Notes: a model not told the origin generated them from the sequence alone. Counted from the stretch's first letter, positions 1 to 64,000 are shown. The stretch is 64,000 nt of DNA from an uncultured Clostridia bacterium (GCA_947593585.1 CANQDP010000006.1:1675-65674), one strand, 5' to 3'. Numbers and translations are program-made.

Positions 1-160
1 TTCCGCTATTCTCATTGTATTTTTCGTTTAAGATTTCAAGGCATTTATTAAATTCTCTATCATTCATTTCAAACTTAGTTTTGAAAGCGTCTATATCCAC
101 CCCTTCGCCTGAAACGAACAAGACACCCTCAATCACTTTAGCTATCTCATTCAGCTCCAT
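1..160 (-). CDS. scpB: Segregation and condensation protein B, N-terminal part (gene runs off the left edge)
   Basis: Reverse-strand ATG at 158-160 overlaps the scpA stop by 14 nt. Translation MELNEIAKVIEGVLFVSGEGVDIDAF... resembles the usual ScpB N-terminus. The scpA-scpB order is conserved. Confidence 0.6.
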   Translation of the reverse strand, partial: MELNEIAKVIEGVLFVSGEGVDIDAFKTKFEMNDREFNKCLEILNEKYNENSG

Positions 161-908
161 CTTCTTCCTCCTTCTTTCGTTCTATTATGAAATCTGCATA
201 AATATTTGACTGACTAACCGCAATTTTCTGCAATTTTAACAATTCTAGGATTGCTAAAAACACGGTTATGATTTCAATTTTTGAATATGTGTCGTCAAAC
301 AAACTAAAAAAGTTTATTTTGGTGTTTTCTTCTAGTGTTTTATTGATGAAATCCATCTTGTCTGCCACCGTCCACCTATCTAGGACAATATTCTTTTCAG
401 ACGGATTGTCCCTATCCTTGGTGCGCATCAAAATAAAAGCAAACGAGTCGAGCATTTTCTCCAAACTAAATTGATTGAAAATAATTCTCACATCGCCCGC
501 AGATTTGTCTGGTTGCTTATAAAACCTATCAATATTTTCAGTTTGTTGCAACTGCCCGCCCGCTTCTTTAAATAAGGCATATTCTTCAAGTTGCCGTTTT
601 AATAGAGTTTCGTCATCTAATTCTTCTTCATCCTCTTCCACTTTCTCAACTGGCAATAGGCTATTAGATTTGATTTCCAAAAGCCTGCTTGTCATATCCA
701 AAAACGCAGTTGCTTCTTCCATGTCCAAGTTCTGCAAATCCTGCATATATTTTAAATATTGGTCTGTAATTTCACTTATTTTAACTTCTTTAATGGATAT
801 GTTTTTTTCTTTTATGAGATGCAATAAAAGATCTAACGGACCTTCAAATCCGTCTAGTTTGAATGTAACTTTAGAAACCGACTCCTCTTCGTCAATAACC
901 TCTTCCAT
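147..908 (-). CDS. scpA: Segregation and condensation protein A
   Basis: 253-aa ORF with the ScpA-like FEGPLDLLLHLIKEKNISI motif near the N-terminus. It is followed directly by scpB. It ends in TGA, showing the standard code. Confidence 0.85.
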   Translation of the reverse strand: MEEVIDEEESVSKVTFKLDGFEGPLDLLLHLIKEKNISIKEVKISEITDQYLKYMQDLQNLDMEEATAFLDMTSRLLEIKSNSLLPVEKVEEDEEELDDETLLKRQLEEYALFKEAGGQLQQTENIDRFYKQPDKSAGDVRIIFNQFSLEKMLDSFAFILMRTKDRDNPSEKNIVLDRWTVADKMDFINKTLEENTKINFFSLFDDTYSKIEIITVFLAILELLKLQKIAVSQSNIYADFIIERKKEEEDGAE

Positions 909-1594
909 TAAACCCCCAAGTTGGCAATGGGCCTATAAACCCAATTATATATGGATGAGAACAGCATCCCGACTATATCTATGCCAAAGAACATTTCAAT
1001 CAATAACGACACAAGCAAAACCACAAGCACAATTTTGAGCCCGTTCTTTAAACTATATGAAATGAATTTATTGTCTGGCTTTAAAAATGAAGAAACGAAA
1101 TTAAAGCCATCTAATGGATATATTGGCAAGAAATTGAACACTGCAAGATAACTATTAACAATCATGAATTCAATCAATATCTGCTGAACAATTAACATTC
1201 CTGCTGACGCAAATCCAACAGTGGCTGCCAAAATTGCGTATAAAATGGCACAAATTAGACCCAGCAAAACATTTGATAACACGCCAGCAACAGACACAAT
1301 TCTCATGCCAGTTTTATACTTTTTGAAATTTAATGGATTGATGGCAACAGGCTTTGCCCAACCTATTCCAAAAAACAAAAAGCATAAAAATCCGCCCATA
1401 TCAAGATGTTTAAAAGGATTTAATGTGAGCCTGCCCTTTAGTTTTGGCGTTAAATCTCCCATTTTATAAGCTGCCAATGAGTGTGAAAATTCATGAACCG
1501 TGAGCGACACAAAAAACACGAAAGTGATAATCAATAAGAAGATTACCGCCTCTTTAAAAGTGAAGTTATTAGAAAAGATTTGATTAAAAATCAA
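908..1594 (-). CDS. Site-2 protease family (M50) membrane metalloprotease
   Basis: HEFSHSLAA (HExxH) lies in a TM helix, together with NFLPIYPLDGF (NxxPxxxLDG) and multiple TM segments. Confidence 0.8.
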   Translation of the reverse strand: MIFNQIFSNNFTFKEAVIFLLIITFVFFVSLTVHEFSHSLAAYKMGDLTPKLKGRLTLNPFKHLDMGGFLCFLFFGIGWAKPVAINPLNFKKYKTGMRIVSVAGVLSNVLLGLICAILYAILAATVGFASAGMLIVQQILIEFMIVNSYLAVFNFLPIYPLDGFNFVSSFLKPDNKFISYSLKNGLKIVLVVLLVSLLIEMFFGIDIVGMLFSSIYNWVYRPIANLGV

Positions 1595-1756
1595 AACGAA
1601 CCTCTCAACAGTGAATTTTCACTCGTTACGATTATAACAAATTATGCCCCATTAGGCAAATAAATTAATAATAAAAATTAAAAATCCACTGATTTTTTGA
1701 CGAAAAAAATATAAATATGGCACAATTACAAATAAAACACACAATATATTGTGCTG

Positions 1757-4153
1757 CTAATTTTGATTAAGTTTTAATGTGGTTAGCCTATTATATGTGG
1801 CACTAGAATTCAGTGGCATTTTAACATTTGTTATTTCCAAAATTTGGCTATCCGTTTCGTTTAGCACGATAAAACCAATCTCTTTGAAGACTTGCAGACA
1901 AACGAAAAATTGCAAATAATTAAACTCTTCTTTGCTTTTAATTTTATCTAAAATGTTCTTAAAGAAATTGTGGCAATAATAACCTGTTATCTTATTCTCG
2001 CACGCAAACTCCATTAGCCTAAAATACTTCCCAAAGGTTTCTCTAGACAAATCAATTTTTTCAAGCAGAAATGCGGGTGAACTAACAGTGTGTGGCAAAT
2101 ATATCGTTGATTTTGTTTCCTTCTGCAACGCACTCAAATAACCCATGTTTAAAATAGGATCTAAGAAAATTATTCTGCTAAAAGTGTTAAAACTATTGAA
2201 ATCTGTTGGCGCTAAAATAATAGTGTTTAGCCCTGTTTCATCATTTATATTAAAGATGCGATTTCTAAAAATATTGTTGCTATCATAGATGGATTTAAAA
2301 TTAATATATGTGTTGTAATCATTTGCAACTATCAGCGTGCCATACACATTATTCTCCATATCCACAAGCATCCTAATTAGTTGGTCGCGATTATAATTGT
2401 TGAATGTGTAAGAGGCATCAAGCGGATAAATTATTTGTTTTAAATATTCGGCAGTGATAATGTCAATATCTTGCGGACGATAAATATCTTCATAATCGAT
2501 AGATTTCACAATGCCTGAAATTTTTTTGCTGTTTCTAAATGTGTCGATATTCAAGTCTGCCAAAATTGTGCATGATGTGTTGCCCGACAAAACAAAATAC
2601 ATCGCGCTTGAATTAAATGCCAACAAACTAAAATTTGGATAGTTAAGCATTAGATGTTGTGGATGGCGAGGCAGCGAACTTATCGAGGCTTTTTTTAATG
2701 TAAATTTAAAAATCGGCCTGGCATTTTGATGCCCGCACGGCTCTAACCTATCAATATCCTCCACGAGTTTGAGAGTGATTTCCTCTGGATTGATTTCAAA
2801 ATCATAAGTTTTTGTTGGCAAAAAGGCAGCTTTATTTAGATTTTGTGCCACATAATCATTAGTTAGTCGAACAAATTCATCGTAATTTTCAACTTTAAGC
2901 GTTAAGCCCGCAGCCATTGGATGACCGCCAAATTTGGTGAGCAAGTGTGTCATACTGCTTAAAAGTGAGTGGACATTCACTCCGTTCACGCTTCTGCACG
3001 AGCCAACGAGTTCATCTCCCACTTGACTAAACAAGAATGTTGGGCGATGAAATTCATCAGCAATTCTGGCTGCCACAATGCCTAAAATGCCACTATCCCA
3101 TTCATTGCTAGACATAGATATGGCACTAATTTTAAAGATATCTTGTGATTTTAGCCCATTTTTAACATCAACATAGACTTTATCACATAACTGCTGACGC
3201 TCAGTGTTGAACTGCAATATCTGCTTTATGATTTTGCGAATTTTCGTTTGGTCCGTTTCAAGATAAAGGTCCAAACTAGTGTCGGCTGAACCCATGCGAC
3301 CACTAGCATTTATTTTGGGGGCAAGTTTGAAAGCAATATCGCTCGCAAGGCAATTTGTGTTTAGCCCACATTCATGCATCAATTTCAAAATGCCAACAGG
3401 TGCTGATGCCAAATTTTGAAGCCCGAGTTTGACAATTGCCCTATTTTCATCTAAGAGTTCAACAATGTCCGCAATGGTGGCAATAGCACAAATTGGAAGA
3501 TATTGTTTGGCAATTTCTAGGCCAGCTATTGCCTGCACCAATTTAAAGGCAACGCCTGCACCGCACAAACAATGGAAAGGATAACTTTCGCTTATTTTAG
3601 GGTTAATTATGAGACAATTTGGCAAAGTTTCTGCCCTTTCATGGTGGTCTGTGATAATAATGTCTATTCCATTATTTTTTAGATACTCCACCTCATCAAC
3701 AGCTGTGATTCCACAATCCACTGTGATGATTAAGTCTGGCTTATTAGCTTCAATTATTTTATTGAGAGTGTCTATATTCAAACCATATCCATCTTCATAG
3801 CGATTGGGCATGAAATTAGACACGTTGGCATTAATTGAGTTGAAATATTTAATTAGAATTGCACTAGCGGATATACCATCCACATCATAATCACCAAAAA
3901 TTAAAATCTTGCTTTGCCTATCAAGATGTGATTTGATTTTTTCCACCACTTTTTGCATATCTTCAAACAAAAATGGGTCGTATAAATCATTAAATGACGG
4001 ATTGAGATATTTATACAAACTTTCCTTTGAGTTTATCCCACGAGAATATAAAAGACCCACGAGATTTCTATCTAAATTGAATAATTTAGACATCTCGTCC
4101 ACAAACCCAACATCAATTTTGTTTTCTAGTGTACAAATGTATTTCATAATCAA
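1757..4153 (-). CDS. recJ: Single-stranded-DNA-specific exonuclease RecJ
   Basis: 798 aa with DHH-family motifs IFGDYDVDGISA, ITVDCG and ITDHH, and the DHHA1 motif GGHPMAAG. It sits next to secDF as in many Firmicutes. Confidence 0.9.
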   Translation of the reverse strand: MIMKYICTLENKIDVGFVDEMSKLFNLDRNLVGLLYSRGINSKESLYKYLNPSFNDLYDPFLFEDMQKVVEKIKSHLDRQSKILIFGDYDVDGISASAILIKYFNSINANVSNFMPNRYEDGYGLNIDTLNKIIEANKPDLIITVDCGITAVDEVEYLKNNGIDIIITDHHERAETLPNCLIINPKISESYPFHCLCGAGVAFKLVQAIAGLEIAKQYLPICAIATIADIVELLDENRAIVKLGLQNLASAPVGILKLMHECGLNTNCLASDIAFKLAPKINASGRMGSADTSLDLYLETDQTKIRKIIKQILQFNTERQQLCDKVYVDVKNGLKSQDIFKISAISMSSNEWDSGILGIVAARIADEFHRPTFLFSQVGDELVGSCRSVNGVNVHSLLSSMTHLLTKFGGHPMAAGLTLKVENYDEFVRLTNDYVAQNLNKAAFLPTKTYDFEINPEEITLKLVEDIDRLEPCGHQNARPIFKFTLKKASISSLPRHPQHLMLNYPNFSLLAFNSSAMYFVLSGNTSCTILADLNIDTFRNSKKISGIVKSIDYEDIYRPQDIDIITAEYLKQIIYPLDASYTFNNYNRDQLIRMLVDMENNVYGTLIVANDYNTYINFKSIYDSNNIFRNRIFNINDETGLNTIILAPTDFNSFNTFSRIIFLDPILNMGYLSALQKETKSTIYLPHTVSSPAFLLEKIDLSRETFGKYFRLMEFACENKITGYYCHNFFKNILDKIKSKEEFNYLQFFVCLQVFKEIGFIVLNETDSQILEITNVKMPLNSSATYNRLTTLKLNQN

Positions 4154-4191
4154 ATTTATTTAAAATGCCTCTCAAAATGAAAGGCATTTTT

Positions 4192-5190
4192 TTAATCTTC
4201 ATCTTTTTGAGTTTTTTGAGTTTTCACTCTAAATCTTCTTATGTTTGCGCGGGTAATCATTGTGCTCCATAGGAACGGCAAAATATACCAAACTGCCCAG
4301 ATTAGTGTGGTTGACACAAACAAAATGTTTATTGAAACATATTTAATGCCAACAGGAGCAAGCAGAGCAAATAGCAAGCCAACAACCATGGTGGCGATTG
4401 AAACAAACAACACTTCCACCTTTGTGCTGCGCAAAGCGTCATCTAGGGCGGCAGCATACTCTTTCGATTGAAGCCAACTTGTTTCACGAATGCGCTCAAA
4501 GATTTTAAATGAGCAATAAATTATTAGCAAGTTTAAAATCACAATCATTGCAAAATAACTTAAACCAATGGTCAATCTTAATATTGACGAAATTGATAAA
4601 AACAGCAGGTTGCCAAGCAAACAAGTGAGCAACATGGAGATTGCCGAAGCAATATCATATCTAAAGCAGGCAAAAATTGTGGCAACAACAACTATTAATA
4701 AGATTGCAACAGCTGTGAATAGAAAATCTCTGCCCCTCACCACTTTTGACACAAATGAATGAGAAGAAATTTCTTCTTCGCTAATTCCAAGTTTTGAAGC
4801 AATTTCTGCATTAATTTTAGATTGCTCTTCACTCTTAACAGATTTTAAATACCTAACAACAAGCGTGAGCCTATCACCCTCACCTTCGATTGAAACCTTA
4901 TCAAACTTTGCATTATGTGAATTTAAAATAGTTTCGATATTGGCTTCATATTTTGAAATTTGCTTTGAATTTGTTTCGGTGATGGACACATTAAACTCAT
5001 AGCAGCCTTTCATCTCAAAATTGCCATTAAAACCGAGAGCCAAAGCACAAACCACGCCCGCTATAATCACAAGTGCCAAAATTAAAATCACAAATTTATT
5101 CTTTTTGAAATATTCCTTATTAGGCTTAGAAAAATCTCTATTTGCTAACATTTTTGCCTCCTTTGTGGAAATTACATTTCTTGCCATCAA
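4192..5190 (-). CDS. secF: Protein translocase subunit SecF
   Basis: N-terminal TM, an ectodomain, then a block of C-terminal TM helices, directly after secD. The start is uncertain (ATG 5190 or ATG 5151). Confidence 0.75.
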   Translation of the reverse strand: MMARNVISTKEAKMLANRDFSKPNKEYFKKNKFVILILALVIIAGVVCALALGFNGNFEMKGCYEFNVSITETNSKQISKYEANIETILNSHNAKFDKVSIEGEGDRLTLVVRYLKSVKSEEQSKINAEIASKLGISEEEISSHSFVSKVVRGRDFLFTAVAILLIVVVATIFACFRYDIASAISMLLTCLLGNLLFLSISSILRLTIGLSYFAMIVILNLLIIYCSFKIFERIRETSWLQSKEYAAALDDALRSTKVEVLFVSIATMVVGLLFALLAPVGIKYVSINILFVSTTLIWAVWYILPFLWSTMITRANIRRFRVKTQKTQKDED

Positions 5191-6508
5191 AATTGTTGAG
5201 CGCTAAATACATTTTTATAAATAGCCTCATCAACACAAGCGAGGTGAAAAGCGACACGATTGGCAACACAAGTGCAGCCCAACCAAACGATTGAATTGAA
5301 GGAATTGGAATGAACACGCAAACTAAACCAACAACTGCCACTAACCCACTTAGGATAAACGTTTTAATCAAACTATCTTTTTGCGCAGTTTTGAAAGCAA
5401 TATGCAATTTGGCGTCTGCATTATAATATCTCTTTGCACTCTCAAAAATTGAAATCAAACTATCAACAGCAAGCATGAAACATAAAGCCATGCCCACCAT
5501 GCCAGCAAAATTCATGTGAACTAGTGGAATTGATTGAAGCAAGAATAGCCCAATGCAGATAAAGAACAATAGGTTGAAGCAAGCGAGCCAGCCAAGTTGT
5601 TTGTATTTAACAATCAAGAAAACGAATGCGGCAAGGACAACTAATCCCAACACTGCCCAAATGAGCACAGCACTTACTCCGCCGAAAAGCACTTTGTCCC
5701 CACTATGAGTTACTGAGCCATAACTGCCTTCCGTTTCTGAACTAGAAAGTTTTGTCAACTTCAAACTCAACAAGCCGGTTTTCAATCTATTTGCATAAGA
5801 TTTTGCGTCTGCTTGGCTCCAAGGCAAATCACCCTGCTTTGTGCCTGTGAAAGACACAATGCCATCTGTGATTGCACTATCTAATGTGATGCTTATTGGA
5901 GAACTATCGTCTTCTCCAAACAAAATATAAAGCGACCCACCATCTTTTGTGGCCTCTTCCACTTTTGGCAAACTCTCACTTTTAAATTTAATAACCACAT
6001 ACCATGAAGTGCCTGAGGTTTGTGCATAGTCTTGCACATACACATCTTCAACATCTGTGGCATCTGCGAAAGCCTCGCTTGCATTGCTAGACATTGAAAA
6101 ACTAATTTTTGCTGGATTATCTAGCAAACTTAGAGCCAATGCTGAATCTTGCTTGGATTGCAAATCACCAACAGTAACCAAAATACAATCTTCCCCATAA
6201 GTGGAAACAGTGGAATCTTTAAAACCTTCATCTTGCAAAATAGATTGCAAATCATTCACTGTGGATGAGCGAAGCACCTCATAATTTGAGGTCATTTCAA
6301 ATTCATCTATTGTTTCAGCACGATAAACAACTCTTAAAGATGTGGAAATGTCCTCCCCCATCTTGATATTGCTCACAAAACTTGAATAACTATAATATTT
6401 GCCATTTACCGCGAAAGGATATGTGAAACTAAGAAATGTGGCAATCAAACAGATAACTAAAACAATAGAAAATAAAACAAACAAACTTCTTGAACGATTT
6501 TTAGTCAT
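5138..6508 (-). CDS. secD: Protein translocase subunit SecD
   Basis: 456 aa with an N-terminal signal anchor, a large extracytoplasmic domain and 5 C-terminal TM helices. It lies in a yajC...secD-secF arrangement. Confidence 0.8.
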   Translation of the reverse strand: MTKNRSRSLFVLFSIVLVICLIATFLSFTYPFAVNGKYYSYSSFVSNIKMGEDISTSLRVVYRAETIDEFEMTSNYEVLRSSTVNDLQSILQDEGFKDSTVSTYGEDCILVTVGDLQSKQDSALALSLLDNPAKISFSMSSNASEAFADATDVEDVYVQDYAQTSGTSWYVVIKFKSESLPKVEEATKDGGSLYILFGEDDSSPISITLDSAITDGIVSFTGTKQGDLPWSQADAKSYANRLKTGLLSLKLTKLSSSETEGSYGSVTHSGDKVLFGGVSAVLIWAVLGLVVLAAFVFLIVKYKQLGWLACFNLLFFICIGLFLLQSIPLVHMNFAGMVGMALCFMLAVDSLISIFESAKRYYNADAKLHIAFKTAQKDSLIKTFILSGLVAVVGLVCVFIPIPSIQSFGWAALVLPIVSLFTSLVLMRLFIKMYLALNNFDGKKCNFHKGGKNVSK

Positions 6509-6649
6509 ATATTCTCCTGATTTAATTTATATTATATCTTAACAGAAAAATTTTGTCAATCAAAAACGACGCTATTTTCATTTTGTTAAGCCCCATATAT
6601 CAAATTAAATTATTGACTAAAAATCTTAAAATTTTCAAAAATTTTCGTT

Positions 6650-7042
6650 TTAACTTTTTCTATTTAGCAAATTTACAATCACAGATGCCACAATAGCAAC
6701 AATTAGAGCAAAGATTAAATCATACACGATTGTTAAATCAAAACTAAACGAGCCGTTTAAGATTGAAAAGACGATTAAACTTAGCAAAGAATATATCACT
6801 CCGCCAAAAGCAGACTTCACAAGCAACTTTTCGCTGCTAGCCTTTTTTAGCATGAGCACTAGCACAAAAATAGAAATACCCTTAATTGCGTTGTTTATAT
6901 ATGCCACAATTTTTGATGGCACATCCACAAATTTAAGCACTATGGCAAAGGTTACGATTCCCGCTAAGGTTACAACCAACCCCACAAGGCAACTTTTGAT
7001 GATGGACACTAATCCTGACAATTTTAATGAATTCGATTTCAT
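6650..7042 (-). CDS. Small 4-TM membrane protein (possibly TIGR04086/YrzE-like)
   Basis: 130-aa ORF made almost entirely of four hydrophobic helices. The family assignment is from memory only. Confidence 0.45.
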   Translation of the reverse strand: MKSNSLKLSGLVSIIKSCLVGLVVTLAGIVTFAIVLKFVDVPSKIVAYINNAIKGISIFVLVLMLKKASSEKLLVKSAFGGVIYSLLSLIVFSILNGSFSFDLTIVYDLIFALIVAIVASVIVNLLNRKS

Positions 7043-7157
7043 AAATCCTCCTACACTAATCTATTTTGAGCCACAAGTTTTAAAACAAGAAGATTAAGGG
7101 AAATTGAAAACAATTTGGTTTTTTTTGGTTTCTTTTGTTGAATTTGTTTTGCCAAAC

Positions 7158-7181
7158 AAAAAAATAAGCCGTTTGGCTTAT
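7158..7181 (-). terminator. Rho-independent terminator of yajC
   Basis: On the minus strand, hairpin ATAAGCC-AAAC-GGCTTAT is followed by T7. The yajC stop codon lies inside the stem. Confidence 0.55.
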
Positions 7182-7618
7182 TTCTTGCTCTTTGATTTTT
7201 TGCTAGGCTCTGCTTCTGGCTTTTTTTCTTCATCATTTTTTTGAGTTTCGCTAGGTTTTGCAGTTTCGCTTTCTTTTGCTAAGCCCCCGTCTTTCTCTTT
7301 TTTAACATTTGCCATGTTTGGCTTCTTTTCTTTCTCTTCTTTGCCAAAAACATAATAGATGGCGTTTGCATGAACGGTGAAATAACCCGTGCGTTCACCC
7401 CTGCCGGATTTCAACACCACATATTTATATTCTTCTTCCACAAACATGTCTGCAACTTCGCCCACCATGCCCGTGTCTGTCATAACCTTATCGCCAATCT
7501 TTAATTCATCACGCATTTGGCCTAATTCACTATTATAGCGTTTTCTCCTAACATAACTCACAATAAATAGTGCAACCACAAGCACCAATAAAACAATCAT
7601 CACAGCGTAGTATTGCAT
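7178..7618 (-). CDS. yajC: Preprotein translocase subunit YajC with a long K/E-rich C-terminal tail
   Basis: ATG at 7618 has AAGGAG 6 nt upstream. There is a single N-terminal TM and an IGDKVMTDTGMVGEV core typical of YajC. About 50 extra Lys/Glu-rich residues follow at the C-terminus. Confidence 0.75.
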   Translation of the reverse strand: MQYYAVMIVLLVLVVALFIVSYVRRKRYNSELGQMRDELKIGDKVMTDTGMVGEVADMFVEEEYKYVVLKSGRGERTGYFTVHANAIYYVFGKEEKEKKPNMANVKKEKDGGLAKESETAKPSETQKNDEEKKPEAEPSKKSKSKK

Positions 7619-7752
7619 AACTCTCTCCTTAATTATTAATATTTTAATAGATTGAAAAATCAAAAGTCAATTCATTTTTTGCCTAAAAATTGAAAAAATA
7701 GCACGAAAATTTTAAATTTTTGGGATAATAATCACTTTTTTGCACTTAAAAA

Positions 7753-8871
<1,119 letters not shown>

Positions 8872-8880
8872 TTATCCTAT

Positions 8881-9699
8881 TTACTTTTTCTTTATTTCTT
8901 CATGATAAAAGAAATTTTTAAATTTTATATTGTTTTTAACGCAATAATCATTTATTTCTTCTGCTAAATTCTGCCAATATGTCTTGTTATTTTTATTATA
9001 TATTTCGTTATATAGATTAACAAGATGTGGATATTTTTCCGCTATGTATTCTAAAATTTTTGCTTTATAACTTCCGCGCAAATTAAGGTTTTCAAACCAA
9101 TATTCATCAACAAAATCTTTTGTTTTGTTTATGATTTCCCTCCATTCTGTGATTTCTGGGAAAATCGGGGACATAAATAGCACTGTTTTTATGCCATTTT
9201 CATGCAAAGTTTTTAGTGTTCTTATTCGCTCTTTTATTGCGGGGGCGTTGTCCATATCGTTTTTAAATTTTTCGTTTAACGTGTTAATTGAAATGGCAAC
9301 CTCGGCATTTTTCATTTGTTTGATTATATCAACATCTCTTAACACAAGCGAAGATTTTGTGGTTATGTCCACCATAGCATTTGTGTCCTTAATCTGAGTT
9401 AAAATTTTTCTGGTAATTTGCTCTTCTTTTTCTATCGGATTATAGCAATCCGTTACCGATGAAATAAACACTGTTTTGTTTTCAATTTTTTTCAAGTCTA
9501 TAGGTTTATTGCATTCTTTAATATCAATAAAACTGCCCCAATCTTCATTATGGCCGGTGAAACGCTTCATGAAGCAAGCATAACAATATTTGCAGCCGTG
9601 CAAACAGCCAACATAAGGGTTAATTACATAATCACTTGCTGGCAGACTGGACTTGGTTAGATAATCGGGTGTTTTTATTCTGTTTATTTTTATATCCAT
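8881..9699 (-). CDS. Radical SAM protein, SPL/DNA-repair-photolyase-like (COG1533-type)
   Basis: Contains NPYVGCLHGCKYCYA, a CxxxCxxC cluster at the N-terminus, as in the SplB-like family. 272 aa. Confidence 0.7.
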   Translation of the reverse strand: MDIKINRIKTPDYLTKSSLPASDYVINPYVGCLHGCKYCYACFMKRFTGHNEDWGSFIDIKECNKPIDLKKIENKTVFISSVTDCYNPIEKEEQITRKILTQIKDTNAMVDITTKSSLVLRDVDIIKQMKNAEVAISINTLNEKFKNDMDNAPAIKERIRTLKTLHENGIKTVLFMSPIFPEITEWREIINKTKDFVDEYWFENLNLRGSYKAKILEYIAEKYPHLVNLYNEIYNKNNKTYWQNLAEEINDYCVKNNIKFKNFFYHEEIKKK

Positions 9700-9736
9700 G
9701 ATTTCTCCTTTCTATTCTCAACCACAACTCTAAGTC

Positions 9737-10543
9737 CTAAATTTTCCTTTGCCTATTAATTTCGTATAAGCAAATGCTTGTGGCGTTTGCAACATTTAAG
9801 GAATCTATATTTTCTTTCATATCAATTTTAGCAAGTTCATCAGCGATTGAGTTATAATAATTTGAAAGCCCTTTTGCTTCGTTTCCAACTAATAGCAAAG
9901 TTGGTTTTTTAAAATCACATTCATCAATAAATTTGGTTGCTTGCAAAGATGTACCCACAATTTGAAAATTTTTATATTTTGATTTCAACAACTTTATAAT
10001 TTGTTCAAAATCTTCATTTTTTTCAATAAATTTAAACGGAACTTTGAAAAATGAACCCATTGATGATGTGATAACTGTGTGGTCGTAAATATCCACCGAA
10101 TGCCCCGTGAAAAATATTTGGTCAACATGTAAAGCATCTGCACTGCGAATTATTGTGCCTAAGTTTCCTTTCTTTGATGGTCTATCAAACAACAGCAAGA
10201 GCGGATTTTTTAATTTGTCAATATTTAATGGTTGTTCTTTCATTTTAACAATCGCCAACAATTCAGACACATCCTCTTTGTCGCTTAATTTTTGCATTAA
10301 TTCATCTGTTAATTCATAACATGTTTGAGCATATTTTAAAACTGACTTCGCCCAAGCAGAAAGTTTTGATTGACTGCAAAATATGAAAGAAGATATTTCC
10401 CAATTATTTGATATTGCATCTTTAATATTTTGCACTCCTTCAACAAAAAACTTTTTATTAGCAAATCGTTTTGTTTTGTTGTTTTTCAACGCTAATATCT
10501 CTTGAAATGTTGAATTTTCTTTTCCTATGTTTATTGTTTTCAT
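9737..10543 (-). CDS. SpoU/TrmH-family RNA 2'-O-methyltransferase
   Basis: C-terminal SPOUT motifs LLLVGNEAKGLS and SLNVANATSICLYE. Confidence 0.75.
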   Translation of the reverse strand: MKTINIGKENSTFQEILALKNNKTKRFANKKFFVEGVQNIKDAISNNWEISSFIFCSQSKLSAWAKSVLKYAQTCYELTDELMQKLSDKEDVSELLAIVKMKEQPLNIDKLKNPLLLLFDRPSKKGNLGTIIRSADALHVDQIFFTGHSVDIYDHTVITSSMGSFFKVPFKFIEKNEDFEQIIKLLKSKYKNFQIVGTSLQATKFIDECDFKKPTLLLVGNEAKGLSNYYNSIADELAKIDMKENIDSLNVANATSICLYEINRQRKI

Positions 10544-10549
10544 AATTCC

Positions 10550-10861
10550 TTATTTTGTGGTTTCGTCTATCCACGAAAGGTATTCTTTTGAACCTTTTAA
10601 AATGGGCAAAGCGACAATCTCTGCCACTTCATAAGAGTGATTTGCTTTAATCGTTTTTTCAATTTCGTCATATAAAGTCTCTTTTGATTTCATTGTTAAA
10701 AGATATTCTTTTTCATTTTCAAGTTTGCCTTTCCAATGATAAAGGCTTTGAATTTCGCCAATCTGCACGCACGCAACTAATTTTTTACTTAACAATAAAT
10801 TTGCCAAATTCAACGCTTCTTCTTTCTTTTCAAATGTGGTTTTAACTTCAATATATTTCAT
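10550..10861 (-). CDS. cutA: CutA1 divalent-cation tolerance protein
   Basis: 103 aa with the pattern LVACVQI...SLYHWKG...HSYEVAEIVALPI...YLSWI, typical of CutA. Confidence 0.8.
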   Translation of the reverse strand: MKYIEVKTTFEKKEEALNLANLLLSKKLVACVQIGEIQSLYHWKGKLENEKEYLLTMKSKETLYDEIEKTIKANHSYEVAEIVALPILKGSKEYLSWIDETTK

Positions 10862-10871
10862 ATTTTAACCC

Positions 10872-11903
10872 CTACACGATGAACATACTATCGCCAAAAC
10901 TGAAAAAGCGATAGCGGTGGTCAACAGCAAATTTATAGATATCCATTGTGTTTTTATAACCCGCGAATGCGCTAACGAGCATTATAAGTGTGCTTTTAGG
11001 CAGATGAAAATTGGTTATTAGTGCGTCAACTGCCTTAAATTTATAAGGCGGATAGATGAAAATGCTCGTTTCGTCATCATCTGCTTTAAGAGGCAAACCT
11101 TTACTTGCAACCGCTTCTAGCGTGCGCACGCTTGTGGTGCCGACAGCAATCACTCGCCTGCCCTCCGCTTTTGCTTTGTTTATTGCGTCTGCAACATCTT
11201 GTGGTAGATGATAATGTTCGCTATGCATATTGTGTTTTGTTATATCTTCCTCTTTGCATGGGCGGAAAGTTCCCAGCCCAACATCGAGAGTTAGTTCAAC
11301 AATTTCAACGCCCATTTCCTTAATTTTTTGCAATAGTTCGCTTGTGAAATGCAAGCCTGCAGTTGGCGCTGCTGCGCTACCCTCAATTTTGTTATACACC
11401 GTTTGATAGCGTTCTTTATCTTTTAATTTTTCGTGAATATAGTGGGGCAAAGGCATGCTGCCAACGCGATTTAAAATATCTTCAAACACGCCATCAAATT
11501 CAAATGAAACAATGCGGTTGCCGTCCTCTAACACTTGCTTTAGCGTGCAAGAAAGTTCGTCATTAATTTTAATTTTTTGCCCAATTTTCACTTTCTTTGC
11601 GGGTTTCATTAACACTTCCCAATCGTGCAAATTGTGGCGTTTTAAAAGCAAAATTTCAATCTCTCCACCCGTTTCTTTATGGGCAATTAGGCGCGCAGGC
11701 AAAACGCGAGTGTTATTCACAACCAACACATCGCCCTTACGCAAAAAGTCGCTGATGTCTTTAAACTTGCTTTCGGTTATCTTTTTATTTTTGCGATTAA
11801 AAACGAGCAATTTGCTTTCGTCTCGCTTGGTTAGTGGTGTTTGAGCAATCAATTCCTCTGGCAAATCGTAATCATAAATTGAAAGAGATTTATAGTTTAT
11901 CAT
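10872..11903 (-). CDS. queA: S-adenosylmethionine:tRNA ribosyltransferase-isomerase
   Basis: Contains [15 protein letters not shown], the [13 protein letters not shown] motif and [10 protein letters not shown] at the C-terminus. I prefer the ATG at 11903 (14-nt overlap with ruvB) to the longer ORF start at 11960. Confidence 0.9.
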
Positions 11904-12933
11904 CACCCTCTCCGCTATCTGCCATAAGCGTTTTTGGCACAGGCAAGCCGAAATGCTCATACGCCAAGCGGGTTACCATTCTGCCCCTTGGTGAGCGCAA
12001 AACAAAGCCGAGTTGCAACAAATATGGCTCAACCACATCTTCTATGGTCGAAATTTCTTCATTTGTGGTGGCTGAAAGTGTCTCCAACCCAACCGGACCG
12101 CCACCAAACTTCTCAATCATTGCCATTAACACGCGTTTATCCACATAATCTAACCCTAAATCGTCAATATCCATAAGGGTTAGCGCTTTTTTAGCGTCAG
12201 CCGCCGTTATGACATTTTTATCTTCCACTTGCACATAATCTCGCACGCGCTTTAATAGGCGGTTTGCCACGCGCGGAGTGCCGCGGCTGCGCTTTGCAAT
12301 CTCAATTTCCGCGTCTTTCTCTATATCCACGCCCAAAATGCTAGCCGAGCGCGAGATGATTTTTGCAATCTCTTCAACTGTGTACATCTCTAAGCGACAT
12401 ACAACGCCAAATCTATCTCGCAGCGGGCTTGAAAGATTGCCCACCTTGGTCGTTGCACCAATGAGAGTGAAAGGTTGAATTTTTAGCCTCATGCTGCGCG
12501 CACTTGGACCTTTGCCCACAATGAAATCTAGAGCATAGTCTTCCATAGCGGGATATAAAATCTCTTCCACAGATTTTGAAATGCGATGAATTTCATCGAT
12601 GAAAAGCACATCATTTGTGTTTAAATTAGTTAAAATTGCGGCAAGGTCGGCAGCGTTTTCTATGCTTGGACCACTTGTGATTTTAATTTGACTGCCCATT
12701 TCGTTGGCTATAATGTGGCTCAATGTGGTTTTGCCAAGCCCTGGCGGGCCATAAAGCAAAACATGGTCTAGCGCCTCTTTCCTCTTCTTTGCAGCATTGA
12801 TATACACTTTAAGATTAGATTTAATTTTTTCTTGCCCCACATATTCGTCAAAAGACATTGGTCGAAGTTTATTTTCGACCTCGACATCGCTCATATTCTT
12901 AGTGCTTGAAATAAATCTATCTTTCTCTTCCAT
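11890..12933 (-). CDS. ruvB: Holliday junction branch migration helicase RuvB
   Basis: Walker [13 protein letters not shown], Walker [10 protein letters not shown] and the [16 protein letters not shown] motif. Confidence 0.95.
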
Positions 12934-12946
12934 AATGTTTCCTTTT

Positions 12947-13771
12947 TTATTGCTTTCGATATTTTTCCAATAAATTTTCTAATTTTTCTGCCCTTTTATG
13001 TGCTTCTTTTAAATATTGCTCGTTTGTTAATTTATCATAAGAGGTTGGCATTCCCCAGCAGTCTTTATGCACTTCTAGCATTATTACATTTTTATAAGGA
13101 GTTTTGGCAAGTTTTTCACACACTTTGTTATAGTTAATCTTGCCGTCAAAAGGAAGGAAATGCAAATCATTTGACCAATCGAAGCCATATTCCCAGTCCA
13201 AATTGTTATCATGCAAATGCACCGCCAAAATTCTATTGCCATAACGTTTTAATAAGTCCACTTTTGGCAAATATAATTGATGATGCCCACAATCATAGCA
13301 AAAACCTAAGTTTTTATCCTTTATGTTTTCCATAACATAAACAAAATGCTTATAACTTAATTTATCTAAGTTCTCCAGGGCAATTTTAACTTTGTGTTTT
13401 TTAGCAAAATCAACTAATTCTTTGATGCATTTCAACCCATGTTCGTTTGGCGGAAGCGCAAGTTCATTTGCTGAGCCCCTAGTTGCATGCATAACAGCTA
13501 TTGGAATTCCATATTTGGCACAAAGGGAGATTTGCTCTTTTAAACTCTGCACCACTATTTCGTTCTCTGGCCCTTTGCACCATAAATTGTTTGTGTTAGT
13601 TAAATGCACATAAGGGACATTCAAACCTAATCTTAGTGCTTCTTTTAATGTTTCTTCCGCCTGACCGGTTTTAAAAGCCACCATAACACTTTTAAAGCCT
13701 GTATTTTTTATGTTTGATAAAATTTCTTTATAGTCCTTGCCACATTCACAATTTGTGTTTATCCCTATCAT
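12947..13771 (-). CDS. Xylose-isomerase-like TIM-barrel protein (sugar-phosphate isomerase / AP-endonuclease-2 superfamily)
   Basis: 274 aa with a metal-ligand-like series: [28 protein letters not shown] and MLEVH. Confidence 0.6.
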
Positions 13772-13807
13772 ACTGCTCCTTTAAATTTTAGTATCGTATA
13801 GTGTTAG

Positions 13808-14353
13808 CTAACCATTTTGATTTTCGCTATACATCTTTTTGCCATAATAAAATGTTCGCAATTTATCTAGCCCTAAGTCTGTTTGCTTAAAATTAAAGCC
13901 ATAACCATTTAATTCTTTAATTAAAAGTTCTCGCTGCTTTTTAGGTGAATATTTATCATAATCATGATTATTATAATAAACCAACAAACCAAGGTCTTTG
14001 ATATCTTGCAGTTGAATGCGCGTGTTCATGCCATCTTTCATGTAGTGAAAATCAAATTTGATTGTGTCGAAAACTTTGGTGTATCCTTGCTTAATTAGTT
14101 CTTGCTCTTGCTGCAACATTTTTTTGTTGTTTCCAAGCGGTTTTGTGTTTATTCCGCCACCCGACATACGCAATCTAATGCAAGCGTTTTTCATTTGATT
14201 TTCGGTTAGACCATCAAAATTAGTGTCTTTTGCGTAATATAAATCATGTGTGATGCAGGCAAAAACTAACTGCATGCCTTGCTTTTGCAGCATATCATGA
14301 TAATAAATTAAATGCTTTTTAAGTGGCATTCCCACTTCAACAATTGTTTGCAT
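13808..14353 (-). CDS. Hypothetical protein (181 aa)
   Basis: ORF with AAGGAG just upstream of the ATG, wedged between ruvA and the TIM-barrel gene. I recognise no confident family. Confidence 0.5.
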   Translation of the reverse strand: MQTIVEVGMPLKKHLIYYHDMLQKQGMQLVFACITHDLYYAKDTNFDGLTENQMKNACIRLRMSGGGINTKPLGNNKKMLQQEQELIKQGYTKVFDTIKFDFHYMKDGMNTRIQLQDIKDLGLLVYYNNHDYDKYSPKKQRELLIKELNGYGFNFKQTDLGLDKLRTFYYGKKMYSENQNG

Positions 14354-14362
14354 AAGCTCCTT

Positions 14363-14953
14363 TTAACCACCCAAATTATGCAGCGCTTTCGCCACGATTT
14401 GCTCGGCAGTGTCGCCATCGACGAACACTTGTTTTGCTAGGCGCAGTGCCTCGTTTTTATTTATGCCAAGGCTGGTGAGCACCACAACGGCGTCATCAAT
14501 GCTGGCATTTTTGACATTAACAGGTGCTTCTTGTTGCAAAATATAATCAAACGGTTTAATCTTATCTTTAAGCTCTACCACTATGCGCTCGGCAGTCTTT
14601 TTGCCGATGCCCTTGCAGTTTGCAATAACTGAGACATCTTCATTTATAATGCTAGTTATAAGTGCAGTCATACGCTCTGCAGAAAGAATTTGGAGCGCCG
14701 TTTTTGGCCCAACGCCACTAACAGAAATTAATTGCATGAAAAACTTCTTTTCTTCTGGGCTAACAAAACCGAAAAGGCTTAATTCGTCTTCTTTAACTTG
14801 CATATATGTGTAAATCTTAACTTCTTCGTCGACATTTGGCAAATTTGCCATGCAACTATTAGTAACCGAAATTAAAAAGCCAACACCACCCACTTCAACC
14901 GTGATGTTGCCCATGTCCTTCTCTCTTAAAATGCCTTTAATAAAACCTATCAT
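14363..14953 (-). CDS. ruvA: Holliday junction DNA helicase RuvA
   Basis: MIGFIKGIL... N-terminus, HhH motifs (GVGPKTALQIL, GIGKKTAERI) and a C-terminal domain III. Confidence 0.9.
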   Translation of the reverse strand: MIGFIKGILREKDMGNITVEVGGVGFLISVTNSCMANLPNVDEEVKIYTYMQVKEDELSLFGFVSPEEKKFFMQLISVSGVGPKTALQILSAERMTALITSIINEDVSVIANCKGIGKKTAERIVVELKDKIKPFDYILQQEAPVNVKNASIDDAVVVLTSLGINKNEALRLAKQVFVDGDTAEQIVAKALHNLGG

Positions 14954-14975
14954 AACCTTCCTTAAACATAAAAAA

Positions 14976-15461
14976 TTACATGCTATTATTACTCATAACG
15001 CTGCTGGTTTGGATATGACAAATTGCCACAGCGAGAGCATCAGCGGCGTCATCTGGTTTTGGAGTGGCGTTTAAACCCAAAATGCTTTTCACCATGAATT
15101 GCATTTGCTTTTTTTCTGCCCTGCCATTGCCCGTTAGTGCCTGCTTGATTTGCAGTGGAGTGTATTCAAATAGTTTGTTTAAATATTGCTTGCACGCCAC
15201 AATAAGCGCACCGCGTGCCTCTGCAACCGGAATGCCTGTGGTGATATTCGTGTTGTAAAACAACTCTTCAAAAGCCACTTCGTCTGGTTTAAAAGTTTCC
15301 ATCAGTTCGCAACAAGCCTTATAAATTGTGAAAAGGCGCTCGCTGATAGGCATAGTTTTAGGAGTGGTGATAACTCCATAATCCACCACTTTAAAACCAT
15401 TTGTTTCAATTATGCCATAGCCTATTATATTTAAGCCTGGGTCTATGCCTAAAACTCTCAT
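14976..15461 (-). CDS. ruvC: Crossover junction endodeoxyribonuclease RuvC
   Basis: MRVLGIDPGLNIIGYGIIE N-terminus. 161 aa, adjacent to ruvA. Confidence 0.9.
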   Translation of the reverse strand: MRVLGIDPGLNIIGYGIIETNGFKVVDYGVITTPKTMPISERLFTIYKACCELMETFKPDEVAFEELFYNTNITTGIPVAEARGALIVACKQYLNKLFEYTPLQIKQALTGNGRAEKKQMQFMVKSILGLNATPKPDDAADALAVAICHIQTSSVMSNNSM

Positions 15462-15468
15462 TTCACCC

Positions 15469-16065
15469 CTATGCAGACACTTTTAATTGAGAAATAATTG
15501 AATTCACACTTTCATACAACTCAGTGAAGCGTTCACTATCCACCTCGACCTTGTTTCTTTTAACATTATAATCGGCAATCAACATCTCAATCCTATCCAA
15601 TATAGCACGGATTATTTTGACTTGTTGCTTATAACCCTTAATTAAAATTGGCTCAACCGATTTTTCACTTGAAACAATCGATTTAAACTCCTTGCAAAGT
15701 TCACTAACGGCGTGCTTATACTCTGTTTTGAGTGAGCCACACTCTTGCAAAGCTAGTTTATATCTATTGCAATTATCCTCAAAATTAGAATTTGCCTCAA
15801 CCGCATCTTTGCCAAATTGGATTATTTTTGATTTGTTCTTTTTAAGTTCGCTTGCCCTATCGCTCTTTTTGAAGCTGGCAATCGAATTTGAGAGCATGTT
15901 TAAATCATTTTTAAGGTCTATCATCTGCTCGTAATATGATGAAAGGCTTGCCCTGCTATCCTCAGCCGTGATTAGCGACGAGTTATAAAGCGAAAAAAGA
16001 GCGGATAATTTGCTCCTATTATCGTTTAATTCCTTCAAAATCTCTTTTAATCTTTCGTTATTCAT
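15469..16065 (-). CDS. Hypothetical alpha-helical / coiled-coil protein (198 aa)
   Basis: ORF overlapping the yebC stop by 8 nt. Heptad-like, Leu/Glu/Lys/Ser-rich sequence with no TM segment. Confidence 0.5.
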   Translation of the reverse strand: MNNERLKEILKELNDNRSKLSALFSLYNSSLITAEDSRASLSSYYEQMIDLKNDLNMLSNSIASFKKSDRASELKKNKSKIIQFGKDAVEANSNFEDNCNRYKLALQECGSLKTEYKHAVSELCKEFKSIVSSEKSVEPILIKGYKQQVKIIRAILDRIEMLIADYNVKRNKVEVDSERFTELYESVNSIISQLKVSA

Positions 16066-16789
16066 CTTGCTCCTCTAAATTGTGAATTACATCTATCACA
16101 TCATCACTTTCGTTTAATTTATCTATCATTTTGTTGAAGGTCTCTCGCTGATGTTCGTCTAAATTTATGTAGTTTTGCGGAATCATCTCCACACCAGAAG
16201 AGAGGATTGTGTAACCCGCATTTTCAAAGGCGGAAACCAATTCGTTTACTGCCGTGGCGTTCGGCTCAGTGTAGATTGTGAACACATCGTCATCTTCGCA
16301 ATCAACCGCATTCATGTTGATGGCTAATTCCATTGCGCTATCGCCATTAAACTTGTCGTTTTTCTCAACCACGACCACGCCTTTATTGTCAAACATATAA
16401 CTCACGCAGCCCGTTGAACCAAGGCTTCCGCCAAACTTATCGAACGCATAGCGGACATCACTGCTGGTGCGATTTTTGTTGTCTGTGAAACACTTCACAA
16501 CCACTGCCACACCGCCAACACCATATCCTTCATAAGTTTGCTCAATGAAAGACGAACTATCAACCTCGCTATTTTTCTTAATAATGCTGTTTATCCTATC
16601 ATTTGGCATATTGCACTGGCGAGCCTTAGCAATTGCCATTTTTAATTTGCTATTTGCATCAACATTTGCGCCGCCTTCTTTCACAGCCACCATTATTTCT
16701 CTGCCGACTTTTGTGAAAATTTTGCTACGCTCTGCGTCGCTCTTCTCTTTCCTTCCCTTAATATTATTCCACTTGCTATGACCTGACAT
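16058..16789 (-). CDS. yebC: YebC/PmpR-family DNA-binding transcriptional regulator
   Basis: MSGHSKWNNIKGRKEKSDAERSKIFTKVGREI is the hallmark N-terminus of this family. Confidence 0.9.
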   Translation of the reverse strand: MSGHSKWNNIKGRKEKSDAERSKIFTKVGREIMVAVKEGGANVDANSKLKMAIAKARQCNMPNDRINSIIKKNSEVDSSSFIEQTYEGYGVGGVAVVVKCFTDNKNRTSSDVRYAFDKFGGSLGSTGCVSYMFDNKGVVVVEKNDKFNGDSAMELAINMNAVDCEDDDVFTIYTEPNATAVNELVSAFENAGYTILSSGVEMIPQNYINLDEHQRETFNKMIDKLNESDDVIDVIHNLEEQDE

Positions 16790-17502
16790 TATCTCACCTC
16801 ACTAATTCTTTGCATAATTATGCTGCCCGCAACTCCCGCATTTAGGCTTTCCACCTTATTGCTCATTGGCACGGACACCACCATATTGGCAAGCGCGCGA
16901 AAGCCCTCGCTAACGCCGTTTCCCTCATTTCCTATTATAACAGCAATTTTGCCTTTTGGCAAACGAATTTGGCTTATTGGAGAACCAAACATATCGGCAA
17001 CCACAAAATTCTCGGCTATTTTTTGCTTGTTTGATTGAAATTGGTCGAAAGTTAAAATGTGCAAGCGAGCGGACAAAGCAGTCCCTGCCGATGAACGAAT
17101 TACTTTTTCTCCATAAGCATCTGCGCAGTTTATTAGATATACGTCCTCAAAACCAAACGCCATGGCAGAACGAATTAGCGTGCCCACATTGCCCGGGTCC
17201 TGAACATTGTCTAGCACCAAAGCATCACCCTTAGACGATATGCTCGGCTCGTTAATTTTGCACACACAGATGATGTTTTGATTAGTTTTTGTGGTGGCAA
17301 GAGATGATAAAATTTGCTCGCTCACCACGCAAATGTTTGGATAACCCGTCAATGATTTATTGGTGGTGATTGTGTGCAAAATCTCCGCCCCATAGTGCAA
17401 AATATCTGCGCAAAACTTCTCCCCTTCCACAAAGAAAAGTTTGTTTTGCTTCCTAAATTTTTTGTCTTTCAAATCTTTTATGTTTTGTTTAGTTAACTGC
17501 AT
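16789..17502 (-). CDS. TrmH/SpoU-family RNA methyltransferase
   Basis: SPOUT motifs DNVQDPGNVGTLIRS, VIIGNEGNGVS and ESLNAGVAGSIIM. Confidence 0.75.
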   Translation of the reverse strand: MQLTKQNIKDLKDKKFRKQNKLFFVEGEKFCADILHYGAEILHTITTNKSLTGYPNICVVSEQILSSLATTKTNQNIICVCKINEPSISSKGDALVLDNVQDPGNVGTLIRSAMAFGFEDVYLINCADAYGEKVIRSSAGTALSARLHILTFDQFQSNKQKIAENFVVADMFGSPISQIRLPKGKIAVIIGNEGNGVSEGFRALANMVVSVPMSNKVESLNAGVAGSIIMQRISEVR

Positions 17503-17568
17503 AATTTAATTATATATAAAGTTAACATTATAGTCAAACAAATGTTTGAAATTTTGCACAAAAACCGA

Positions 17569-17597
17569 TTGACAAAATCGACATCTTATGCTAAAAT
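17569..17597 (+). promoter_or_regulatory. Sigma-A-type promoter for the 17614 gene
   Basis: TTGACA (17569-17574), a 17-nt spacer, then TAAAAT (17592-17597). Confidence 0.5.
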
Positions 17598-17613
17598 GAC
17601 CAGCGGAGTGATT

Positions 17614-17943
17614 ATGAGAGAGAATATAAATAAGCAACCCTTTGAATTAAGTGTGGAATATGTTGAAAAGTTTTTAGATAAAGCAATTCGCCCAAGACAT
17701 CAAGACTTTGAATTTTATGTAAGGCAAAGTGAAGACGGAAGGATTTTTGTTGAAATATCAAAAGAAGATGCGATTGAAACAATTAAACTGACAAGCAACA
17801 TAAACGATAGAAACAAATTTTCTTATGTTAGTGCCAACACAAAGCCTTCAAAAATTGCCAAATTGATTGAGGATCGCATCAGAAAAATGACGGATAGCCG
17901 GCTTGCAACAATCTTAGATAACATATATAAAATCACTTATTAA
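17614..17943 (+). CDS. Hypothetical protein (109 aa)
   Basis: ATG at 17614 is preceded by GGAGTG and sits downstream of a consensus promoter. I recognise no family. Confidence 0.45.
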   Translation: MRENINKQPFELSVEYVEKFLDKAIRPRHQDFEFYVRQSEDGRIFVEISKEDAIETIKLTSNINDRNKFSYVSANTKPSKIAKLIEDRIRKMTDSRLATILDNIYKITY

Positions 17944-17970
17944 ATTCGCATTAATGTCAATTATTGCATG

Positions 17971-17996
17971 AAAAAACTGCCTTTCGGCAGTTTTTT
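17971..17996. terminator. Bidirectional terminator, AAAAACTGCC-nnnn-GGCAGTTTTT module (copy 1)
   Basis: Perfect hairpin aaaaaactgcc-tttc-ggcagtttttt between convergent genes. The rplT stop codon lies in the T-tract. Confidence 0.65.
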
Positions 17997-18345
17997 ATTT
18001 TGCATTTTTAGCAGTTTCAACCAATTTTGCAAACGCTGCTTTATCTGTGGCAGCCAAATCTGCAAGCACTTTGCGATTCAACTCAACATTCGCCTTCTTT
18101 AAGCCATTAACAAACACACTGTATGAAATGCCGTTCTCTCTGCAACCTGCATTAATACGGGTTATCCACAATGAGCGCATATCACGCTTTTTAAGCTTTC
18201 TGCCAACATAAGCATACTGACCCGATTTCATAACTGCTTCGCGAGCCACTCTATAAAGTTTAGACTTTGCCCCGCGATAGCCTTTGGCTTGTTTTAAAAT
18301 GGCACGACGCTTTTTAACTGCACTAACTCCACGCTTAATTCTCAT
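17995..18345 (-). CDS. rplT: 50S ribosomal protein L20
   Basis: [34 protein letters not shown] is a canonical L20 sequence. Confidence 0.95.
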
Positions 18346-18354
18346 TTCGTCCTC

Positions 18355-18543
18355 CTACATCATTTCCTTATAGTTTCTTTCAAATTGCTTAGAAACATAT
18401 CCGGTTTTTCTTAATCTGCGCTTTCTATTCCTTGATTTTTTGGTAAGGATATGACCCTTGCCGTCATGCATCATTTTAATTTTGCCATTGCCTGTTTCTT
18501 TAAAGCGCTTTGCAACGGCTTTCCTTGTTTTAATTTTTGGCAT
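18355..18543 (-). CDS. rpmI: 50S ribosomal protein L35
   Basis: [23 protein letters not shown]... is a canonical L35 sequence. Confidence 0.95.
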
Positions 18544-18574
18544 AATTATCTCCTTTTTTTTGATTAAGTAAGAA

Positions 18575-19087
18575 TTACTTTTTCGCTAGTGGCGCTAAAA
18601 ACATAAAGATGTTACGACCATTCACTTCGGGCTGCTTGTCTATTTGACCAGCGGATGCACAAAGGGAAGCAAATTTGTTCATAATGTCTATCCCCACCTG
18701 TGGGCGGCCTTGCAACCTGCCAAACATGCGGATATTCACTTTCACTTTGCTGCCATCAAGCAAAAATTTGCAAACCTGCTTTGCTTTAATTTCAAGGTCA
18801 TGGTCATCAATCGTCATGCTCAAAGGCATTTCTTTAAGTTTGGCAATTTTTTGATTTTTCCTTTGGTCTTTCAACTTTTTCAACTCGTCAAACCTATGTT
18901 TGCCATAATCCATAACCCTGCACACAGGCGGCTTTGCCTCAGGCGCGATAAGCACAAGGTCTAACCCTTGCTGCTTTGCGATTTCTAACGCTTTTGCGCT
19001 AGACATAATGCCTAACTGCTCGCTATTTGCACCAATTAGGCGAACCTCCGCTAAAGAAATTTGCTCGTTTTTAAGTGATTCTTTCAA
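18575..19087 (-). CDS. infC: Translation initiation factor IF-3 (probable non-AUG start)
   Basis: IF-3 core: [13 protein letters not shown]...[14 protein letters not shown]...KE...[13 protein letters not shown]. The best start candidate is the in-frame TTG at 19087, with GGAGGG 3-4 nt upstream. The longer ORF to 19255 runs through the leader. Confidence 0.8.
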
Positions 19088-19274
19088 TTTCCCTCCATTT
19101 TGAATGTCGTACCCAATAAAAAATGGGCAACCTTTAAGTAAGCGCCCACTTATATACAAAATAAACATTTTATGAATTTTTTGCATATTACCATTGTCGC
19201 GTCTGCTCCAAGGTGAGAAGTGGTTACTCCTACTTTTACGATTTGATAATATCACATATTATTTGATTTGTCAA
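19088..19274 (-). promoter_or_regulatory. infC-rpmI-rplT promoter and about 150-nt leader (possible L20-responsive attenuator)
   Basis: TTGACA (rc of 19269-19274), 17 nt, TATTAT (rc of 19246-19251), then a long untranslated leader. An L20-sensing leader is known upstream of infC in Firmicutes, but I did not verify its structure here. Confidence 0.35.
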
Positions 19275-19280
19275 GCATTT

Positions 19281-19964
19281 TTAATTAACTTTTATGTATT
19301 TTTCATGCAGTATTGAGTGAGCAAGCAAGAATTCTGCAGGATAATATGTTAATAGGCATAAAATGTCGGTTACTTTGGAAAGGTTTGCAAAAACATTTAA
19401 AAGCAACATTAAATCGCTAAAGAAAAACAATGCACTTCCTATTAAAATTATTAAATAAAAGGTAGACTTTTTGGTTATATAATTTGAAAATGCTTTGCCA
19501 ACCATGAGCGAAATTATTATAGCGTAAACCACGCACACAATTTCCATTAAAACACCATTATAATTAAAAATTGGCGCGAGTGTAATAAACAAAACCGATG
19601 GCACACAAATAATTATGCCAAAAATAAAATCTCGCCATTTTAATTTGCACAAAAAACAATACGACACGAAAAAGAACATATGTCCAATAGCAAACAACGC
19701 TGCCCCTACAACAAATTGAATTTCAAGCAAAATATCACCAAGCATGGCAAAAAACAAACCGATTAAAATTGTGAAATTAAATTTGTTAGTTTTATACACA
19801 ATTGAATAACGCAAATTTATAATGCCCAAAATCACAAACAATGCACTTGTGATGCCCTTCACCCAAGTTTTGCCAAAAACTATATAACATATGTCGCCAA
19901 TCAAAATTAAAATTAGAAAAATCCAATTTAAAATGTGAGTTGTTTTGTCTTTTGCATTTTCCAT
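19281..19964 (-). CDS. YhhN-family (lysoplasmalogenase-like) membrane protein
   Basis: About 8 TM helices, with AMLGDILLE, FAIGHMFFF and FFFSDLML motifs typical of YhhN. Confidence 0.65.
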   Translation of the reverse strand: MENAKDKTTHILNWIFLILILIGDICYIVFGKTWVKGITSALFVILGIINLRYSIVYKTNKFNFTILIGLFFAMLGDILLEIQFVVGAALFAIGHMFFFVSYCFLCKLKWRDFIFGIIICVPSVLFITLAPIFNYNGVLMEIVCVVYAIIISLMVGKAFSNYITKKSTFYLIILIGSALFFFSDLMLLLNVFANLSKVTDILCLLTYYPAEFLLAHSILHEKYIKVN

Positions 19965-20077
19965 TTAAACATATTAAAACATTTTATTTTTATTTGCAAA
20001 TAAAATTTAAAATTAAAAAAGGAAATTAATTTGTTTGAAAATAAATTTAATTTGTTTAAAATAATTTTGGAGGAGTT

Positions 20078-20800
20078 ATGACAAAAGATCTCAAGTTTTT
20101 ATTAAACATTGTAAACCAAGCAGAAGCAATATCAAAAGAACATTTCGTAGTAAAGGAAAAGAAAGGCTCTACCCCTAATGATTTAGTTACCAATTTGGAT
20201 TTAAAAATTGAAAAGTTTTTGATTTCGCAAATTAAAGAAGAATATCCAAACTTTGATATTGTGAGTGAAGAAACAAACAGCAAAAAAGAAGTTGGCAAAA
20301 ACTGCTTTACCATAGACCCTATTGATGGCACGATTAATTTTGCAAACGGGTTGCCTTTTTGGGGAATTCAGTTGGCTTGCGTAAAAAACGGAAAAACTGT
20401 TGCCGCTGTTATTGACATGCCTAAAATGGGATATTTATTTTACGCGGACAAAAATGGTGCATTTTTAAATGGAGAAAAAATTCAAGTTAGGCAAGTGCCT
20501 TTAAAGAATGCTCTTTACTGTGTGGATTGCAGTCGGTTTATGACCGTTTGCAACAACATAAAAAAATATGGAATAACAGGATTTCGCAGGACGGGAGCAA
20601 TCTGTGCATCTATGGCTTTTGTTGCCGCAGGTTGGTTCCATGGTGTGGTTTATTTGAGTGAAAAGCCTTGGGACTACTACCCCGGCCTATACATCGCAAA
20701 AATGGCAGGTGCTTCAACTCGCAGCGAAAAAGGATTTCGTGCGTGCGCTATGAATGATGAATTATTAAACATTTTAAAAGAGTGCACAAAAGAACAATAA
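20078..20800 (+). CDS. Inositol monophosphatase family protein
   Basis: SEE...FTIDPIDGTINF motif plus a downstream WDYYPG-like motif. GGAGG RBS. Confidence 0.8.
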   Translation: MTKDLKFLLNIVNQAEAISKEHFVVKEKKGSTPNDLVTNLDLKIEKFLISQIKEEYPNFDIVSEETNSKKEVGKNCFTIDPIDGTINFANGLPFWGIQLACVKNGKTVAAVIDMPKMGYLFYADKNGAFLNGEKIQVRQVPLKNALYCVDCSRFMTVCNNIKKYGITGFRRTGAICASMAFVAAGWFHGVVYLSEKPWDYYPGLYIAKMAGASTRSEKGFRACAMNDELLNILKECTKEQ

Positions 20801-20823
20801 AAAAATGGAAAAATTGAAAAAAC

Positions 20824-20861
20824 AAGGGCAAATTTTAAATTTTTTTGAAAATTTTGCCCTT
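20824..20861. terminator. Bidirectional terminator
   Basis: Perfect 14-bp stem aagggcaaaatttt/aaaattttgccctt between convergent genes. Confidence 0.65.
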
Positions 20862-20921
20862 ATTTTTATTGTTTTAAAAAATTTTTGAAAATTTACAAGT
20901 CAATCAAAACGAATGAAAATT

Positions 20922-22298
20922 CTATTTCAAAAACAATCTAATCAAAAATTGTTTGAACTTGCTCGTTGGCTGATAGCGCAAAGGCAAATCTAATTTGTTT
21001 GATTTTTTCACAATGCTTTTATAGTGAGTGAATGTGTCAAACCCTGCCTTGCCATGATATGCACCTATGCCACTTTGCTTTAATCCGCCAAACGCTAAAT
21101 TTGGGTTTGCTATGTGCATAATGGTGTCGTTCACACAGCCTCCGCCAAATTGACATTTGGTGAGCACTTTATCTTGATTGCGCTTGTTGGTTGAAAACAT
21201 ATAAAGAGCAAGTGGCTTATTGTGAGCATTGATAACTTTGATTGCATCATCAAGATTTTCAAAGGTTACAACCGGCAAAATCGGGCCAAATATTTCGTTT
21301 TGCATGCACGCATCATCGAAAGTGGCAGACATAATTGTTGGCTCAATTTTTAAGGCTTTTTCATTTACTCTTCCGCCAAACAAAACCTTATCCTTTTCAA
21401 TCAATCCGCTCATAACATCAAACTGCTTTTGATTTATCATTTTTGGATAGTTTGGATTGTTTAATATATCTGTTGAATATTGCAAAACGATTTGGCGAAC
21501 CAATTCCCTCACCAGCCTTTCTTTAACTGACGAGTGGCAGTAGATATAGTCAGGAGCAACGCAAGTTTGCCCAGCATTTAAAAGTTTGCCAAAGATTATA
21601 CGCTTTGCTGCTAGAGCAATATCCGCCGTTTCGTCAATCACGCATGGGCTTTTGCCTCCCATTTCAAGAGTGATTGGAGTGAAATGCTCAGCAGCCTTTT
21701 TCATTAAAATTTCGCCCACTCTGGTTGAGCCTGTGTAGAAAATATAATCCACACCTTTTTCAATGACATAATTGCACTCTTCCACTCCTCCCATAATGGT
21801 TGACACATGACCAGGATTGAAAGTGCGCTCAATTAATTTAACAATCACCCTGCTAACATTTTTTGAACTGCTTGAAGGTTTTAAAATGACAGAATTGCCG
21901 GCTGAAATTGCATCCACAATCGGCTCTAAACTTAACATAAAAGGATAGTTCCATGGGCTGATGACAAGCACCAAGCCATACGGACAAGCCATGGTGAAAC
22001 TTTTTGCCGGAAAATTGTTTAATGGCGTGTGAGCACGCTTTGGGCGAGCATACTTTTTTAGGTGCTTTATCATATGGCTGATTTCTGCGAGTGTCATGCC
22101 AATTTCAGTCATATAACTCTCTGCCGCGCTTTTGTTTAAGTCCGCTTTAAGTGCCTCACAAATTTCAGGCTCCATTAGCAGAATGTTTTTATATAATAGT
22201 TTTAGTGCGGCAATGCGTTTTTTCACATCTTGCATTGGATTATCTTCCAAGAAAACGCGCATGCGATATAATTTATAATCAATTTTAGTCGTGTCCAT
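20922..22298 (-). CDS. NAD(P)-dependent aldehyde dehydrogenase (ALDH3/YwdH-like)
   Basis: LEMGGKSPCVI (catalytic Glu) and NAGQTCVAPDY (catalytic Cys). The start is uncertain (22298, 22262 or 22235). Confidence 0.85.
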   Translation of the reverse strand: MDTTKIDYKLYRMRVFLEDNPMQDVKKRIAALKLLYKNILLMEPEICEALKADLNKSAAESYMTEIGMTLAEISHMIKHLKKYARPKRAHTPLNNFPAKSFTMACPYGLVLVISPWNYPFMLSLEPIVDAISAGNSVILKPSSSSKNVSRVIVKLIERTFNPGHVSTIMGGVEECNYVIEKGVDYIFYTGSTRVGEILMKKAAEHFTPITLEMGGKSPCVIDETADIALAAKRIIFGKLLNAGQTCVAPDYIYCHSSVKERLVRELVRQIVLQYSTDILNNPNYPKMINQKQFDVMSGLIEKDKVLFGGRVNEKALKIEPTIMSATFDDACMQNEIFGPILPVVTFENLDDAIKVINAHNKPLALYMFSTNKRNQDKVLTKCQFGGGCVNDTIMHIANPNLAFGGLKQSGIGAYHGKAGFDTFTHYKSIVKKSNKLDLPLRYQPTSKFKQFLIRLFLK

Positions 22299-23493
22299 TT
22301 TTTACCTCGCGATAAATTTCTTCTAATTCTTTTGCTGTGTAAAGCACAGGCACAGGATAAAGCGGATTTGCCTCTTTTTCCGCAGTTTTGGCAAGCTCTT
22401 CAATATCTTCGAGTTGAATTTCGTCAATCTTATTGCCTATCCCCATCTCTGCATTCATCTCTTCTAGTTTTTCAATGAATAGACGAGCACCGAGTTCGTG
22501 CGAGGTGGAGCTATCAAACAAATTGCAATAAACGCCCAACTCCCACAATTTTTTATAAACAGATTTGCCATATTTTTTGAGCACATAAGGCAGAATAATT
22601 GCGTTTGCAAGACCATGTGCCACATTATATTTTCCGCCCAAAGAATGAGCCACTGCGTGCACATAACCAACATATGATTTTGTGAATGCAACACCAGCCA
22701 AATAGGATGCAAAAAGCATGTTGTTCCTCGCTTCAAAATTTGTGCCATCTTGATAAGCGATGCCCAAGTTCTCGAAAATCAATTTGCTTGCCCTAAGCGC
22801 ACAATCCCTTGTTTGTTTTGTGGTGCTTCTGCCGATATATGCTTCTATTGCGTGAGTTAAAGAATCCATACCTGTGGAAGCCGTAACACTCTGCGGAAGC
22901 CCAAGAGTTAAGTTTGCGTCTAGCAAGGCGTATGAAGGGATTAGCGGAAAATCGTTTATGGCATATTTATGACGAGTTTCTGCATCTGTGATGACTGCAG
23001 CAAGCGTGGTTTCACTGCCCGTGCCAGCCGTGGTTGGGATTGCAATTAAAAGCGGAAGTTTTTTGCGAACTTTTAAAATACCTTTCATTTTATTTAGGCT
23101 TTTTTTAGGGCAAGCGACCCTTGCTCCAACCGCTTTTGCGCAGTCCATTGCCGAGCCTCCGCCAAAACCGATTATGCAATCACAAGCGTTTGCTTGAAAC
23201 ATTGCCAAAGCATCTGCCACATTTTGAGTGGTTGGGTTGGCAACCGTGCCGTCAAAAACTGACAAGCCAATGCCCGCTTCTTTTAATTTCGTTTCTAATT
23301 GATTGGTTAGATTTAGATTTCTTAATCCCTTGTCCGTTACCAACAAAACGCTCTTCTTCCCTTTCGCTTGCAAAAGCCTAATTAGTGCGTCATAGTCTTT
23401 TAAAAGTTTTGGTTCTCGATATGGAAGCAACGGAATTGCAATTTTAAAAACGGTCTGATAAGCGCGGCAAAAAAACTTTTTAAAAATGTTCAT
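22285..23493 (-). CDS. Iron-containing alcohol dehydrogenase
   Basis: GFGGGSAMDCAKA motif and the His cluster HAVAHSLGG...HG. ATG at 23493 has AAGGAG 5 nt upstream. Confidence 0.85.
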   Translation of the reverse strand: MNIFKKFFCRAYQTVFKIAIPLLPYREPKLLKDYDALIRLLQAKGKKSVLLVTDKGLRNLNLTNQLETKLKEAGIGLSVFDGTVANPTTQNVADALAMFQANACDCIIGFGGGSAMDCAKAVGARVACPKKSLNKMKGILKVRKKLPLLIAIPTTAGTGSETTLAAVITDAETRHKYAINDFPLIPSYALLDANLTLGLPQSVTASTGMDSLTHAIEAYIGRSTTKQTRDCALRASKLIFENLGIAYQDGTNFEARNNMLFASYLAGVAFTKSYVGYVHAVAHSLGGKYNVAHGLANAIILPYVLKKYGKSVYKKLWELGVYCNLFDSSTSHELGARLFIEKLEEMNAEMGIGNKIDEIQLEDIEELAKTAEKEANPLYPVPVLYTAKELEEIYREVKNGHD

Positions 23494-23552
23494 ATATTCT
23501 CCTTTAACAAATTCCCCTATGAAATAAGTATAGCAAAAAGGCAAAATTTTTT

Positions 23553-23588
23553 CAAGAAAAAACGGACAAATTTGAGATTTATCCGTTT
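23553..23588 (-). terminator. Terminator after the HD-domain gene
   Basis: On the minus strand, AAACGGA-15 nt-TCCGTTT is followed by a T-run. A TTGAAA/TATACT promoter for the adh operon follows. Confidence 0.45.
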
Positions 23589-23624
23589 AAATTTAACAAA
23601 AATTTACAATTCTTATGATTTTGT

Positions 23625-24140
23625 TTATCTTTTATGCCTAAAAGTTTCGATGAAATTAAATTTTTCAATGCCATTATTCTTAAATTCTTCATATAATTTT
23701 GGCATTTTAAACTCGTCCGCATAAATTTTTGCTTGCATAATTGCATCATATTTATCTAGTGCCTTCACAAACTGCGCCTCTTTAGTTTTGTTCTCTTCAA
23801 ATTCAAGCCAAAAGGCTTTCAACTCTGGGATGTGATATTGAGAAGAAATGCGCTCCACTCCCTTTAATTCCTTATAATATTTGTCGGCTTGTGAAACATT
23901 GTCCTGCGGGGTCATATCACCAGCATCAATTTCGCAAAGTTCATGATAAGCAATCATTTTTAAAACTTTTAATTGGTCGAGTTTTGTGTCGTTTTTCGCC
24001 ATAATTTCAAGAGCAAGCATAAGCATTGAAAAAGTGTGCTCAGCATCACTCTCAACTCTACCAGGGACATTTCGCAAAAGCCAACCTCTGCGTAAAATTT
24101 GCTTCATTTTTGCAATTTCTTTATAAAATTCTTTTTCCAT
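23625..24140 (-). CDS. HD-domain phosphohydrolase (YfbR-like 5'-nucleotidase family)
   Basis: ESDAEHTFSM...YHELCEIDAGD...KALDKYD is an H...HD...D metal-ligand pattern. Confidence 0.7.
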   Translation of the reverse strand: MEKEFYKEIAKMKQILRRGWLLRNVPGRVESDAEHTFSMLMLALEIMAKNDTKLDQLKVLKMIAYHELCEIDAGDMTPQDNVSQADKYYKELKGVERISSQYHIPELKAFWLEFEENKTKEAQFVKALDKYDAIMQAKIYADEFKMPKLYEEFKNNGIEKFNFIETFRHKR

Positions 24141-24141
24141 A

Positions 24142-25890
24142 TCACACCTTTTTATTGATAGTTTCTAAAAGTTGTTTTTCAAAATCTTCATATGACATAG
24201 ACACAGTGTCCTTACTGCCACGAGTGCGCACTGCAACGCTATTCTCTGCCATTTCTTTATCACCTAACACTAAAATAAATGGGGATTTTTCTAGCACTGC
24301 CGAGCGGATTTTTTTGCCCACGCTTTCGTTTGAAATATCAGCACTAACACGAATTTTATTCAAATGTAATTTTGCTTCAATGTGGCGAGCATAATCAATA
24401 TTCTTTTCGCTAACAGTCAAAATCTTAACTTGCAATGGATTTAACCAAACAGGCAAATTGCCCTTCGTTTCTTCAATTAAGAAGGCAACAAATCTATCTA
24501 GCGAGCCAAAGATTGCACGATGGATAACAACCGGCCGAACACGATTATCATGCTCATCAACATATTCCAATTCAAAGCGCTCTGGCAGTTGATAATCTAA
24601 CTGAACGGTGGATAAAGTTACTTCATGCCCTATTGCCGACTTAACTTGCACATCAATTTTAGGACCATAAAAGGCGGCTTCGCCCTCTGCCTCATAATAA
24701 TTTGCACCACTGGATTTTAAAATTTCTCGCAGTGCGGTTTCGCTCTTTTCCCAAAGTTCGTCATTGCCAAAATATTTTTCTGTGTTCTTTTTATCGCGCA
24801 AAGATAAGCGGAAAGCATAATTTTTAAAGCCAAAATCTTTATAGACATCCAAAATCAAATTAATAACGCCCTGAATTTCATCTTTAATTTGGTCTGGTCG
24901 GCAGAAAATGTGAGCATCGTTTTGAGTGAAAGCGCGTGTGCGCTCAATTCCACATAAATTCCCACTGCCTTCAAACCTAAAATCGTTTGCAATTTCGGCA
25001 ATGCGGACAGGCAAATCTTTGTAAGAGTGCATAAACGATTTATAAATCATCATGTGATGCGGGCAGTTCATTGGGCGCAAAACATAAGTTTCATTTTCAC
25101 GCTCCATTGCTGGGAACATATCCTCTTGATAGTGCTCCCAATGTCCAGATGTTTTATATAGATTTATAGAGCCAAGTGATGGCGTCATCACATGCTGATA
25201 GCCAAGAGACAACTCTTTATCCATAATATAATCGCTGAGTGCGCGGCGCAATAAGAAGCCATTTGGCAACCAAATTGGCAAGCCTTTGCCGATTAAATCG
25301 TGCATCATAAAGATGCCCAGGTCTTTGCCCAACTTTCTATGGTCGCGCTCTTTTGCCTCTTCCTCTAAGCGCAAGCACTCTTTCAAATCATCTTTATTTA
25401 AAAAGCCATACACATATATGCGTGTCAGCATTTTGTTCTTCTCACTGCCACGCCAATATGCCCCACTCGCACGATTGATTTTAAAACTAAATCCGCGCAA
25501 AAATTTGGTGTTTTCCACATGAGGGCCGCGGCACAAATCATAAAAATCATCACCCGTGTGATACACTGTGATTTTCTCACCCTTTGGCAAATCATTTATA
25601 AGTTCGGTCTTATAAGGCTCATCTTTAAACATTTTGAGTGCCTCAGCCTTAGTTACTTCCTTGCGCACAAAATCTTCATTTTTATTGATGATTTCACGCA
25701 TTTTATCTTCAATTTTTGCAAAATCGTCTTGATTGATAGATAAATTGTCAAAATCATAATAAAAGCCATTGTCGATGGCTGGGCCTATTGCCACCTTTGC
25801 CTCAGGATAAAGTTGCTTAATTGCCTTTGCAAGCACATGGCTCATGCTGTGGCGATACATTTGTTGTTTTTCTTGGTCTTTCTCTTCCAT
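24142..25890 (-). CDS. thrS: Threonine--tRNA ligase (lacks the N-terminal TGS domain)
   Basis: Starts at ATG 25890 (GGAGAGG RBS) directly with the RHSMSHVLAKAIKQLYP editing-domain motif. Class II motifs and an anticodon-binding domain follow. The longer ORF to 25947 would run through the T-box terminator. Confidence 0.95.
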   Translation of the reverse strand: MEEKDQEKQQMYRHSMSHVLAKAIKQLYPEAKVAIGPAIDNGFYYDFDNLSINQDDFAKIEDKMREIINKNEDFVRKEVTKAEALKMFKDEPYKTELINDLPKGEKITVYHTGDDFYDLCRGPHVENTKFLRGFSFKINRASGAYWRGSEKNKMLTRIYVYGFLNKDDLKECLRLEEEAKERDHRKLGKDLGIFMMHDLIGKGLPIWLPNGFLLRRALSDYIMDKELSLGYQHVMTPSLGSINLYKTSGHWEHYQEDMFPAMERENETYVLRPMNCPHHMMIYKSFMHSYKDLPVRIAEIANDFRFEGSGNLCGIERTRAFTQNDAHIFCRPDQIKDEIQGVINLILDVYKDFGFKNYAFRLSLRDKKNTEKYFGNDELWEKSETALREILKSSGANYYEAEGEAAFYGPKIDVQVKSAIGHEVTLSTVQLDYQLPERFELEYVDEHDNRVRPVVIHRAIFGSLDRFVAFLIEETKGNLPVWLNPLQVKILTVSEKNIDYARHIEAKLHLNKIRVSADISNESVGKKIRSAVLEKSPFILVLGDKEMAENSVAVRTRGSKDTVSMSYEDFEKQLLETINKKV

Positions 25891-26154
25891 AATCCTCTCC
25901 TTAAATAAAAAAACCTTGCAAAAATTTATTGCAAGGGACGATTTCAAACCGCGGTTCCACCCTAATTGTTGCGAACAACCACTTAATTTTGCTAGGATTC
26001 ACTAGCGTTGACCTAGTTGGTGGTTTCAGTGAATAATGTGTTGCGCCAATCTCAGCCGGCAGGCGCTCTCTGTGAACCTAAATATTGACCTACTTGTCCA
26101 ACCAAAAATCTATTTAACTGCAATTATTTTAACACACGCTTTGGGATTTGTCAA
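25891..26154 (-). promoter_or_regulatory. T-box leader (Thr specifier) with its promoter and terminator
   Basis: On the minus strand: TTGACA (rc 26149-26154), 17 nt, TAAAAT (rc 26126-26131). An AGAGAG motif in stem I. Specifier region GAA-ACC-ACC-A (rc about 26019-26024). T-box sequence AATTAGGGTGGAACCGCGG (rc 25949-25967). Terminator CCTTGCAA-7 nt-TTGCAAGG plus T-run (25907-25936). Confidence 0.85.
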
Positions 26155-26182
26155 TTAAAAGATTAAAATTTGCCAAAAATTT

Positions 26183-26935
26183 TCAGTTTTTCATTATGAT
26201 TTTCAGCCTATTAGAAAAAACATTGCTCAAAAAACTCACCGCCTCACTATTTTGCTGGTCGTTTAAATAAATGTCAATATAACTTGGGCAGGCGTTTAAA
26301 ACATTTGTGATTAGTTCTAACGCATCGTGGCACTCTGCAATTTTCTTAATTCTGGCATTTTTGTTTTTCATGTTGTAAACCGAAAAATTATCGCCATCGC
26401 AAACCACTTTAACTTTATAAACAAGGCTATCCATAGTGTTTATTAAAAAACGGATAACATCTAAAAATGTGCCAGAATTAAATAAAGTGAGATTGTCGCT
26501 CGATAGTTCAGCTAGATTATCCCAATGACGCTTTAATGGAGATAGGCGAAATTCTAAAAAACTATCAATAAAAAATGTTTGATTAAACAAAATAATATTG
26601 CTTAAAGCGGACACATCTGTGGATTTGTCAAAAATTGACAAAACTTTGATGTAGGCATTAAAAGTGAGAGTGTTGCAAAGCGGATTTTTTATCTTTTGCT
26701 TTAAATAATTAACTTTATAGACACTTTCGATATATTCAATTATTATATCTCTTAAAATTGTTTCGCACGGCTCAATATAGGCATCATCGCAAGCAAATAA
26801 GAGATAAATAAAATTATTGTCGCTATACCCTGTGATTATATTCTTGCAAAAATCAATTTTAGACTTAATGTTTGCGTGCAAAAAATCAATGATTTTTTTA
26901 TTAGACACTTTGGTTGCCAAGGCAATCTCTCTCAT
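26183..26935 (-). CDS. Hypothetical protein, possibly YtxC-like
   Basis: 250 aa from ATG 26935 (AGAGGT RBS). Its position immediately upstream of thrS matches ytxC in Bacillus. The sequence-level assignment was not verified. Confidence 0.4.
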   Translation of the reverse strand: MREIALATKVSNKKIIDFLHANIKSKIDFCKNIITGYSDNNFIYLLFACDDAYIEPCETILRDIIIEYIESVYKVNYLKQKIKNPLCNTLTFNAYIKVLSIFDKSTDVSALSNIILFNQTFFIDSFLEFRLSPLKRHWDNLAELSSDNLTLFNSGTFLDVIRFLINTMDSLVYKVKVVCDGDNFSVYNMKNKNARIKKIAECHDALELITNVLNACPSYIDIYLNDQQNSEAVSFLSNVFSNRLKIIMKN

Positions 26936-27045
26936 AAATACCTCTATTGTATAATATGCACTAAATAATATTTTACTCTTAAAATTTTTGGCAATTTTTG
27001 AGAGAGAAATTGTCAATCAAAAAGTGAAGAAAAATTATTTAAAAT

Positions 27046-27246
27046 TTAACTTTCAAAATTATTAAAATTGATAAAATCGTTATTAAAACTAACGCTGTTT
27101 GTTCTGCAATTTGGGTCATAAAATGTGTGGCAACAGCAATTTGCTGGCATGCACCTGCACCAAGTTTGTGCACGAAACATTTCTAAATTAAGATTTGAAA
27201 TTCGCACACAATCATAGCATCCGGTGCGATAGAAGAAATAATACAT
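27046..27246 (-). CDS. Cysteine-rich small protein (66 aa, 8 Cys)
   Basis: ATG at 27246 has GAGGTG 4 nt upstream. Cys pattern is CxxC...CxC...CCC...C. Confidence 0.5.
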   Translation of the reverse strand: MYYFFYRTGCYDCVRISNLNLEMFRAQTWCRCMPANCCCHTFYDPNCRTNSVSFNNDFINFNNFES

Positions 27247-27293
27247 ATTTCACCTCTATCTCAGTGTATGCCCACAAAAGATTTTTGTTATTT

Positions 27294-27336
27294 GCATGAA
27301 AAAACACCACTGATGTGGTGTTTTAAACTATGCCTG
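27294..27336 (-). terminator. Terminator module shared by paralogues A and B (copy 1)
   Basis: gcatgaaaaaacaccactgatgtggtgttttaaactatgcctg. The minus-strand hairpin ACACCAC-ATCAG-TGGTGT is followed by a T-run. It is repeated at 28024-28067. Confidence 0.7.
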
Positions 27337-27939
27337 CTCTGTTTCTGTGGCTGGAGCTGTGGCTTTTTTCTTTGACAACACAAAGAAAACAACTGAAAGT
27401 GAAGCAAAAGCAACCAACACAACTTCAACAACGCCTAGAACGACTGCCCAAACGATTGAACCTGTGCAAGTTAGATTGTCCATTTCCATGCCTTCGCCCA
27501 ACTCGTTAATGCCTGGCAACTCAAATTTGAAAGCATTCACAGTGGCAACTTCATCTTTGCTATTCCACATCTCATCGGTGAGTTCTTTTATTGCAGTGTC
27601 ATAGTCGCTATCAGCAACAGGACCAAGCATAATAATTTTATGCCCACGACGAGCGTAGTAATAATCGCCATTCACCATCTCTGAAAGAATGTCCATCTCA
27701 ATGCCATCAAACTCAAATTTCATAGTTAATTGCTTGCTATTTTTGAATTTGACAGAGACGCTGCCAGTGAGTGTGATGTTGTTTGTTTCATCCACTGGAG
27801 ATGTAACTTTAAAATCAGTTGAATAAGTCATCCCATATGCAACAGGACGAGCCAACAAACCAACATAAACTCCAAGAAGAAGAACTGCAACAATGACGAA
27901 AGTTAGCATAACGGGCAATTTGCTAAAAAATTTTTTCAT
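27328..27939 (-). CDS. Bitopic (N- and C-terminally anchored) membrane protein, paralogue A
   Basis: 203 aa: MKKFFSKLPVMLTFVIVAVLLLGVYVGLLARPV signal anchor, about 130-aa ectodomain, C-terminal TM LTCTGSIVWAVVLGVVEVVLVAF. It has its own TTGATT/TAGAAT promoter and an AGGAGG RBS. Confidence 0.7.
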   Translation of the reverse strand: MKKFFSKLPVMLTFVIVAVLLLGVYVGLLARPVAYGMTYSTDFKVTSPVDETNNITLTGSVSVKFKNSKQLTMKFEFDGIEMDILSEMVNGDYYYARRGHKIIMLGPVADSDYDTAIKELTDEMWNSKDEVATVNAFKFELPGINELGEGMEMDNLTCTGSIVWAVVLGVVEVVLVAFASLSVVFFVLSKKKATAPATETEQA

Positions 27940-28023
27940 CTAAACCTCCTAATTTCATTCTAACAATTTGTATGAATAAAATCAAACAGAATTCCACAAA
28001 AATTTGCAAATTTCGCACACGGG

Positions 28024-28067
28024 GCATGAAAAAACACCACTGATGTGGTGTTTTTAAACTATGCCTG
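28024..28067 (-). terminator. Terminator module shared by paralogues A and B (copy 2)
   Basis: Identical to 27294-27336 except for one extra T. Confidence 0.7.
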
Positions 28068-28727
28068 TTTCTTCTTTGAACCAACGAAAGCAGCAACAGA
28101 CAATGCCGAGAAAGCAATTAAAGCAACTTCAACAACGCCTAGTACAACAGCTAAAACGATTGTGCCGGTGCATGTTAAAGGCTCGGTGGTAACGAACTCT
28201 GCATCTGCTGGTGTTTTCAATGTGAAAGCATTAACAGTGAAAGAGTTCATTTTCTGCCAGTCTTCAGATTCTTTGAGCATCTTAACAGCTTCATCATACT
28301 CTTTAGATTCTAAGACATCATCACCAAACACATAAATTTTGTTGCCATCGCGATAGTAGCTGATTTCAAGTTCGGTTAAAACTGTCTTTTCTAGAAGTTT
28401 TACGCCTTCATCAAAAGCTTTTTTAACATCGTCTTTTACATCTTTTTCATAGGTGTAATCAAGCGAAACTTTTTGAGCTAAAACTTTGCTGTTCTTGAAT
28501 TTAACGCTAATTGTTACATCAAATTTCTTGAAGATTTTTAAATCTTGACCGCCAGTAATTGAAGCCATCCCTTCAGACTTCGACACTTCGTCTTTATCCA
28601 TAGTGTAGCTGTAAGTCATACCAGTGGCAACAGGACGAGCAAGCAAGCCAATGTAAACCCCAAGAACAAGAACTGCAACGACAACAAATGTGAGCATAAC
28701 CGGCAATTTGCCTAAAAACTTTTTCAT
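28059..28727 (-). CDS. Bitopic membrane protein, paralogue B
   Basis: 222 aa. N-terminal 40 aa and the C-terminal TM are very similar to paralogue A. The central part is diverged. Confidence 0.7.
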   Translation of the reverse strand: MKKFLGKLPVMLTFVVVAVLVLGVYIGLLARPVATGMTYSYTMDKDEVSKSEGMASITGGQDLKIFKKFDVTISVKFKNSKVLAQKVSLDYTYEKDVKDDVKKAFDEGVKLLEKTVLTELEISYYRDGNKIYVFGDDVLESKEYDEAVKMLKESEDWQKMNSFTVNAFTLKTPADAEFVTTEPLTCTGTIVLAVVLGVVEVALIAFSALSVAAFVGSKKKQA

Positions 28728-28838
28728 TTCGACCTCCTATCTTTAATTTAATATTTTTATATGTTTAAAGTCAAACAAATTTTAGCATTTTTCCAAAAAA
28801 TTTTACAATTTTTTTATTTTTTAATAAATTTGATATGT

Positions 28839-29465
28839 TTATGCTTCAATATTAGGTGTGTTAGGGGTTTTATCTTGATTAGATTTCTTCCTTAATTGCA
28901 CCATAAACACGCTTGAAAGCACAATCACCGCAACTGAGCAAAACATTAAAATTGTGTTCACCACAATTATTGCTATTGCCTGATGATTTGTGAAAACTAA
29001 GGTTGATGAAGTGAGAGGCTCATTGATTTTGAGTGCGCCAATCTTGCTATAATCCACATTATCCCAAACCAAATTTTTCACAGCCTCTTCATAGTCTGCT
29101 TGAGAGAATGAAGATGTTGGTCCAAGGATGGTTACTTTATCCCCCTCTCTATAATACCACATGGTTACAAGCATATCCAAATTTATTGCACGGCCAACGG
29201 CATCGGTTTTCATTTTGATGCGCATATTCAGCTTTTCTTTTGTTTTAAACTCAATTGATGCCTTCACTTTTGCATCTGCAATGCCCATATCTGTCAATTC
29301 AGACGCGAGCCCCATTTCAACAAACTGCTCTTGTGTGAGGTTTGCAGAATAGGTTAAATTATAGTTTATTGGTCGGCAAGCAATCACCAAAACAATCACC
29401 AAAAAGAAGGTGCATAAAACAATGCTTGTGATTAACACCGGCAACTTACCCAAAAATTTTTTCAT
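28839..29465 (-). CDS. Bitopic membrane protein, paralogue C (more divergent)
   Basis: 208 aa with MKKFLGKLPVLIT... and the shared motifs xYYREGDKVTILGP and DYEEAVKNL. C-terminal TM. It has its own TTGACT/TAAACT promoter. Confidence 0.65.
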   Translation of the reverse strand: MKKFLGKLPVLITSIVLCTFFLVIVLVIACRPINYNLTYSANLTQEQFVEMGLASELTDMGIADAKVKASIEFKTKEKLNMRIKMKTDAVGRAINLDMLVTMWYYREGDKVTILGPTSSFSQADYEEAVKNLVWDNVDYSKIGALKINEPLTSSTLVFTNHQAIAIIVVNTILMFCSVAVIVLSSVFMVQLRKKSNQDKTPNTPNIEA

Positions 29466-29523
29466 AACTTTCTCCTTATGATGAGTTTAAATTAAGTTTG
29501 GGTTATAGTCAAGAAAAAATGGG

Positions 29524-30129
29524 CTAATTGCCCAATTTAACTGATTTTAATATATAATATCCCTTATCTCTTGCTATAATTTCGCAGTTATTGAAAAGTG
29601 AAGTTAGGTGCTTTTTAAGGCTTTCCATGCCGAGATTTTTGCGGATAACCAAAATTAGCGGGGCACCAACTTTCATGTGCTCTTTTGCGCCTTCCATGAG
29701 TGAAAACAAAAGTGTTTTGCCCGTTTTGATTGGCGGATTTGACACAATAAAATCAAAACTGCCTTCAACCGCATTAAAACCATCGCTAACAAAGGCAACT
29801 GCGCTATGCTGCACATTATTTTTAATCAAATTTTGCTTTGTGAGGCTAACGGCAGTGGCGTTTATGTCCACCATTTGCATTGTTACGCCATAATGTTTAA
29901 TTAGTGCTATGCCTATCACTCCTAGCCCACAGCCTAAGTCTAATCCACAGCCAGAAAGGGTTTCATTTTTGGCTATCGCATTTAGAAGAGCACGCGTGCC
30001 ATCGTCTATCTTATCCTTTGAAAAAATGCTATCGCACGAGCGAAAGCATAATTCTAGACCTAGAACACCGTCTTTAAATTCAAAATAATCGTCTGCCGAA
30101 TGCGGCTTATCTATGAAATAGTGTTGCAT
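29524..30129 (-). CDS. Class I SAM-dependent methyltransferase (RsmC/RsmD-like MTS domain)
   Basis: GLDLGCGLGVIGIAL (motif I) and IVSNPPI (NPPY-like motif IV). Confidence 0.7.
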   Translation of the reverse strand: MQHYFIDKPHSADDYFEFKDGVLGLELCFRSCDSIFSKDKIDDGTRALLNAIAKNETLSGCGLDLGCGLGVIGIALIKHYGVTMQMVDINATAVSLTKQNLIKNNVQHSAVAFVSDGFNAVEGSFDFIVSNPPIKTGKTLLFSLMEGAKEHMKVGAPLILVIRKNLGMESLKKHLTSLFNNCEIIARDKGYYILKSVKLGN

Positions 30130-30134
30130 ATGGC

Positions 30135-30392
30135 TTATTTGCTATAGAAATTAGCCTCAACAGGCAAAACCATAACAATCATGCCAACTAAGATTAAGCA
30201 CAACCCAACAATGCGCAATGCCACATATAATGAATCGTTTTTATTAATTTCATCTTGCTTTCTAACAGCCATAGTAATTCTTTTAGCGGTTAGGCACAAA
30301 GCAACGCCGATAACTGCCAAAACAATGCCGATGATAACAGTGTATCGCAATAAAAACTGCAATGGATTTTCAAAAGATAACAAAGTGAACAT
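30135..30392 (-). CDS. Small 2-3 TM membrane protein
   Basis: 85-aa hydrophobic ORF, 5 nt downstream of the next gene's boundary. No family recognised. Confidence 0.4.
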   Translation of the reverse strand: MFTLLSFENPLQFLLRYTVIIGIVLAVIGVALCLTAKRITMAVRKQDEINKNDSLYVALRIVGLCLILVGMIVMVLPVEANFYSK

Positions 30393-30457
30393 AATTTATC
30401 TCCTTATTTGATATTGACATAATAACACAAAAATTTTAATTTGTCAATACCTAATCT

Positions 30458-31021
30458 TTATTTTTTATGATTAATTTTCATAATTGTTTTTGCATTTCTT
30501 GCAATAAAGTATAACTTAAATGCAACAGAAACAATCATTGTGAGCAAAATTGCGAATAATGCTATTTTTGTGATAAGTAAATAATATTTTGCCAAGATAA
30601 ATGCGCCCAAAGCCAAGCATTCAAACAACATATAGCAAAAATCCACTGCTTCAACAAACTCTGGCATCTTTTGGTCAAACAACAAGATATTTAAGATGTT
30701 GAAAGCAATCACTAGTGATATAACCGCTATTGCAAGAGGCTTGGTGATGCTATCCGCCAAAACGCCCGTGTTGATGAAATAAACCAAAATTGTGGTGAAA
30801 ACGGCAATGCTGCCCACCCCATCAATTATTGCATGAGTTTTGTTATTTCTATCCTTAAACAATTCAAGCCAGATTTTTGCAAGCAAAATGCAGGCTATAA
30901 ACAGACCCATCGACCACTTTGGAAGCAAATTTTCAGGCAAAAAAATCATTGGAAGCAGCGCAACCTCAACGGCAAATAAAATTTTAAAGAACGTGTCATT
31001 TTTAGTCATATTAATCTCCAA
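30458..31021 (-). CDS. Polytopic membrane protein (187 aa)
   Basis: 5-6 predicted TM helices. No family recognised. Confidence 0.45.
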   Translation of the reverse strand: MEINMTKNDTFFKILFAVEVALLPMIFLPENLLPKWSMGLFIACILLAKIWLELFKDRNNKTHAIIDGVGSIAVFTTILVYFINTGVLADSITKPLAIAVISLVIAFNILNILLFDQKMPEFVEAVDFCYMLFECLALGAFILAKYYLLITKIALFAILLTMIVSVAFKLYFIARNAKTIMKINHKK

Positions 31022-31164
31022 ACTTTTTATATTTTAGCAAAAAATTCAAAAAATAACAACTATTTTTATCACTTTTTTCACTCTCATCACCAAAAATTAA
31101 TTATCACATAGAATGACAATATGGAAAGGTTAAACCACATAGCCTCTTCCAAAAAGGAGAACGA

Positions 31165-32187
31165 ATGAAAAAAATTTCTATTTTATTAGTTATTTTCATC
31201 GGGTTATTTTCGGTGATGATGGCATCTTGTGGCAAGAAAAGCGACAATGTGCTACGCGTGAGCGAAGTTACCCACTCAGTTTTCTATGCCCCACTCTATG
31301 TGGCAATAAATAAAGGCTATTTTAAAGACGAGGGCTTAGAAATTGAATTAACTAATGCTGGTGGCAGTGATGCTGTGCTGACCTCTCTGACCTCTAATTC
31401 GGCAGATATTGGGCTTATGGGTCCGGAATCTACTATATTTGTGAGGAACAACGGCATGAAAGATGCCCCAAAAATCTTTGCTCAACTAACAAAATGCGAC
31501 GGCTCATTCTTGGTGGGCAGACCGGGTGTGGACAACGCAGACACATTTAGTTGGGAAAATCTTGCCGGCGCACACATAATTGCTGGCAGACGCGGCGGAA
31601 TGCCTGCTATGACTTTGCAGTATATTTTAGAGAAAAATTATAATCTAAAAACAGGTGCAGAACTTGGCGATGGTGTGGATGTGAAATTTGACACATCGAT
31701 TGCTTTTGACATGGTTATTCCAACATTTATTGCGGGCACAGGCAATTATTGCACTATGTTTGAGCCATCTGCTAGCCAATGCGTACAGGACAACACGGGT
31801 GTGATTGTTGCTGCTTTGGGCGACGAGGTGAAAGATGTGCCGTACACCTGCTTCGTGGCTAATCAAAAATTTATCAACAACAATAGCGATAAAATTGAAA
31901 AATTTATGCGCGCACTTAAAAAAGGATATGATTATATCGTTGATAGTGCACGAACAGATGAGGAAATTGTGGCCGCTCTAAAACCTTCATTTAACACAAC
32001 TAGCGATAGCCTGATTTTATCTTCTGTGAAAAACTATATCAAAATTGGTGCTTATGCTGATAGTTTTGTGCTAAAACAAAGCTCTTGGGATGTGCTTCAA
32101 GAGATTATGGACAATGCCGGCGAATTAAAAGCGCGAGTGAACTATAATGATGTGGTTATCACTTCATTTGCAAACGCAGTTGAATAA
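31165..32187 (+). CDS. ABC transporter substrate-binding lipoprotein (NMT1/THI5-like, NitT/TauT family)
   Basis: Lipobox VMMASC. VTHSVFYAPLYVAINKGYFKDEGL is typical of NMT1-type binding proteins. GGAG RBS. Confidence 0.75.
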   Translation: MKKISILLVIFIGLFSVMMASCGKKSDNVLRVSEVTHSVFYAPLYVAINKGYFKDEGLEIELTNAGGSDAVLTSLTSNSADIGLMGPESTIFVRNNGMKDAPKIFAQLTKCDGSFLVGRPGVDNADTFSWENLAGAHIIAGRRGGMPAMTLQYILEKNYNLKTGAELGDGVDVKFDTSIAFDMVIPTFIAGTGNYCTMFEPSASQCVQDNTGVIVAALGDEVKDVPYTCFVANQKFINNNSDKIEKFMRALKKGYDYIVDSARTDEEIVAALKPSFNTTSDSLILSSVKNYIKIGAYADSFVLKQSSWDVLQEIMDNAGELKARVNYNDVVITSFANAVE

Positions 32188-32957
32188 TGGAATTTGTTTC
32201 AATAAAAAACCTAACCCTAATTTATCAAAGCCTAAAAGATGAAACCAAAGCACTAGACGATATAAGTTTTGAAATTCAAAAGCACGACTTCGTTTCAATC
32301 GTTGGGCCATCTGGCTGTGGGAAAACCACTATTTTATCGCTTATTTCGGGTCTAATTAAGCCAACAACTGGGTCAATTTCGGTGGAAGGCAAACAGCCTA
32401 ACACAAAAGACGATGTTTGCGGATATATGTTTCAGCGAGATAACCTTCTGCCCTGGCGAAACATTGAAAAGAACATCTATTTTGGGCTAGAAATTAAAAG
32501 GCAAAAGGATAAGGAAAGAAAGGCTTATGCTCTTGCGCTTGCAAAAAAATATGGGATTGCGGACTTTTTGAAGAAATATCCTAATGAATTAAGCGGTGGC
32601 ATGAGGCAAAGAGTTGCTTTAATTCGCACACTTGCACTGAAGCCAGAACTCTTGCTTTTAGATGAGCCTTTTAGTGCGCTCGACTATCAAACAAGGCTTT
32701 CACTTTGTGATGACATTTATAGCATCATAAAAAAAGAGCAAAAAACGGCAATTTTGGTTACTCATGACATTCAAGAAGCAATAAGCATGTCAAACAAAAT
32801 TATCGTTTTAAGTGCAAGACCCGCTAAAATTAAAGCCATACACACGCTAGACTTTGATGAGAGTTTGACCCCTTTCGAGCGTAGAAATTCCAGCAAGGCA
32901 AAAAAACTATTCTCTATTATTTGGCAGGAAATTCAAGATGAAAATAAAGAAATTTAG
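32187..32957 (+). CDS. ABC transporter ATP-binding protein (NitT/TauT family)
   Basis: Walker A GPSGCGKTT, signature LSGGMRQR and Walker B LLLLDEPF. Confidence 0.9.
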   Translation: MEFVSIKNLTLIYQSLKDETKALDDISFEIQKHDFVSIVGPSGCGKTTILSLISGLIKPTTGSISVEGKQPNTKDDVCGYMFQRDNLLPWRNIEKNIYFGLEIKRQKDKERKAYALALAKKYGIADFLKKYPNELSGGMRQRVALIRTLALKPELLLLDEPFSALDYQTRLSLCDDIYSIIKKEQKTAILVTHDIQEAISMSNKIIVLSARPAKIKAIHTLDFDESLTPFERRNSSKAKKLFSIIWQEIQDENKEI

Positions 32958-33738
32958 CAAAGAGCACTATGACTATCTAAAAAAACACCACACTAAAAAA
33001 GCGTTTGTGTTGTTCACCCAAATTTCCCTTCTTTTAATCTTCATTTTGGGCTGGCAACTGCTAACAAAATTTGAAATTATAAGTTCTTTCTTCTTTTCTA
33101 GCCCATCAACTGTGGCAAATATGATTGGTGAGTTATGGAAAAGTGGCGAACTCTTATATCATGCCAAGATAACCTTAACTGAAACACTGGTCGGCTTTGC
33201 AATAGCATCGGGCATCGGCTTTTTGGTGGCATTCATTTTGTGGTGCAACAACTTCTTACGGCGCGTTAGCGAGCCATATATAGTTGTTTTGAATTCGCTA
33301 CCCAAAATTGCTCTTGGCCCAATTATCATAATTTGGTTTGGTGCGGGCAATAAAGCTATTATATTTATGTGCGTGTTGATTGTGGTGATTGTAACGATTT
33401 TAAACATATTAAATTCGTTTACGAGTTGCGACAGTCAACTGCTAGCCTTAGGCTCCTCACTTGGAGCAAACAAAATTCAAATATTCTTCAAAATTGTGTT
33501 ACCGAACTCAATTAAGGATATAATTTCCACCCTTAAAGTGAATGTTGGTCTAAGTTGGATTGGCTCAATTATGGGCGAAATGCTAGTTAGCCGTGCAGGA
33601 CTTGGATATTTGCTGACATACGGAAAACAAGTGGCAAACATGCACTTGGTGATGACTGCGACCGTGGTTTTGTGCGTGTTGGCAAGTTTGATGTATTTTG
33701 CCGTGGCCTTAATTGAAAAGATAATTCAAAAGAGATAG
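32938..33738 (+). CDS. ABC transporter permease (NitT/TauT family)
   Basis: 6 TM helices and an EAA-like loop. It overlaps the ATPase gene by 20 nt. Confidence 0.8.
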   Translation: MKIKKFSKEHYDYLKKHHTKKAFVLFTQISLLLIFILGWQLLTKFEIISSFFFSSPSTVANMIGELWKSGELLYHAKITLTETLVGFAIASGIGFLVAFILWCNNFLRRVSEPYIVVLNSLPKIALGPIIIIWFGAGNKAIIFMCVLIVVIVTILNILNSFTSCDSQLLALGSSLGANKIQIFFKIVLPNSIKDIISTLKVNVGLSWIGSIMGEMLVSRAGLGYLLTYGKQVANMHLVMTATVVLCVLASLMYFAVALIEKIIQKR

Positions 33739-33754
33739 AGTTTGATTTTAATAT

Positions 33755-33781
33755 AAAAAAACTGCCTTTTGGCAGTTTTTT
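33755..33781. terminator. Bidirectional terminator, AAAAACTGCC-nnnn-GGCAGTTTTT module (copy 2)
   Basis: aaaaaaactgcc-tttt-ggcagttttttat. The ftsZ stop codon lies in the T-tract. Confidence 0.65.
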
Positions 33782-34946
33782 ATTTCCTTAATTTTCTCAA
33801 GAATGGAGGAATATCCTCTTCATCAACAACCGGACGTTTGCTAGCGATTGAAATATCTTCAACCTTATCGTCATGATGAGGTGGCTCGGCAGGGTTTGTT
33901 GGCTCTTCCCTCTTAGGCTCTTCTCTAACCTCAGTGAAAGCCTTGAAATCAGCGCGATTTTCACTAAATTTAGGCTCATCTTCAACCTTTTTTGGCTCTT
34001 TCTTCTCAAAACCTGTGGCGATAACGGTGATTTCAGTTTCCCCGTTTGTGTCGTTATTAATTTTTGCACCAAAGATTATGTTGCAATCCTTATCTGCAAC
34101 ATCTCTCACAAGGTCAACGGCGTCATACACTTCACTTAGTGTTAAATCTCTGCCACCTGTGATGTTTATCAAAATGCCTGTGGCACCCTCAATGTTTGTT
34201 TCTAATAATTGGCTATTAACCGCTTGACGCACTGCTTCAATCGTCTTATTTTCGCCCCTGCCTTTGCCTATGCCCATGTGTGCAATGCCCTTATCTCGCA
34301 TTATGGTGGACACATCGGCAAAGTCTAAGTTAATTAAGCCGGGCACTGAAATTAATTCACTCAAACCTTGAATTGCTTGATGCAGCACATCGTCCGCATA
34401 TCTAAAAGCGTCAACAAATGAAACTTCTTTATTGAAAATTGTATAGAGTTTTTCGTTTGGAATAACCACAAGAGAATCCACATACTCTTTCATCTCTTGG
34501 ATGCCTCTCTCTGCATTTGCTGCACGCCTTGGACCTTCAAACTTGAAAGGTTTTGTTACCACGCCGATTGTTAAAATGCCCATTTCACGCGCCAATTTGG
34601 CGATAACAGGTGCTGCACCATTGCCTGTGCCACCACCTAAGCCTGTGGTGATAAATAGAAGGTCTGTGTCTTGCAACATTTTTCTCAAATCTTCAATGCT
34701 CTCTTCTGCCGCAGCCTTGCCCACATCTGGATTTGAACCGGCGCCCAAGCCACGAGTGAGTTTTGCTCCTATTTGAATAGTTTCGTCCGCATTAGACATG
34801 GACAAATCTTGTTTATCTGTGTTTACAGCCACAAAATAAACACCTTTGATGCCAGATGCCACCATTCTATTGATTGCGTTATTTCCGCCACCGCCAACGC
34901 CAACGACTTTTATTTTGCACACATTTGAAAAATCATAATTATTCAT
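33780..34946 (-). CDS. ftsZ: Cell division protein FtsZ
   Basis: VVGVGGGGNNAINRM, GLGGGTGNGAAPVIA and a C-terminal DIPPFLRK peptide. Confidence 0.95.
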   Translation of the reverse strand: MNNYDFSNVCKIKVVGVGGGGNNAINRMVASGIKGVYFVAVNTDKQDLSMSNADETIQIGAKLTRGLGAGSNPDVGKAAAEESIEDLRKMLQDTDLLFITTGLGGGTGNGAAPVIAKLAREMGILTIGVVTKPFKFEGPRRAANAERGIQEMKEYVDSLVVIPNEKLYTIFNKEVSFVDAFRYADDVLHQAIQGLSELISVPGLINLDFADVSTIMRDKGIAHMGIGKGRGENKTIEAVRQAVNSQLLETNIEGATGILINITGGRDLTLSEVYDAVDLVRDVADKDCNIIFGAKINNDTNGETEITVIATGFEKKEPKKVEDEPKFSENRADFKAFTEVREEPKREEPTNPAEPPHHDDKVEDISIASKRPVVDEEDIPPFLRKLRK

Positions 34947-34955
34947 AAAACCCTC

Positions 34956-36065
34956 CTATATTACAATTTCGGCAAGCGCTGCCAAACCTGTTTTTGATGT
35001 TTGATAGCGATTTTGAGAATTATCAAACGGAATTGCATATTCAACAACTTCTAACCCCGTAACTCGCTTGATAATGTTTTTAACACCCTTGAAGTGAGAA
35101 ATTCCATCTCCTGTAAGATAAATTGTGATGCCCTTAAACGCATCGTCTATCGACAAAATCTCGCCAATAACCTTTGAAATAATTTCAATTCTGCTCTTCA
35201 CTATTTGATTGGTCATGTTGATTGGTGCTTTAATTAAATTGCCTTTTGAGCAAATTTCATAACTTTCGTTTTTGTTGCTTTCAACGGTTAAAATAACCTT
35301 TCGTTTGATTAATTCAGCGTCTTTAAAACTAAGCCCAAGAATTTGCATTAGGTCGCTAGAAATGTGCCCGCCTCCCATCGAGAACGAACTTAACAAGGCA
35401 AGGCCTTCACCTTTGAGCACGCAGACGCTTGTGGAAATGTGCCCCACATCTACCACTGCGAACGGCTTAACTTTTTCTTTTGCAATTTCGCAATCTATTG
35501 CCTGACCCAACGCTGTGGAAATGAAATCCACTTCAAGTATGTTTAGATTTTTAAATAATCCAATAAACAGATTGATGAAAGACCGCTTCGCTAATATGTA
35601 ACTCGCATCTAAAACCAAACTTGTTGATTTAAGCCCGATTGGTGTGAGCGTTTTAACTTCATCGTCTAACACAAATTGCATAGGGCTAAAGTTTATGACG
35701 GAATACTCTTCACTATCGCCAAAACTTTCGTTTGTTTCAAAAAGGTCTTTCACATCAAAGTCGGTTATCTTATGAAGAGTGGCAAATTTTCTTGAGATGC
35801 GCTTGCACACGCACACGCAAAATTCACTCGGCACTCCAACCACTATAGACTTGATAGGTTTGCGCGTTTTGGATGACATATTCAAAAGCAACTCACTAAG
35901 GCAACCTTCAAGGCTGGACGGAGATAAAAAATCACCATCAATATAGCCATCATACAAAACCGTTTCTTCTGCCACAATCTGCTTCTTGCCCATAAAAGAA
36001 GCAACAGCGATAAGCCGCAAACAAGAAGAGCCAATGTCTAAAATGTACTTCAAATTATTAAGCAC
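34956..36065 (-). CDS. ftsA: Cell division protein FtsA-like (actin-fold ATPase)
   Basis: ILDIGSSCLRLIAV phosphate-1 motif and VVDVGHISTSV. It lies immediately upstream of ftsZ. GTG start at 36065 has GAGGGG 7 nt upstream. Confidence 0.75.
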   Translation of the reverse strand: MLNNLKYILDIGSSCLRLIAVASFMGKKQIVAEETVLYDGYIDGDFLSPSSLEGCLSELLLNMSSKTRKPIKSIVVGVPSEFCVCVCKRISRKFATLHKITDFDVKDLFETNESFGDSEEYSVINFSPMQFVLDDEVKTLTPIGLKSTSLVLDASYILAKRSFINLFIGLFKNLNILEVDFISTALGQAIDCEIAKEKVKPFAVVDVGHISTSVCVLKGEGLALLSSFSMGGGHISSDLMQILGLSFKDAELIKRKVILTVESNKNESYEICSKGNLIKAPINMTNQIVKSRIEIISKVIGEILSIDDAFKGITIYLTGDGISHFKGVKNIIKRVTGLEVVEYAIPFDNSQNRYQTSKTGLAALAEIVI

Positions 36066-36093
36066 TTTTTAACCCCTCATTTTTTCATTTAAA

Positions 36094-36122
36094 ATTATAC
36101 AAAAAAGCCTTTGCAATGTCAA
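36094..36122 (-). promoter_or_regulatory. Consensus sigma-A promoter for ftsA-ftsZ
   Basis: TTGACA (rc 36117-36122), a 17-nt spacer, then TATAAT (rc 36094-36099). Confidence 0.55.
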
Positions 36123-36237
36123 GCAAATTTATCAAGTTTCTAATTTTTGTGAGTTACCACATGATTTTGTATAATTAATATTTAAAACACACAATATGTG
36201 CAGTGGGGTATAGACTAAAAATTTTTATATTTTAAAA

Positions 36238-37161
36238 CTAATTTGCCAGATAATAGGCTCTTTCTTGCCAATTATCATCATACTCAACAACCACTTTGCC
36301 TGATGCCGAACTCGTGGTTTCGTCCGCATCATTATCTAATTGCGACACAACATCAAAGCACAAATTCACCTTTCTAAGCAAATCTGTTTCAGGCTGCGCT
36401 ATATCTATCTTCACGCCATATTTGGTGGTGATAACCAAGCGATGATAATCTTTATCTTTATTGCCAACAACGAACTCTATCATTTTGATAAAGTTGCCCA
36501 TATCTTGGCGTTCGCAATATCTAATTTCGCCACTATCAAGCAGCTCACTTTTGTTGCCTTCTGCCTGCCCTAACCAAAGTTCACCAGCCTCGTCAACCAA
36601 CACACTACGATAGACAGACACATATAAACTGCTAACAACGCTTTGATAATAACTATCGCCAACAAATTCACCAAGTTGTGTGTTGTTGTTTATGCCCAAA
36701 AAGTTTTGATTTACAAGTTCGCCTTTAGAATCCAATATCGTTTTGTCTATTTCAATTAACCCTTCTAGGTCTTGCTCCGCACTGCTCTTTGTGAGCACTT
36801 TTAGGTCTTCATCCAAAATGAAGCAATTCTCCTTATCCGCCCGATAATAGAACATTTGGTGGCGTGAAGTTACAGTGATTTCGATAGTTATTGCACTTTT
36901 GATTGAGATCTGCACAACCTTCACAAATGGATATGCCTTTTCAATGTTTTCTCTCGCCTCGTCAGTGTTTAAAAACAAGGTGGAACGCCCGTTTTTTAAG
37001 CCCCCTGCCTTCACTATATCTTCACTGCCTATGCCAACATCATCAAGATAAATCACATTTTGGTGATGCAAACGAAAAACCACGCCAAACAAAATGATAA
37101 ACAGCAATAAAATTGCCGAAATGATTGAAATTGAGATTATTGCACCTTTTCTTTTGCTCAT
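36238..37161 (-). CDS. ftsQ: FtsQ/DivIB-type cell division protein
   Basis: N-terminal TM, a POTRA-like segment (IEKAYPFVKVVQISIKSAITIEITV), and its dcw position before ftsA. Confidence 0.6.
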   Translation of the reverse strand: MSKRKGAIISISIISAILLLFIILFGVVFRLHHQNVIYLDDVGIGSEDIVKAGGLKNGRSTLFLNTDEARENIEKAYPFVKVVQISIKSAITIEITVTSRHQMFYYRADKENCFILDEDLKVLTKSSAEQDLEGLIEIDKTILDSKGELVNQNFLGINNNTQLGEFVGDSYYQSVVSSLYVSVYRSVLVDEAGELWLGQAEGNKSELLDSGEIRYCERQDMGNFIKMIEFVVGNKDKDYHRLVITTKYGVKIDIAQPETDLLRKVNLCFDVVSQLDNDADETTSSASGKVVVEYDDNWQERAYYLAN

Positions 37162-38423
37162 TCTCTTTTGATATCCGCTCCTAATTTTGCAAACATTTTT
37201 TCCAAACTTTCATAGCCCCTATCTATATAGTGCACAGAAGAGACTTCGCTCTGCCCTTTAATGCCAAGAGAAGCCAGAACCAAACTTGCCCCACCTCTCA
37301 AATCTCGGGCAATGAGACTCACTGCAGCCAAATTTTGCGCACTTATTTCAACTTCATTTTGCGATAGATATTTTATCTCCGCTCCCAATTTTTCCAATTC
37401 GCTAGCTATTAAAAAGCGATTTTCAAACACAATCTCTTTCACACGATTTTTCGCCGGCAAGAAAATTGACAAAGCAAGCATTTGTGATTGCAAGTCGGTT
37501 GGAAAAGCGGGATAAAACCCCGTTGAAATTCGGTTGAAAGGCATTAGGCTGTTTTGTTTAGATATTGTTAGTATATCATTTTTTGTGTCTATTTTGCAAC
37601 CTATTCGACATAAAATTTCAATTAATTTTTTATTGTGGCTCGGCTCAACATTTTCCAAACTAACTTTTCCGCCACAAATTGCCACGGCAATCATAATTGT
37701 GCCCGCCACTATTCTATCCCCAATCGGCTTATACTTCACCCCTTTTAGATTTGCTTGGCCATAAATTGTTATTTTTTTGCCACCCGCACCAACAATTTTT
37801 GCTCCCATAGCATTTAGAAAATGGCACAAATCCACAACTTCGGGCTCTCGCGCAGCATTAATTATTGTGGTTTTACCGGGCAATTTGCATGCAAACTGAA
37901 CTAAGTTTTCAGTTGCGCCAACACTTGGAAGTTTTAATTCAACACTTCCAGCGTGGGCGTGCGTGGCATCAAAAAATAATTGGTCGCCGAAGGTTTTGAC
38001 CTCCACACCTAAACTTTTTAGAGAATTTATATGTATATCTATTGGGCGAGCGCCTATTTTGCACCCGCCCGGAAGTGAAATTGTGGTGGTTTTAAACCTC
38101 GAAAGAGTTGAGCCCAGCAAAAAAATTGACGACCGCATCGATTTAATCAAGCGGCAATCAATTTTTGAATTACTGGCTTGAGATGGGTTGAGCACATAGT
38201 TTTTGCCATGCTTTGACACTTTGACATTTAATTTGCGCATTATTGCCAGCATATTGCTCACATCTGTTATCTGCGGGCAGTTTACAAGTTCAACATCTCC
38301 CTCGTCCGCTAAAAGGCTTGCCGATATGATGGGCAAAACGGCATTCTTTGAAGTTTGCACAACAATCTTTCCATGCAACTCTTTTCCGCCATTTATTATA
38401 AATTTATCCTTTTTGTTTTTCAT
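37158..38423 (-). CDS. murA: UDP-N-acetylglucosamine 1-carboxyvinyltransferase
   Basis: INGGKELHGKIVVQTSKNAVLPIISASLLA and the LPGGCKIGARPIDIH active-site loop with Cys. Confidence 0.9.
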   Translation of the reverse strand: MKNKKDKFIINGGKELHGKIVVQTSKNAVLPIISASLLADEGDVELVNCPQITDVSNMLAIMRKLNVKVSKHGKNYVLNPSQASNSKIDCRLIKSMRSSIFLLGSTLSRFKTTTISLPGGCKIGARPIDIHINSLKSLGVEVKTFGDQLFFDATHAHAGSVELKLPSVGATENLVQFACKLPGKTTIINAAREPEVVDLCHFLNAMGAKIVGAGGKKITIYGQANLKGVKYKPIGDRIVAGTIMIAVAICGGKVSLENVEPSHNKKLIEILCRIGCKIDTKNDILTISKQNSLMPFNRISTGFYPAFPTDLQSQMLALSIFLPAKNRVKEIVFENRFLIASELEKLGAEIKYLSQNEVEISAQNLAAVSLIARDLRGGASLVLASLGIKGQSEVSSVHYIDRGYESLEKMFAKLGADIKRE

Positions 38424-38459
38424 ATTGCAGTATATGAAAAAATTTGTTCTTTTGCAATT

Positions 38460-39587
38460 TTAGTTTGGCTTAAACCTGATTTTGCTTTGCTGAATTTCTT
38501 TTTCTGTTTGCCTTGCCACATTTAGCACCACACCTATTGCAGACATAAACACCAAAAGAGATGTGCTTCCCGCACTTATTAGTGGCAACGGCAACCCAGT
38601 TGGCGGAATAGAGCCTGTAACCACCGCAATATTTAAAATCACTTGAATTGAGATAATTGCAGCAATGCCAAAACAAAGGAAGGCTGAGAATTTATTATTT
38701 GCCCTTGCCCCCACTTTAAAGATTGAAACAATCAACAAAACAAACACCACGCAAAGTGCCAAACATCCAACAAAGCCAAGTTCTTCTGCTATTATTGAAA
38801 ATATAAAGTCTGATTCACTAAACGGCAAAAACAACTCTGCCTGCCTGCTATTGAAAAGTCCAACACCCCACAATCCTCCGCTGCCTATTGCGTATAATGA
38901 TTGAATAAGTTGATAACCTTCATCTAGTGGGTTTTGCCAAGGATTTAAAAATGCCACAATGCGGTTAAGCCTATAAGGCTCTATCATTATTAATAAGATA
39001 ACTAGCGCTATTGCGGGCACAGACAACGCACCAAACACCTTTAATCGCATTCCGCCTATAAATAGCATAAAAATCAAAGTGAATGCCACGCACATGGTTA
39101 TTGACATGTTTGGTTCAAGCATTATTAAAACGCAATAAATTCCGCCCAAACTTAGTGTGATTATCACATTTTTAATTTTTGATAGTTTATCGCCATCTGC
39201 TAAAAAACCTGCCAAAAAGAAAACCAAACAAAATTTTGAAATTTCGCTCGGTTGCATGGTAAATCCTCCCACTCCTATCCAGCGGGTTGCACCAAAACTA
39301 GTTTTGCCAAGCCCAGGCACAAAAACCAAACACAAAAATATAATACCAACAATATAGAATAACCAATAAAACTTCTTATAAATTTTATGATTGATAAATG
39401 CGCATATGGTTAAGCCCGCTAACCCTATTATTACGCCGATTATTTGTTTTTTTAAATAAAACATTGCATCGCCAAAATTCACCTGCGCCGAATATTTGCT
39501 CGCGCTATAAACCATAACGCAACCAAATGAGGCAAGCAATAAGGTGCAAATTATTATGATAATGCCATCCTTATTCTTTATCCGCAT
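38460..39587 (-). CDS. ftsW: SEDS-family peptidoglycan polymerase FtsW/SpoVE
   Basis: 10-TM SEDS pattern, QPSEISKF and SDFIFSIIAEELG motifs. Confidence 0.85.
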   Translation of the reverse strand: MRIKNKDGIIIIICTLLLASFGCVMVYSASKYSAQVNFGDAMFYLKKQIIGVIIGLAGLTICAFINHKIYKKFYWLFYIVGIIFLCLVFVPGLGKTSFGATRWIGVGGFTMQPSEISKFCLVFFLAGFLADGDKLSKIKNVIITLSLGGIYCVLIMLEPNMSITMCVAFTLIFMLFIGGMRLKVFGALSVPAIALVILLIMIEPYRLNRIVAFLNPWQNPLDEGYQLIQSLYAIGSGGLWGVGLFNSRQAELFLPFSESDFIFSIIAEELGFVGCLALCVVFVLLIVSIFKVGARANNKFSAFLCFGIAAIISIQVILNIAVVTGSIPPTGLPLPLISAGSTSLLVFMSAIGVVLNVARQTEKEIQQSKIRFKPN

Positions 39588-40872
39588 ACTCTCTCACCTT
39601 TTTATTGAAGGCTTCGCCACGCTCAATATAGTTTTGAAATTCATCATAACTTGCCGTTGCGGGAGATAGCAAAATTGTGTCGCCCTTCTCAGCAATTTGA
39701 ACAGCACAATCAAAAGCCTCGCAAAGATTTGATTGCTCAAAAATACGAAATTTGCCGTCATTTGCCAGCAGAAGGTCTTGTGAGATTTCGCCAAAAGCAA
39801 TCACCACTTTCACTCTTTTGGGCAAACCTGAAAATAATTTTGAATAATTCAACCCCTTTTTTGAGCCACCTAAAAGAAGAATTGTGGGAGCGTTGATAGA
39901 CCCAACTGCCGCAAGAGTTGATGCGATGTTTGTTGACTTACTATCGTTTACAAACTTAATTTTGCGCACTTCCCCCACTTCTTCAATTCGAAATTTATCG
40001 GGTGAAAAATCTTTTAGAGCATTATAAATTTTGTTGGTTGGCACTTTATAGATATGAGCAAAACAGATTGCACACATCACATTATAGATGTTGTGCTTGC
40101 CTTTCAGTTTTAACTCGTTAAGGTTGATGACCTTTTCATTATGTAGATATATCGCACCATTGTTTAAATAAACATCTGCCAGCCGATTTTGCGAATAGGT
40201 TATTGTTAGCGTTTTATTTTTCGGTGCAATAGAGTTATCTAAATTTATCACAGCATAATTTTTAGATTTTAAATTTTTGAAAATTCCATATTTTAGTTTG
40301 GCATATTCTTCGATGGTTTTGTGGCGAATTAAGTGGTCAGGTTCGATATTTAAAATTGTGGCGGAAGTGGGAGCAAATTCGTCCGCATGCTCAAGCATAA
40401 AACTGCTAACTTCTACCACTTTAAGACTTCTTCGATTTTCCAACACAGCGCGCGATAGCGGATAACCGATGTTGCCACAAGCAACCGCTTTTTGCTTTTG
40501 ATTAATCATGGCATTCACGAGTTCGACTGTTGTGGTTTTCCCATTCGTGCCTGTGATGGCAATCATGTCCTTGCAAAACAAACTTGCCAATTCAAGTTCA
40601 CTATAAATTTTGATGTTGAACTTATTTGCTATTTTAACCACTTCATTTTCTAAATCTATTGATGGCGACAAAACAATAAAATCAAATTGTGAAATGAAAT
40701 TTTCAGACAGTGATTGCACTAGATAGCAATCTTTAAATCGTTTGCTTTTTAGTTTTTCTTTGTTGTCATCAAACAAAAAGACTTTTGCTTTTTTATTTAG
40801 CAAAAGTTTTGAAGCCCATTCTCCAGAAGAGGACATTCCATACACTAAAACATTTTTATTTTTAAAATTCAT
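39571..40872 (-). CDS. murD: UDP-N-acetylmuramoylalanine--D-glutamate ligase
   Basis: VYGMSSSGEW Rossmann start, the ITGTNGKTTT P-loop, and its dcw position. Confidence 0.9.
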   Translation of the reverse strand: MNFKNKNVLVYGMSSSGEWASKLLLNKKAKVFLFDDNKEKLKSKRFKDCYLVQSLSENFISQFDFIVLSPSIDLENEVVKIANKFNIKIYSELELASLFCKDMIAITGTNGKTTTVELVNAMINQKQKAVACGNIGYPLSRAVLENRRSLKVVEVSSFMLEHADEFAPTSATILNIEPDHLIRHKTIEEYAKLKYGIFKNLKSKNYAVINLDNSIAPKNKTLTITYSQNRLADVYLNNGAIYLHNEKVINLNELKLKGKHNIYNVMCAICFAHIYKVPTNKIYNALKDFSPDKFRIEEVGEVRKIKFVNDSKSTNIASTLAAVGSINAPTILLLGGSKKGLNYSKLFSGLPKRVKVVIAFGEISQDLLLANDGKFRIFEQSNLCEAFDCAVQIAEKGDTILLSPATASYDEFQNYIERGEAFNKKVREYADKE

Positions 40873-40965
40873 AAGACCACCTTTTATTTAAAAATCTTAA
40901 AAAATTTTTTAAAATTTGTGAAAATTTAATGCTTTTTGCAGTTTTTTTAAAATTTTTGCGTTATT

Positions 40966-41964
40966 TTATATCAAATATAGAATTATTGAAAGCACACCCA
41001 CTGCACAAGTTAATGAAGAATAAAGGAACACAATTTTGGGTTCACTTAGCCCTGACATTTGCAAATGATGATGAAAAGGCGCCATTTTGAAAATGCGTTT
41101 GTGAGTGAGTTTATAAAACAGCACTTGCAAAATAACCGACACCGAACTTATCACAAAGAAAACACCTAAGATTGGAAGCATCAACTCAAAACCTAACATG
41201 CAAGCCGAGGAGCCAATAAATCCACCCAGACAGAGCGAGCCAACATCACCCATAAAAATTGATGCTTTAAATGTGTTGAAAATTAAAAACCCTGCAACCG
41301 AGCCAACAAACAACATAGATAGCACGCTCATGTTTTCTATGTCGGTTAATATTTCACCCGTTTCGCCTTGAAGATAAATTTGATTTTTGAAAATTAATAT
41401 TATTGCCGTGTAAAAAATCAAATAAACAATTGAAACATTGCCGGCAAGACCATCTAGGCCGTCTGTCAAATTAACACTATTAGTTGTGGCAAGAAGCACA
41501 AGCACAATAAGCACTATTGCGAAATATTTAATGTCTATGCTCTTGGTGGAAAATGGCAGAAAAATGTTGCCTGCTTGTCCGCTAAAATAAAAAACAAACA
41601 GAGCAAAAATTATTGACAACCCCAACTGCCCTATTATTTTTTGATATGGCTTTAACCCGAGATTTTGCTTATATCTTATTTTGATAAAATCATCCATAAA
41701 TCCAAGCAGACCAAAGAATATGCTAAAAAGCAACACCATAAACCATTTTGTGTTGAACTCTAAAAAGAAAAATGAAAGCAAAAGTGTGGTGATTATAAAC
41801 ACCACTCCGCCCATGGTGATTGTGCCATTTTTAGACTTATGCTCTTCCACATAGCCCAAAATTGTCTGTCTTGCGCTGTGTTTTTTAAATATTTTGATAA
41901 TTATTGGCATCAAGGCAGAACTGAGCGCAAAACTTGCCAAAAACGCAGTTAAAACAACTATCAT
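40966..41964 (-). CDS. mraY: Phospho-N-acetylmuramoyl-pentapeptide transferase
   Basis: NLTDGLDGLA, MGDVGSL and APFHHH motifs. Confidence 0.95.
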   Translation of the reverse strand: MIVVLTAFLASFALSSALMPIIIKIFKKHSARQTILGYVEEHKSKNGTITMGGVVFIITTLLLSFFFLEFNTKWFMVLLFSIFFGLLGFMDDFIKIRYKQNLGLKPYQKIIGQLGLSIIFALFVFYFSGQAGNIFLPFSTKSIDIKYFAIVLIVLVLLATTNSVNLTDGLDGLAGNVSIVYLIFYTAIILIFKNQIYLQGETGEILTDIENMSVLSMLFVGSVAGFLIFNTFKASIFMGDVGSLCLGGFIGSSACMLGFELMLPILGVFFVISSVSVILQVLFYKLTHKRIFKMAPFHHHLQMSGLSEPKIVFLYSSLTCAVGVLSIILYLI

Positions 41965-43424
41965 ATTTTCATTTCTTCCTTCATTGAATATCTAAAATAT
42001 TCATCCACAACTTCATAATCACTGAAGTGGAATTTCACACCTTTTACCTCTTGATAGTTCTCTGCACCCTTGCCTAAAATTGCCACAATGTCGTTAGGTT
42101 TGGCAATGGATAAAGCATATTCTATCGCCGACTTTCTATCTGTGATGCGGATAAGTTTTTCGCTATTATTATTTCTCACTATATCATCAATAATCATGTC
42201 GGGATTTTCATCTCGCGGGTTATCGGTGGTTACAATCACAAGATCACTCATATCGCAAGCCACCTTGCCCATTTCCTCCCTTTTAGTTTTGTCCCGATTG
42301 CCACCGCATCCAAACACTGTGATTATGCGAGAAACAGGCAATTTTTTGATTGTGGTTAAAATGTTTTTTATCCCATCTGGTGTGTGCGCGTAATCCACAA
42401 TCACATTATAATCGGCTTCAACTTTAAGCACATTAAATCGCCCCGGCACTTCAACAATCGTGCTTTTCAAAGCCTTTAATATATCGCTTATTTTTATGCC
42501 CAATTTGCTTAAGCATGCTATCGCCATAAGGACATTTTCAATGTTGTATTCACCCAAAAGATTGGTGTGGGCAAGATGCGTTTTGCCGTCATAAGAAAAC
42601 TTAAAATTAGAGCCTTTCACAGACTGATTTGTTTGCCCTAGCTTCATCATTGCTTCTTTCTCTTTGCCTATTGAAACAAGTTCAATATTAGACTTTTTTA
42701 AGAAATCTTTTAAAGGCTTGCAATCGAGATTAACCACTCCGCATTTAGCATGATTATAGTTAAACAAACTCATCTTGCACTTTATATAATTTTCCATATT
42801 TAAGAAAAAATCTAGGTGGTCTTTTGTGATGTTTGTGATGCCAACAACATCAAAAAACAAATTGTCTATTTTATTTAAAGCAATAGCGTGCGCACTCACT
42901 TCCATAATGCAATATTCACAGCCATTGTTTTCCATCTCTTTAATCAATTTGTGAAGCACGATTGGGTCGGGAGTTGTGAGAGTTGGGGGAAGCATAAGAT
43001 TATTTATATACACACCTTCTGTGCCTATCAATCCAACTTTTTTATTTAAGTGCATTAAAACTTCTCTCATCAAAAATGTGGTGGTTGTTTTGCCATTTGT
43101 GCCTGTGATGCCCACAAGCTTCATTTTTGATTTATAAGTGCCGAAAAAAACCGAACTAATATAAGACATTGCCACCCGCACATTTTCCACCAAAATTTGG
43201 GTAATTGGTAAATCCAAATACCTTTCAACCACAAGGCAAACAGCTCCATTTTTGATGCTCTCTAAAGCAAAATTATGCCCGTCTGAGTGCATTCCTTTTA
43301 TGCAAAAATATATGCCGTTTTGCATCTTTTCCTTGCTTGAACAACTTAATGCGTCAATTTCTAGGTCTTGATGATGCTTTATTCCAACAAATTTTAAGTT
43401 TGATATTATATCATATAGTTTCAT
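41961..43424 (-). CDS. murE: UDP-N-acetylmuramoyl-tripeptide synthetase
   Basis: GITGTNGKTTT P-loop and DYAHTPDG motif. ATG at 43424 has AAGGAG 6 nt upstream. Confidence 0.9.
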   Translation of the reverse strand: MKLYDIISNLKFVGIKHHQDLEIDALSCSSKEKMQNGIYFCIKGMHSDGHNFALESIKNGAVCLVVERYLDLPITQILVENVRVAMSYISSVFFGTYKSKMKLVGITGTNGKTTTTFLMREVLMHLNKKVGLIGTEGVYINNLMLPPTLTTPDPIVLHKLIKEMENNGCEYCIMEVSAHAIALNKIDNLFFDVVGITNITKDHLDFFLNMENYIKCKMSLFNYNHAKCGVVNLDCKPLKDFLKKSNIELVSIGKEKEAMMKLGQTNQSVKGSNFKFSYDGKTHLAHTNLLGEYNIENVLMAIACLSKLGIKISDILKALKSTIVEVPGRFNVLKVEADYNVIVDYAHTPDGIKNILTTIKKLPVSRIITVFGCGGNRDKTKREEMGKVACDMSDLVIVTTDNPRDENPDMIIDDIVRNNNSEKLIRITDRKSAIEYALSIAKPNDIVAILGKGAENYQEVKGVKFHFSDYEVVDEYFRYSMKEEMKI

Positions 43425-43497
43425 CCCGCACTCCTTATCATAATTTATCAAAGAAAATAGGTGATTTTACTTTGCAAACAAAAATAGACAAAAATTT

Positions 43498-45402
43498 TTA
43501 AATTGTGATTAAAAACACAATTTCTCCCAAATATAAAAGCGTGCCGATTGGAGGAAGTTGGGCAGCAATGATTTCGCCCTCTCCCTCAACCTGTGCATTT
43601 AGCCCCAAACCTTTAAGTGTGGCGCAGGCGTCAGCCACCGTCATACCTACCACATTTGGCATTTCAATATCTGGCTTATTGCTTAACTGCGTTTCATCTG
43701 TAGGATTTATAGATTTTGCTTCAAAAATTGCTTTCATGACGCGCTCTCCCACCGGTTTTGCCACAACTCCACCATAATAAGCGCCGTTTGAAGGCTCGTT
43801 GACACACACAATTAAAATTAATTCGGGGTCATTTGCAGGATAAGTGGTGATGCAACTTGAAATATATTTTCCGTTTGCAATTTTCCCGCTTTCGTCATAT
43901 TTTTGCGCTGTGCCTGTTTTGCCACCCACATTATAACCCGGCACGAAAGTTAGTTTGCCATCGCTATTCACATTGTTTGATAGCATTGAGTTGATTAATT
44001 GCTGGGTGCTCTCTTTTAGGTTTAATTTGTTTTTTGCCTGTGTAAATTTATATAGCATTTTGTTATCTGTTTCAATATAGTCTAAAATATGCGGAGATAA
44101 TGTGAAGCCAGAGCAAATCTTTGCATAAACATTTGCCATTTGCAGTTGGGTTACTGCAACTGCGTGCCCAAACCCAATTCTCGCCAAATCCACTCTTCTA
44201 ACCTGCTCTTTAGGCATGATGATGCCGGCACTCTCGCTAGCAATGTCCACCCCCGTTTTTTGACCAAGACCAAATAAATCTAAATATTCATAATATTTAT
44301 CAATGCCCACTCTTAATGCCAACTGCACAAAGACGCAGTTGCAACTAACCTTAAAAGCATCAGCAAGGGTTAAACTTCCGTGCCCAACTGTTTTCCAACA
44401 TTTAATAGTTTCACCGTCAACGGTTATTCGCCCGCCACAATAGAAATGCTCATCAAGATTGGTTAATCCTTCATTCAAAGCTGCTGCAAGAGTGATTAAT
44501 TTGAAAGTGCTCCCCGGCTCATACACATCAACCACTGCTGAATTTTTTGTCATGGCTTGCAAAAGGGGCAAATTATCTCGCGGGACATTGTTTAAATCAA
44601 AACTTGGCAGACAACTCATGGCCTTTATGCCACCCGTTTTGGCATCCAAAATTATGCCATTCACCCCTTTTGCCGAATGCTCAACGAAGGCTGTGTTTAA
44701 CTCCCTTTCCAAAATTGATTGCATCTGCACATCAAGTGTGGTGTGGACATTTGCACCCGGCACACTTGGAATATAATAACCAAGAGAATTTTCTATTTCT
44801 TTGCCCTGTGCGTTGGTTTGAGTTAGGCTCTTTCCGTCAATGCCTTTAAGATATTTGTCATAATACGCTTCCAAACCTGCTTGGCCAATGTTGTCTATCG
44901 TGCAATATCCTAAAACCTGCGTTAACAAATTTGAATAAGGATAAATTCTTGCCACATTTTGAGATAAATACACACCTTTTAGCTTTGCCAGATTAAGAGC
45001 GCTCTTTTCTTGGACCTGCATTTTAATGAGCACCTCGCTCACATTTTTATTTGTGATTTTATTTAAAGTGGTGGCATAATCTAAGCCCAATTCATCCGAC
45101 AAAGATTTGGCAACTTCGTTTGGATTTTCCACATTTCTAGCACGCACATAAATGTCATAAGTGGTTACTGTGCCGGCGAGGCTAACGCCATTTGCATCTA
45201 AAATTTCACCCCTTTTGCTGCTCAAGGGCAAATCTCTCAACCACTCATCTGCGGCTAACACTTGCAAACTTTTTCCATTAATGATTTGCAGATAAAAGAC
45301 CCTAATCAGCAAGGCAAAAAAAATCATCACAATTAGTATTATGCTTGCCAAAAATCTTCGCCCAATGTTATAGACATTGTAAAAAGACTTAAACTTATTC
45401 AT
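43498..45402 (-). CDS. Class B penicillin-binding protein (FtsI/PBP2B/SpoVD-type) with C-terminal PASTA domain
   Basis: N-terminal TM, the transpeptidase motifs STFK, SCN and KTGT, and the PASTA-like MPNVVGMTVADACATLKGLGL. Confidence 0.85.
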   Translation of the reverse strand: MNKFKSFYNVYNIGRRFLASIILIVMIFFALLIRVFYLQIINGKSLQVLAADEWLRDLPLSSKRGEILDANGVSLAGTVTTYDIYVRARNVENPNEVAKSLSDELGLDYATTLNKITNKNVSEVLIKMQVQEKSALNLAKLKGVYLSQNVARIYPYSNLLTQVLGYCTIDNIGQAGLEAYYDKYLKGIDGKSLTQTNAQGKEIENSLGYYIPSVPGANVHTTLDVQMQSILERELNTAFVEHSAKGVNGIILDAKTGGIKAMSCLPSFDLNNVPRDNLPLLQAMTKNSAVVDVYEPGSTFKLITLAAALNEGLTNLDEHFYCGGRITVDGETIKCWKTVGHGSLTLADAFKVSCNCVFVQLALRVGIDKYYEYLDLFGLGQKTGVDIASESAGIIMPKEQVRRVDLARIGFGHAVAVTQLQMANVYAKICSGFTLSPHILDYIETDNKMLYKFTQAKNKLNLKESTQQLINSMLSNNVNSDGKLTFVPGYNVGGKTGTAQKYDESGKIANGKYISSCITTYPANDPELILIVCVNEPSNGAYYGGVVAKPVGERVMKAIFEAKSINPTDETQLSNKPDIEMPNVVGMTVADACATLKGLGLNAQVEGEGEIIAAQLPPIGTLLYLGEIVFLITI

Positions 45403-45459
45403 ATAAGATAATATTTTTTATGAGCAAATTTTAGAATAAAAAATAGCCTTAGCGGCTAT

Positions 45460-46002
45460 TTATCCAAACAAATTTCTAAATAAAATTGAAAGTTTATCGA
45501 AGAATGTGAGTTCCTTTGTGTCATCACTATAATCGCGAGGCTCATTTAGAGAAACGGTGAATTCTCCTTTCGCCGCATCATTTGCACCCTGCTCTTTCCA
45601 AACACTCACATTTTGAGCTTCGCTTTGAATTGTGTTGGCGTTATTATGAATGTCCCTCGACAAAACTGCAAGTGTGATTGCGTTTGAGAAAACGAATAAA
45701 AACAATAAAGCCAAAACTGAAACATACACGCATGTTGCCACTTTCACTCTTTTTTTGACATAGGATTTATTTTCATCTTTTTTCAAGGTGAATGCTTTGT
45801 CCTCATTCTGTGAAGCAGCCTCAACTTCTTTTAGACCTTTAAGCCCTGTGGATGTTTTTACTTCTTTTTCGCTTCTTAGCAAATCTTCAATGCGAGGCAA
45901 ATCGTTTAAGCCTTCAAGCCCAACTTTTGTTTCCTTCTCAGGCTCAGCCACTGTGGTGGAAGTTTGAGGTTGTTGCTCTAATTGTTTTTCTTCATTCTCC
46001 AT
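45460..46002 (-). CDS. Bitopic membrane protein in the ftsL position
   Basis: 180 aa: acidic N-terminus, a single TM (VSVLALLFLFVFSNAITLAVL) and a short ectodomain. It lies between rsmH and the PBP, where ftsL normally sits. Confidence 0.35.
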   Translation of the reverse strand: MENEEKQLEQQPQTSTTVAEPEKETKVGLEGLNDLPRIEDLLRSEKEVKTSTGLKGLKEVEAASQNEDKAFTLKKDENKSYVKKRVKVATCVYVSVLALLFLFVFSNAITLAVLSRDIHNNANTIQSEAQNVSVWKEQGANDAAKGEFTVSLNEPRDYSDDTKELTFFDKLSILFRNLFG

Positions 46003-46109
46003 AACGCCCTCCTTTGTGATATTAATTTTAGCATAAAAATTTTAAAAAGTTAAATTTTTTTGATGTTTTTTGCAAATTTTTAGAAATTTATGCACTGTTT
46101 TTTATTTTT

Positions 46110-47039
46110 TTATAATTTTTCAGCAATGCGCAGCTTTGCAGATGTTGAGCGCGAGTTGGCAGATTGTTCACTCTCTGTGGGCACTATTGGATGACGGGTT
46201 ATGAGTTTTATATCCGCATGATGATTGCACACACATTTTGGTATTCTTGGTGGACAAATGCAATCGGTGGAATGAAGTTTGAATTTATTTTTAACAATCC
46301 TATCTTCAAGCGGATGAAAAGTGATTATGCACAGCCTTCCGTTTTTATTTAGCGCACTCAACATTTTTTCAACCGCGATTGGCAAATCGTTCAATTCGTT
46401 ATTCACTTCAATCCTAATGGCTTGAAACGCTTTGTTTGGCAAAGTTGTTTTATTTTGAAACTTTGGTGGATAACTATCTTTGATTATATCGCGAAGCTCA
46501 AATGTTGTTTCAATTGGCTTTAACTCTCGCCTTTTAACAATCTTTCGTGCAATCTGGCGAGCATTTCGCTCTTCGCCATAGTCAAACATAATTTGTGCAA
46601 GTTGATTTTCTGGATAGGTGTTTATCACCTCATAGGCATCTAAACTTTGTGCTTTATCCATTCGCATATCTAGGCGTGAATTGCGCATAAAACTGAACCC
46701 GCGTGAAGCCTCATCTAACTGATAACTGCTAACGCCTAAATCAGCTAAAATTCCATCAACCTTATCAATTTTTTGTTCTGCTAAAATATCATCAAGGTTT
46801 GCAAAATTGTCATTTACAAAGATTATTTTTTTTGCGTGCTCTTTTAAAACTTGCTTGGCTTTTTTTAAAGCGTCCGTGTCTTTATCAATGCAAATGAGTT
46901 TGCCTGAAGTTAGGCGTTTGGCAATTTCAAGCGAATGCCCGCCTCCACCCGTGGTGCAATCCACATAAACACCGTCAGGGTGAATGTTTAACCCTGAAAT
47001 GCTTTCATCTTTTAGCACTGAAATGTGATTAAATTCCAT
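46110..47039 (-). CDS. rsmH: 16S rRNA (cytosine1402-N4)-methyltransferase
   Basis: HISVLKDE, DCTTGGGGHS and DLGVSSYQLD motifs. Confidence 0.95.
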   Translation of the reverse strand: MEFNHISVLKDESISGLNIHPDGVYVDCTTGGGGHSLEIAKRLTSGKLICIDKDTDALKKAKQVLKEHAKKIIFVNDNFANLDDILAEQKIDKVDGILADLGVSSYQLDEASRGFSFMRNSRLDMRMDKAQSLDAYEVINTYPENQLAQIMFDYGEERNARQIARKIVKRRELKPIETTFELRDIIKDSYPPKFQNKTTLPNKAFQAIRIEVNNELNDLPIAVEKMLSALNKNGRLCIITFHPLEDRIVKNKFKLHSTDCICPPRIPKCVCNHHADIKLITRHPIVPTESEQSANSRSTSAKLRIAEKL

Positions 47040-47040
47040 A

Positions 47041-47607
47041 TTAAACCTTAATGCCTTTTATATTTAAAAATTTTGTCATAAACACACCGTCTTCATAATG
47101 CCCATCTTCCATTTTAAATGAGTGCATGATTGTTCCGGTTGGCTCAAATCCAAACGATTGATATAATTTGAGTGCACGCTCATTAGATTTTAAAACCACC
47201 AAATCTATTTGTTCAAAGCCCATATGTGAAGCAAGCGCTATAATTTCAACCATCATTTTGCCAGCTATTCCTTTCCCCCAATGCTCTTTTAAAACGCCTA
47301 TTGAAAACTCACATCTATGCTTTAATTTGGCTTTTGATGATTTCTCGTTTATCACCGCATGCCCAATAATCTGGTTGTTTAAGGTGGCAATAATCATAGC
47401 ATTTCTAGAATTTTGCTGAGATTTCAAGTGGGCAATTTCACTTTCTAACACAAGGGGAGCGTCCTCTTTGCCCCGAGTGAAATTGTTCGTTTCAGCAAAT
47501 AATTGATTATAATAATCCACCAAATTTTGTGCGTCTGATAATGTTGCCTCACGGATTGCTATCTTTTCGCCCGTTTTTAACACCTCTTTCTTCGCTTTCA
47601 TTCGCAC
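47041..47607 (-). CDS. GNAT-family N-acetyltransferase
   Basis: The GVLKEHWGKGIAGKMM (R/Q-x-x-G-x-G/A) acetyl-CoA motif. It lies 1 nt upstream of rsmH. Confidence 0.75.
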   Translation of the reverse strand: MRMKAKKEVLKTGEKIAIREATLSDAQNLVDYYNQLFAETNNFTRGKEDAPLVLESEIAHLKSQQNSRNAMIIATLNNQIIGHAVINEKSSKAKLKHRCEFSIGVLKEHWGKGIAGKMMVEIIALASHMGFEQIDLVVLKSNERALKLYQSFGFEPTGTIMHSFKMEDGHYEDGVFMTKFLNIKGIKV

Positions 47608-47612
47608 CTCGC

Positions 47613-48308
47613 TTAATCAATTTGAATTAAACAATTTTTTAATGCATCACAACTCGTTAGATAATATGGCACATCGTTTATAACATTATAAATCATTTTG
47701 GGGTTGATATACCCATGCAAATGAGCAAAAACAACTTTATAAACGCCATATTCTTCAATTAAGCGAGTGTATTCACTAGGCTCAATTTTATTGTTGAATG
47801 GAGGATAATGTGTGATGAAAATGATTTTTTCATTGTTCGTTTGCAACTTTTTGGCTGCTTTAAGCGACAACTCTAACCTTATCACTTCACGGGCATATAG
47901 TTTGCGATTTTCTTCCGTGTCGAACTTGCCTTGTGGGATAAGCCAACCGCGATTGCCACAGAAAATGTATTCCCCAATTTTTATGGCATCATTTTGAAGA
48001 GCAAAAGTGTTTTCCGGCAGTTTTTCACGAACGCGTGCCACACTGCTCCACCAAAAATCATGGTTGCCACGGATTAAAATCTTTGTGCCCGGCAAATCTG
48101 CCAAAAACTGAAAATCTGGCACAACATCTTCCAATTTCATTGCCCAAGAATAATCTCCCGCCAAAATCACAACATCTTCTGCCGACACTTTTTCTTTCCA
48201 ATCCTCAGCAATTTTATTTTCATGCCCATGCCAAACAGGGCCAAAAATGTCCATTGGCTTAGAATTATTTATATCTAGATGCAAATCGCTGATTGAAAAG
48301 ACTTTCAT
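47613..48308 (-). CDS. Calcineurin-like metallophosphoesterase
   Basis: SDLHLD, GDYSW, GNHDFW and AHLHG motifs. Confidence 0.75.
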   Translation of the reverse strand: MKVFSISDLHLDINNSKPMDIFGPVWHGHENKIAEDWKEKVSAEDVVILAGDYSWAMKLEDVVPDFQFLADLPGTKILIRGNHDFWWSSVARVREKLPENTFALQNDAIKIGEYIFCGNRGWLIPQGKFDTEENRKLYAREVIRLELSLKAAKKLQTNNEKIIFITHYPPFNNKIEPSEYTRLIEEYGVYKVVFAHLHGYINPKMIYNVINDVPYYLTSCDALKNCLIQID

Positions 48309-48430
48309 GTTTTTATACTAACACATAATTTTAAATTAGTCAAATTAAAACTAGTGCGGTTTAGTGCGTGCCAAAAATTCACAAATAATTCTTGCCTAGA
48401 ATATTATGTTAATAGTTATAGGAGGAAAAA

Positions 48431-49096
48431 ATGTCATTTTACACAGATGCTCGACCCGGCATATTCCCTGGTCAAACAAACAACGCCATGAACGGCTTGT
48501 GCGAAAGAATTTGCATTCAAACAACTAAAGTTTTTGACGCTTGCATGAACCAATCTCAAATTGAAGAATATCAGCTCACATTAACCAACTTTAACCCAGC
48601 AAACCCAACCACCCCACTAAATTTTGTTAGCGGAAATTCGGTTGGCGGGAGCGCAACAGTGAGCAATTTGGTGGTTACAAGATTTGAGGATAGACCAAAT
48701 TTTGCAAGAGTGCAAGCAAACATAAACATTCCGGTGGTTGTTACATACACTGACGCAAACAATGTTGCAGGCACTGCAACGGGCACAATCACCCTGGCTC
48801 AAGATGTGATACTCTATGTGCCACAGCCATCACTCACACCTATTGATGTGGTGGCTTTTGGAAGCGCCGTGATTTCAACGGGCACATATAATCCTACCAC
48901 AGGCGGATTTACCATTAATGCATGCGTGACAACCATATTAAAAGTTGTGGCTGTGGTTGATGTGTTAGTGCCAAGTTATGGATATTGCCCAATTCCACCA
49001 TGCACACCTTACACAAACAGCGATGTTTGCCCAGGAGTGTTTGATTTGCCGCTATATCCAACCGCTGTGAGCCCACAATCAACAAATGCTAGATAA
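48431..49096 (+). CDS. Hypothetical Thr/Pro/Asn/Val-rich protein with Cys clusters at both ends (221 aa)
   Basis: AGGAGG RBS 6 nt before the ATG. N-terminal CERICIQTTKVFDAC, a predicted beta-rich middle and a C-terminal CPIPPCTPYTNSDVC. There is no signal peptide or TM. Confidence 0.55.
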   Translation: MSFYTDARPGIFPGQTNNAMNGLCERICIQTTKVFDACMNQSQIEEYQLTLTNFNPANPTTPLNFVSGNSVGGSATVSNLVVTRFEDRPNFARVQANINIPVVVTYTDANNVAGTATGTITLAQDVILYVPQPSLTPIDVVAFGSAVISTGTYNPTTGGFTINACVTTILKVVAVVDVLVPSYGYCPIPPCTPYTNSDVCPGVFDLPLYPTAVSPQSTNAR

Positions 49097-49098
49097 AT

Positions 49099-49122
49099 AA
49101 AAACTGCCTTATGGCAGTTTTT
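49099..49122. terminator. Bidirectional terminator, AAAAACTGCC-nnnn-GGCAGTTTTT module (copy 3)
   Basis: aaaaactgcc-ttat-ggcagttttt. The engB stop codon lies in the T-tract. Confidence 0.65.
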
Positions 49123-49702
49123 ATTTCACAAATTCGTCTAATAAGTCCGCAATTTGCTCAACACCTTGTTTTTTTAGTGTGCTGGTGGCAATTATTCTAT
49201 TTTTAGCAAATCTTAATTGATTTGAGATTTTTGCAATGCTGTTGTTTAATTCGCTTCTTGAAATCTTGTCCGTTTTCGTTAAGATTATTGCCACAGGGAT
49301 TTCAAGACCGGCAAGGTAATCAATCATCTGCACATCTAAACTTGTTGGAGCAATTCGGCAATCTAACAGCACAAGCGTGAGTTTAAGTTGTGGATTATCC
49401 ACAAAATAGTCGTTCATCACCTTATCCCACGCACTTGTTGTGTTTTTGCTTGCCTTGGCAAAGCCATAACCGGGCAAATCAACCAAATAAAATTGATTGT
49501 TTATGTTGAAATAATTGACTAATCTCGTGCGCCCCGGTGTGGAACTAGTTTTTGCCATTTTGCTATTGTTGGTTAAGAGATTTATTAGGCTCGATTTCCC
49601 CACATTGCTTCGCCCAACAATTGAAATTTGAGGGAGTTCATCAACTAAAAACTCCGCCTTTTTGCTTGCGCTCTTGATAAATTTTGCATTAATAAATCTC
49701 AT
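49121..49702 (-). CDS. engB: Ribosome biogenesis GTPase YsxC/EngB
   Basis: Starts at MRFINAKFIKSA (ATG 49702). G1 motif GRSNVGKSSLIN, then DLPGYG and TKTDK. The 66 extra N-terminal residues of the long ORF overlap the upstream gene. Confidence 0.85.
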   Translation of the reverse strand: MRFINAKFIKSASKKAEFLVDELPQISIVGRSNVGKSSLINLLTNNSKMAKTSSTPGRTRLVNYFNINNQFYLVDLPGYGFAKASKNTTSAWDKVMNDYFVDNPQLKLTLVLLDCRIAPTSLDVQMIDYLAGLEIPVAIILTKTDKISRSELNNSIAKISNQLRFAKNRIIATSTLKKQGVEQIADLLDEFVK

Positions 49703-49706
49703 ATAA

Positions 49707-51101
49707 TTATTTTGAAATCCTTTCAATGATATCTCTTGCAGAAACAAGGCCTGTGGCAGCCGCCACCACAATGTTTCCTGCCTTGCCTGCTCCATCGCCG
49801 ATGAAATATATGTTTTTATCCTTGGCTTTGAAATGATTATCCGTTTCAATTTCGTTGCTAAAGAACTTGATTTCTGGGCCATAAAGTAAGGTTTCGTCAT
49901 TGTTCACGCCCGGAATGATTTTATCCAACTCTTCAAGCCCTTCCAATATGTTGGTGATAATCCTATATGGAAGCACGAGAGCCAAATCGCCAGCCACACA
50001 GTCCTTCAAAGTTGGCTCGATAAAGCCTTTTTCTATCCTATGCCACTCACTTCGCCTACCGCCACGCAAATCTTTAAGGGTTTGAATTATTGGCTTGTTA
50101 TCTCCCAAAACATTGGCAATTCTTGCGATTGATTCGCCATACTGCCTGGTATTAGTTACCGGCTGAGTTAGCGTAACTTTGCTTATGAAGGCAAAATTGG
50201 AGTTGCTTGATTTCACATTTTTTAGTGCGTGTCCATTCACACATATATAGCCATAATAGTTTTCTTTAGTTACATAACCTCCCGGATTTGTGCAGAAAGT
50301 GCGGATTTCATCGCCATAAGTTTTAGTTTTAATGAATATTGTTGGGTCGTAGATAATGTCTGTGATGCTCTGCAAAATTTCTTTCCTAACCTCAACCCTA
50401 ACGCCAATTTCAATGCTTTGGCTGCAATATGGAATTTTGTGCCTATCGAGCAATGCCTGCACCCAACCGGCACCCGTCCTCCCCGGAGCAACTATCACAT
50501 ATTTGGCACGCATCGATAGATTTTTGCCGTTTTGGATGTATGTAACTGTGTTGCCATCTTTATCGTCAACAATGTCGTCAACCTCTCCGCTCTCAATTAT
50601 TGTTACGCCATGTTGCTCTAAAAAAGAGGTGAAATTTTCAATATATTTAGGGAGAGCATCGCTGCCCAAGTGTTTTTGCTTAATCAAAAGAAGCCTTGCC
50701 CCTTTAAGAGTGATTTCTTTTTGAATTTCTTTGCTTCTGGCATCGTCTTTTGGATAGACTTCTGCGTCCATGCCAAATTTGTTGAAAACCTCTTCCGTTT
50801 CATCAATTAGTTTATATGCTTCGCTTTCGGACATATATTTAAACAAATCGCTTTTGCCAAGTTTTGGAATATAGTTTAATTTGCCATCACTGAATGTGCC
50901 CGCCCCACCAAAGCCAGATAGGATTTGGCAAGGTTTGCAGTTTACGCATTTGCCCGTCCTTTTCATTGGACAATCACGGCTCTGAGCCCGCTTGCCCTTA
51001 TCTATTAAGCAAATCTTTAAACCCTTCTTCTTAGACACCAATTCATATGCTGCAAACAGCCCTGCTGGGCCTGCTCCCACAATAACCACATCAAAATCCA
51101 T
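49707..51101 (-). CDS. FAD-dependent oxidoreductase (COG2509-like NAD(FAD)-utilizing dehydrogenase)
   Basis: MDFDVVIVGAGPAGLFAA dinucleotide-binding start and a C-terminal GDGAGKAGNIVVAAATG. Confidence 0.7.
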   Translation of the reverse strand: MDFDVVIVGAGPAGLFAAYELVSKKKGLKICLIDKGKRAQSRDCPMKRTGKCVNCKPCQILSGFGGAGTFSDGKLNYIPKLGKSDLFKYMSESEAYKLIDETEEVFNKFGMDAEVYPKDDARSKEIQKEITLKGARLLLIKQKHLGSDALPKYIENFTSFLEQHGVTIIESGEVDDIVDDKDGNTVTYIQNGKNLSMRAKYVIVAPGRTGAGWVQALLDRHKIPYCSQSIEIGVRVEVRKEILQSITDIIYDPTIFIKTKTYGDEIRTFCTNPGGYVTKENYYGYICVNGHALKNVKSSNSNFAFISKVTLTQPVTNTRQYGESIARIANVLGDNKPIIQTLKDLRGGRRSEWHRIEKGFIEPTLKDCVAGDLALVLPYRIITNILEGLEELDKIIPGVNNDETLLYGPEIKFFSNEIETDNHFKAKDKNIYFIGDGAGKAGNIVVAAATGLVSARDIIERISK

Positions 51102-51211
51102 ATGCCCTCCTCATTTGCGTCTGTGCCATCAAATTAACAAACACGAGTATTATAGCATAAATTTCAACAAAAAGCCAACATAAAGAGAAAAAACCACTAA
51201 AATTTTGAGAT

Positions 51212-54200
51212 TTACCACTTTTTGCGTTTTTTCCTCAAAACTATAAAGATTGTCCACGCTGTGAGCAAAATTACCACAGGAAGAGCCACAGCAGCCCAAA
51301 TTAAGCCGTTTGAACTCACGGAATTATCCGTTTCGCCTGCCACTTGCTCGTCAATTATAATTTCAAACTCTAATTTTTCAATGTTATAATTGCCGCCAAC
51401 ATACAGTGCCGTGGCATGCATAACATTTGGCGAAATCTCTTTTAGAGAGGCTTCATCCCACACAAAACCATCAGGCAATTTTACTTCGGTCAAACTGCTA
51501 AACTTATGATTGATGTGGAGAGTGGTGTCGATATTCACATTATTAGACTTCTTAATTTCAAAATTCCCACTTATACTGCCAGAATAGTTGTTTATGCCTA
51601 AAATATTTATTGTGGCCGTGCCGGCATTAATGTTGTTGTCGTAAGATAGTGTATAATCTCTATTTTCTTGAAGCAGTGTTTCGCCATCCTTTAAAGACAC
51701 ATGTGGCTGAATTGGCTGACTAGAGAAGGTGAAATCATCACCCACAACTGTGAATGAAAAGCCTGATAAGTTTTTAGGCAAAATCTTAAATTTTGACTTT
51801 GCTTCTGCCCCATTATAGTTTTTAGACGGCTCAATTCTTGCCAAAATCCAAAATTCGCCCGCATTTGACGGCTTAACTTGCGTGAAATTGCCATTTGCTT
51901 CAGCGGAGTATAAATAAGTTATTTCAGCCTGTTCTTCCTGACCCTGAACATTCGGCTCCGGCAGAATGCTATAGCCATAAGTCCAGTTAGATAATGAAAC
52001 CTCGAAGTTTTTCCTTTCCGCTTTTTCTATGGTGAAATAAAGAATTTTTGAGCCGGTGAAATTGTTAATGCCTGACACTGTTGCTATTGCCTGCCCCGCA
52101 CTCTTGTTATTGAAATATTCCACATTGAAATCGTTGCCTTTTATTAGCGTTATAGTTTCATAGCTTGCTATAACATTTGGCATTTTATCTTGACCATCAT
52201 AGACAAACGAGGTTTCAGCTAGTTTAATATCGGCTAAACCAATATCCTTTTTCTCACCCAAAGTTTCTCGGATGATTGTGATTGTCATTTTTGTGTTGAC
52301 ATAATTAGCCGAATCCGACGAAACATAGATGGCTGTGGCTTGGAAATTATCGCCAACTATTTCTTGGCTTTGCGTTGCCCAAGACCACCCGTCGCAATCA
52401 AGCGGAATTTTATTAATATTTGTGATGTCTGCGCTCACTTTAATTGTGCTTTTTGGTCGATTTGCTGGCCATTGTGCTTTTTTAATTTGAAATTCTTTGG
52501 TTGCTTGCCCTGTATACTGCCCGACGCCAGACACGATAACTGTTGCCGTGCCGACATTTGTGTTGCTTAGGCAACTTAAATTATAGTCTTCACCCTCATT
52601 TAATAGGTGCCCCTTGCAAATAACTTGCACTTTTGGCACAATTTGCGAGCCTGTGTAGGAATATTTGCCCTCAATCGTGATTGTGGCGGGCGAAATATCC
52701 AATTCTGCAGGTTGGATTGTGTTATATTTATAGATATGAACGCTGGAAGTTATAGTTTGATAGAAGTTTGCATCTTTGCCAATGTATTTAAGCTGATAAC
52801 TAAAATCTGACAATCCCGTTTTGATTTCGACATTATCTTGCCACTCCCAGCCCTCAGGAAGCGGAATTTGACTAAGGCGGGTTATATTATTATAGACCTC
52901 AATAGTTTCGGTGATAACCCCCGGCGGATATTTAGGTTTTGCCACTTCAAAAGTTTCAATTCTCTCTCCGCAATATTGATTTATTCCTGTGATTTTCACT
53001 GTGGCTTGCCCCGGATTTATGTTTTGCGAGAAATCGACCGTGTAATCTTCATCTTCTAGCAAAACATTGTTGCCAAAAGCCACCGTTATTTCTGGCACAA
53101 CAGATGCATCTCTATCATAATAAATAAATCGGCTAGATAGCTCCACTCTTGCATATTTCAAATCGTTTTTTACGCTCGTTTCTCTTGGAACAATATTTGT
53201 GATGGCTCTTAACCTTACGCATTCGCCCGTGCCACTATCAGCATAAGGTCCACGCACGCTTTTTAAGCTCGTCCACACGCCATTATATTTGCGATAGGTC
53301 ATATCATTAACAGAATCGCCATAGTCAACGGCGCAAACTGGAAATAAAGGCTGCCCAGAGGCGTCTTGACCACTTATGACAATTGAAAAATATTCACCTT
53401 GCTCAAGATTTATTGGCTGGTCTAGGTCAATTGTGTAAAACCCATCATCTTTAAGATAAACATTGCTTTTTTCTGCAAGCAATTTGCCAGAATCTGGGAT
53501 GTTGACAGGGTCATTCACATTGCCTTGATTTATATTGTCAAGCTCAAACACCTTAATATTAGCGGTTACGTTCTCATTCCTCACACCAAAAGAGACGGCT
53601 GTAAGTTGCTCTTGCTCGGTGGTGCTGGACAATTTTGCTTCATAAATCGCGCCATGAGCCTCAGAGTAATATTGATTGACATCAGAAGATATTTGACCAT
53701 CATAATAATAAATATTTTGATAATCTTCTCTCAAACCCATTTCAACAACATAAAAATTTCTGCTTAGATAGGATTCATAAGAAAGATATAAACAATCCGT
53801 GCCATTAACATCGTTATTGTTTGGACCCCAACTATTTTTAACAATCCACGCTCCATCTGTGCTGGGTTGCTGTGGCCAAAACAAGCCTTTTTTAATTGAG
53901 TCATCCCAGCCAATTATTAGCGATGCATGGCCAAGAGAAGTGCCGTCTTCATAATAAAGGTATTTTTGAGTGGTAGTTTGAGGTGCTTTATATTCCATTG
54001 TAACCGAGCCATACTCTAAAATTGCGCGCTTTATTGCATCTGCCGTGTGGTTAACTTGCTTAAAGCCCTTAACAAAATATTTAGACTGAGAAACCTTTTG
54101 CTTAATATACCAATCATACGCACTATCGGACATTATCGCTTGGTCAACAGGAGAAAATCCCTGCGACATTGCCATAAACGCATCGTCTGCATGCCCGCCA

Positions 54201-54664
54201 CGCGCACGCCAATTTTCTTCGCTATATGTATCGTTAGTTGTGAGATAAAGTGGATCATTTTCGCCATCGCGGTTATAACGAACATAAGCAGCCACCACTT
54301 CGTCTAAATCAAGAGTGTCTTTATTAACAGTTGGGTCAACATTATCACGCAAGATATTCGCTTCGACCGCTCCCATGGCGGCATAAGCCCAACATATTCC
54401 TAGCCCACCCTGATTTCTTTCAGGCGTGATGTAGTTATAAAGACGTCCGTCAAAACTAGATAAATTAACCCACGCATCGAGTTGAGCAGACGAAGCCGTT
54501 TGAAGGGCTTCTAAATCTTGCGGTGCTTCGCTTGAAACCTCTTCTTGGCTTGGCTCGGCAAGCACAACTTGCGTTGGGCGATTTGTAAACAAAAAACTTA
54601 CGCCAAGCGCAAGCAACAGCGTTTGAAGGAAAACTACAAATGATAGAATTCGTTTTCTTGTCAT
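51212..54664 (-). CDS. Large membrane-anchored surface protein: papain-like (C1) cysteine peptidase followed by alternating repeat domains
   Basis: Signal-like MTRKRILSFVVFLQTLLLALGV. Peptidase triad context QGGLGICWAYAAMGA (Cys codon rc 54392-54394), GHASLIIGWDD and WIVKNSWG. Then at least 4 copies of a DY-x-(V/L)-x(5)-N-x-G-x-A-x-(V/I)-x-(V/I)-x-G-(I/V)-x(2)-(Y/F)-x-G...F-x-I module alternate with 3 copies of an LP-x-GW-x-W module. C-terminal TM plus RKKRKKW, with no LPXTG. The start is uncertain (ATG 54664 vs TTG 54700; no clear RBS). Confidence 0.8.
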   Translation of the reverse strand: MTRKRILSFVVFLQTLLLALGVSFLFTNRPTQVVLAEPSQEEVSSEAPQDLEALQTASSAQLDAWVNLSSFDGRLYNYITPERNQGGLGICWAYAAMGAVEANILRDNVDPTVNKDTLDLDEVVAAYVRYNRDGENDPLYLTTNDTYSEENWRARGGHADDAFMAMSQGFSPVDQAIMSDSAYDWYIKQKVSQSKYFVKGFKQVNHTADAIKRAILEYGSVTMEYKAPQTTTQKYLYYEDGTSLGHASLIIGWDDSIKKGLFWPQQPSTDGAWIVKNSWGPNNNDVNGTDCLYLSYESYLSRNFYVVEMGLREDYQNIYYYDGQISSDVNQYYSEAHGAIYEAKLSSTTEQEQLTAVSFGVRNENVTANIKVFELDNINQGNVNDPVNIPDSGKLLAEKSNVYLKDDGFYTIDLDQPINLEQGEYFSIVISGQDASGQPLFPVCAVDYGDSVNDMTYRKYNGVWTSLKSVRGPYADSGTGECVRLRAITNIVPRETSVKNDLKYARVELSSRFIYYDRDASVVPEITVAFGNNVLLEDEDYTVDFSQNINPGQATVKITGINQYCGERIETFEVAKPKYPPGVITETIEVYNNITRLSQIPLPEGWEWQDNVEIKTGLSDFSYQLKYIGKDANFYQTITSSVHIYKYNTIQPAELDISPATITIEGKYSYTGSQIVPKVQVICKGHLLNEGEDYNLSCLSNTNVGTATVIVSGVGQYTGQATKEFQIKKAQWPANRPKSTIKVSADITNINKIPLDCDGWSWATQSQEIVGDNFQATAIYVSSDSANYVNTKMTITIIRETLGEKKDIGLADIKLAETSFVYDGQDKMPNVIASYETITLIKGNDFNVEYFNNKSAGQAIATVSGINNFTGSKILYFTIEKAERKNFEVSLSNWTYGYSILPEPNVQGQEEQAEITYLYSAEANGNFTQVKPSNAGEFWILARIEPSKNYNGAEAKSKFKILPKNLSGFSFTVVGDDFTFSSQPIQPHVSLKDGETLLQENRDYTLSYDNNINAGTATINILGINNYSGSISGNFEIKKSNNVNIDTTLHINHKFSSLTEVKLPDGFVWDEASLKEISPNVMHATALYVGGNYNIEKLEFEIIIDEQVAGETDNSVSSNGLIWAAVALPVVILLTAWTIFIVLRKKRKKW

Positions 54665-54721
54665 CAAACTTATTTTACTAATTATATTGACGAAAGTCAA
54701 GGCAAATGGCTTATTTTGAGA

Positions 54722-55306
54722 TTAAAACTCTTTAATTATTTGCAAAACTTCCGCTTCGCCTTCAATAAGAAGTTCGGGCTCAACAAAATCGGTTTTCTCT
54801 TGCCAATAGTCTTGAGCCATTTGGAATTTTGAATTCATGCTCTGGGTGTTTCTTAGCATCAGGTTGCCCTCTGCTTTAAAAATATTGCCCTTCACCCTCA
54901 ATTTCACGATTTGCAAAGGAGTTGTGCCGTTTAGCCTATTCATCCTTTTCAAATTGTTTGCCCAATTTTCAGCCTGCTCTAATGTTTCGCACGCATATAG
55001 GCATTTAAAACGCGAGGGTCTTTTTGCAAAAAACTTTGCTCTAACCGTTTCAAGCGCATATTCGCGGGTGATTAGGCAGGTTTCATACACATAACGCTTA
55101 ATTTCATTAAATTCGTCTTGCGAAATGCTATTTAAACTATGGATCATAACAAATTGATTGACATCTTCGCCCTTTATTTTAAACTCCAAACTATTAATTC
55201 TTTCACCAAAACGATTTAGCGCCTTGCCAAATTGAAGATGTTGACCCACAGACAATTTGTTGTGGCTCACCACATGAAACACAATCTTTTCTTTTTCAGC
55301 AATCAT
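54722..55306 (-). CDS. Hypothetical protein (194 aa)
   Basis: Clean ORF between the GNAT gene and the peptidase gene. Soluble, no family recognised. Confidence 0.45.
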   Translation of the reverse strand: MIAEKEKIVFHVVSHNKLSVGQHLQFGKALNRFGERINSLEFKIKGEDVNQFVMIHSLNSISQDEFNEIKRYVYETCLITREYALETVRAKFFAKRPSRFKCLYACETLEQAENWANNLKRMNRLNGTTPLQIVKLRVKGNIFKAEGNLMLRNTQSMNSKFQMAQDYWQEKTDFVEPELLIEGEAEVLQIIKEF

Positions 55307-55315
55307 ACAAACCCC

Positions 55316-55852
55316 TTAATTAAATGATAATTCGTAGTAGTCCTCTACAAACTCTTTGCCGTCCCATGCCCTAAGGCGATTTTCTGAATGAGAGAAAACA
55401 AAACCACAAGATTTTTGCATGCGAGCGGACGGAATGTTTTCACGAAAGCAACTACAAATCATCTTTTTGGCTTTTAATTCGTTTTTGGCAAAATCTATCA
55501 GTGTCATTAAAATTTGCTTGCCATACCCCTTGCCAACAAATTGCCTGCCCAACCCTATGCCGCAATTCTCAAAAACACCAGGCTCAATTTCCGCTATGCC
55601 TGCTATGCCAATGGCTTTGCCCGTGCTCTTTTCACGCACAAAATAGGCAAAACGAGTTTGCTGGAATTTTATAATATTTTTAAGAGCGATTTTGGCTTCA
55701 TCTAGATTTTTGCAAGGTTTCCAGAGCATATATTTTGCAGTGTCCTCTTGCGACCAAAAATTGACAAAAATGTCATTCAAATCGCTCATTTTTGCCTTAG
55801 ATAATATCAAATCTTTCGTTTCCAAAACTTGCTTTTGCATTTTCAAATTCAT
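55316..55852 (-). CDS. GNAT-family N-acetyltransferase (RimJ/RimL-like)
   Basis: ETKDLILSKAKMSDL start typical of RimJ/L-type GNATs and the GRQFVGKGYGKQ CoA motif. The start is uncertain (55852, 55840 or TTG 55882). Confidence 0.7.
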   Translation of the reverse strand: MNLKMQKQVLETKDLILSKAKMSDLNDIFVNFWSQEDTAKYMLWKPCKNLDEAKIALKNIIKFQQTRFAYFVREKSTGKAIGIAGIAEIEPGVFENCGIGLGRQFVGKGYGKQILMTLIDFAKNELKAKKMICSCFRENIPSARMQKSCGFVFSHSENRLRAWDGKEFVEDYYELSFN

Positions 55853-55943
55853 TTTAGCACATGGGTGGACATAAGTCAACAACTCGAAAAAGATTTGAAA
55901 TGTGAAAATTTTGTGTTATAATAAAAACTAATAAAAGGACGAT

Positions 55944-56386
55944 ATGAAAGTTAGATTTGCAAAGAAAACTGAATTAAAAGATATCTCTAACCTTAACTCA
56001 ATTTTTGTTAAGGAAAATTGTTGCAACAACATTGTGGCAGATAGCGAAGAATATTATGCCAATAAAAAAATTTTGGTTGCTGTTGGAGATAACAAAATCA
56101 TTGGATACGCTTATGGCGATTTTTCTAAAGAAACTAGCACAAGGAGTTACGCAAAAGCTAATGACAAATTTTTGAGTTGGAAGAAATGTATGTTTTGCCA
56201 AAATTTAGAAATTTAGGTGTTGGGCAAAAACTTTTTAAACAAATTGAAAAGTATGCTCAACTTAACGGAGCAAAAACTTTGCGTTTAAACGCTGTTTCTA
56301 AAAATTACAAATCATTGCTAAACTTTTATATTGATATTTTGGGCATGGAATTTATTAGTGCCTATTTAATTAAAAAATTAGATTAG
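55944..56386 (+). pseudogene. GNAT-family acetyltransferase interrupted by a frameshift at a T5 run
   Basis: ORF 55944-56216 carries the N-terminal half. The +2 frame from about 56174 continues ELEEMYVLPKFRNLGVGQKLF (GNAT motif A) to 56386. The frames join if the T5 run at 56169-56173 were T6. Confidence 0.7.
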
Positions 56387-56536
56387 ATTGACACCCTTTG
56401 ACCTCAAAAGATAGTTTTGAACGGAATTTTGAGTTTTAGATTTCGGCGTTTTTTCTATTAAATCTCACATATTTTTTACACTTTTTTTACACTTTTTAAA
56501 AAATATGCCTTTTCTTAACAACTGCCACAAAAGAAA

Positions 56537-56582
56537 AAAACTCGCTAAAATGCCCTATAAAATAGGTGTTTTAACGAGTTTT
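56537..56582. terminator. Long imperfect hairpin between the GNAT pseudogene and the tRNA fragment
   Basis: aaaactcgctaaaa ... ttttaacgagtttt (one mismatch) with the inner stem cctat-aaa-atagg. Confidence 0.4.
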
Positions 56583-56587
56583 AAAAG

Positions 56588-56632
56588 TGGAGCTACTGGC
56601 GGGAATCGGACCCGCGACCCCCACCTTACCAA
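56588..56632 (-). pseudogene. 3' half of a tRNA-Thr(GGU) gene (anticodon loop to CCA); probable attachment-site remnant
   Basis: The minus strand reads TTGGTAA (loop with GGT anticodon), GGTGG, GGGTC, GCGGG-TCCGATT-CCCGC (T arm), CAGTAGC-T-CCA. No complementary 5' acceptor or D arm lies upstream. T-loop position 55 is C rather than T. Confidence 0.6.
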
Positions 56633-56715
56633 GACAAAAACACAATAACAAAGGGTTGTGTTCTATGCTTATAAATATACCATAATCAAAGCGATTTGGC
56701 AATCAACTTGAAAAA

Positions 56716-56758
56716 GTGTTGTCAAAAAATTGAAAATATTGACAACAGTTGACAACAA
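56716..56758. repeat. Three copies of TTGACAACA (one inverted, two tandem direct)
   Basis: gtgttgtcaa at 56716-56725 (inverted). ttgacaacag at 56739-56748 and ttgacaacaa at 56749-56758 (tandem). They lie about 100 bp inside the putative left end of the element. Confidence 0.6.
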
Positions 56759-56932
56759 TTATGCCATTTTGAGTGAACTAAAACGATGTTGAACTGCCTA
56801 AAACTATGTAATTCTTTTTAGATTTTACATATAAACATTTCTTTTCTCATTTTAGAAAAATTTAGGAATTTCGATACAAATTTTGCTTGTTTATGCTATT
56901 ATATAGACATAGGTTAAAAAGTGAGGTGTAAA

Positions 56933-57205
56933 ATGGACAATCAAGAATTGTTGAAATTTGCAGACAAAATTAAAACTAAATTCTTTTATAGATTAAAAGA
57001 TGAAACTCAGCCAGCAAAGAAAGAATTTTCATATATTGATTTATTAGGCATTTTGGATGAAGTTTACGCAGAAAGCAACATAACCAAACAAGACATTGAA
57101 AAATATGATAAGGAAAAACAAGAAGAAGCGCTGAACGAATTAGAGCCAATTTTTAAAGAAACATTTGGAAAGGCGTATGTGACAAAAAAAAGAAATGAAG
57201 CTTAA
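56933..57205 (+). CDS. Small acidic hypothetical protein (90 aa)
   Basis: ATG at 56933 has GAGGTG 4 nt upstream. Lys/Glu/Asp-rich and helical-looking. It lies 40 nt upstream of the deaminase-fold gene. Confidence 0.5.
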   Translation: MDNQELLKFADKIKTKFFYRLKDETQPAKKEFSYIDLLGILDEVYAESNITKQDIEKYDKEKQEEALNELEPIFKETFGKAYVTKKRNEA

Positions 57206-57244
57206 TATCCGCCAAGAAAACAATAAATACAAAGGAGATTTGAG

Positions 57245-58168
57245 ATGTTAAAAACAGAAGCGTATAGTTATTTAGAATATATCAAAAGGCAGCCAAAGAC
57301 GGACATTCACAATCACGCGCTATCTTCGTGCAGATTTCAATTTTTAAAACAAAATGGTGTAAACTTGCCCGACAACTACAAAATGAACGGAATTGCAAGC
57401 CTTATAGATTTCAGCCGCAAATATCTTACACCTTTGGAAAATGAAATAAGCACATTAAAACTTCTGCTCGAAGGTAATTTTTTAAATTGTATTGAAACGG
57501 GCGTGAAAATTGTTTGTCCTTCGATTGACTATAAAATTTGTTTAAGGACTTTTTATGGTGATGTGCAGACCTTTATATCTTTTTTGCAACAATTTCAATA
57601 TGATAATTTAAAAATATTGTGGGATTTGTCTATCAGCCGAGATAGTTTTGTTGAAGAACACAGACAACTATTCCTTGACCTTTTACAAACAAAGTTTTTT
57701 AGTGGAATAGATTTGGCATCAACTGAAAATATAAAGCCAAATTCAACTTTCGTCGAATTTTATAAAATTGCAAATGATTTGAATATGATAACAAAGGTCC
57801 ACGCAGGAGAAATGCTCGGGCCAGATTATATAAAACAATGTATTTTAGATTTTAATCCAAAACATATTCAACATGGCATTTCGGTTATTAAAGATAAAGA
57901 GGTTATGCAACTTGCCAAAGACAGAAATATTGTTTTTAATGTTTGTCCATCAAGCAATGTGTGTTTAGGATATGCCAAGAATATGAAAAGCCACCCAATT
58001 AGGAAAATGGTGGACAATGGATTGAATATAACGCTTTCTACGGATGATTTGTTGTTTTTTGACAGCGATATCAACGAAGAATATAATAAATTGTTTGTAA
58101 ATGGAACGCTAACATTTGAGGAACTTGAAAAAATAAGAAATTTTGGACTCGAAATTTTTAAGAAATAA
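57245..58168 (+). CDS. Adenosine/AMP-deaminase-family metallo-hydrolase (compact, 307 aa)
   Basis: AAGGAG RBS 7 nt upstream. All ADA signature elements are present in order: PKTDIHNHA (HxH, 57308-57316), GIDLASTEN, KVHAGE (57800-57811), IQHGIS, NVCPSSN and TLSTDDLLFF (58040-58048). Confidence 0.8.
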   Translation: MLKTEAYSYLEYIKRQPKTDIHNHALSSCRFQFLKQNGVNLPDNYKMNGIASLIDFSRKYLTPLENEISTLKLLLEGNFLNCIETGVKIVCPSIDYKICLRTFYGDVQTFISFLQQFQYDNLKILWDLSISRDSFVEEHRQLFLDLLQTKFFSGIDLASTENIKPNSTFVEFYKIANDLNMITKVHAGEMLGPDYIKQCILDFNPKHIQHGISVIKDKEVMQLAKDRNIVFNVCPSSNVCLGYAKNMKSHPIRKMVDNGLNITLSTDDLLFFDSDINEEYNKLFVNGTLTFEELEKIRNFGLEIFKK

Positions 58169-58289
58169 AGGATCGTGCACTATAACACAATGAATATTTG
58201 TAGAGAATTGTATTTACATAGTCTAATGTGAGTAAAAGTGTCGTCCAAAATGAGATTTCTTGTTGTATAATAGTGGCAGGAGGTCGAAA

Positions 58290-58352
58290 ATGAAATTTAG
58301 CGAAAAATTAAAAAAGTTGAGAAAAGACAACAATATGAATTTATTAGACTAA
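58290..58352 (+). pseudogene. 20-codon stub resembling the N-terminus of an XRE-family HTH regulator
   Basis: GGAGG RBS, then MKFSEKLKKLRKDNNMNLLD and a stop. XRE regulators typically begin MxxxxxLKxLRxxxxxTQEELA. A hairpin follows directly at 58353-58379. Confidence 0.4.
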
Positions 58353-58380
58353 AAAAGGAACTTGTTGTTAGTTCCTTTTT

Positions 58381-58677
58381 CTATTTTTTTATTAAGCCTT
58401 CGTAAGTAGATTTGATGATATTGCAAAGCTTTTCGCTATCGTCAACATCTTCTACCATATACATTTGTTTTGCCCCTTCGTATGGGGTTTCTAATGGCAT
58501 ATTAAAGCCTATGTTGTTTGCGTTTGGTTTAACAAGAAGTCTATCATCGTAAAGTCCACCTACCAAAGTCCCTTTGTAGTAAAGCAAATATTCGCCCATC
58601 ATGGGCTTGCAGGTGATTGGTGATAAATCTGCTAATTGTTCAAGAATAAAGTCTTTAAACTCTTTTGAAGTTGCCAC
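58381..58677 (-). CDS. TfoX N-terminal domain protein
   Basis: GTG at 58677 has AAGGAG 5 nt upstream. (M)ATSKEFKDFILEQLADL...MMGEYLLYYKGTLVGGLYDDRLLVKP matches the TfoX_N family pattern as I recall it. The longer ORF to 58806 overlaps the permease gene. Confidence 0.65.
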   Translation of the reverse strand: MATSKEFKDFILEQLADLSPITCKPMMGEYLLYYKGTLVGGLYDDRLLVKPNANNIGFNMPLETPYEGAKQMYMVEDVDDSEKLCNIIKSTYEGLIKK

Positions 58678-58691
58678 TTTTTCTCCTTTAA

Positions 58692-59630
58692 TTAAGATTT
58701 TTTGTGTTCTTTTTGGTGTAGTTTGCGCTTTTTTAAATGTGAAATTAAAATGTAAAGACCTAAAAGCAATAAACTCGTGCCTACAACAACTGTGAAAAGT
58801 GCCCAAGTAGGCATTGTGGTATCAAACAAAACAAATTTACCGTCAAAAGAAAGGCGAATTTGCTCGGCGATTTCGGCAGGCACATGTTCTGCTGTTTGCA
58901 GGTGATTGATAACTCCGTTCATATAATACTGTCTAAACAAAACCGTTCCAAAAGTGCTTGGAAGAAAACTTAAAAATGTTTTTATCCCCACGCCGAATTG
59001 AGAAATTGGCATATACGCACCACTTATAAATCCATACATGGAAGAAACAAGTGATGAAACGGCGGAGTGCGCGCCTTGTGAAGAAACAAGCATTCCAACA
59101 ATAGATGCCAGCAAACTGCCAAATAAACACATACAAATTGTCGAAACAAAAAGCATAAAGACATCAAAAAATGTTAGGAAAAAGCCAACGCAGGCAAGAT
59201 ATATAAAACTTATAATAAGCACAATTACACATATTAAAAAGGTCGTTAAAAAGTTAGAGATAAAATATGAAATGAGAAGTGTTGATTTTTTTACAGGCGT
59301 AATATTCAAATCGTTTATAGATTTATTTATTTTGTCTAACACCATAATATTTGAACAAAAGGCGACTGTCACGCACGAAACAGCAACTATTGATGAAAAT
59401 AGCCAACCGCCGCAAAAGGCTTCAATAGTTTGTTTGCTAATTTCAACACCTTCTGGCAAAAAATTTGTTATAATGCTTGCATACACTCCTTTCAAAAAAG
59501 TTAAAAACAGCACAACCAAAATTATTGGAGTGAGCAGCGAAATAAAAAATGTCATTTTATCTTTAAAATAAAGCTTAATGTTTCTGCCAACAAGAGCAGA
59601 GAGTTTTTTAAATTCACTTAACATACGCAA
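58692..59630 (-). CDS. ABC-2-type transporter permease
   Basis: 312 aa with 6 TM helices. It overlaps the upstream ATPase gene by 17 nt. Confidence 0.75.
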   Translation of the reverse strand: MRMLSEFKKLSALVGRNIKLYFKDKMTFFISLLTPIILVVLFLTFLKGVYASIITNFLPEGVEISKQTIEAFCGGWLFSSIVAVSCVTVAFCSNIMVLDKINKSINDLNITPVKKSTLLISYFISNFLTTFLICVIVLIISFIYLACVGFFLTFFDVFMLFVSTICMCLFGSLLASIVGMLVSSQGAHSAVSSLVSSMYGFISGAYMPISQFGVGIKTFLSFLPSTFGTVLFRQYYMNGVINHLQTAEHVPAEIAEQIRLSFDGKFVLFDTTMPTWALFTVVVGTSLLLLGLYILISHLKKRKLHQKEHKKS

Positions 59631-60546
59631 CCTCTTTCAAATCTTTGCCGGTTATGTTCAAAAAGACATTATCCATTTTGCCTTTAAGCACTTCAAAATC
59701 GAAAATCAATTTTTGGTATTTGACAATGAAATTTTTTGCTTGTTCAATGTCGGCAACTTCGATTTCAATCGTTTTTTCATTTTGTGTAAATTTTACTTTG
59801 TCCTTTGCAAGAATTTTAGGCAAAGAGTTGTCATATTTATAAATTCTTAAAAAGTCATTTGCATATTTGTTTTTCAAATTGTTTGGGGTGTCGTTTGCGA
59901 CAATCTTTCCGCTATCAATAATCACAATCGTGTCCGCTTCATTTGCTTCTTCCATATAGTGAGTGGTCAAAATAATCGTAAGTTCTTTTGTCTTTCTTAA
60001 AGATGACAAAAGTTCCCATACCAAAATTCTTGTCTTTGGATCAAGCCCCGTAGTTGGCTCATCAAGAATTAAAATTTGTGGGTTGTGAATAAGGGCGCGT
60101 GCAAGGTCAATTCTTCTTTTTTGTCCGCCACTTAATTTGTAAAGTGGGCGATTAAGTATATCTTTAAATTCTAACTTGTCGGACAAAAATTCCAAGTTAT
60201 CTTTAAATTTTTCATTGTTTATATCATATAGTTTGGCTTTTATTTTTAAGTTTTCCAAAACTGTCAATTTGTTGTCAAGCACTGAATTTTGAAAAACAAC
60301 GCCAAGTGTTGGCTTAATTTTTTCAATGTCTTTGTCTAAATCATAGCCACACGCATAAATCTTGCCACTGTCTTTGTCAAGTTGTCCGCAAAGAATGTTT
60401 ATTGTTGTGGATTTTCCTGCGCCATTAAGTCCTAAAAACGCAAAAAGTTCTCCCTTTTTAACTGAAAAAGAGATGTCATCAACGGCTTTAACTTCTTTAA
60501 AATATTTTTTTAAGTGCTGGATTTCAATTATATTATTTGTTGTCAT
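59614..60546 (-). CDS. ABC transporter ATP-binding protein (DrrA/ABC-2 exporter type)
   Basis: Walker A GLNGAGKST, signature LSGGQKRR and Walker B ILILDEPTTGLD. Confidence 0.9.
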   Translation of the reverse strand: MTTNNIIEIQHLKKYFKEVKAVDDISFSVKKGELFAFLGLNGAGKSTTINILCGQLDKDSGKIYACGYDLDKDIEKIKPTLGVVFQNSVLDNKLTVLENLKIKAKLYDINNEKFKDNLEFLSDKLEFKDILNRPLYKLSGGQKRRIDLARALIHNPQILILDEPTTGLDPKTRILVWELLSSLRKTKELTIILTTHYMEEANEADTIVIIDSGKIVANDTPNNLKNKYANDFLRIYKYDNSLPKILAKDKVKFTQNEKTIEIEVADIEQAKNFIVKYQKLIFDFEVLKGKMDNVFLNITGKDLKEVAYVK

Positions 60547-60766
60547 TTCCGCCTTCTTTCAACTTAAAAATTTCTTCTGCAAATTTCAAATAGTCATCAT
60601 ACTTTGCAATAGCAATACCTTTGCTTAAATCTCCAAGCAAAATAAGGGTGTCGCCTTCTTTAAAGCCAAAAACATCTCTCGCTTGTTTTGGCAACACAAT
60701 TTGTCCTTTGCTTGTGATTTTTGTTGTCCAAATAAATTTGTCTTGTTGTTCGTTTTTCATAATCAC
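60533..60766 (-). CDS. AbrB/MazE/SpoVT-family DNA-binding protein
   Basis: KITSKGQIVLPKQARDVFGFKEGDTLILL is a SpoVT-AbrB swapped-hairpin motif. It overlaps the ABC ATPase gene by 14 nt. Confidence 0.8.
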   Translation of the reverse strand: MIMKNEQQDKFIWTTKITSKGQIVLPKQARDVFGFKEGDTLILLGDLSKGIAIAKYDDYLKFAEEIFKLKEGGNDNK

Positions 60767-60910
60767 TCCTTTACTATATTTCTTACTTTTCTTACTTATT
60801 ATACAAAATAAAAATTATTATGTCAAGGATTTTTCATTAGATAAAGAAAATTTTTCTGAATGTTGTCACAAATGCAAGATTTTTAATTGTTTTTGTGTTA
60901 AAATGGATTT

Positions 60911-61633
60911 GTGGTTTGGATAAAATACAGAGATAGAATACATGGGCAAATCGTTGATGTTGAGGTCAGCGAAGCAGTTGCACGCTATCTTTGGGCGGCC
61001 GACAGAAAATGGCGAAGGCTTATGCTGAAAGCCAGATTTTATGAACGCAGTTTTAATAACAGCATTTTTGAAGATGATGACGAAATAACTTTTGAAGAAA
61101 CAATCGCAGATCCAAATGTAGATGTTGAAAAAGAGGTCGAAGATAAAATTTTCGCCGAAGTTATTTGGGCAGTGGCGAAAAACCTAACTCCACTTCAACA
61201 AGAAATTATGAGAGAACGATACATATTCGATATGCGAATGAGTGATATTGCCAAAAAGCACAACATGACAAGAAGTGCGCTAACGCAATTTATGGCCACA
61301 GCACACAAACACTTTACTTTCTATCTTACGCATGACAAAGAATTTGTTAAAACATATTGGTTTGAAACTCATTATAAAGAGATTTCACAGGACATTATTG
61401 ACACTGCAAAAGACGAATTATCCAATAATAAATTCAAATTGAATATGGAAACTTTGGACAATATAGAAAAGTTTGCAAAAGAAATGACACAATATATAAA
61501 GATTGGCGACAAACTAAACGCTGGGCTTACTCCAAAGCAAAAAAAATTGTGGCAAAAAATGTCAAAAGTGGTTTGTGGAACGATAAAAGAGTTAAAAAAC
61601 AACCTAAAAAATAAAAATTTGGAACAGAAATAA
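60911..61633 (+). CDS. Sigma-70 region-4-like regulator of the mobile element
   Basis: LTPLQQEIMRERYIFDMRMSDIAKKHNMTRSALTQ resembles the region 4 HTH of Tn916 Orf7-type proteins. The N-terminal YRDRIHGQIVDVEVSEAVARYL is also typical of element-borne homologues. Only a GTG start (60911) without a clear RBS is available. Confidence 0.55.
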   Translation: MVWIKYRDRIHGQIVDVEVSEAVARYLWAADRKWRRLMLKARFYERSFNNSIFEDDDEITFEETIADPNVDVEKEVEDKIFAEVIWAVAKNLTPLQQEIMRERYIFDMRMSDIAKKHNMTRSALTQFMATAHKHFTFYLTHDKEFVKTYWFETHYKEISQDIIDTAKDELSNNKFKLNMETLDNIEKFAKEMTQYIKIGDKLNAGLTPKQKKLWQKMSKVVCGTIKELKNNLKNKNLEQK

Positions 61634-61695
61634 TTTACTGCCTAAATTTTTTCATAAAATTTGTCCTTAAAATATTATAGGGAACAAAACAGAAC

Positions 61696-61729
61696 AAGAA
61701 CGATTTTTCCTGCGGTCGTTCTTTTTTTG
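61696..61729 (+). terminator. Hairpin plus T-run after the sigma-like gene
   Basis: aagaacga - 12 nt - tcgttctt followed by ttttttg. Confidence 0.5.
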
Positions 61730-61786
61730 TTGTGCCTATTTTTTATAGAAAATTTATAGACAAAAAATTCAACAAAAGGAGGGCTT

Positions 61787-62032
61787 ATGAAATCGACCAA
61801 ATTGAAAAGTGAAATTATGTTGCGCATAAGAGATAAGCGGCTTTTGGACAAACTGCAAGAAATGTATGACGACACAAAGTATGAAAGTGTAAACGAATTT
61901 TTGAATGCAGTTTTGAAAACGGCGGCTTTCAAAGACACAAAAGAAGATGAGATTATTTTGTTGTTAGAGAATGTAGATGACAAGACAAATGCGATTTTTG
62001 AGGGCTTGCAGCATGGAAACTTTAAAAGATAA
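61787..62032 (+). CDS. Small putative ribbon-helix-helix / relaxosome accessory protein
   Basis: AGGAGG RBS. KSEIMLRIRDKRLLDKLQEMY...SVNEFLNAVL fits an RHH (beta-strand, helix, helix) pattern. It lies immediately upstream of the relaxase and overlaps it. Confidence 0.4.
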   Translation: MKSTKLKSEIMLRIRDKRLLDKLQEMYDDTKYESVNEFLNAVLKTAAFKDTKEDEIILLLENVDDKTNAIFEGLQHGNFKR

Positions 62033-63203
62033 CATTGTTTTGTTATGCAAATTCTATCAACCCAAAGAAAAGTATGTTGGCAAGAAAAGAGATTTGTCCA
62101 AACAACGAGATTTCGTGAGTTGCAATTCATCTTACAACTATGTCAGTTATGTTGACACCGGTGCGACCAACAAAGTGCCAAAGGACTATGAAATGTATGT
62201 TGGAAATAAAGAAAAATCTTGCGGTGCGTTTAGCAAAAATGGCCTTTTGACTGACAAAGAAAAAAGAGAGTTGCGAGAAATGTTGCGAACAACGCAAAGC
62301 AATATTTGGGATATGGTAATTTCGTTTAGAACAGAGTTTGGCGAACAATATTGCAGAGATTATGACCAAGCGTATGAGTTTTGCAAAAGCGAATTGCCAA
62401 AGTTTTTTAAGCGTGCAGGACTTGATCCAGATAATGTTGTGTGGTATGCAGGTTTGCACGAGAACACAGAGAACAAACACATTCACATTTCGTTTTTCGA
62501 GAAAGAGCCAACACACTATGCAAACGGTGGAAAGTTGACTTATCATAGTGGAACGATAAACAAAAAAGTTTTGCTTGAAAGCAAGTTTATCTTTGAAAAG
62601 AAATTGACAAATGCGAGTGCCGAAATTGTGAAAGCGAGAAAAGATTTATATGAGAAATATAACCTAAATTTCTCAAATTTCGATTTGTGCAAGAAAGGCA
62701 AAAAGTTGTTGTTGGAACTTTACAAAGAGTTGCCAAAATCTGGAAGGCTTGGCTATGATAGCGAAAATATGCTGCCACTTAAAAAGAAAATTGACGACAC
62801 GACAGAATGGTTTTTAGTCCACAACGAGCAGACTTGGAAATCGTATTTGAACTACAATGAAAAACTCGCGGAAATGCAAACTTGGAAAAAACAAAGATAT
62901 GCAGATGACGGAATTCACTACAAAGAAGATATGTTTAGAAGGCTTGGAAATAAGACAATCCAAACTGCTTTGGAACTTGGAAAACAACATGATGAAATTG
63001 AGAAAATGAAAACCTATGGAAGAAAGCAAAAAGCATACAAAAAGCAACTGCGAAAGTTTGAATGGGATAGACTTTTGAATATGCTTGAATATTATTCTTT
63101 TGTCGAACAAGAAGAAATGGAAGCCTTTACGCGTTGGCATGAAAAGATTGAGCATTATGCCAAACAACAAGCCTATTTGAATGGTTATGACGAAGAAATG
63201 TAG
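62013..63203 (+). CDS. Putative relaxase / mobilization protein (MobL-like)
   Basis: His-rich motif GLHENTENKHIHISFFE (62457-62495) resembles the relaxase 3-His metal site. N-terminal YNYVSYVDTGA resembles Firmicutes MOB_L relaxases as I recall them. It sits before xis-int. I prefer ATG 62013 to 61977. Confidence 0.55.
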   Translation: METLKDNIVLLCKFYQPKEKYVGKKRDLSKQRDFVSCNSSYNYVSYVDTGATNKVPKDYEMYVGNKEKSCGAFSKNGLLTDKEKRELREMLRTTQSNIWDMVISFRTEFGEQYCRDYDQAYEFCKSELPKFFKRAGLDPDNVVWYAGLHENTENKHIHISFFEKEPTHYANGGKLTYHSGTINKKVLLESKFIFEKKLTNASAEIVKARKDLYEKYNLNFSNFDLCKKGKKLLLELYKELPKSGRLGYDSENMLPLKKKIDDTTEWFLVHNEQTWKSYLNYNEKLAEMQTWKKQRYADDGIHYKEDMFRRLGNKTIQTALELGKQHDEIEKMKTYGRKQKAYKKQLRKFEWDRLLNMLEYYSFVEQEEMEAFTRWHEKIEHYAKQQAYLNGYDEEM

Positions 63204-63527
63204 TGCGTCAGAAAACTTTTTACAGGGCTCCCGAAAATGCTTGCCATTTTTGGGAAGAGGAAAAGCAAGTCATCAGGGCGAAAAATCCAACTTTGTTGGG
63301 TTTTGAGTGCGTCAGACTTTGCTTTGACGACAAACAGGATAAGCGGAAGAAACATTGTGCAGTGGAAAATTGCCACAAAAAGCCCTAAAAATAGGACTTT
63401 TTTTGATGTTGCAACCCACTGCGTCAATATTTTCTTCCTTACTTTTCGACAAGTGGGCAAACCCACTTTCGATTTAGTTGATTTATAGCAGGAACACAAA
63501 CAAAAATTTATAACTTACGGAGGCTAT

Positions 63528-63785
63528 ATGACAAATAATTCAATAAATATAAACAATTTAATACAAAGCGAAGTTGACAGAATTTCGCAAAAATATAACA
63601 AAGATTTTTTAGACTGCGAGGACCTTATTAAAATCACAGGACTCGGCAGAGATAATGTGAGAAGTTTGCTACGCAGTAAAGATTTTCCAACAACAAAAGT
63701 TGGCAAAAGACAAGTTGTTAGCGTGCTAAATTTCGTCACTTGGCTGACAACAAAAAATAACAATGGCGAGGTGCAAAATGGCTAA
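63528..63785 (+). CDS. xis: Excisionase-family (MerR-like HTH) DNA-binding protein
   Basis: ACGGAGG RBS. DLIKITGLGRDNVRSLLRSKDFPTTKVGKRQVV is an HTH. It overlaps the integrase start by 8 nt. Confidence 0.7.
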   Translation: MTNNSININNLIQSEVDRISQKYNKDFLDCEDLIKITGLGRDNVRSLLRSKDFPTTKVGKRQVVSVLNFVTWLTTKNNNGEVQNG

Positions 63786-64000
63786 AAACAAGGTTGTGAA
63801 TAAAACGCGTAGAGCCAATGGCGAAGGTTCAATATGTCAAAGAAAAGACGGTCGTTGGATCGGTGTTGTGAGTGTTGGTTATGATGAAAATGGCAAAGCA
63901 ATTAGGAAAACTGTTTACGGAAAAAGCCAGACCGAAGTTGCTAAAAAAATTGCTGACATGACCGGCAGATTGAATAATAACACCTATGAGATTATGGAAA
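63778..64000 (+). CDS. int: Tyrosine-type site-specific integrase, N-terminal part (runs off the right edge)
   Basis: My own translation, as this ORF is not in the track: MAKNKVVNKTRRANGEGSICQRKDGRWIGVVSVGYDENGKAIRKTVYGKSQTEVAKKIADM... This is the characteristic arm-binding N-terminal domain of phage/ICE tyrosine integrases. Confidence 0.8.
   Translation, partial: MAKNKVVNKTRRANGEGSICQRKDGRWIGVVSVGYDENGKAIRKTVYGKSQTEVAKKIADMTGRLNNNTYEIME

What the first reader, a model, noticed from the sequence alone, without database searches (positions are those of the whole stretch)
56588..64000. Small integrative mobilizable element bounded on the left by a 3' half of tRNA-Thr(GGU)
At 56588-56632 the minus strand encodes the anticodon loop (GGT), variable loop, T arm, acceptor 3' strand and CCA of a tRNA-Thr. 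No 5' half is present. This is exactly what is left at the distal junction when an element integrates into the 3' part of a tRNA gene. To the right, all within about 7.4 kb, lie the cargo genes and then a co-oriented sigma-r4-like, RHH, relaxase, Xis, tyrosine integrase module reading toward the window edge. No conjugation machinery is present, so this would be an IME rather than an ICE. An intact tRNA-Thr on the minus strand is predicted about 1-1.3 kb past the window end.
Basis: partly seen in the sequence, partly recalled or inferred. Interest (0 to 1): 0.6.

Follow-up and report, generated by a model that had tools for sequence, protein, structure and literature searches.

The report
Mobile element splits tRNA-Thr, brings replacement
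An 8.9-kb mobilizable element has cut this gut bacterium's only tRNA-Thr(GGU) gene in two at the anticodon loop and, instead of repairing it, carries its own complete copy, a trick published only for some phages and here common in non-phage elements of small-genome gut Clostridia.

Summary
Window 56588-56632 (-) is the 3' half of a tRNA-Thr(GGU).

The intact tRNA is not the regenerated target. It matches the fragment at only 57 of 75 positions, with compensatory stem differences. The cognate 5' half lies 53 nt beyond it, on the next contig (77-nt overlap). Joining the two halves gives a perfect cloverleaf, 100% identical to the intact gene of four congeneric genomes.

The 8,858-bp element therefore sits in the 7-nt anticodon loop (TTGGTAA; 9-bp common core). 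It leaves the host gene split and carries its own replacement tRNA inside attP. Its genes are a tyrosine integrase, Xis, a MobL relaxase, a sigma-like regulator, an ABC-2 exporter, TfoX_N and a deaminase-fold cargo gene. The same element, with the same tRNA, sits between different host-specific halves in other species.

Relatives show stacks of dead 5' halves, tandem accretion, and sister elements doing the same to tRNA-Ile(GAU). The closest published analogue is tRNA-dependent lysogeny of actinobacteriophages (2024). This is a non-phage variant.

The parts
56588..56632 (-). Orphan 3' half of the host tRNA-Thr(GGU), from the anticodon loop to CCA, followed at 56587 and below by the gene's native terminator. 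This is the attR junction.
   Evidence: Joined to the 5' half on contig C13 it gives a perfect 75-nt cloverleaf, 100% identical to intact genes in G001, G010, G025 and G035.
56625..56633 (-). Common core CTTGGTAAG (7-nt anticodon loop TTGGTAA at 56626-56632), the left copy of the 9-bp direct repeat. The first element base is 56633.
   Evidence: The second copy is at C6:67157-67165. The junction is at the identical position in G061, a different host.
56633..56640 (-). Element-side core arm TTTTTGTC. In the circular form it would be the perfect inverted partner of GACAAAAA at the other end, giving attP core TTTTTGTC-TTGGTAA-GACAAAAA.
   Evidence: attP joined in silico. The same end sequence occurs in G061, L064, L066 and L070.
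56717..56757 (.). Three TGACAACA repeats (one inverted, two tandem), the arm-type sites of the left attP arm.
   Evidence: 10 hits in 11.2 kb against 0.61 expected. A mirrored triplet lies just after the int stop codon, beyond the window (C6:66828-66856).
56921..57205 (+). 94-aa ORF with no family hit, the first cargo gene.
57245..58168 (+). 307-aa adenosine-deaminase-fold protein (cargo).
   Evidence: PF00962, 7e-35.
58381..58806 (-). TfoX_N-domain protein. The ORF is 141 aa from TTG, but relatives-107 aa, so the true start is probably internal.
58692..59630 (-). ABC-2 family permease.
   Evidence: PF12698 and PF01061.
59614..60546 (-). ABC transporter ATPase.
   Evidence: PF00005, 5e-36.
60533..60766 (-). 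AbrB/MazE (SpoVT) fold regulator, first gene of the exporter operon.
   Evidence: PF04014, 7e-9.
60911..61633 (+). 240-aa sigma-70 region-4-like protein, a putative element regulator.
   Evidence: 1.5e-4, below the cut-off; PHROG sigma factor, 3.5e-7.
61787..62032 (+). 81-aa ORF upstream of and overlapping the relaxase gene. It is a putative relaxosome accessory protein. The fold was not verified.
   Evidence: no family hit. The ORF is conserved in all related elements.
61977..63203 (+). MobL-family relaxase.
   Evidence: PF18555, 1e-24.
63528..63785 (+). 85-aa HTH protein, a putative excisionase (Xis/RDF).
   Evidence: HTH_17, E 0.005, weak. The assignment rests on its position just before int. 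The exact protein is found in 338 blocks of public assemblies.
63763..64000 (+). 5' part of the 461-aa tyrosine integrase gene, which continues to C6:66822 (window-equivalent 65148). The rest of the element lies beyond the window: TGACAACA x3 (equivalent 65154-65182), a terminator, the element-borne tRNA-Thr(GGU) on the minus strand (equivalent 65356-65430), a 53-nt spacer, the right core TTGGTAA (equivalent 65484-65490), and then the host 5' half on contig C13.
   Evidence: R227, H355, R358, H381, Y391; closest solved structure is Tn1549 Int, 6e-13.

Best explanation
The region is an 8,858-bp integrative mobilizable element (IME) at C6:58300-67157, window 56626 to about 65483. A heterobivalent tyrosine integrase inserted it into the 7-nt anticodon loop of the host's tRNA-Thr(GGU) gene. 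attP has a symmetric core, TTTTTGTC-TTGGTAA-GACAAAAA, that mimics the anticodon stem-loop CCACC-TTGGTAA-GGTGG of attB. Three TGACAACA arm-type sites lie on each attP arm. attP and attB share only 9 bp, so neither junction rebuilds a tRNA and the host gene stays split. Its 3' half with the native terminator lies at window 56588-56632. Its 5' half with the native promoter lies on the next contig. The element compensates with its own complete tRNA-Thr(GGU) gene. This gene lies inside attP, 53 nt from the crossover, in the same orientation as the broken host gene. It therefore lands directly behind the host's consensus promoter. The steps shown are the split, the element-borne tRNA, the boundaries, the arm-site repeats, and recurrence in other hosts. 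The inferred steps are transcription of the replacement tRNA by read-through from the host promoter, Xis-assisted precise excision that would restore the host gene, and MobL-dependent mobilization by a helper conjugative system. Because the replacement tRNA carries the same core, it becomes the next target. Related genomes accordingly show stacks of dead 5' halves and tandem element arrays.
For: (1) The halves are cognate. C13:68-105 carries GCTACTGTGGCTCAGGGGTAGAGCACCACC-TTGGTAA followed by element sequence. C6 and C13 overlap by 77 nt. Joined in silico, the halves give a 75-nt tRNA with every stem Watson-Crick paired, 100% identical to intact genes in G001, G010, G025 and G035.
(2) The intact tRNA is a different allele. 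It matches at 57 of 75 positions, with compensatory changes in the acceptor and anticodon stems.
(3) The tRNA travels with the element. L053, L055, L057/G061, L064, L066, L068 and L070 carry near-identical elements (integrase 94-98% identical) with the identical tRNA, next to different host 5' halves. In G061 both halves are present and are cognate to each other (GCTGATG/CATCAGC), with junctions at the same bases.
(4) Sites exist in all expected states. The intact gene has conserved right-flank synteny in G025 (87% aa). The closest relative, G024 (flanks 95% identical), has the same tRNA split by a different element.
(5) TGACAACA occurs 10 times against 0.61 expected. Triplets flank the core on both arms, and the tRNA lies between the core and the int-proximal triplet.
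(6) A 12/12 consensus promoter (TTGACA-17-TATAAT) lies upstream of the orphan 5' half. No promoter was found in the spacer, and a terminator-like hairpin with a T run, read by eye, follows the element tRNA.
(7) The integrase has intact R-H-R-H-Y residues and Pfam and PHROG integrase hits. The relaxase is MobL. No conjugation genes are present.
(8) Serial use is visible. The 5' half of this very element-type tRNA is itself split by later elements in L056 and G014. Arrays of 2-4 orphan 5' halves with periods of 80-100 nt occur in G005, G007, G008, G020, G033, G036 and L059.
Against: No direct evidence shows present-day excision or transfer. The predicted attP junction was not found in JGI metagenomes or IMG/VR, although the element itself is absent from JGI metagenomes, so that result is uninformative. 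Expression of the replacement tRNA from the host promoter is inferred from a simple consensus scan only. The Xis call is weak (E 0.005, below the cut-off). The 81-aa 'RHH' ORF has no family hit, and oriT was not located. The C6-C13 join rests on a 77-nt assembly overlap in a MAG, though contiguous contigs from other assemblies show the same layout. Whether the cell needs tRNA-Thr(GGU) is unproven, because tRNA-Thr(UGU) might read all four codons and the assembly is 92% complete.
Confidence: 0.88

Rival explanations
1. Classical tRNA-targeting island. The element integrated into the 3' part of tRNA-Thr, the intact tRNA next to int is the regenerated host/element hybrid, and the left fragment is the displaced 3' end repeated as a direct repeat of about 45 nt.
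For: An intact tRNA-Thr(GGU) in the expected orientation lies 206 nt downstream of int. The T arms of the fragment and the intact gene are nearly identical.
Against: No copy of the 32-nt 3' segment occurs elsewhere in the genome within 3 mismatches. The acceptor and anticodon stems differ in a compensatory way. The matching 5' half lies 53 nt beyond the intact gene. The intact tRNA is constant across hosts whose orphan halves differ.
Confidence: 0.03
2. The architecture is as described, but this copy is an immobile fossil. The element can no longer excise or transfer, and the replacement tRNA is now simply the cell's tRNA-Thr(GGU) gene.
For: No excised form was detected and read data were unavailable. 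Relatives show decayed remnants, namely a remnant of about 1.5 kb in G036 and a 9-kb integrase-less island in G010.
Against: All element ORFs are open, and the integrase catalytic residues are intact. Both core arms and all six arm-type repeats are perfect. Copies 94-98% identical sit in different species. The exact Xis protein occurs in 338 blocks of public assemblies.
Confidence: 0.15
3. Assembly or binning artefact. C6 and C13 are not truly adjacent, and the 5' half belongs to another organism in the metagenome.
For: The link is only a 77-nt overlap at a contig break. The break falls exactly where different hosts' 5' halves would diverge, which suggests a graph branch.
Against: C13 itself carries 67 nt of element sequence after the loop. 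Its 5' half pairs perfectly with the 3' half on C6. G024 has both flanks at about 95% identity around the same split tRNA. Uninterrupted contigs from other assemblies show the same layout.
Confidence: 0.02
4. It is a prophage or phage satellite, that is, true tRNA-dependent lysogeny, rather than an IME.
For: The integrase hits PHROG family 1. The strategy is published only for phages (PMC10865867).
Against: The 8.9 kb contains no capsid, terminase, portal, lysis or phage replication gene. A MobL relaxase is present. The closest solved integrase is that of conjugative transposon Tn1549.
Confidence: 0.04

Closest known systems
tRNA-dependent lysogeny of actinobacteriophages (Fionnbharth/K4, Cluster L, Cain, Gaia; Guerrero-Bustamante & Hatfull, mBio 2024, PMC10865867)
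   Same: A tyrosine integrase acts on an attB that overlaps a tRNA gene. attP and attB share only 8-17 bp (9 bp here). No functional tRNA is rebuilt at either junction. [quoted passage not shown]
   Different: This element is a relaxase-bearing IME of gut Clostridia, not a phage. In Fionnbharth the tRNA lies elsewhere in the genome with its own demonstrated promoter. Here it lies inside attP, 53 nt from the crossover, behind the host's own promoter. The replacement tRNA is re-targeted, which gives stacked 5' halves and tandem arrays that the paper does not report.
Classical tRNA/tmRNA-targeting genomic islands and prophages (Islander definition, PMC4383910; P4, HP1, mv4 type)
   Same: The integrase gene lies next to a tRNA gene, a displaced tRNA fragment marks the far end, and the anticodon loop serves as the crossover region flanked by the symmetric stem.
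   Different: Those elements carry the tRNA's 3' portion in attP and regenerate the target. Here the target is left broken and a whole gene is supplied.
Prophage Lj965 of Lactobacillus johnsonii (cited in PMC10865867 as a possible case outside Actinobacteria)
   Same: A Firmicutes element that fails to rebuild the tRNA and carries a cognate tRNA.
   Different: It is a prophage. I read no details of it here and know it only through the citation.
Tandem accretion of integrative elements at one att site (ICE/IME/CIME arrays in streptococci; tycheposon arrays at tRNA genes in Prochlorococcus, bioRxiv 10.1101/2020.12.28.424599). The comparison rests on my own knowledge and an abstract only.
   Same: Repeated site-specific integration at one tRNA locus leaves reiterated att fragments. 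L066 and L073 show two elements in tandem joined by a hybrid att site.
   Different: In those systems the reiterated pieces are 3' tRNA ends. Here 5' halves with spacers accumulate upstream of a working gene that is replaced each time.
Tn916/Tn1549-family integrases (PDB 6EN0, 6EMY, 6EMZ)
   Same: They are the closest solved relatives of the catalytic and core-binding domains (E 6e-13), and they occur in a Firmicutes mobile-element context with an Xis.
   Different: By my own knowledge, Tn916-type integrases have low target specificity. This integrase is specific for one tRNA anticodon loop.

Membership tests
Integrative mobilizable element (IME) | Encodes its own site-specific recombinase for integration and excision | tested here: met
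   461-aa tyrosine integrase: PF00589 3e-26, PHROG family 1 5e-68, R227/H355/R358/H381/Y391 present.
Integrative mobilizable element (IME) | Encodes a relaxase (and oriT) but no conjugative pore or coupling protein | tested here: met
   MobL relaxase 1e-24. None of the 14 element ORFs is a T4SS or T4CP gene. oriT itself was not located.
Integrative mobilizable element (IME) | Bounded by att sites sharing a core with the empty target | tested here: met
   A 9-bp CTTGGTAAG lies at both ends. The in-silico empty site equals the intact tRNA of four congeners.
Integrative mobilizable element (IME) | Recombination directionality factor (Xis) | tested here: inconclusive
   An 85-aa HTH ORF overlaps the int start. 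HTH_17 E 0.005 is below the cut-off. The assignment rests on position and size.
Integrative mobilizable element (IME) | Demonstrated excision and mobilization | not testable with these tools
The attP junction was not found, but the element is absent from JGI metagenomes. The indirect evidence is near-identical copies in different species.
tRNA-dependent ('split and replace') integration, as defined in PMC10865867 | Tyrosine integrase whose attB overlaps a host tRNA gene | tested here: met
tRNA-dependent ('split and replace') integration, as defined in PMC10865867 | Short common core (about 10 bp), so no functional tRNA is rebuilt at attL or attR | tested here: met
   The core is 9 bp. attL is the 5' half plus spacer, and attR is the element arm plus the 3' half. 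ARAGORN calls neither a tRNA.
tRNA-dependent ('split and replace') integration, as defined in PMC10865867 | [quoted passage not shown] | tested here: met
   tRNA-Thr(GGU) at C6:67030-67104, constant across hosts.
tRNA-dependent ('split and replace') integration, as defined in PMC10865867 | The disrupted tRNA is otherwise unique or essential, so the element copy is required | tested here: inconclusive
   The element copy is the only tRNA-Thr(GGU) among 40 tRNAs of a 92%-complete assembly. ACU plus ACC make up 47% of Thr codons. Essentiality is not testable here.
tRNA-dependent ('split and replace') integration, as defined in PMC10865867 | The element is a temperate phage (lysogeny) | tested here: not met
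   No phage structural, packaging or lysis genes are present, and a relaxase is. It works like tRNA-dependent lysogeny but is not lysogeny.
Classical tRNA-regenerating island | attP carries the tRNA 3' portion, the regenerated tRNA abuts the element, and the displaced fragment repeats its 3' end | tested here: not met

The most novel reading that the evidence does not exclude
In this family of gut Clostridia with genomes of about 1 Mb, the working tRNA-Thr(GGU) gene, and likewise tRNA-Ile(GAU), is in effect owned by mobile elements. Each incoming element kills the resident copy and installs its own behind the host promoter. The tRNA allele, including the odd C55 T-loop variant, would then turn over horizontally. 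The cell would be held hostage, since imprecise loss of the element removes the only decoder of ACC and ACU. The upstream stack of dead 5' halves would be an ordered, readable record of past invasions.
Probability: 0.4. Interest if true: 0.7.

Novelty: new variant of a known kind. Interest (0 to 1): 0.55.

Why it matters
Island-finding software such as Islander-type methods assumes that a tRNA-targeting element regenerates its target and is bounded by a repeat of the tRNA's 3' end. Elements of this kind break that rule and will be mis-delimited or missed.

The principle of breaking the tRNA and bringing a spare was published only in 2024, and only for actinobacteriophages. Here a relaxase-bearing IME uses it, and so do sister elements with other integrases and another target, tRNA-Ile(GAU). 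The exact Xis protein occurs in hundreds of human-gut assemblies.

Three consequences follow:
- The tRNA sits inside attP behind the host promoter, which gives a compact design.
- It could serve as an addiction-like stabiliser in reduced genomes that hold single-copy tRNAs.
- It moves tRNA alleles between species.

The int-attP-tRNA module of about 2 kb could also be a self-sufficient integration cassette for genetically intractable gut Clostridia.

Tried and rejected
- I searched the own genome for a second copy of the fragment's 32-nt 3' segment, allowing 3 mismatches. None exists, which removed the direct-repeat model.
- An exact search for the predicted attP junction gave 0 hits in JGI metagenome contigs and in IMG/VR. 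A control search for the attL/attP right arm alone also gave 0 hits in JGI metagenomes. The element is therefore not in that collection, and the negative result says nothing.
- An exact-protein look-up of the integrase found nothing. The Xis look-up worked.
- The best phage-database integrase hit was MT839135.1, a 6.7-kb faecal 'Bacteriophage sp.' at 34% identity. It has no tRNA and no TTGGTAA core. Plasmid hits were at most 30% identical.
- The promoter scan of the 53-nt spacer and the tRNA-int interval found no minus-strand promoter for the element tRNA. I therefore dropped the idea of an own promoter in favour of read-through from the host promoter.
- I first measured the spacer as 62 nt with a uniform 100-nt period. 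Recounting gives 53 nt (90-nt period) for this element, and periods of 78-101 nt in other lineages.
- G010's two full tRNA-Thr genes 9 kb apart looked like an element whose attP is a whole tRNA. The interval has no integrase, and I left it unexplained.

Full report
**Observation**

The minus strand of window 56632->56588 reads CTTGGTAAGGTGGGGGTCGCGGGTCCGATTCCCGCCAGTAGCTCCA. This is a tRNA-Thr(GGU) from the anticodon loop to CCA. ARAGORN finds no complete tRNA anywhere in the window.

The window is G000:C6:1675-65674, in a 1.06-Mb, 25-contig, 92%-complete genome of about 37% G+C. Relatives found through the integrase are titled 'uncultured Clostridia bacterium' MAGs from human and rabbit gut.

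- an adenosine-deaminase-fold protein, a TfoX_N protein, an ABC-2 permease with its ATPase, and an AbrB/MazE-like protein;
- a 240-aa sigma-70 region-4-like protein;
- an 81-aa ORF with no family hit;
- a MobL relaxase;
- an 85-aa HTH protein (weak HTH_17 hit);
- a 461-aa tyrosine integrase that runs off the window.

**The prediction and what it turned out to be**

ARAGORN on the whole genome finds one tRNA-Thr(GGU), on the minus strand at C6:67030-67104.

It is not a repeat of the fragment. No second copy of the fragment's 32-nt 3' segment exists within 3 mismatches. The two tRNAs agree at only 57 of 75 positions. The acceptor stems differ (GCTACTG/CAGTAGC against GCTGGTG/CACCAGC), and so do the anticodon stems (CCACC/GGTGG against CGGCC/GGCCG). 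These differences are compensatory, so they are two alleles rather than a gene and its decayed copy.

Contig C6 ends 53 nt beyond the intact tRNA, in ...CCTTGGTAAG|ACAAAAATG (read on the minus strand). Contig C13 overlaps that end by exactly 77 nt and continues with GCTACTGTGGCTCAGGGGTAGAGCACCACC. This is the 5' half that pairs with the window's 3' half.

Joining C6..58307 to C13:77.. in a script yields a 75-nt tRNA-Thr(GGU) with all stems Watson-Crick paired. It is 100% identical to the intact gene of congeneric genomes G001, G010, G025 and G035, and 97-99% identical to those of G006, G009, G018 and G023.

The host gene is therefore split within its anticodon loop by an 8,858-bp insert. The intact tRNA lies inside that insert.

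**The intact tRNA belongs to the element**

Thirteen of 16 loci found through the integrase carry a convergent tRNA-Thr(GGU) downstream of int. Twelve of them have one or more orphan 5' halves just beyond it.

Loci L053, L055 and L057 have integrases 94-98% identical to this one and the identical tRNA (...TTAGTGGGAAAGCGCGGCC-TTGGTAA-GGCCGAGAGAGCGGG...). Their orphan 5' halves differ, ending in ..GCACAGCC or ..GCGTCGCC.

In G061, the genome of L057, I recovered both ends of a 12.7-kb variant of the element, 96-98% identical to ours in the shared segments. Its flanking halves are GCTGATG...TCGCC-TTGGTAA and TTGGTAA-GGCGG...CATCAGCTCCA. They are cognate to each other and differ from ours, and the junctions fall at the same bases. 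This is an independent replicate in another species.

Metagenome contigs L064, L066, L068 and L070 repeat the pattern, and L070 again has cognate halves.

**Empty and independently occupied sites**

G025 has the intact gene with conserved right-flank genes (87% aa over 353 residues) and the same terminator sequence downstream of the tRNA.

G024 is the closest relative, with both flanks about 95% identical. It has the same tRNA split at the same place by a different element. That element's ends are ...GAGCATTTTC-TTGGTAA and TTGGTAA-AACAAAAATGTGGCAAATCC.

**Anatomy of the recombination site**

Joined in silico, the element ends give the attP core TTTTTGTC-TTGGTAA-GACAAAAA. This is an 8-bp perfect inverted repeat around a 7-bp spacer identical to the anticodon loop. 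attB is CCACC-TTGGTAA-GGTGG, and the two share only CTTGGTAAG.

TGACAACA occurs 10 times in 11.2 kb against 0.61 expected, and none of 200 shuffles reached 10. Three copies lie 85-125 bp inside the left end (window 56717-56757). Three more lie immediately after the int stop codon, beyond the window.

This is the layout of a lambda-like heterobivalent integrase with arm-type sites on both arms. The integrase keeps R227, H355, R358, H381 and Y391. Its closest solved relative is Tn1549 Int.

The replacement tRNA lies between the core and the int-proximal arm sites, so it is inside attP. Other lineages have different repeats at the same position: TTGCTGTCA, GTAGGTGTCA and TTTGCAACA.

**Expression (inferred)**

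A 12/12 consensus promoter, TTGACA-17-TATAAT, lies about 50 nt upstream of the orphan 5' half on C13. The scan found no minus-strand promoter in the spacer. A hairpin with a T run, read by eye, follows the element tRNA.

The simplest reading has three steps. The host promoter now transcribes the 5' half, the 53-nt spacer and the replacement tRNA. RNase P removes the leader. Placing the tRNA hard against the crossover is what allows this promoter capture. In phage Fionnbharth, by contrast, the tRNA lies elsewhere and has its own demonstrated promoter.

**Need for the tRNA**

The element copy is the only tRNA-Thr(GGU) among the 40 tRNAs found. ACU and ACC make up 47% of Thr codons in long ORFs. 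Dependence on it is plausible but unproven.

**Serial replacement and accretion**

The 5' half of this element's own tRNA type is found split by later elements in L056 and in G014.

Arrays of two to four orphan 5' halves lie upstream of the working gene in G005, G007, G008, G020, G033, G036 and L059. Each half ends at TTGGTAA and is followed by a lineage-specific spacer. The periods are 78-101 nt.

In L066 and L073 two elements lie in tandem. They are joined by a hybrid site: our element's left arm, then TTGGTAA, then the other element's spacer and tRNA.

A Rep-encoding element in G023 (Viral_Rep plus helicase) uses the same site and strategy with an integrase only about 33% identical over a short tblastx stretch.

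Sister elements have the identical Xis and a similar backbone but a 438-443-aa integrase. They do the same to tRNA-Ile(GAU): the loop is CTGATAA, they carry their own tRNA-Ile, and 5' halves are stacked.

I searched an even sample of 401 genomes of the order for the scar signature GCNCNNCC-TTGGTAA-RAYAA. It occurs in 7 of 21 genomes of this family but in only 1 of 380 genomes of other families, with one control hit.

**Comparison with the known**

The published analogue is tRNA-dependent lysogeny (Guerrero-Bustamante & Hatfull 2024, PMC10865867). Its features are a tyrosine integrase, a core of 8-17 bp, no reconstruction of the tRNA, and a phage-encoded cognate tRNA that is required for viable lysogens.

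This element meets each mechanistic criterion that could be tested. It is not a phage: it has a MobL relaxase and no virion genes. I therefore file it as working like that system but not as lysogeny.

I found no paper describing this design for IMEs, or describing the 5'-half stacks. The library is incomplete, so this is not proof of absence.

Earlier notes of this scan report the same design at other tRNAs and in other gut Clostridia, including stacked halves. They agree with my reading, but they are unchecked AI notes and I did not use them as evidence.

**Limits**

Excision, transfer and tRNA expression are untested. Database searches for the attP junction were uninformative. The Xis, accessory-protein and oriT assignments are positional.

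Noticed in passing
window 56599-56605 (-), C6:67030-67104, and all other tRNAs of G000: Both tRNA-Thr(GGU) alleles, host and element, have the T loop TCCGAT(T/C), with C at the universally conserved U55 (pseudouridine-55) position. All 39 other tRNAs of the genome have TTC. Relatives carry two circulating classes of tRNA-Thr(GGU): a 75-nt class with C55 and a 76-nt class with the canonical TTC loop.
   Followed up: partly
L065 11780-12210; L067 11780-12230; L071 7940-8110; L072 4110-4290: Sister elements have the identical Xis and a similar backbone but a 438-443-aa integrase. They split tRNA-Ile(GAU) in its anticodon loop (CTGATAA), carry their own tRNA-Ile(GAU), and leave stacked 5' halves between tRNA-Ala and tRNA-Ile. 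Their arm-type repeat is TTTGCAACA.
   Followed up: partly
L027 (G010:C2) 4509-13698: Two full-length tRNA-Thr(GGU) genes lie 9.1 kb apart with no integrase between them. The interval holds a 1394-aa protein and redoxin-domain proteins. One tRNA is 100% host type. The other is a chimera of a foreign 5' half and the host-type 3' half, with a G-G mismatch in the acceptor stem. Its origin is unexplained.
   Followed up: partly
L026 (G023:C2) 3353-12680: A different element of about 9.2 kb occupies the same site with the same split-and-replace layout. It carries a 470-aa integrase, a Viral_Rep plus helicase protein, an ADP-ribosylglycohydrolase and an HTH_3 regulator. Its spacer is 142 nt and its tRNA is 97% identical to the host type.
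   Followed up: partly
L070 about 3560-3600 (-): About 200 nt downstream of the orphan 3' half there is a second, shorter tRNA-Thr fragment (T arm, acceptor strand and terminator only). It looks like the scar of a classical T-arm-targeting element at the same gene.
   Followed up: no
C6:67090-67166 / C13:1-77: The contig break falls exactly after ...TTACCAAGG, the last base shared by all the different host 5' halves seen with this element. This would fit an assembly-graph branch caused by the same element sitting in more than one genomic context in the sample. The left junction is not broken, so this remains a guess.
   Followed up: no
C13:155-183 (-): A perfect 12/12 consensus sigma-70 promoter (TTGACA-17-TATAAT) lies in front of the now-dead 5' half of the host tRNA-Thr gene.
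   Followed up: partly
window 55944-56386 (+): The GNAT gene next to the left junction is in two overlapping ORFs of 90 and 69 aa. Only the second hits acetyltransferase families. This is consistent with the frameshift noted by the first stage. I could not check whether it is a real pseudogene or a homopolymer error.
   Followed up: partly
window 58381-58806 (-): The TfoX_N ORF, as listed from a TTG start (141 aa), overlaps the permease gene by 115 nt. Related elements call it at 98-107 aa, so the true start is probably internal. In the Xis-sharing related elements, an HTH_3/HTH_19 regulator lies next to the TfoX_N gene, and no deaminase gene is listed.
   Followed up: no
order-wide census: The scar signature (5'-half end, TTGGTAA, then RAYAA) occurs in 7 of 21 sampled genomes of this family of about 1-Mb genomes, but in only 1 of 380 genomes from other families of the order.
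   Followed up: partly
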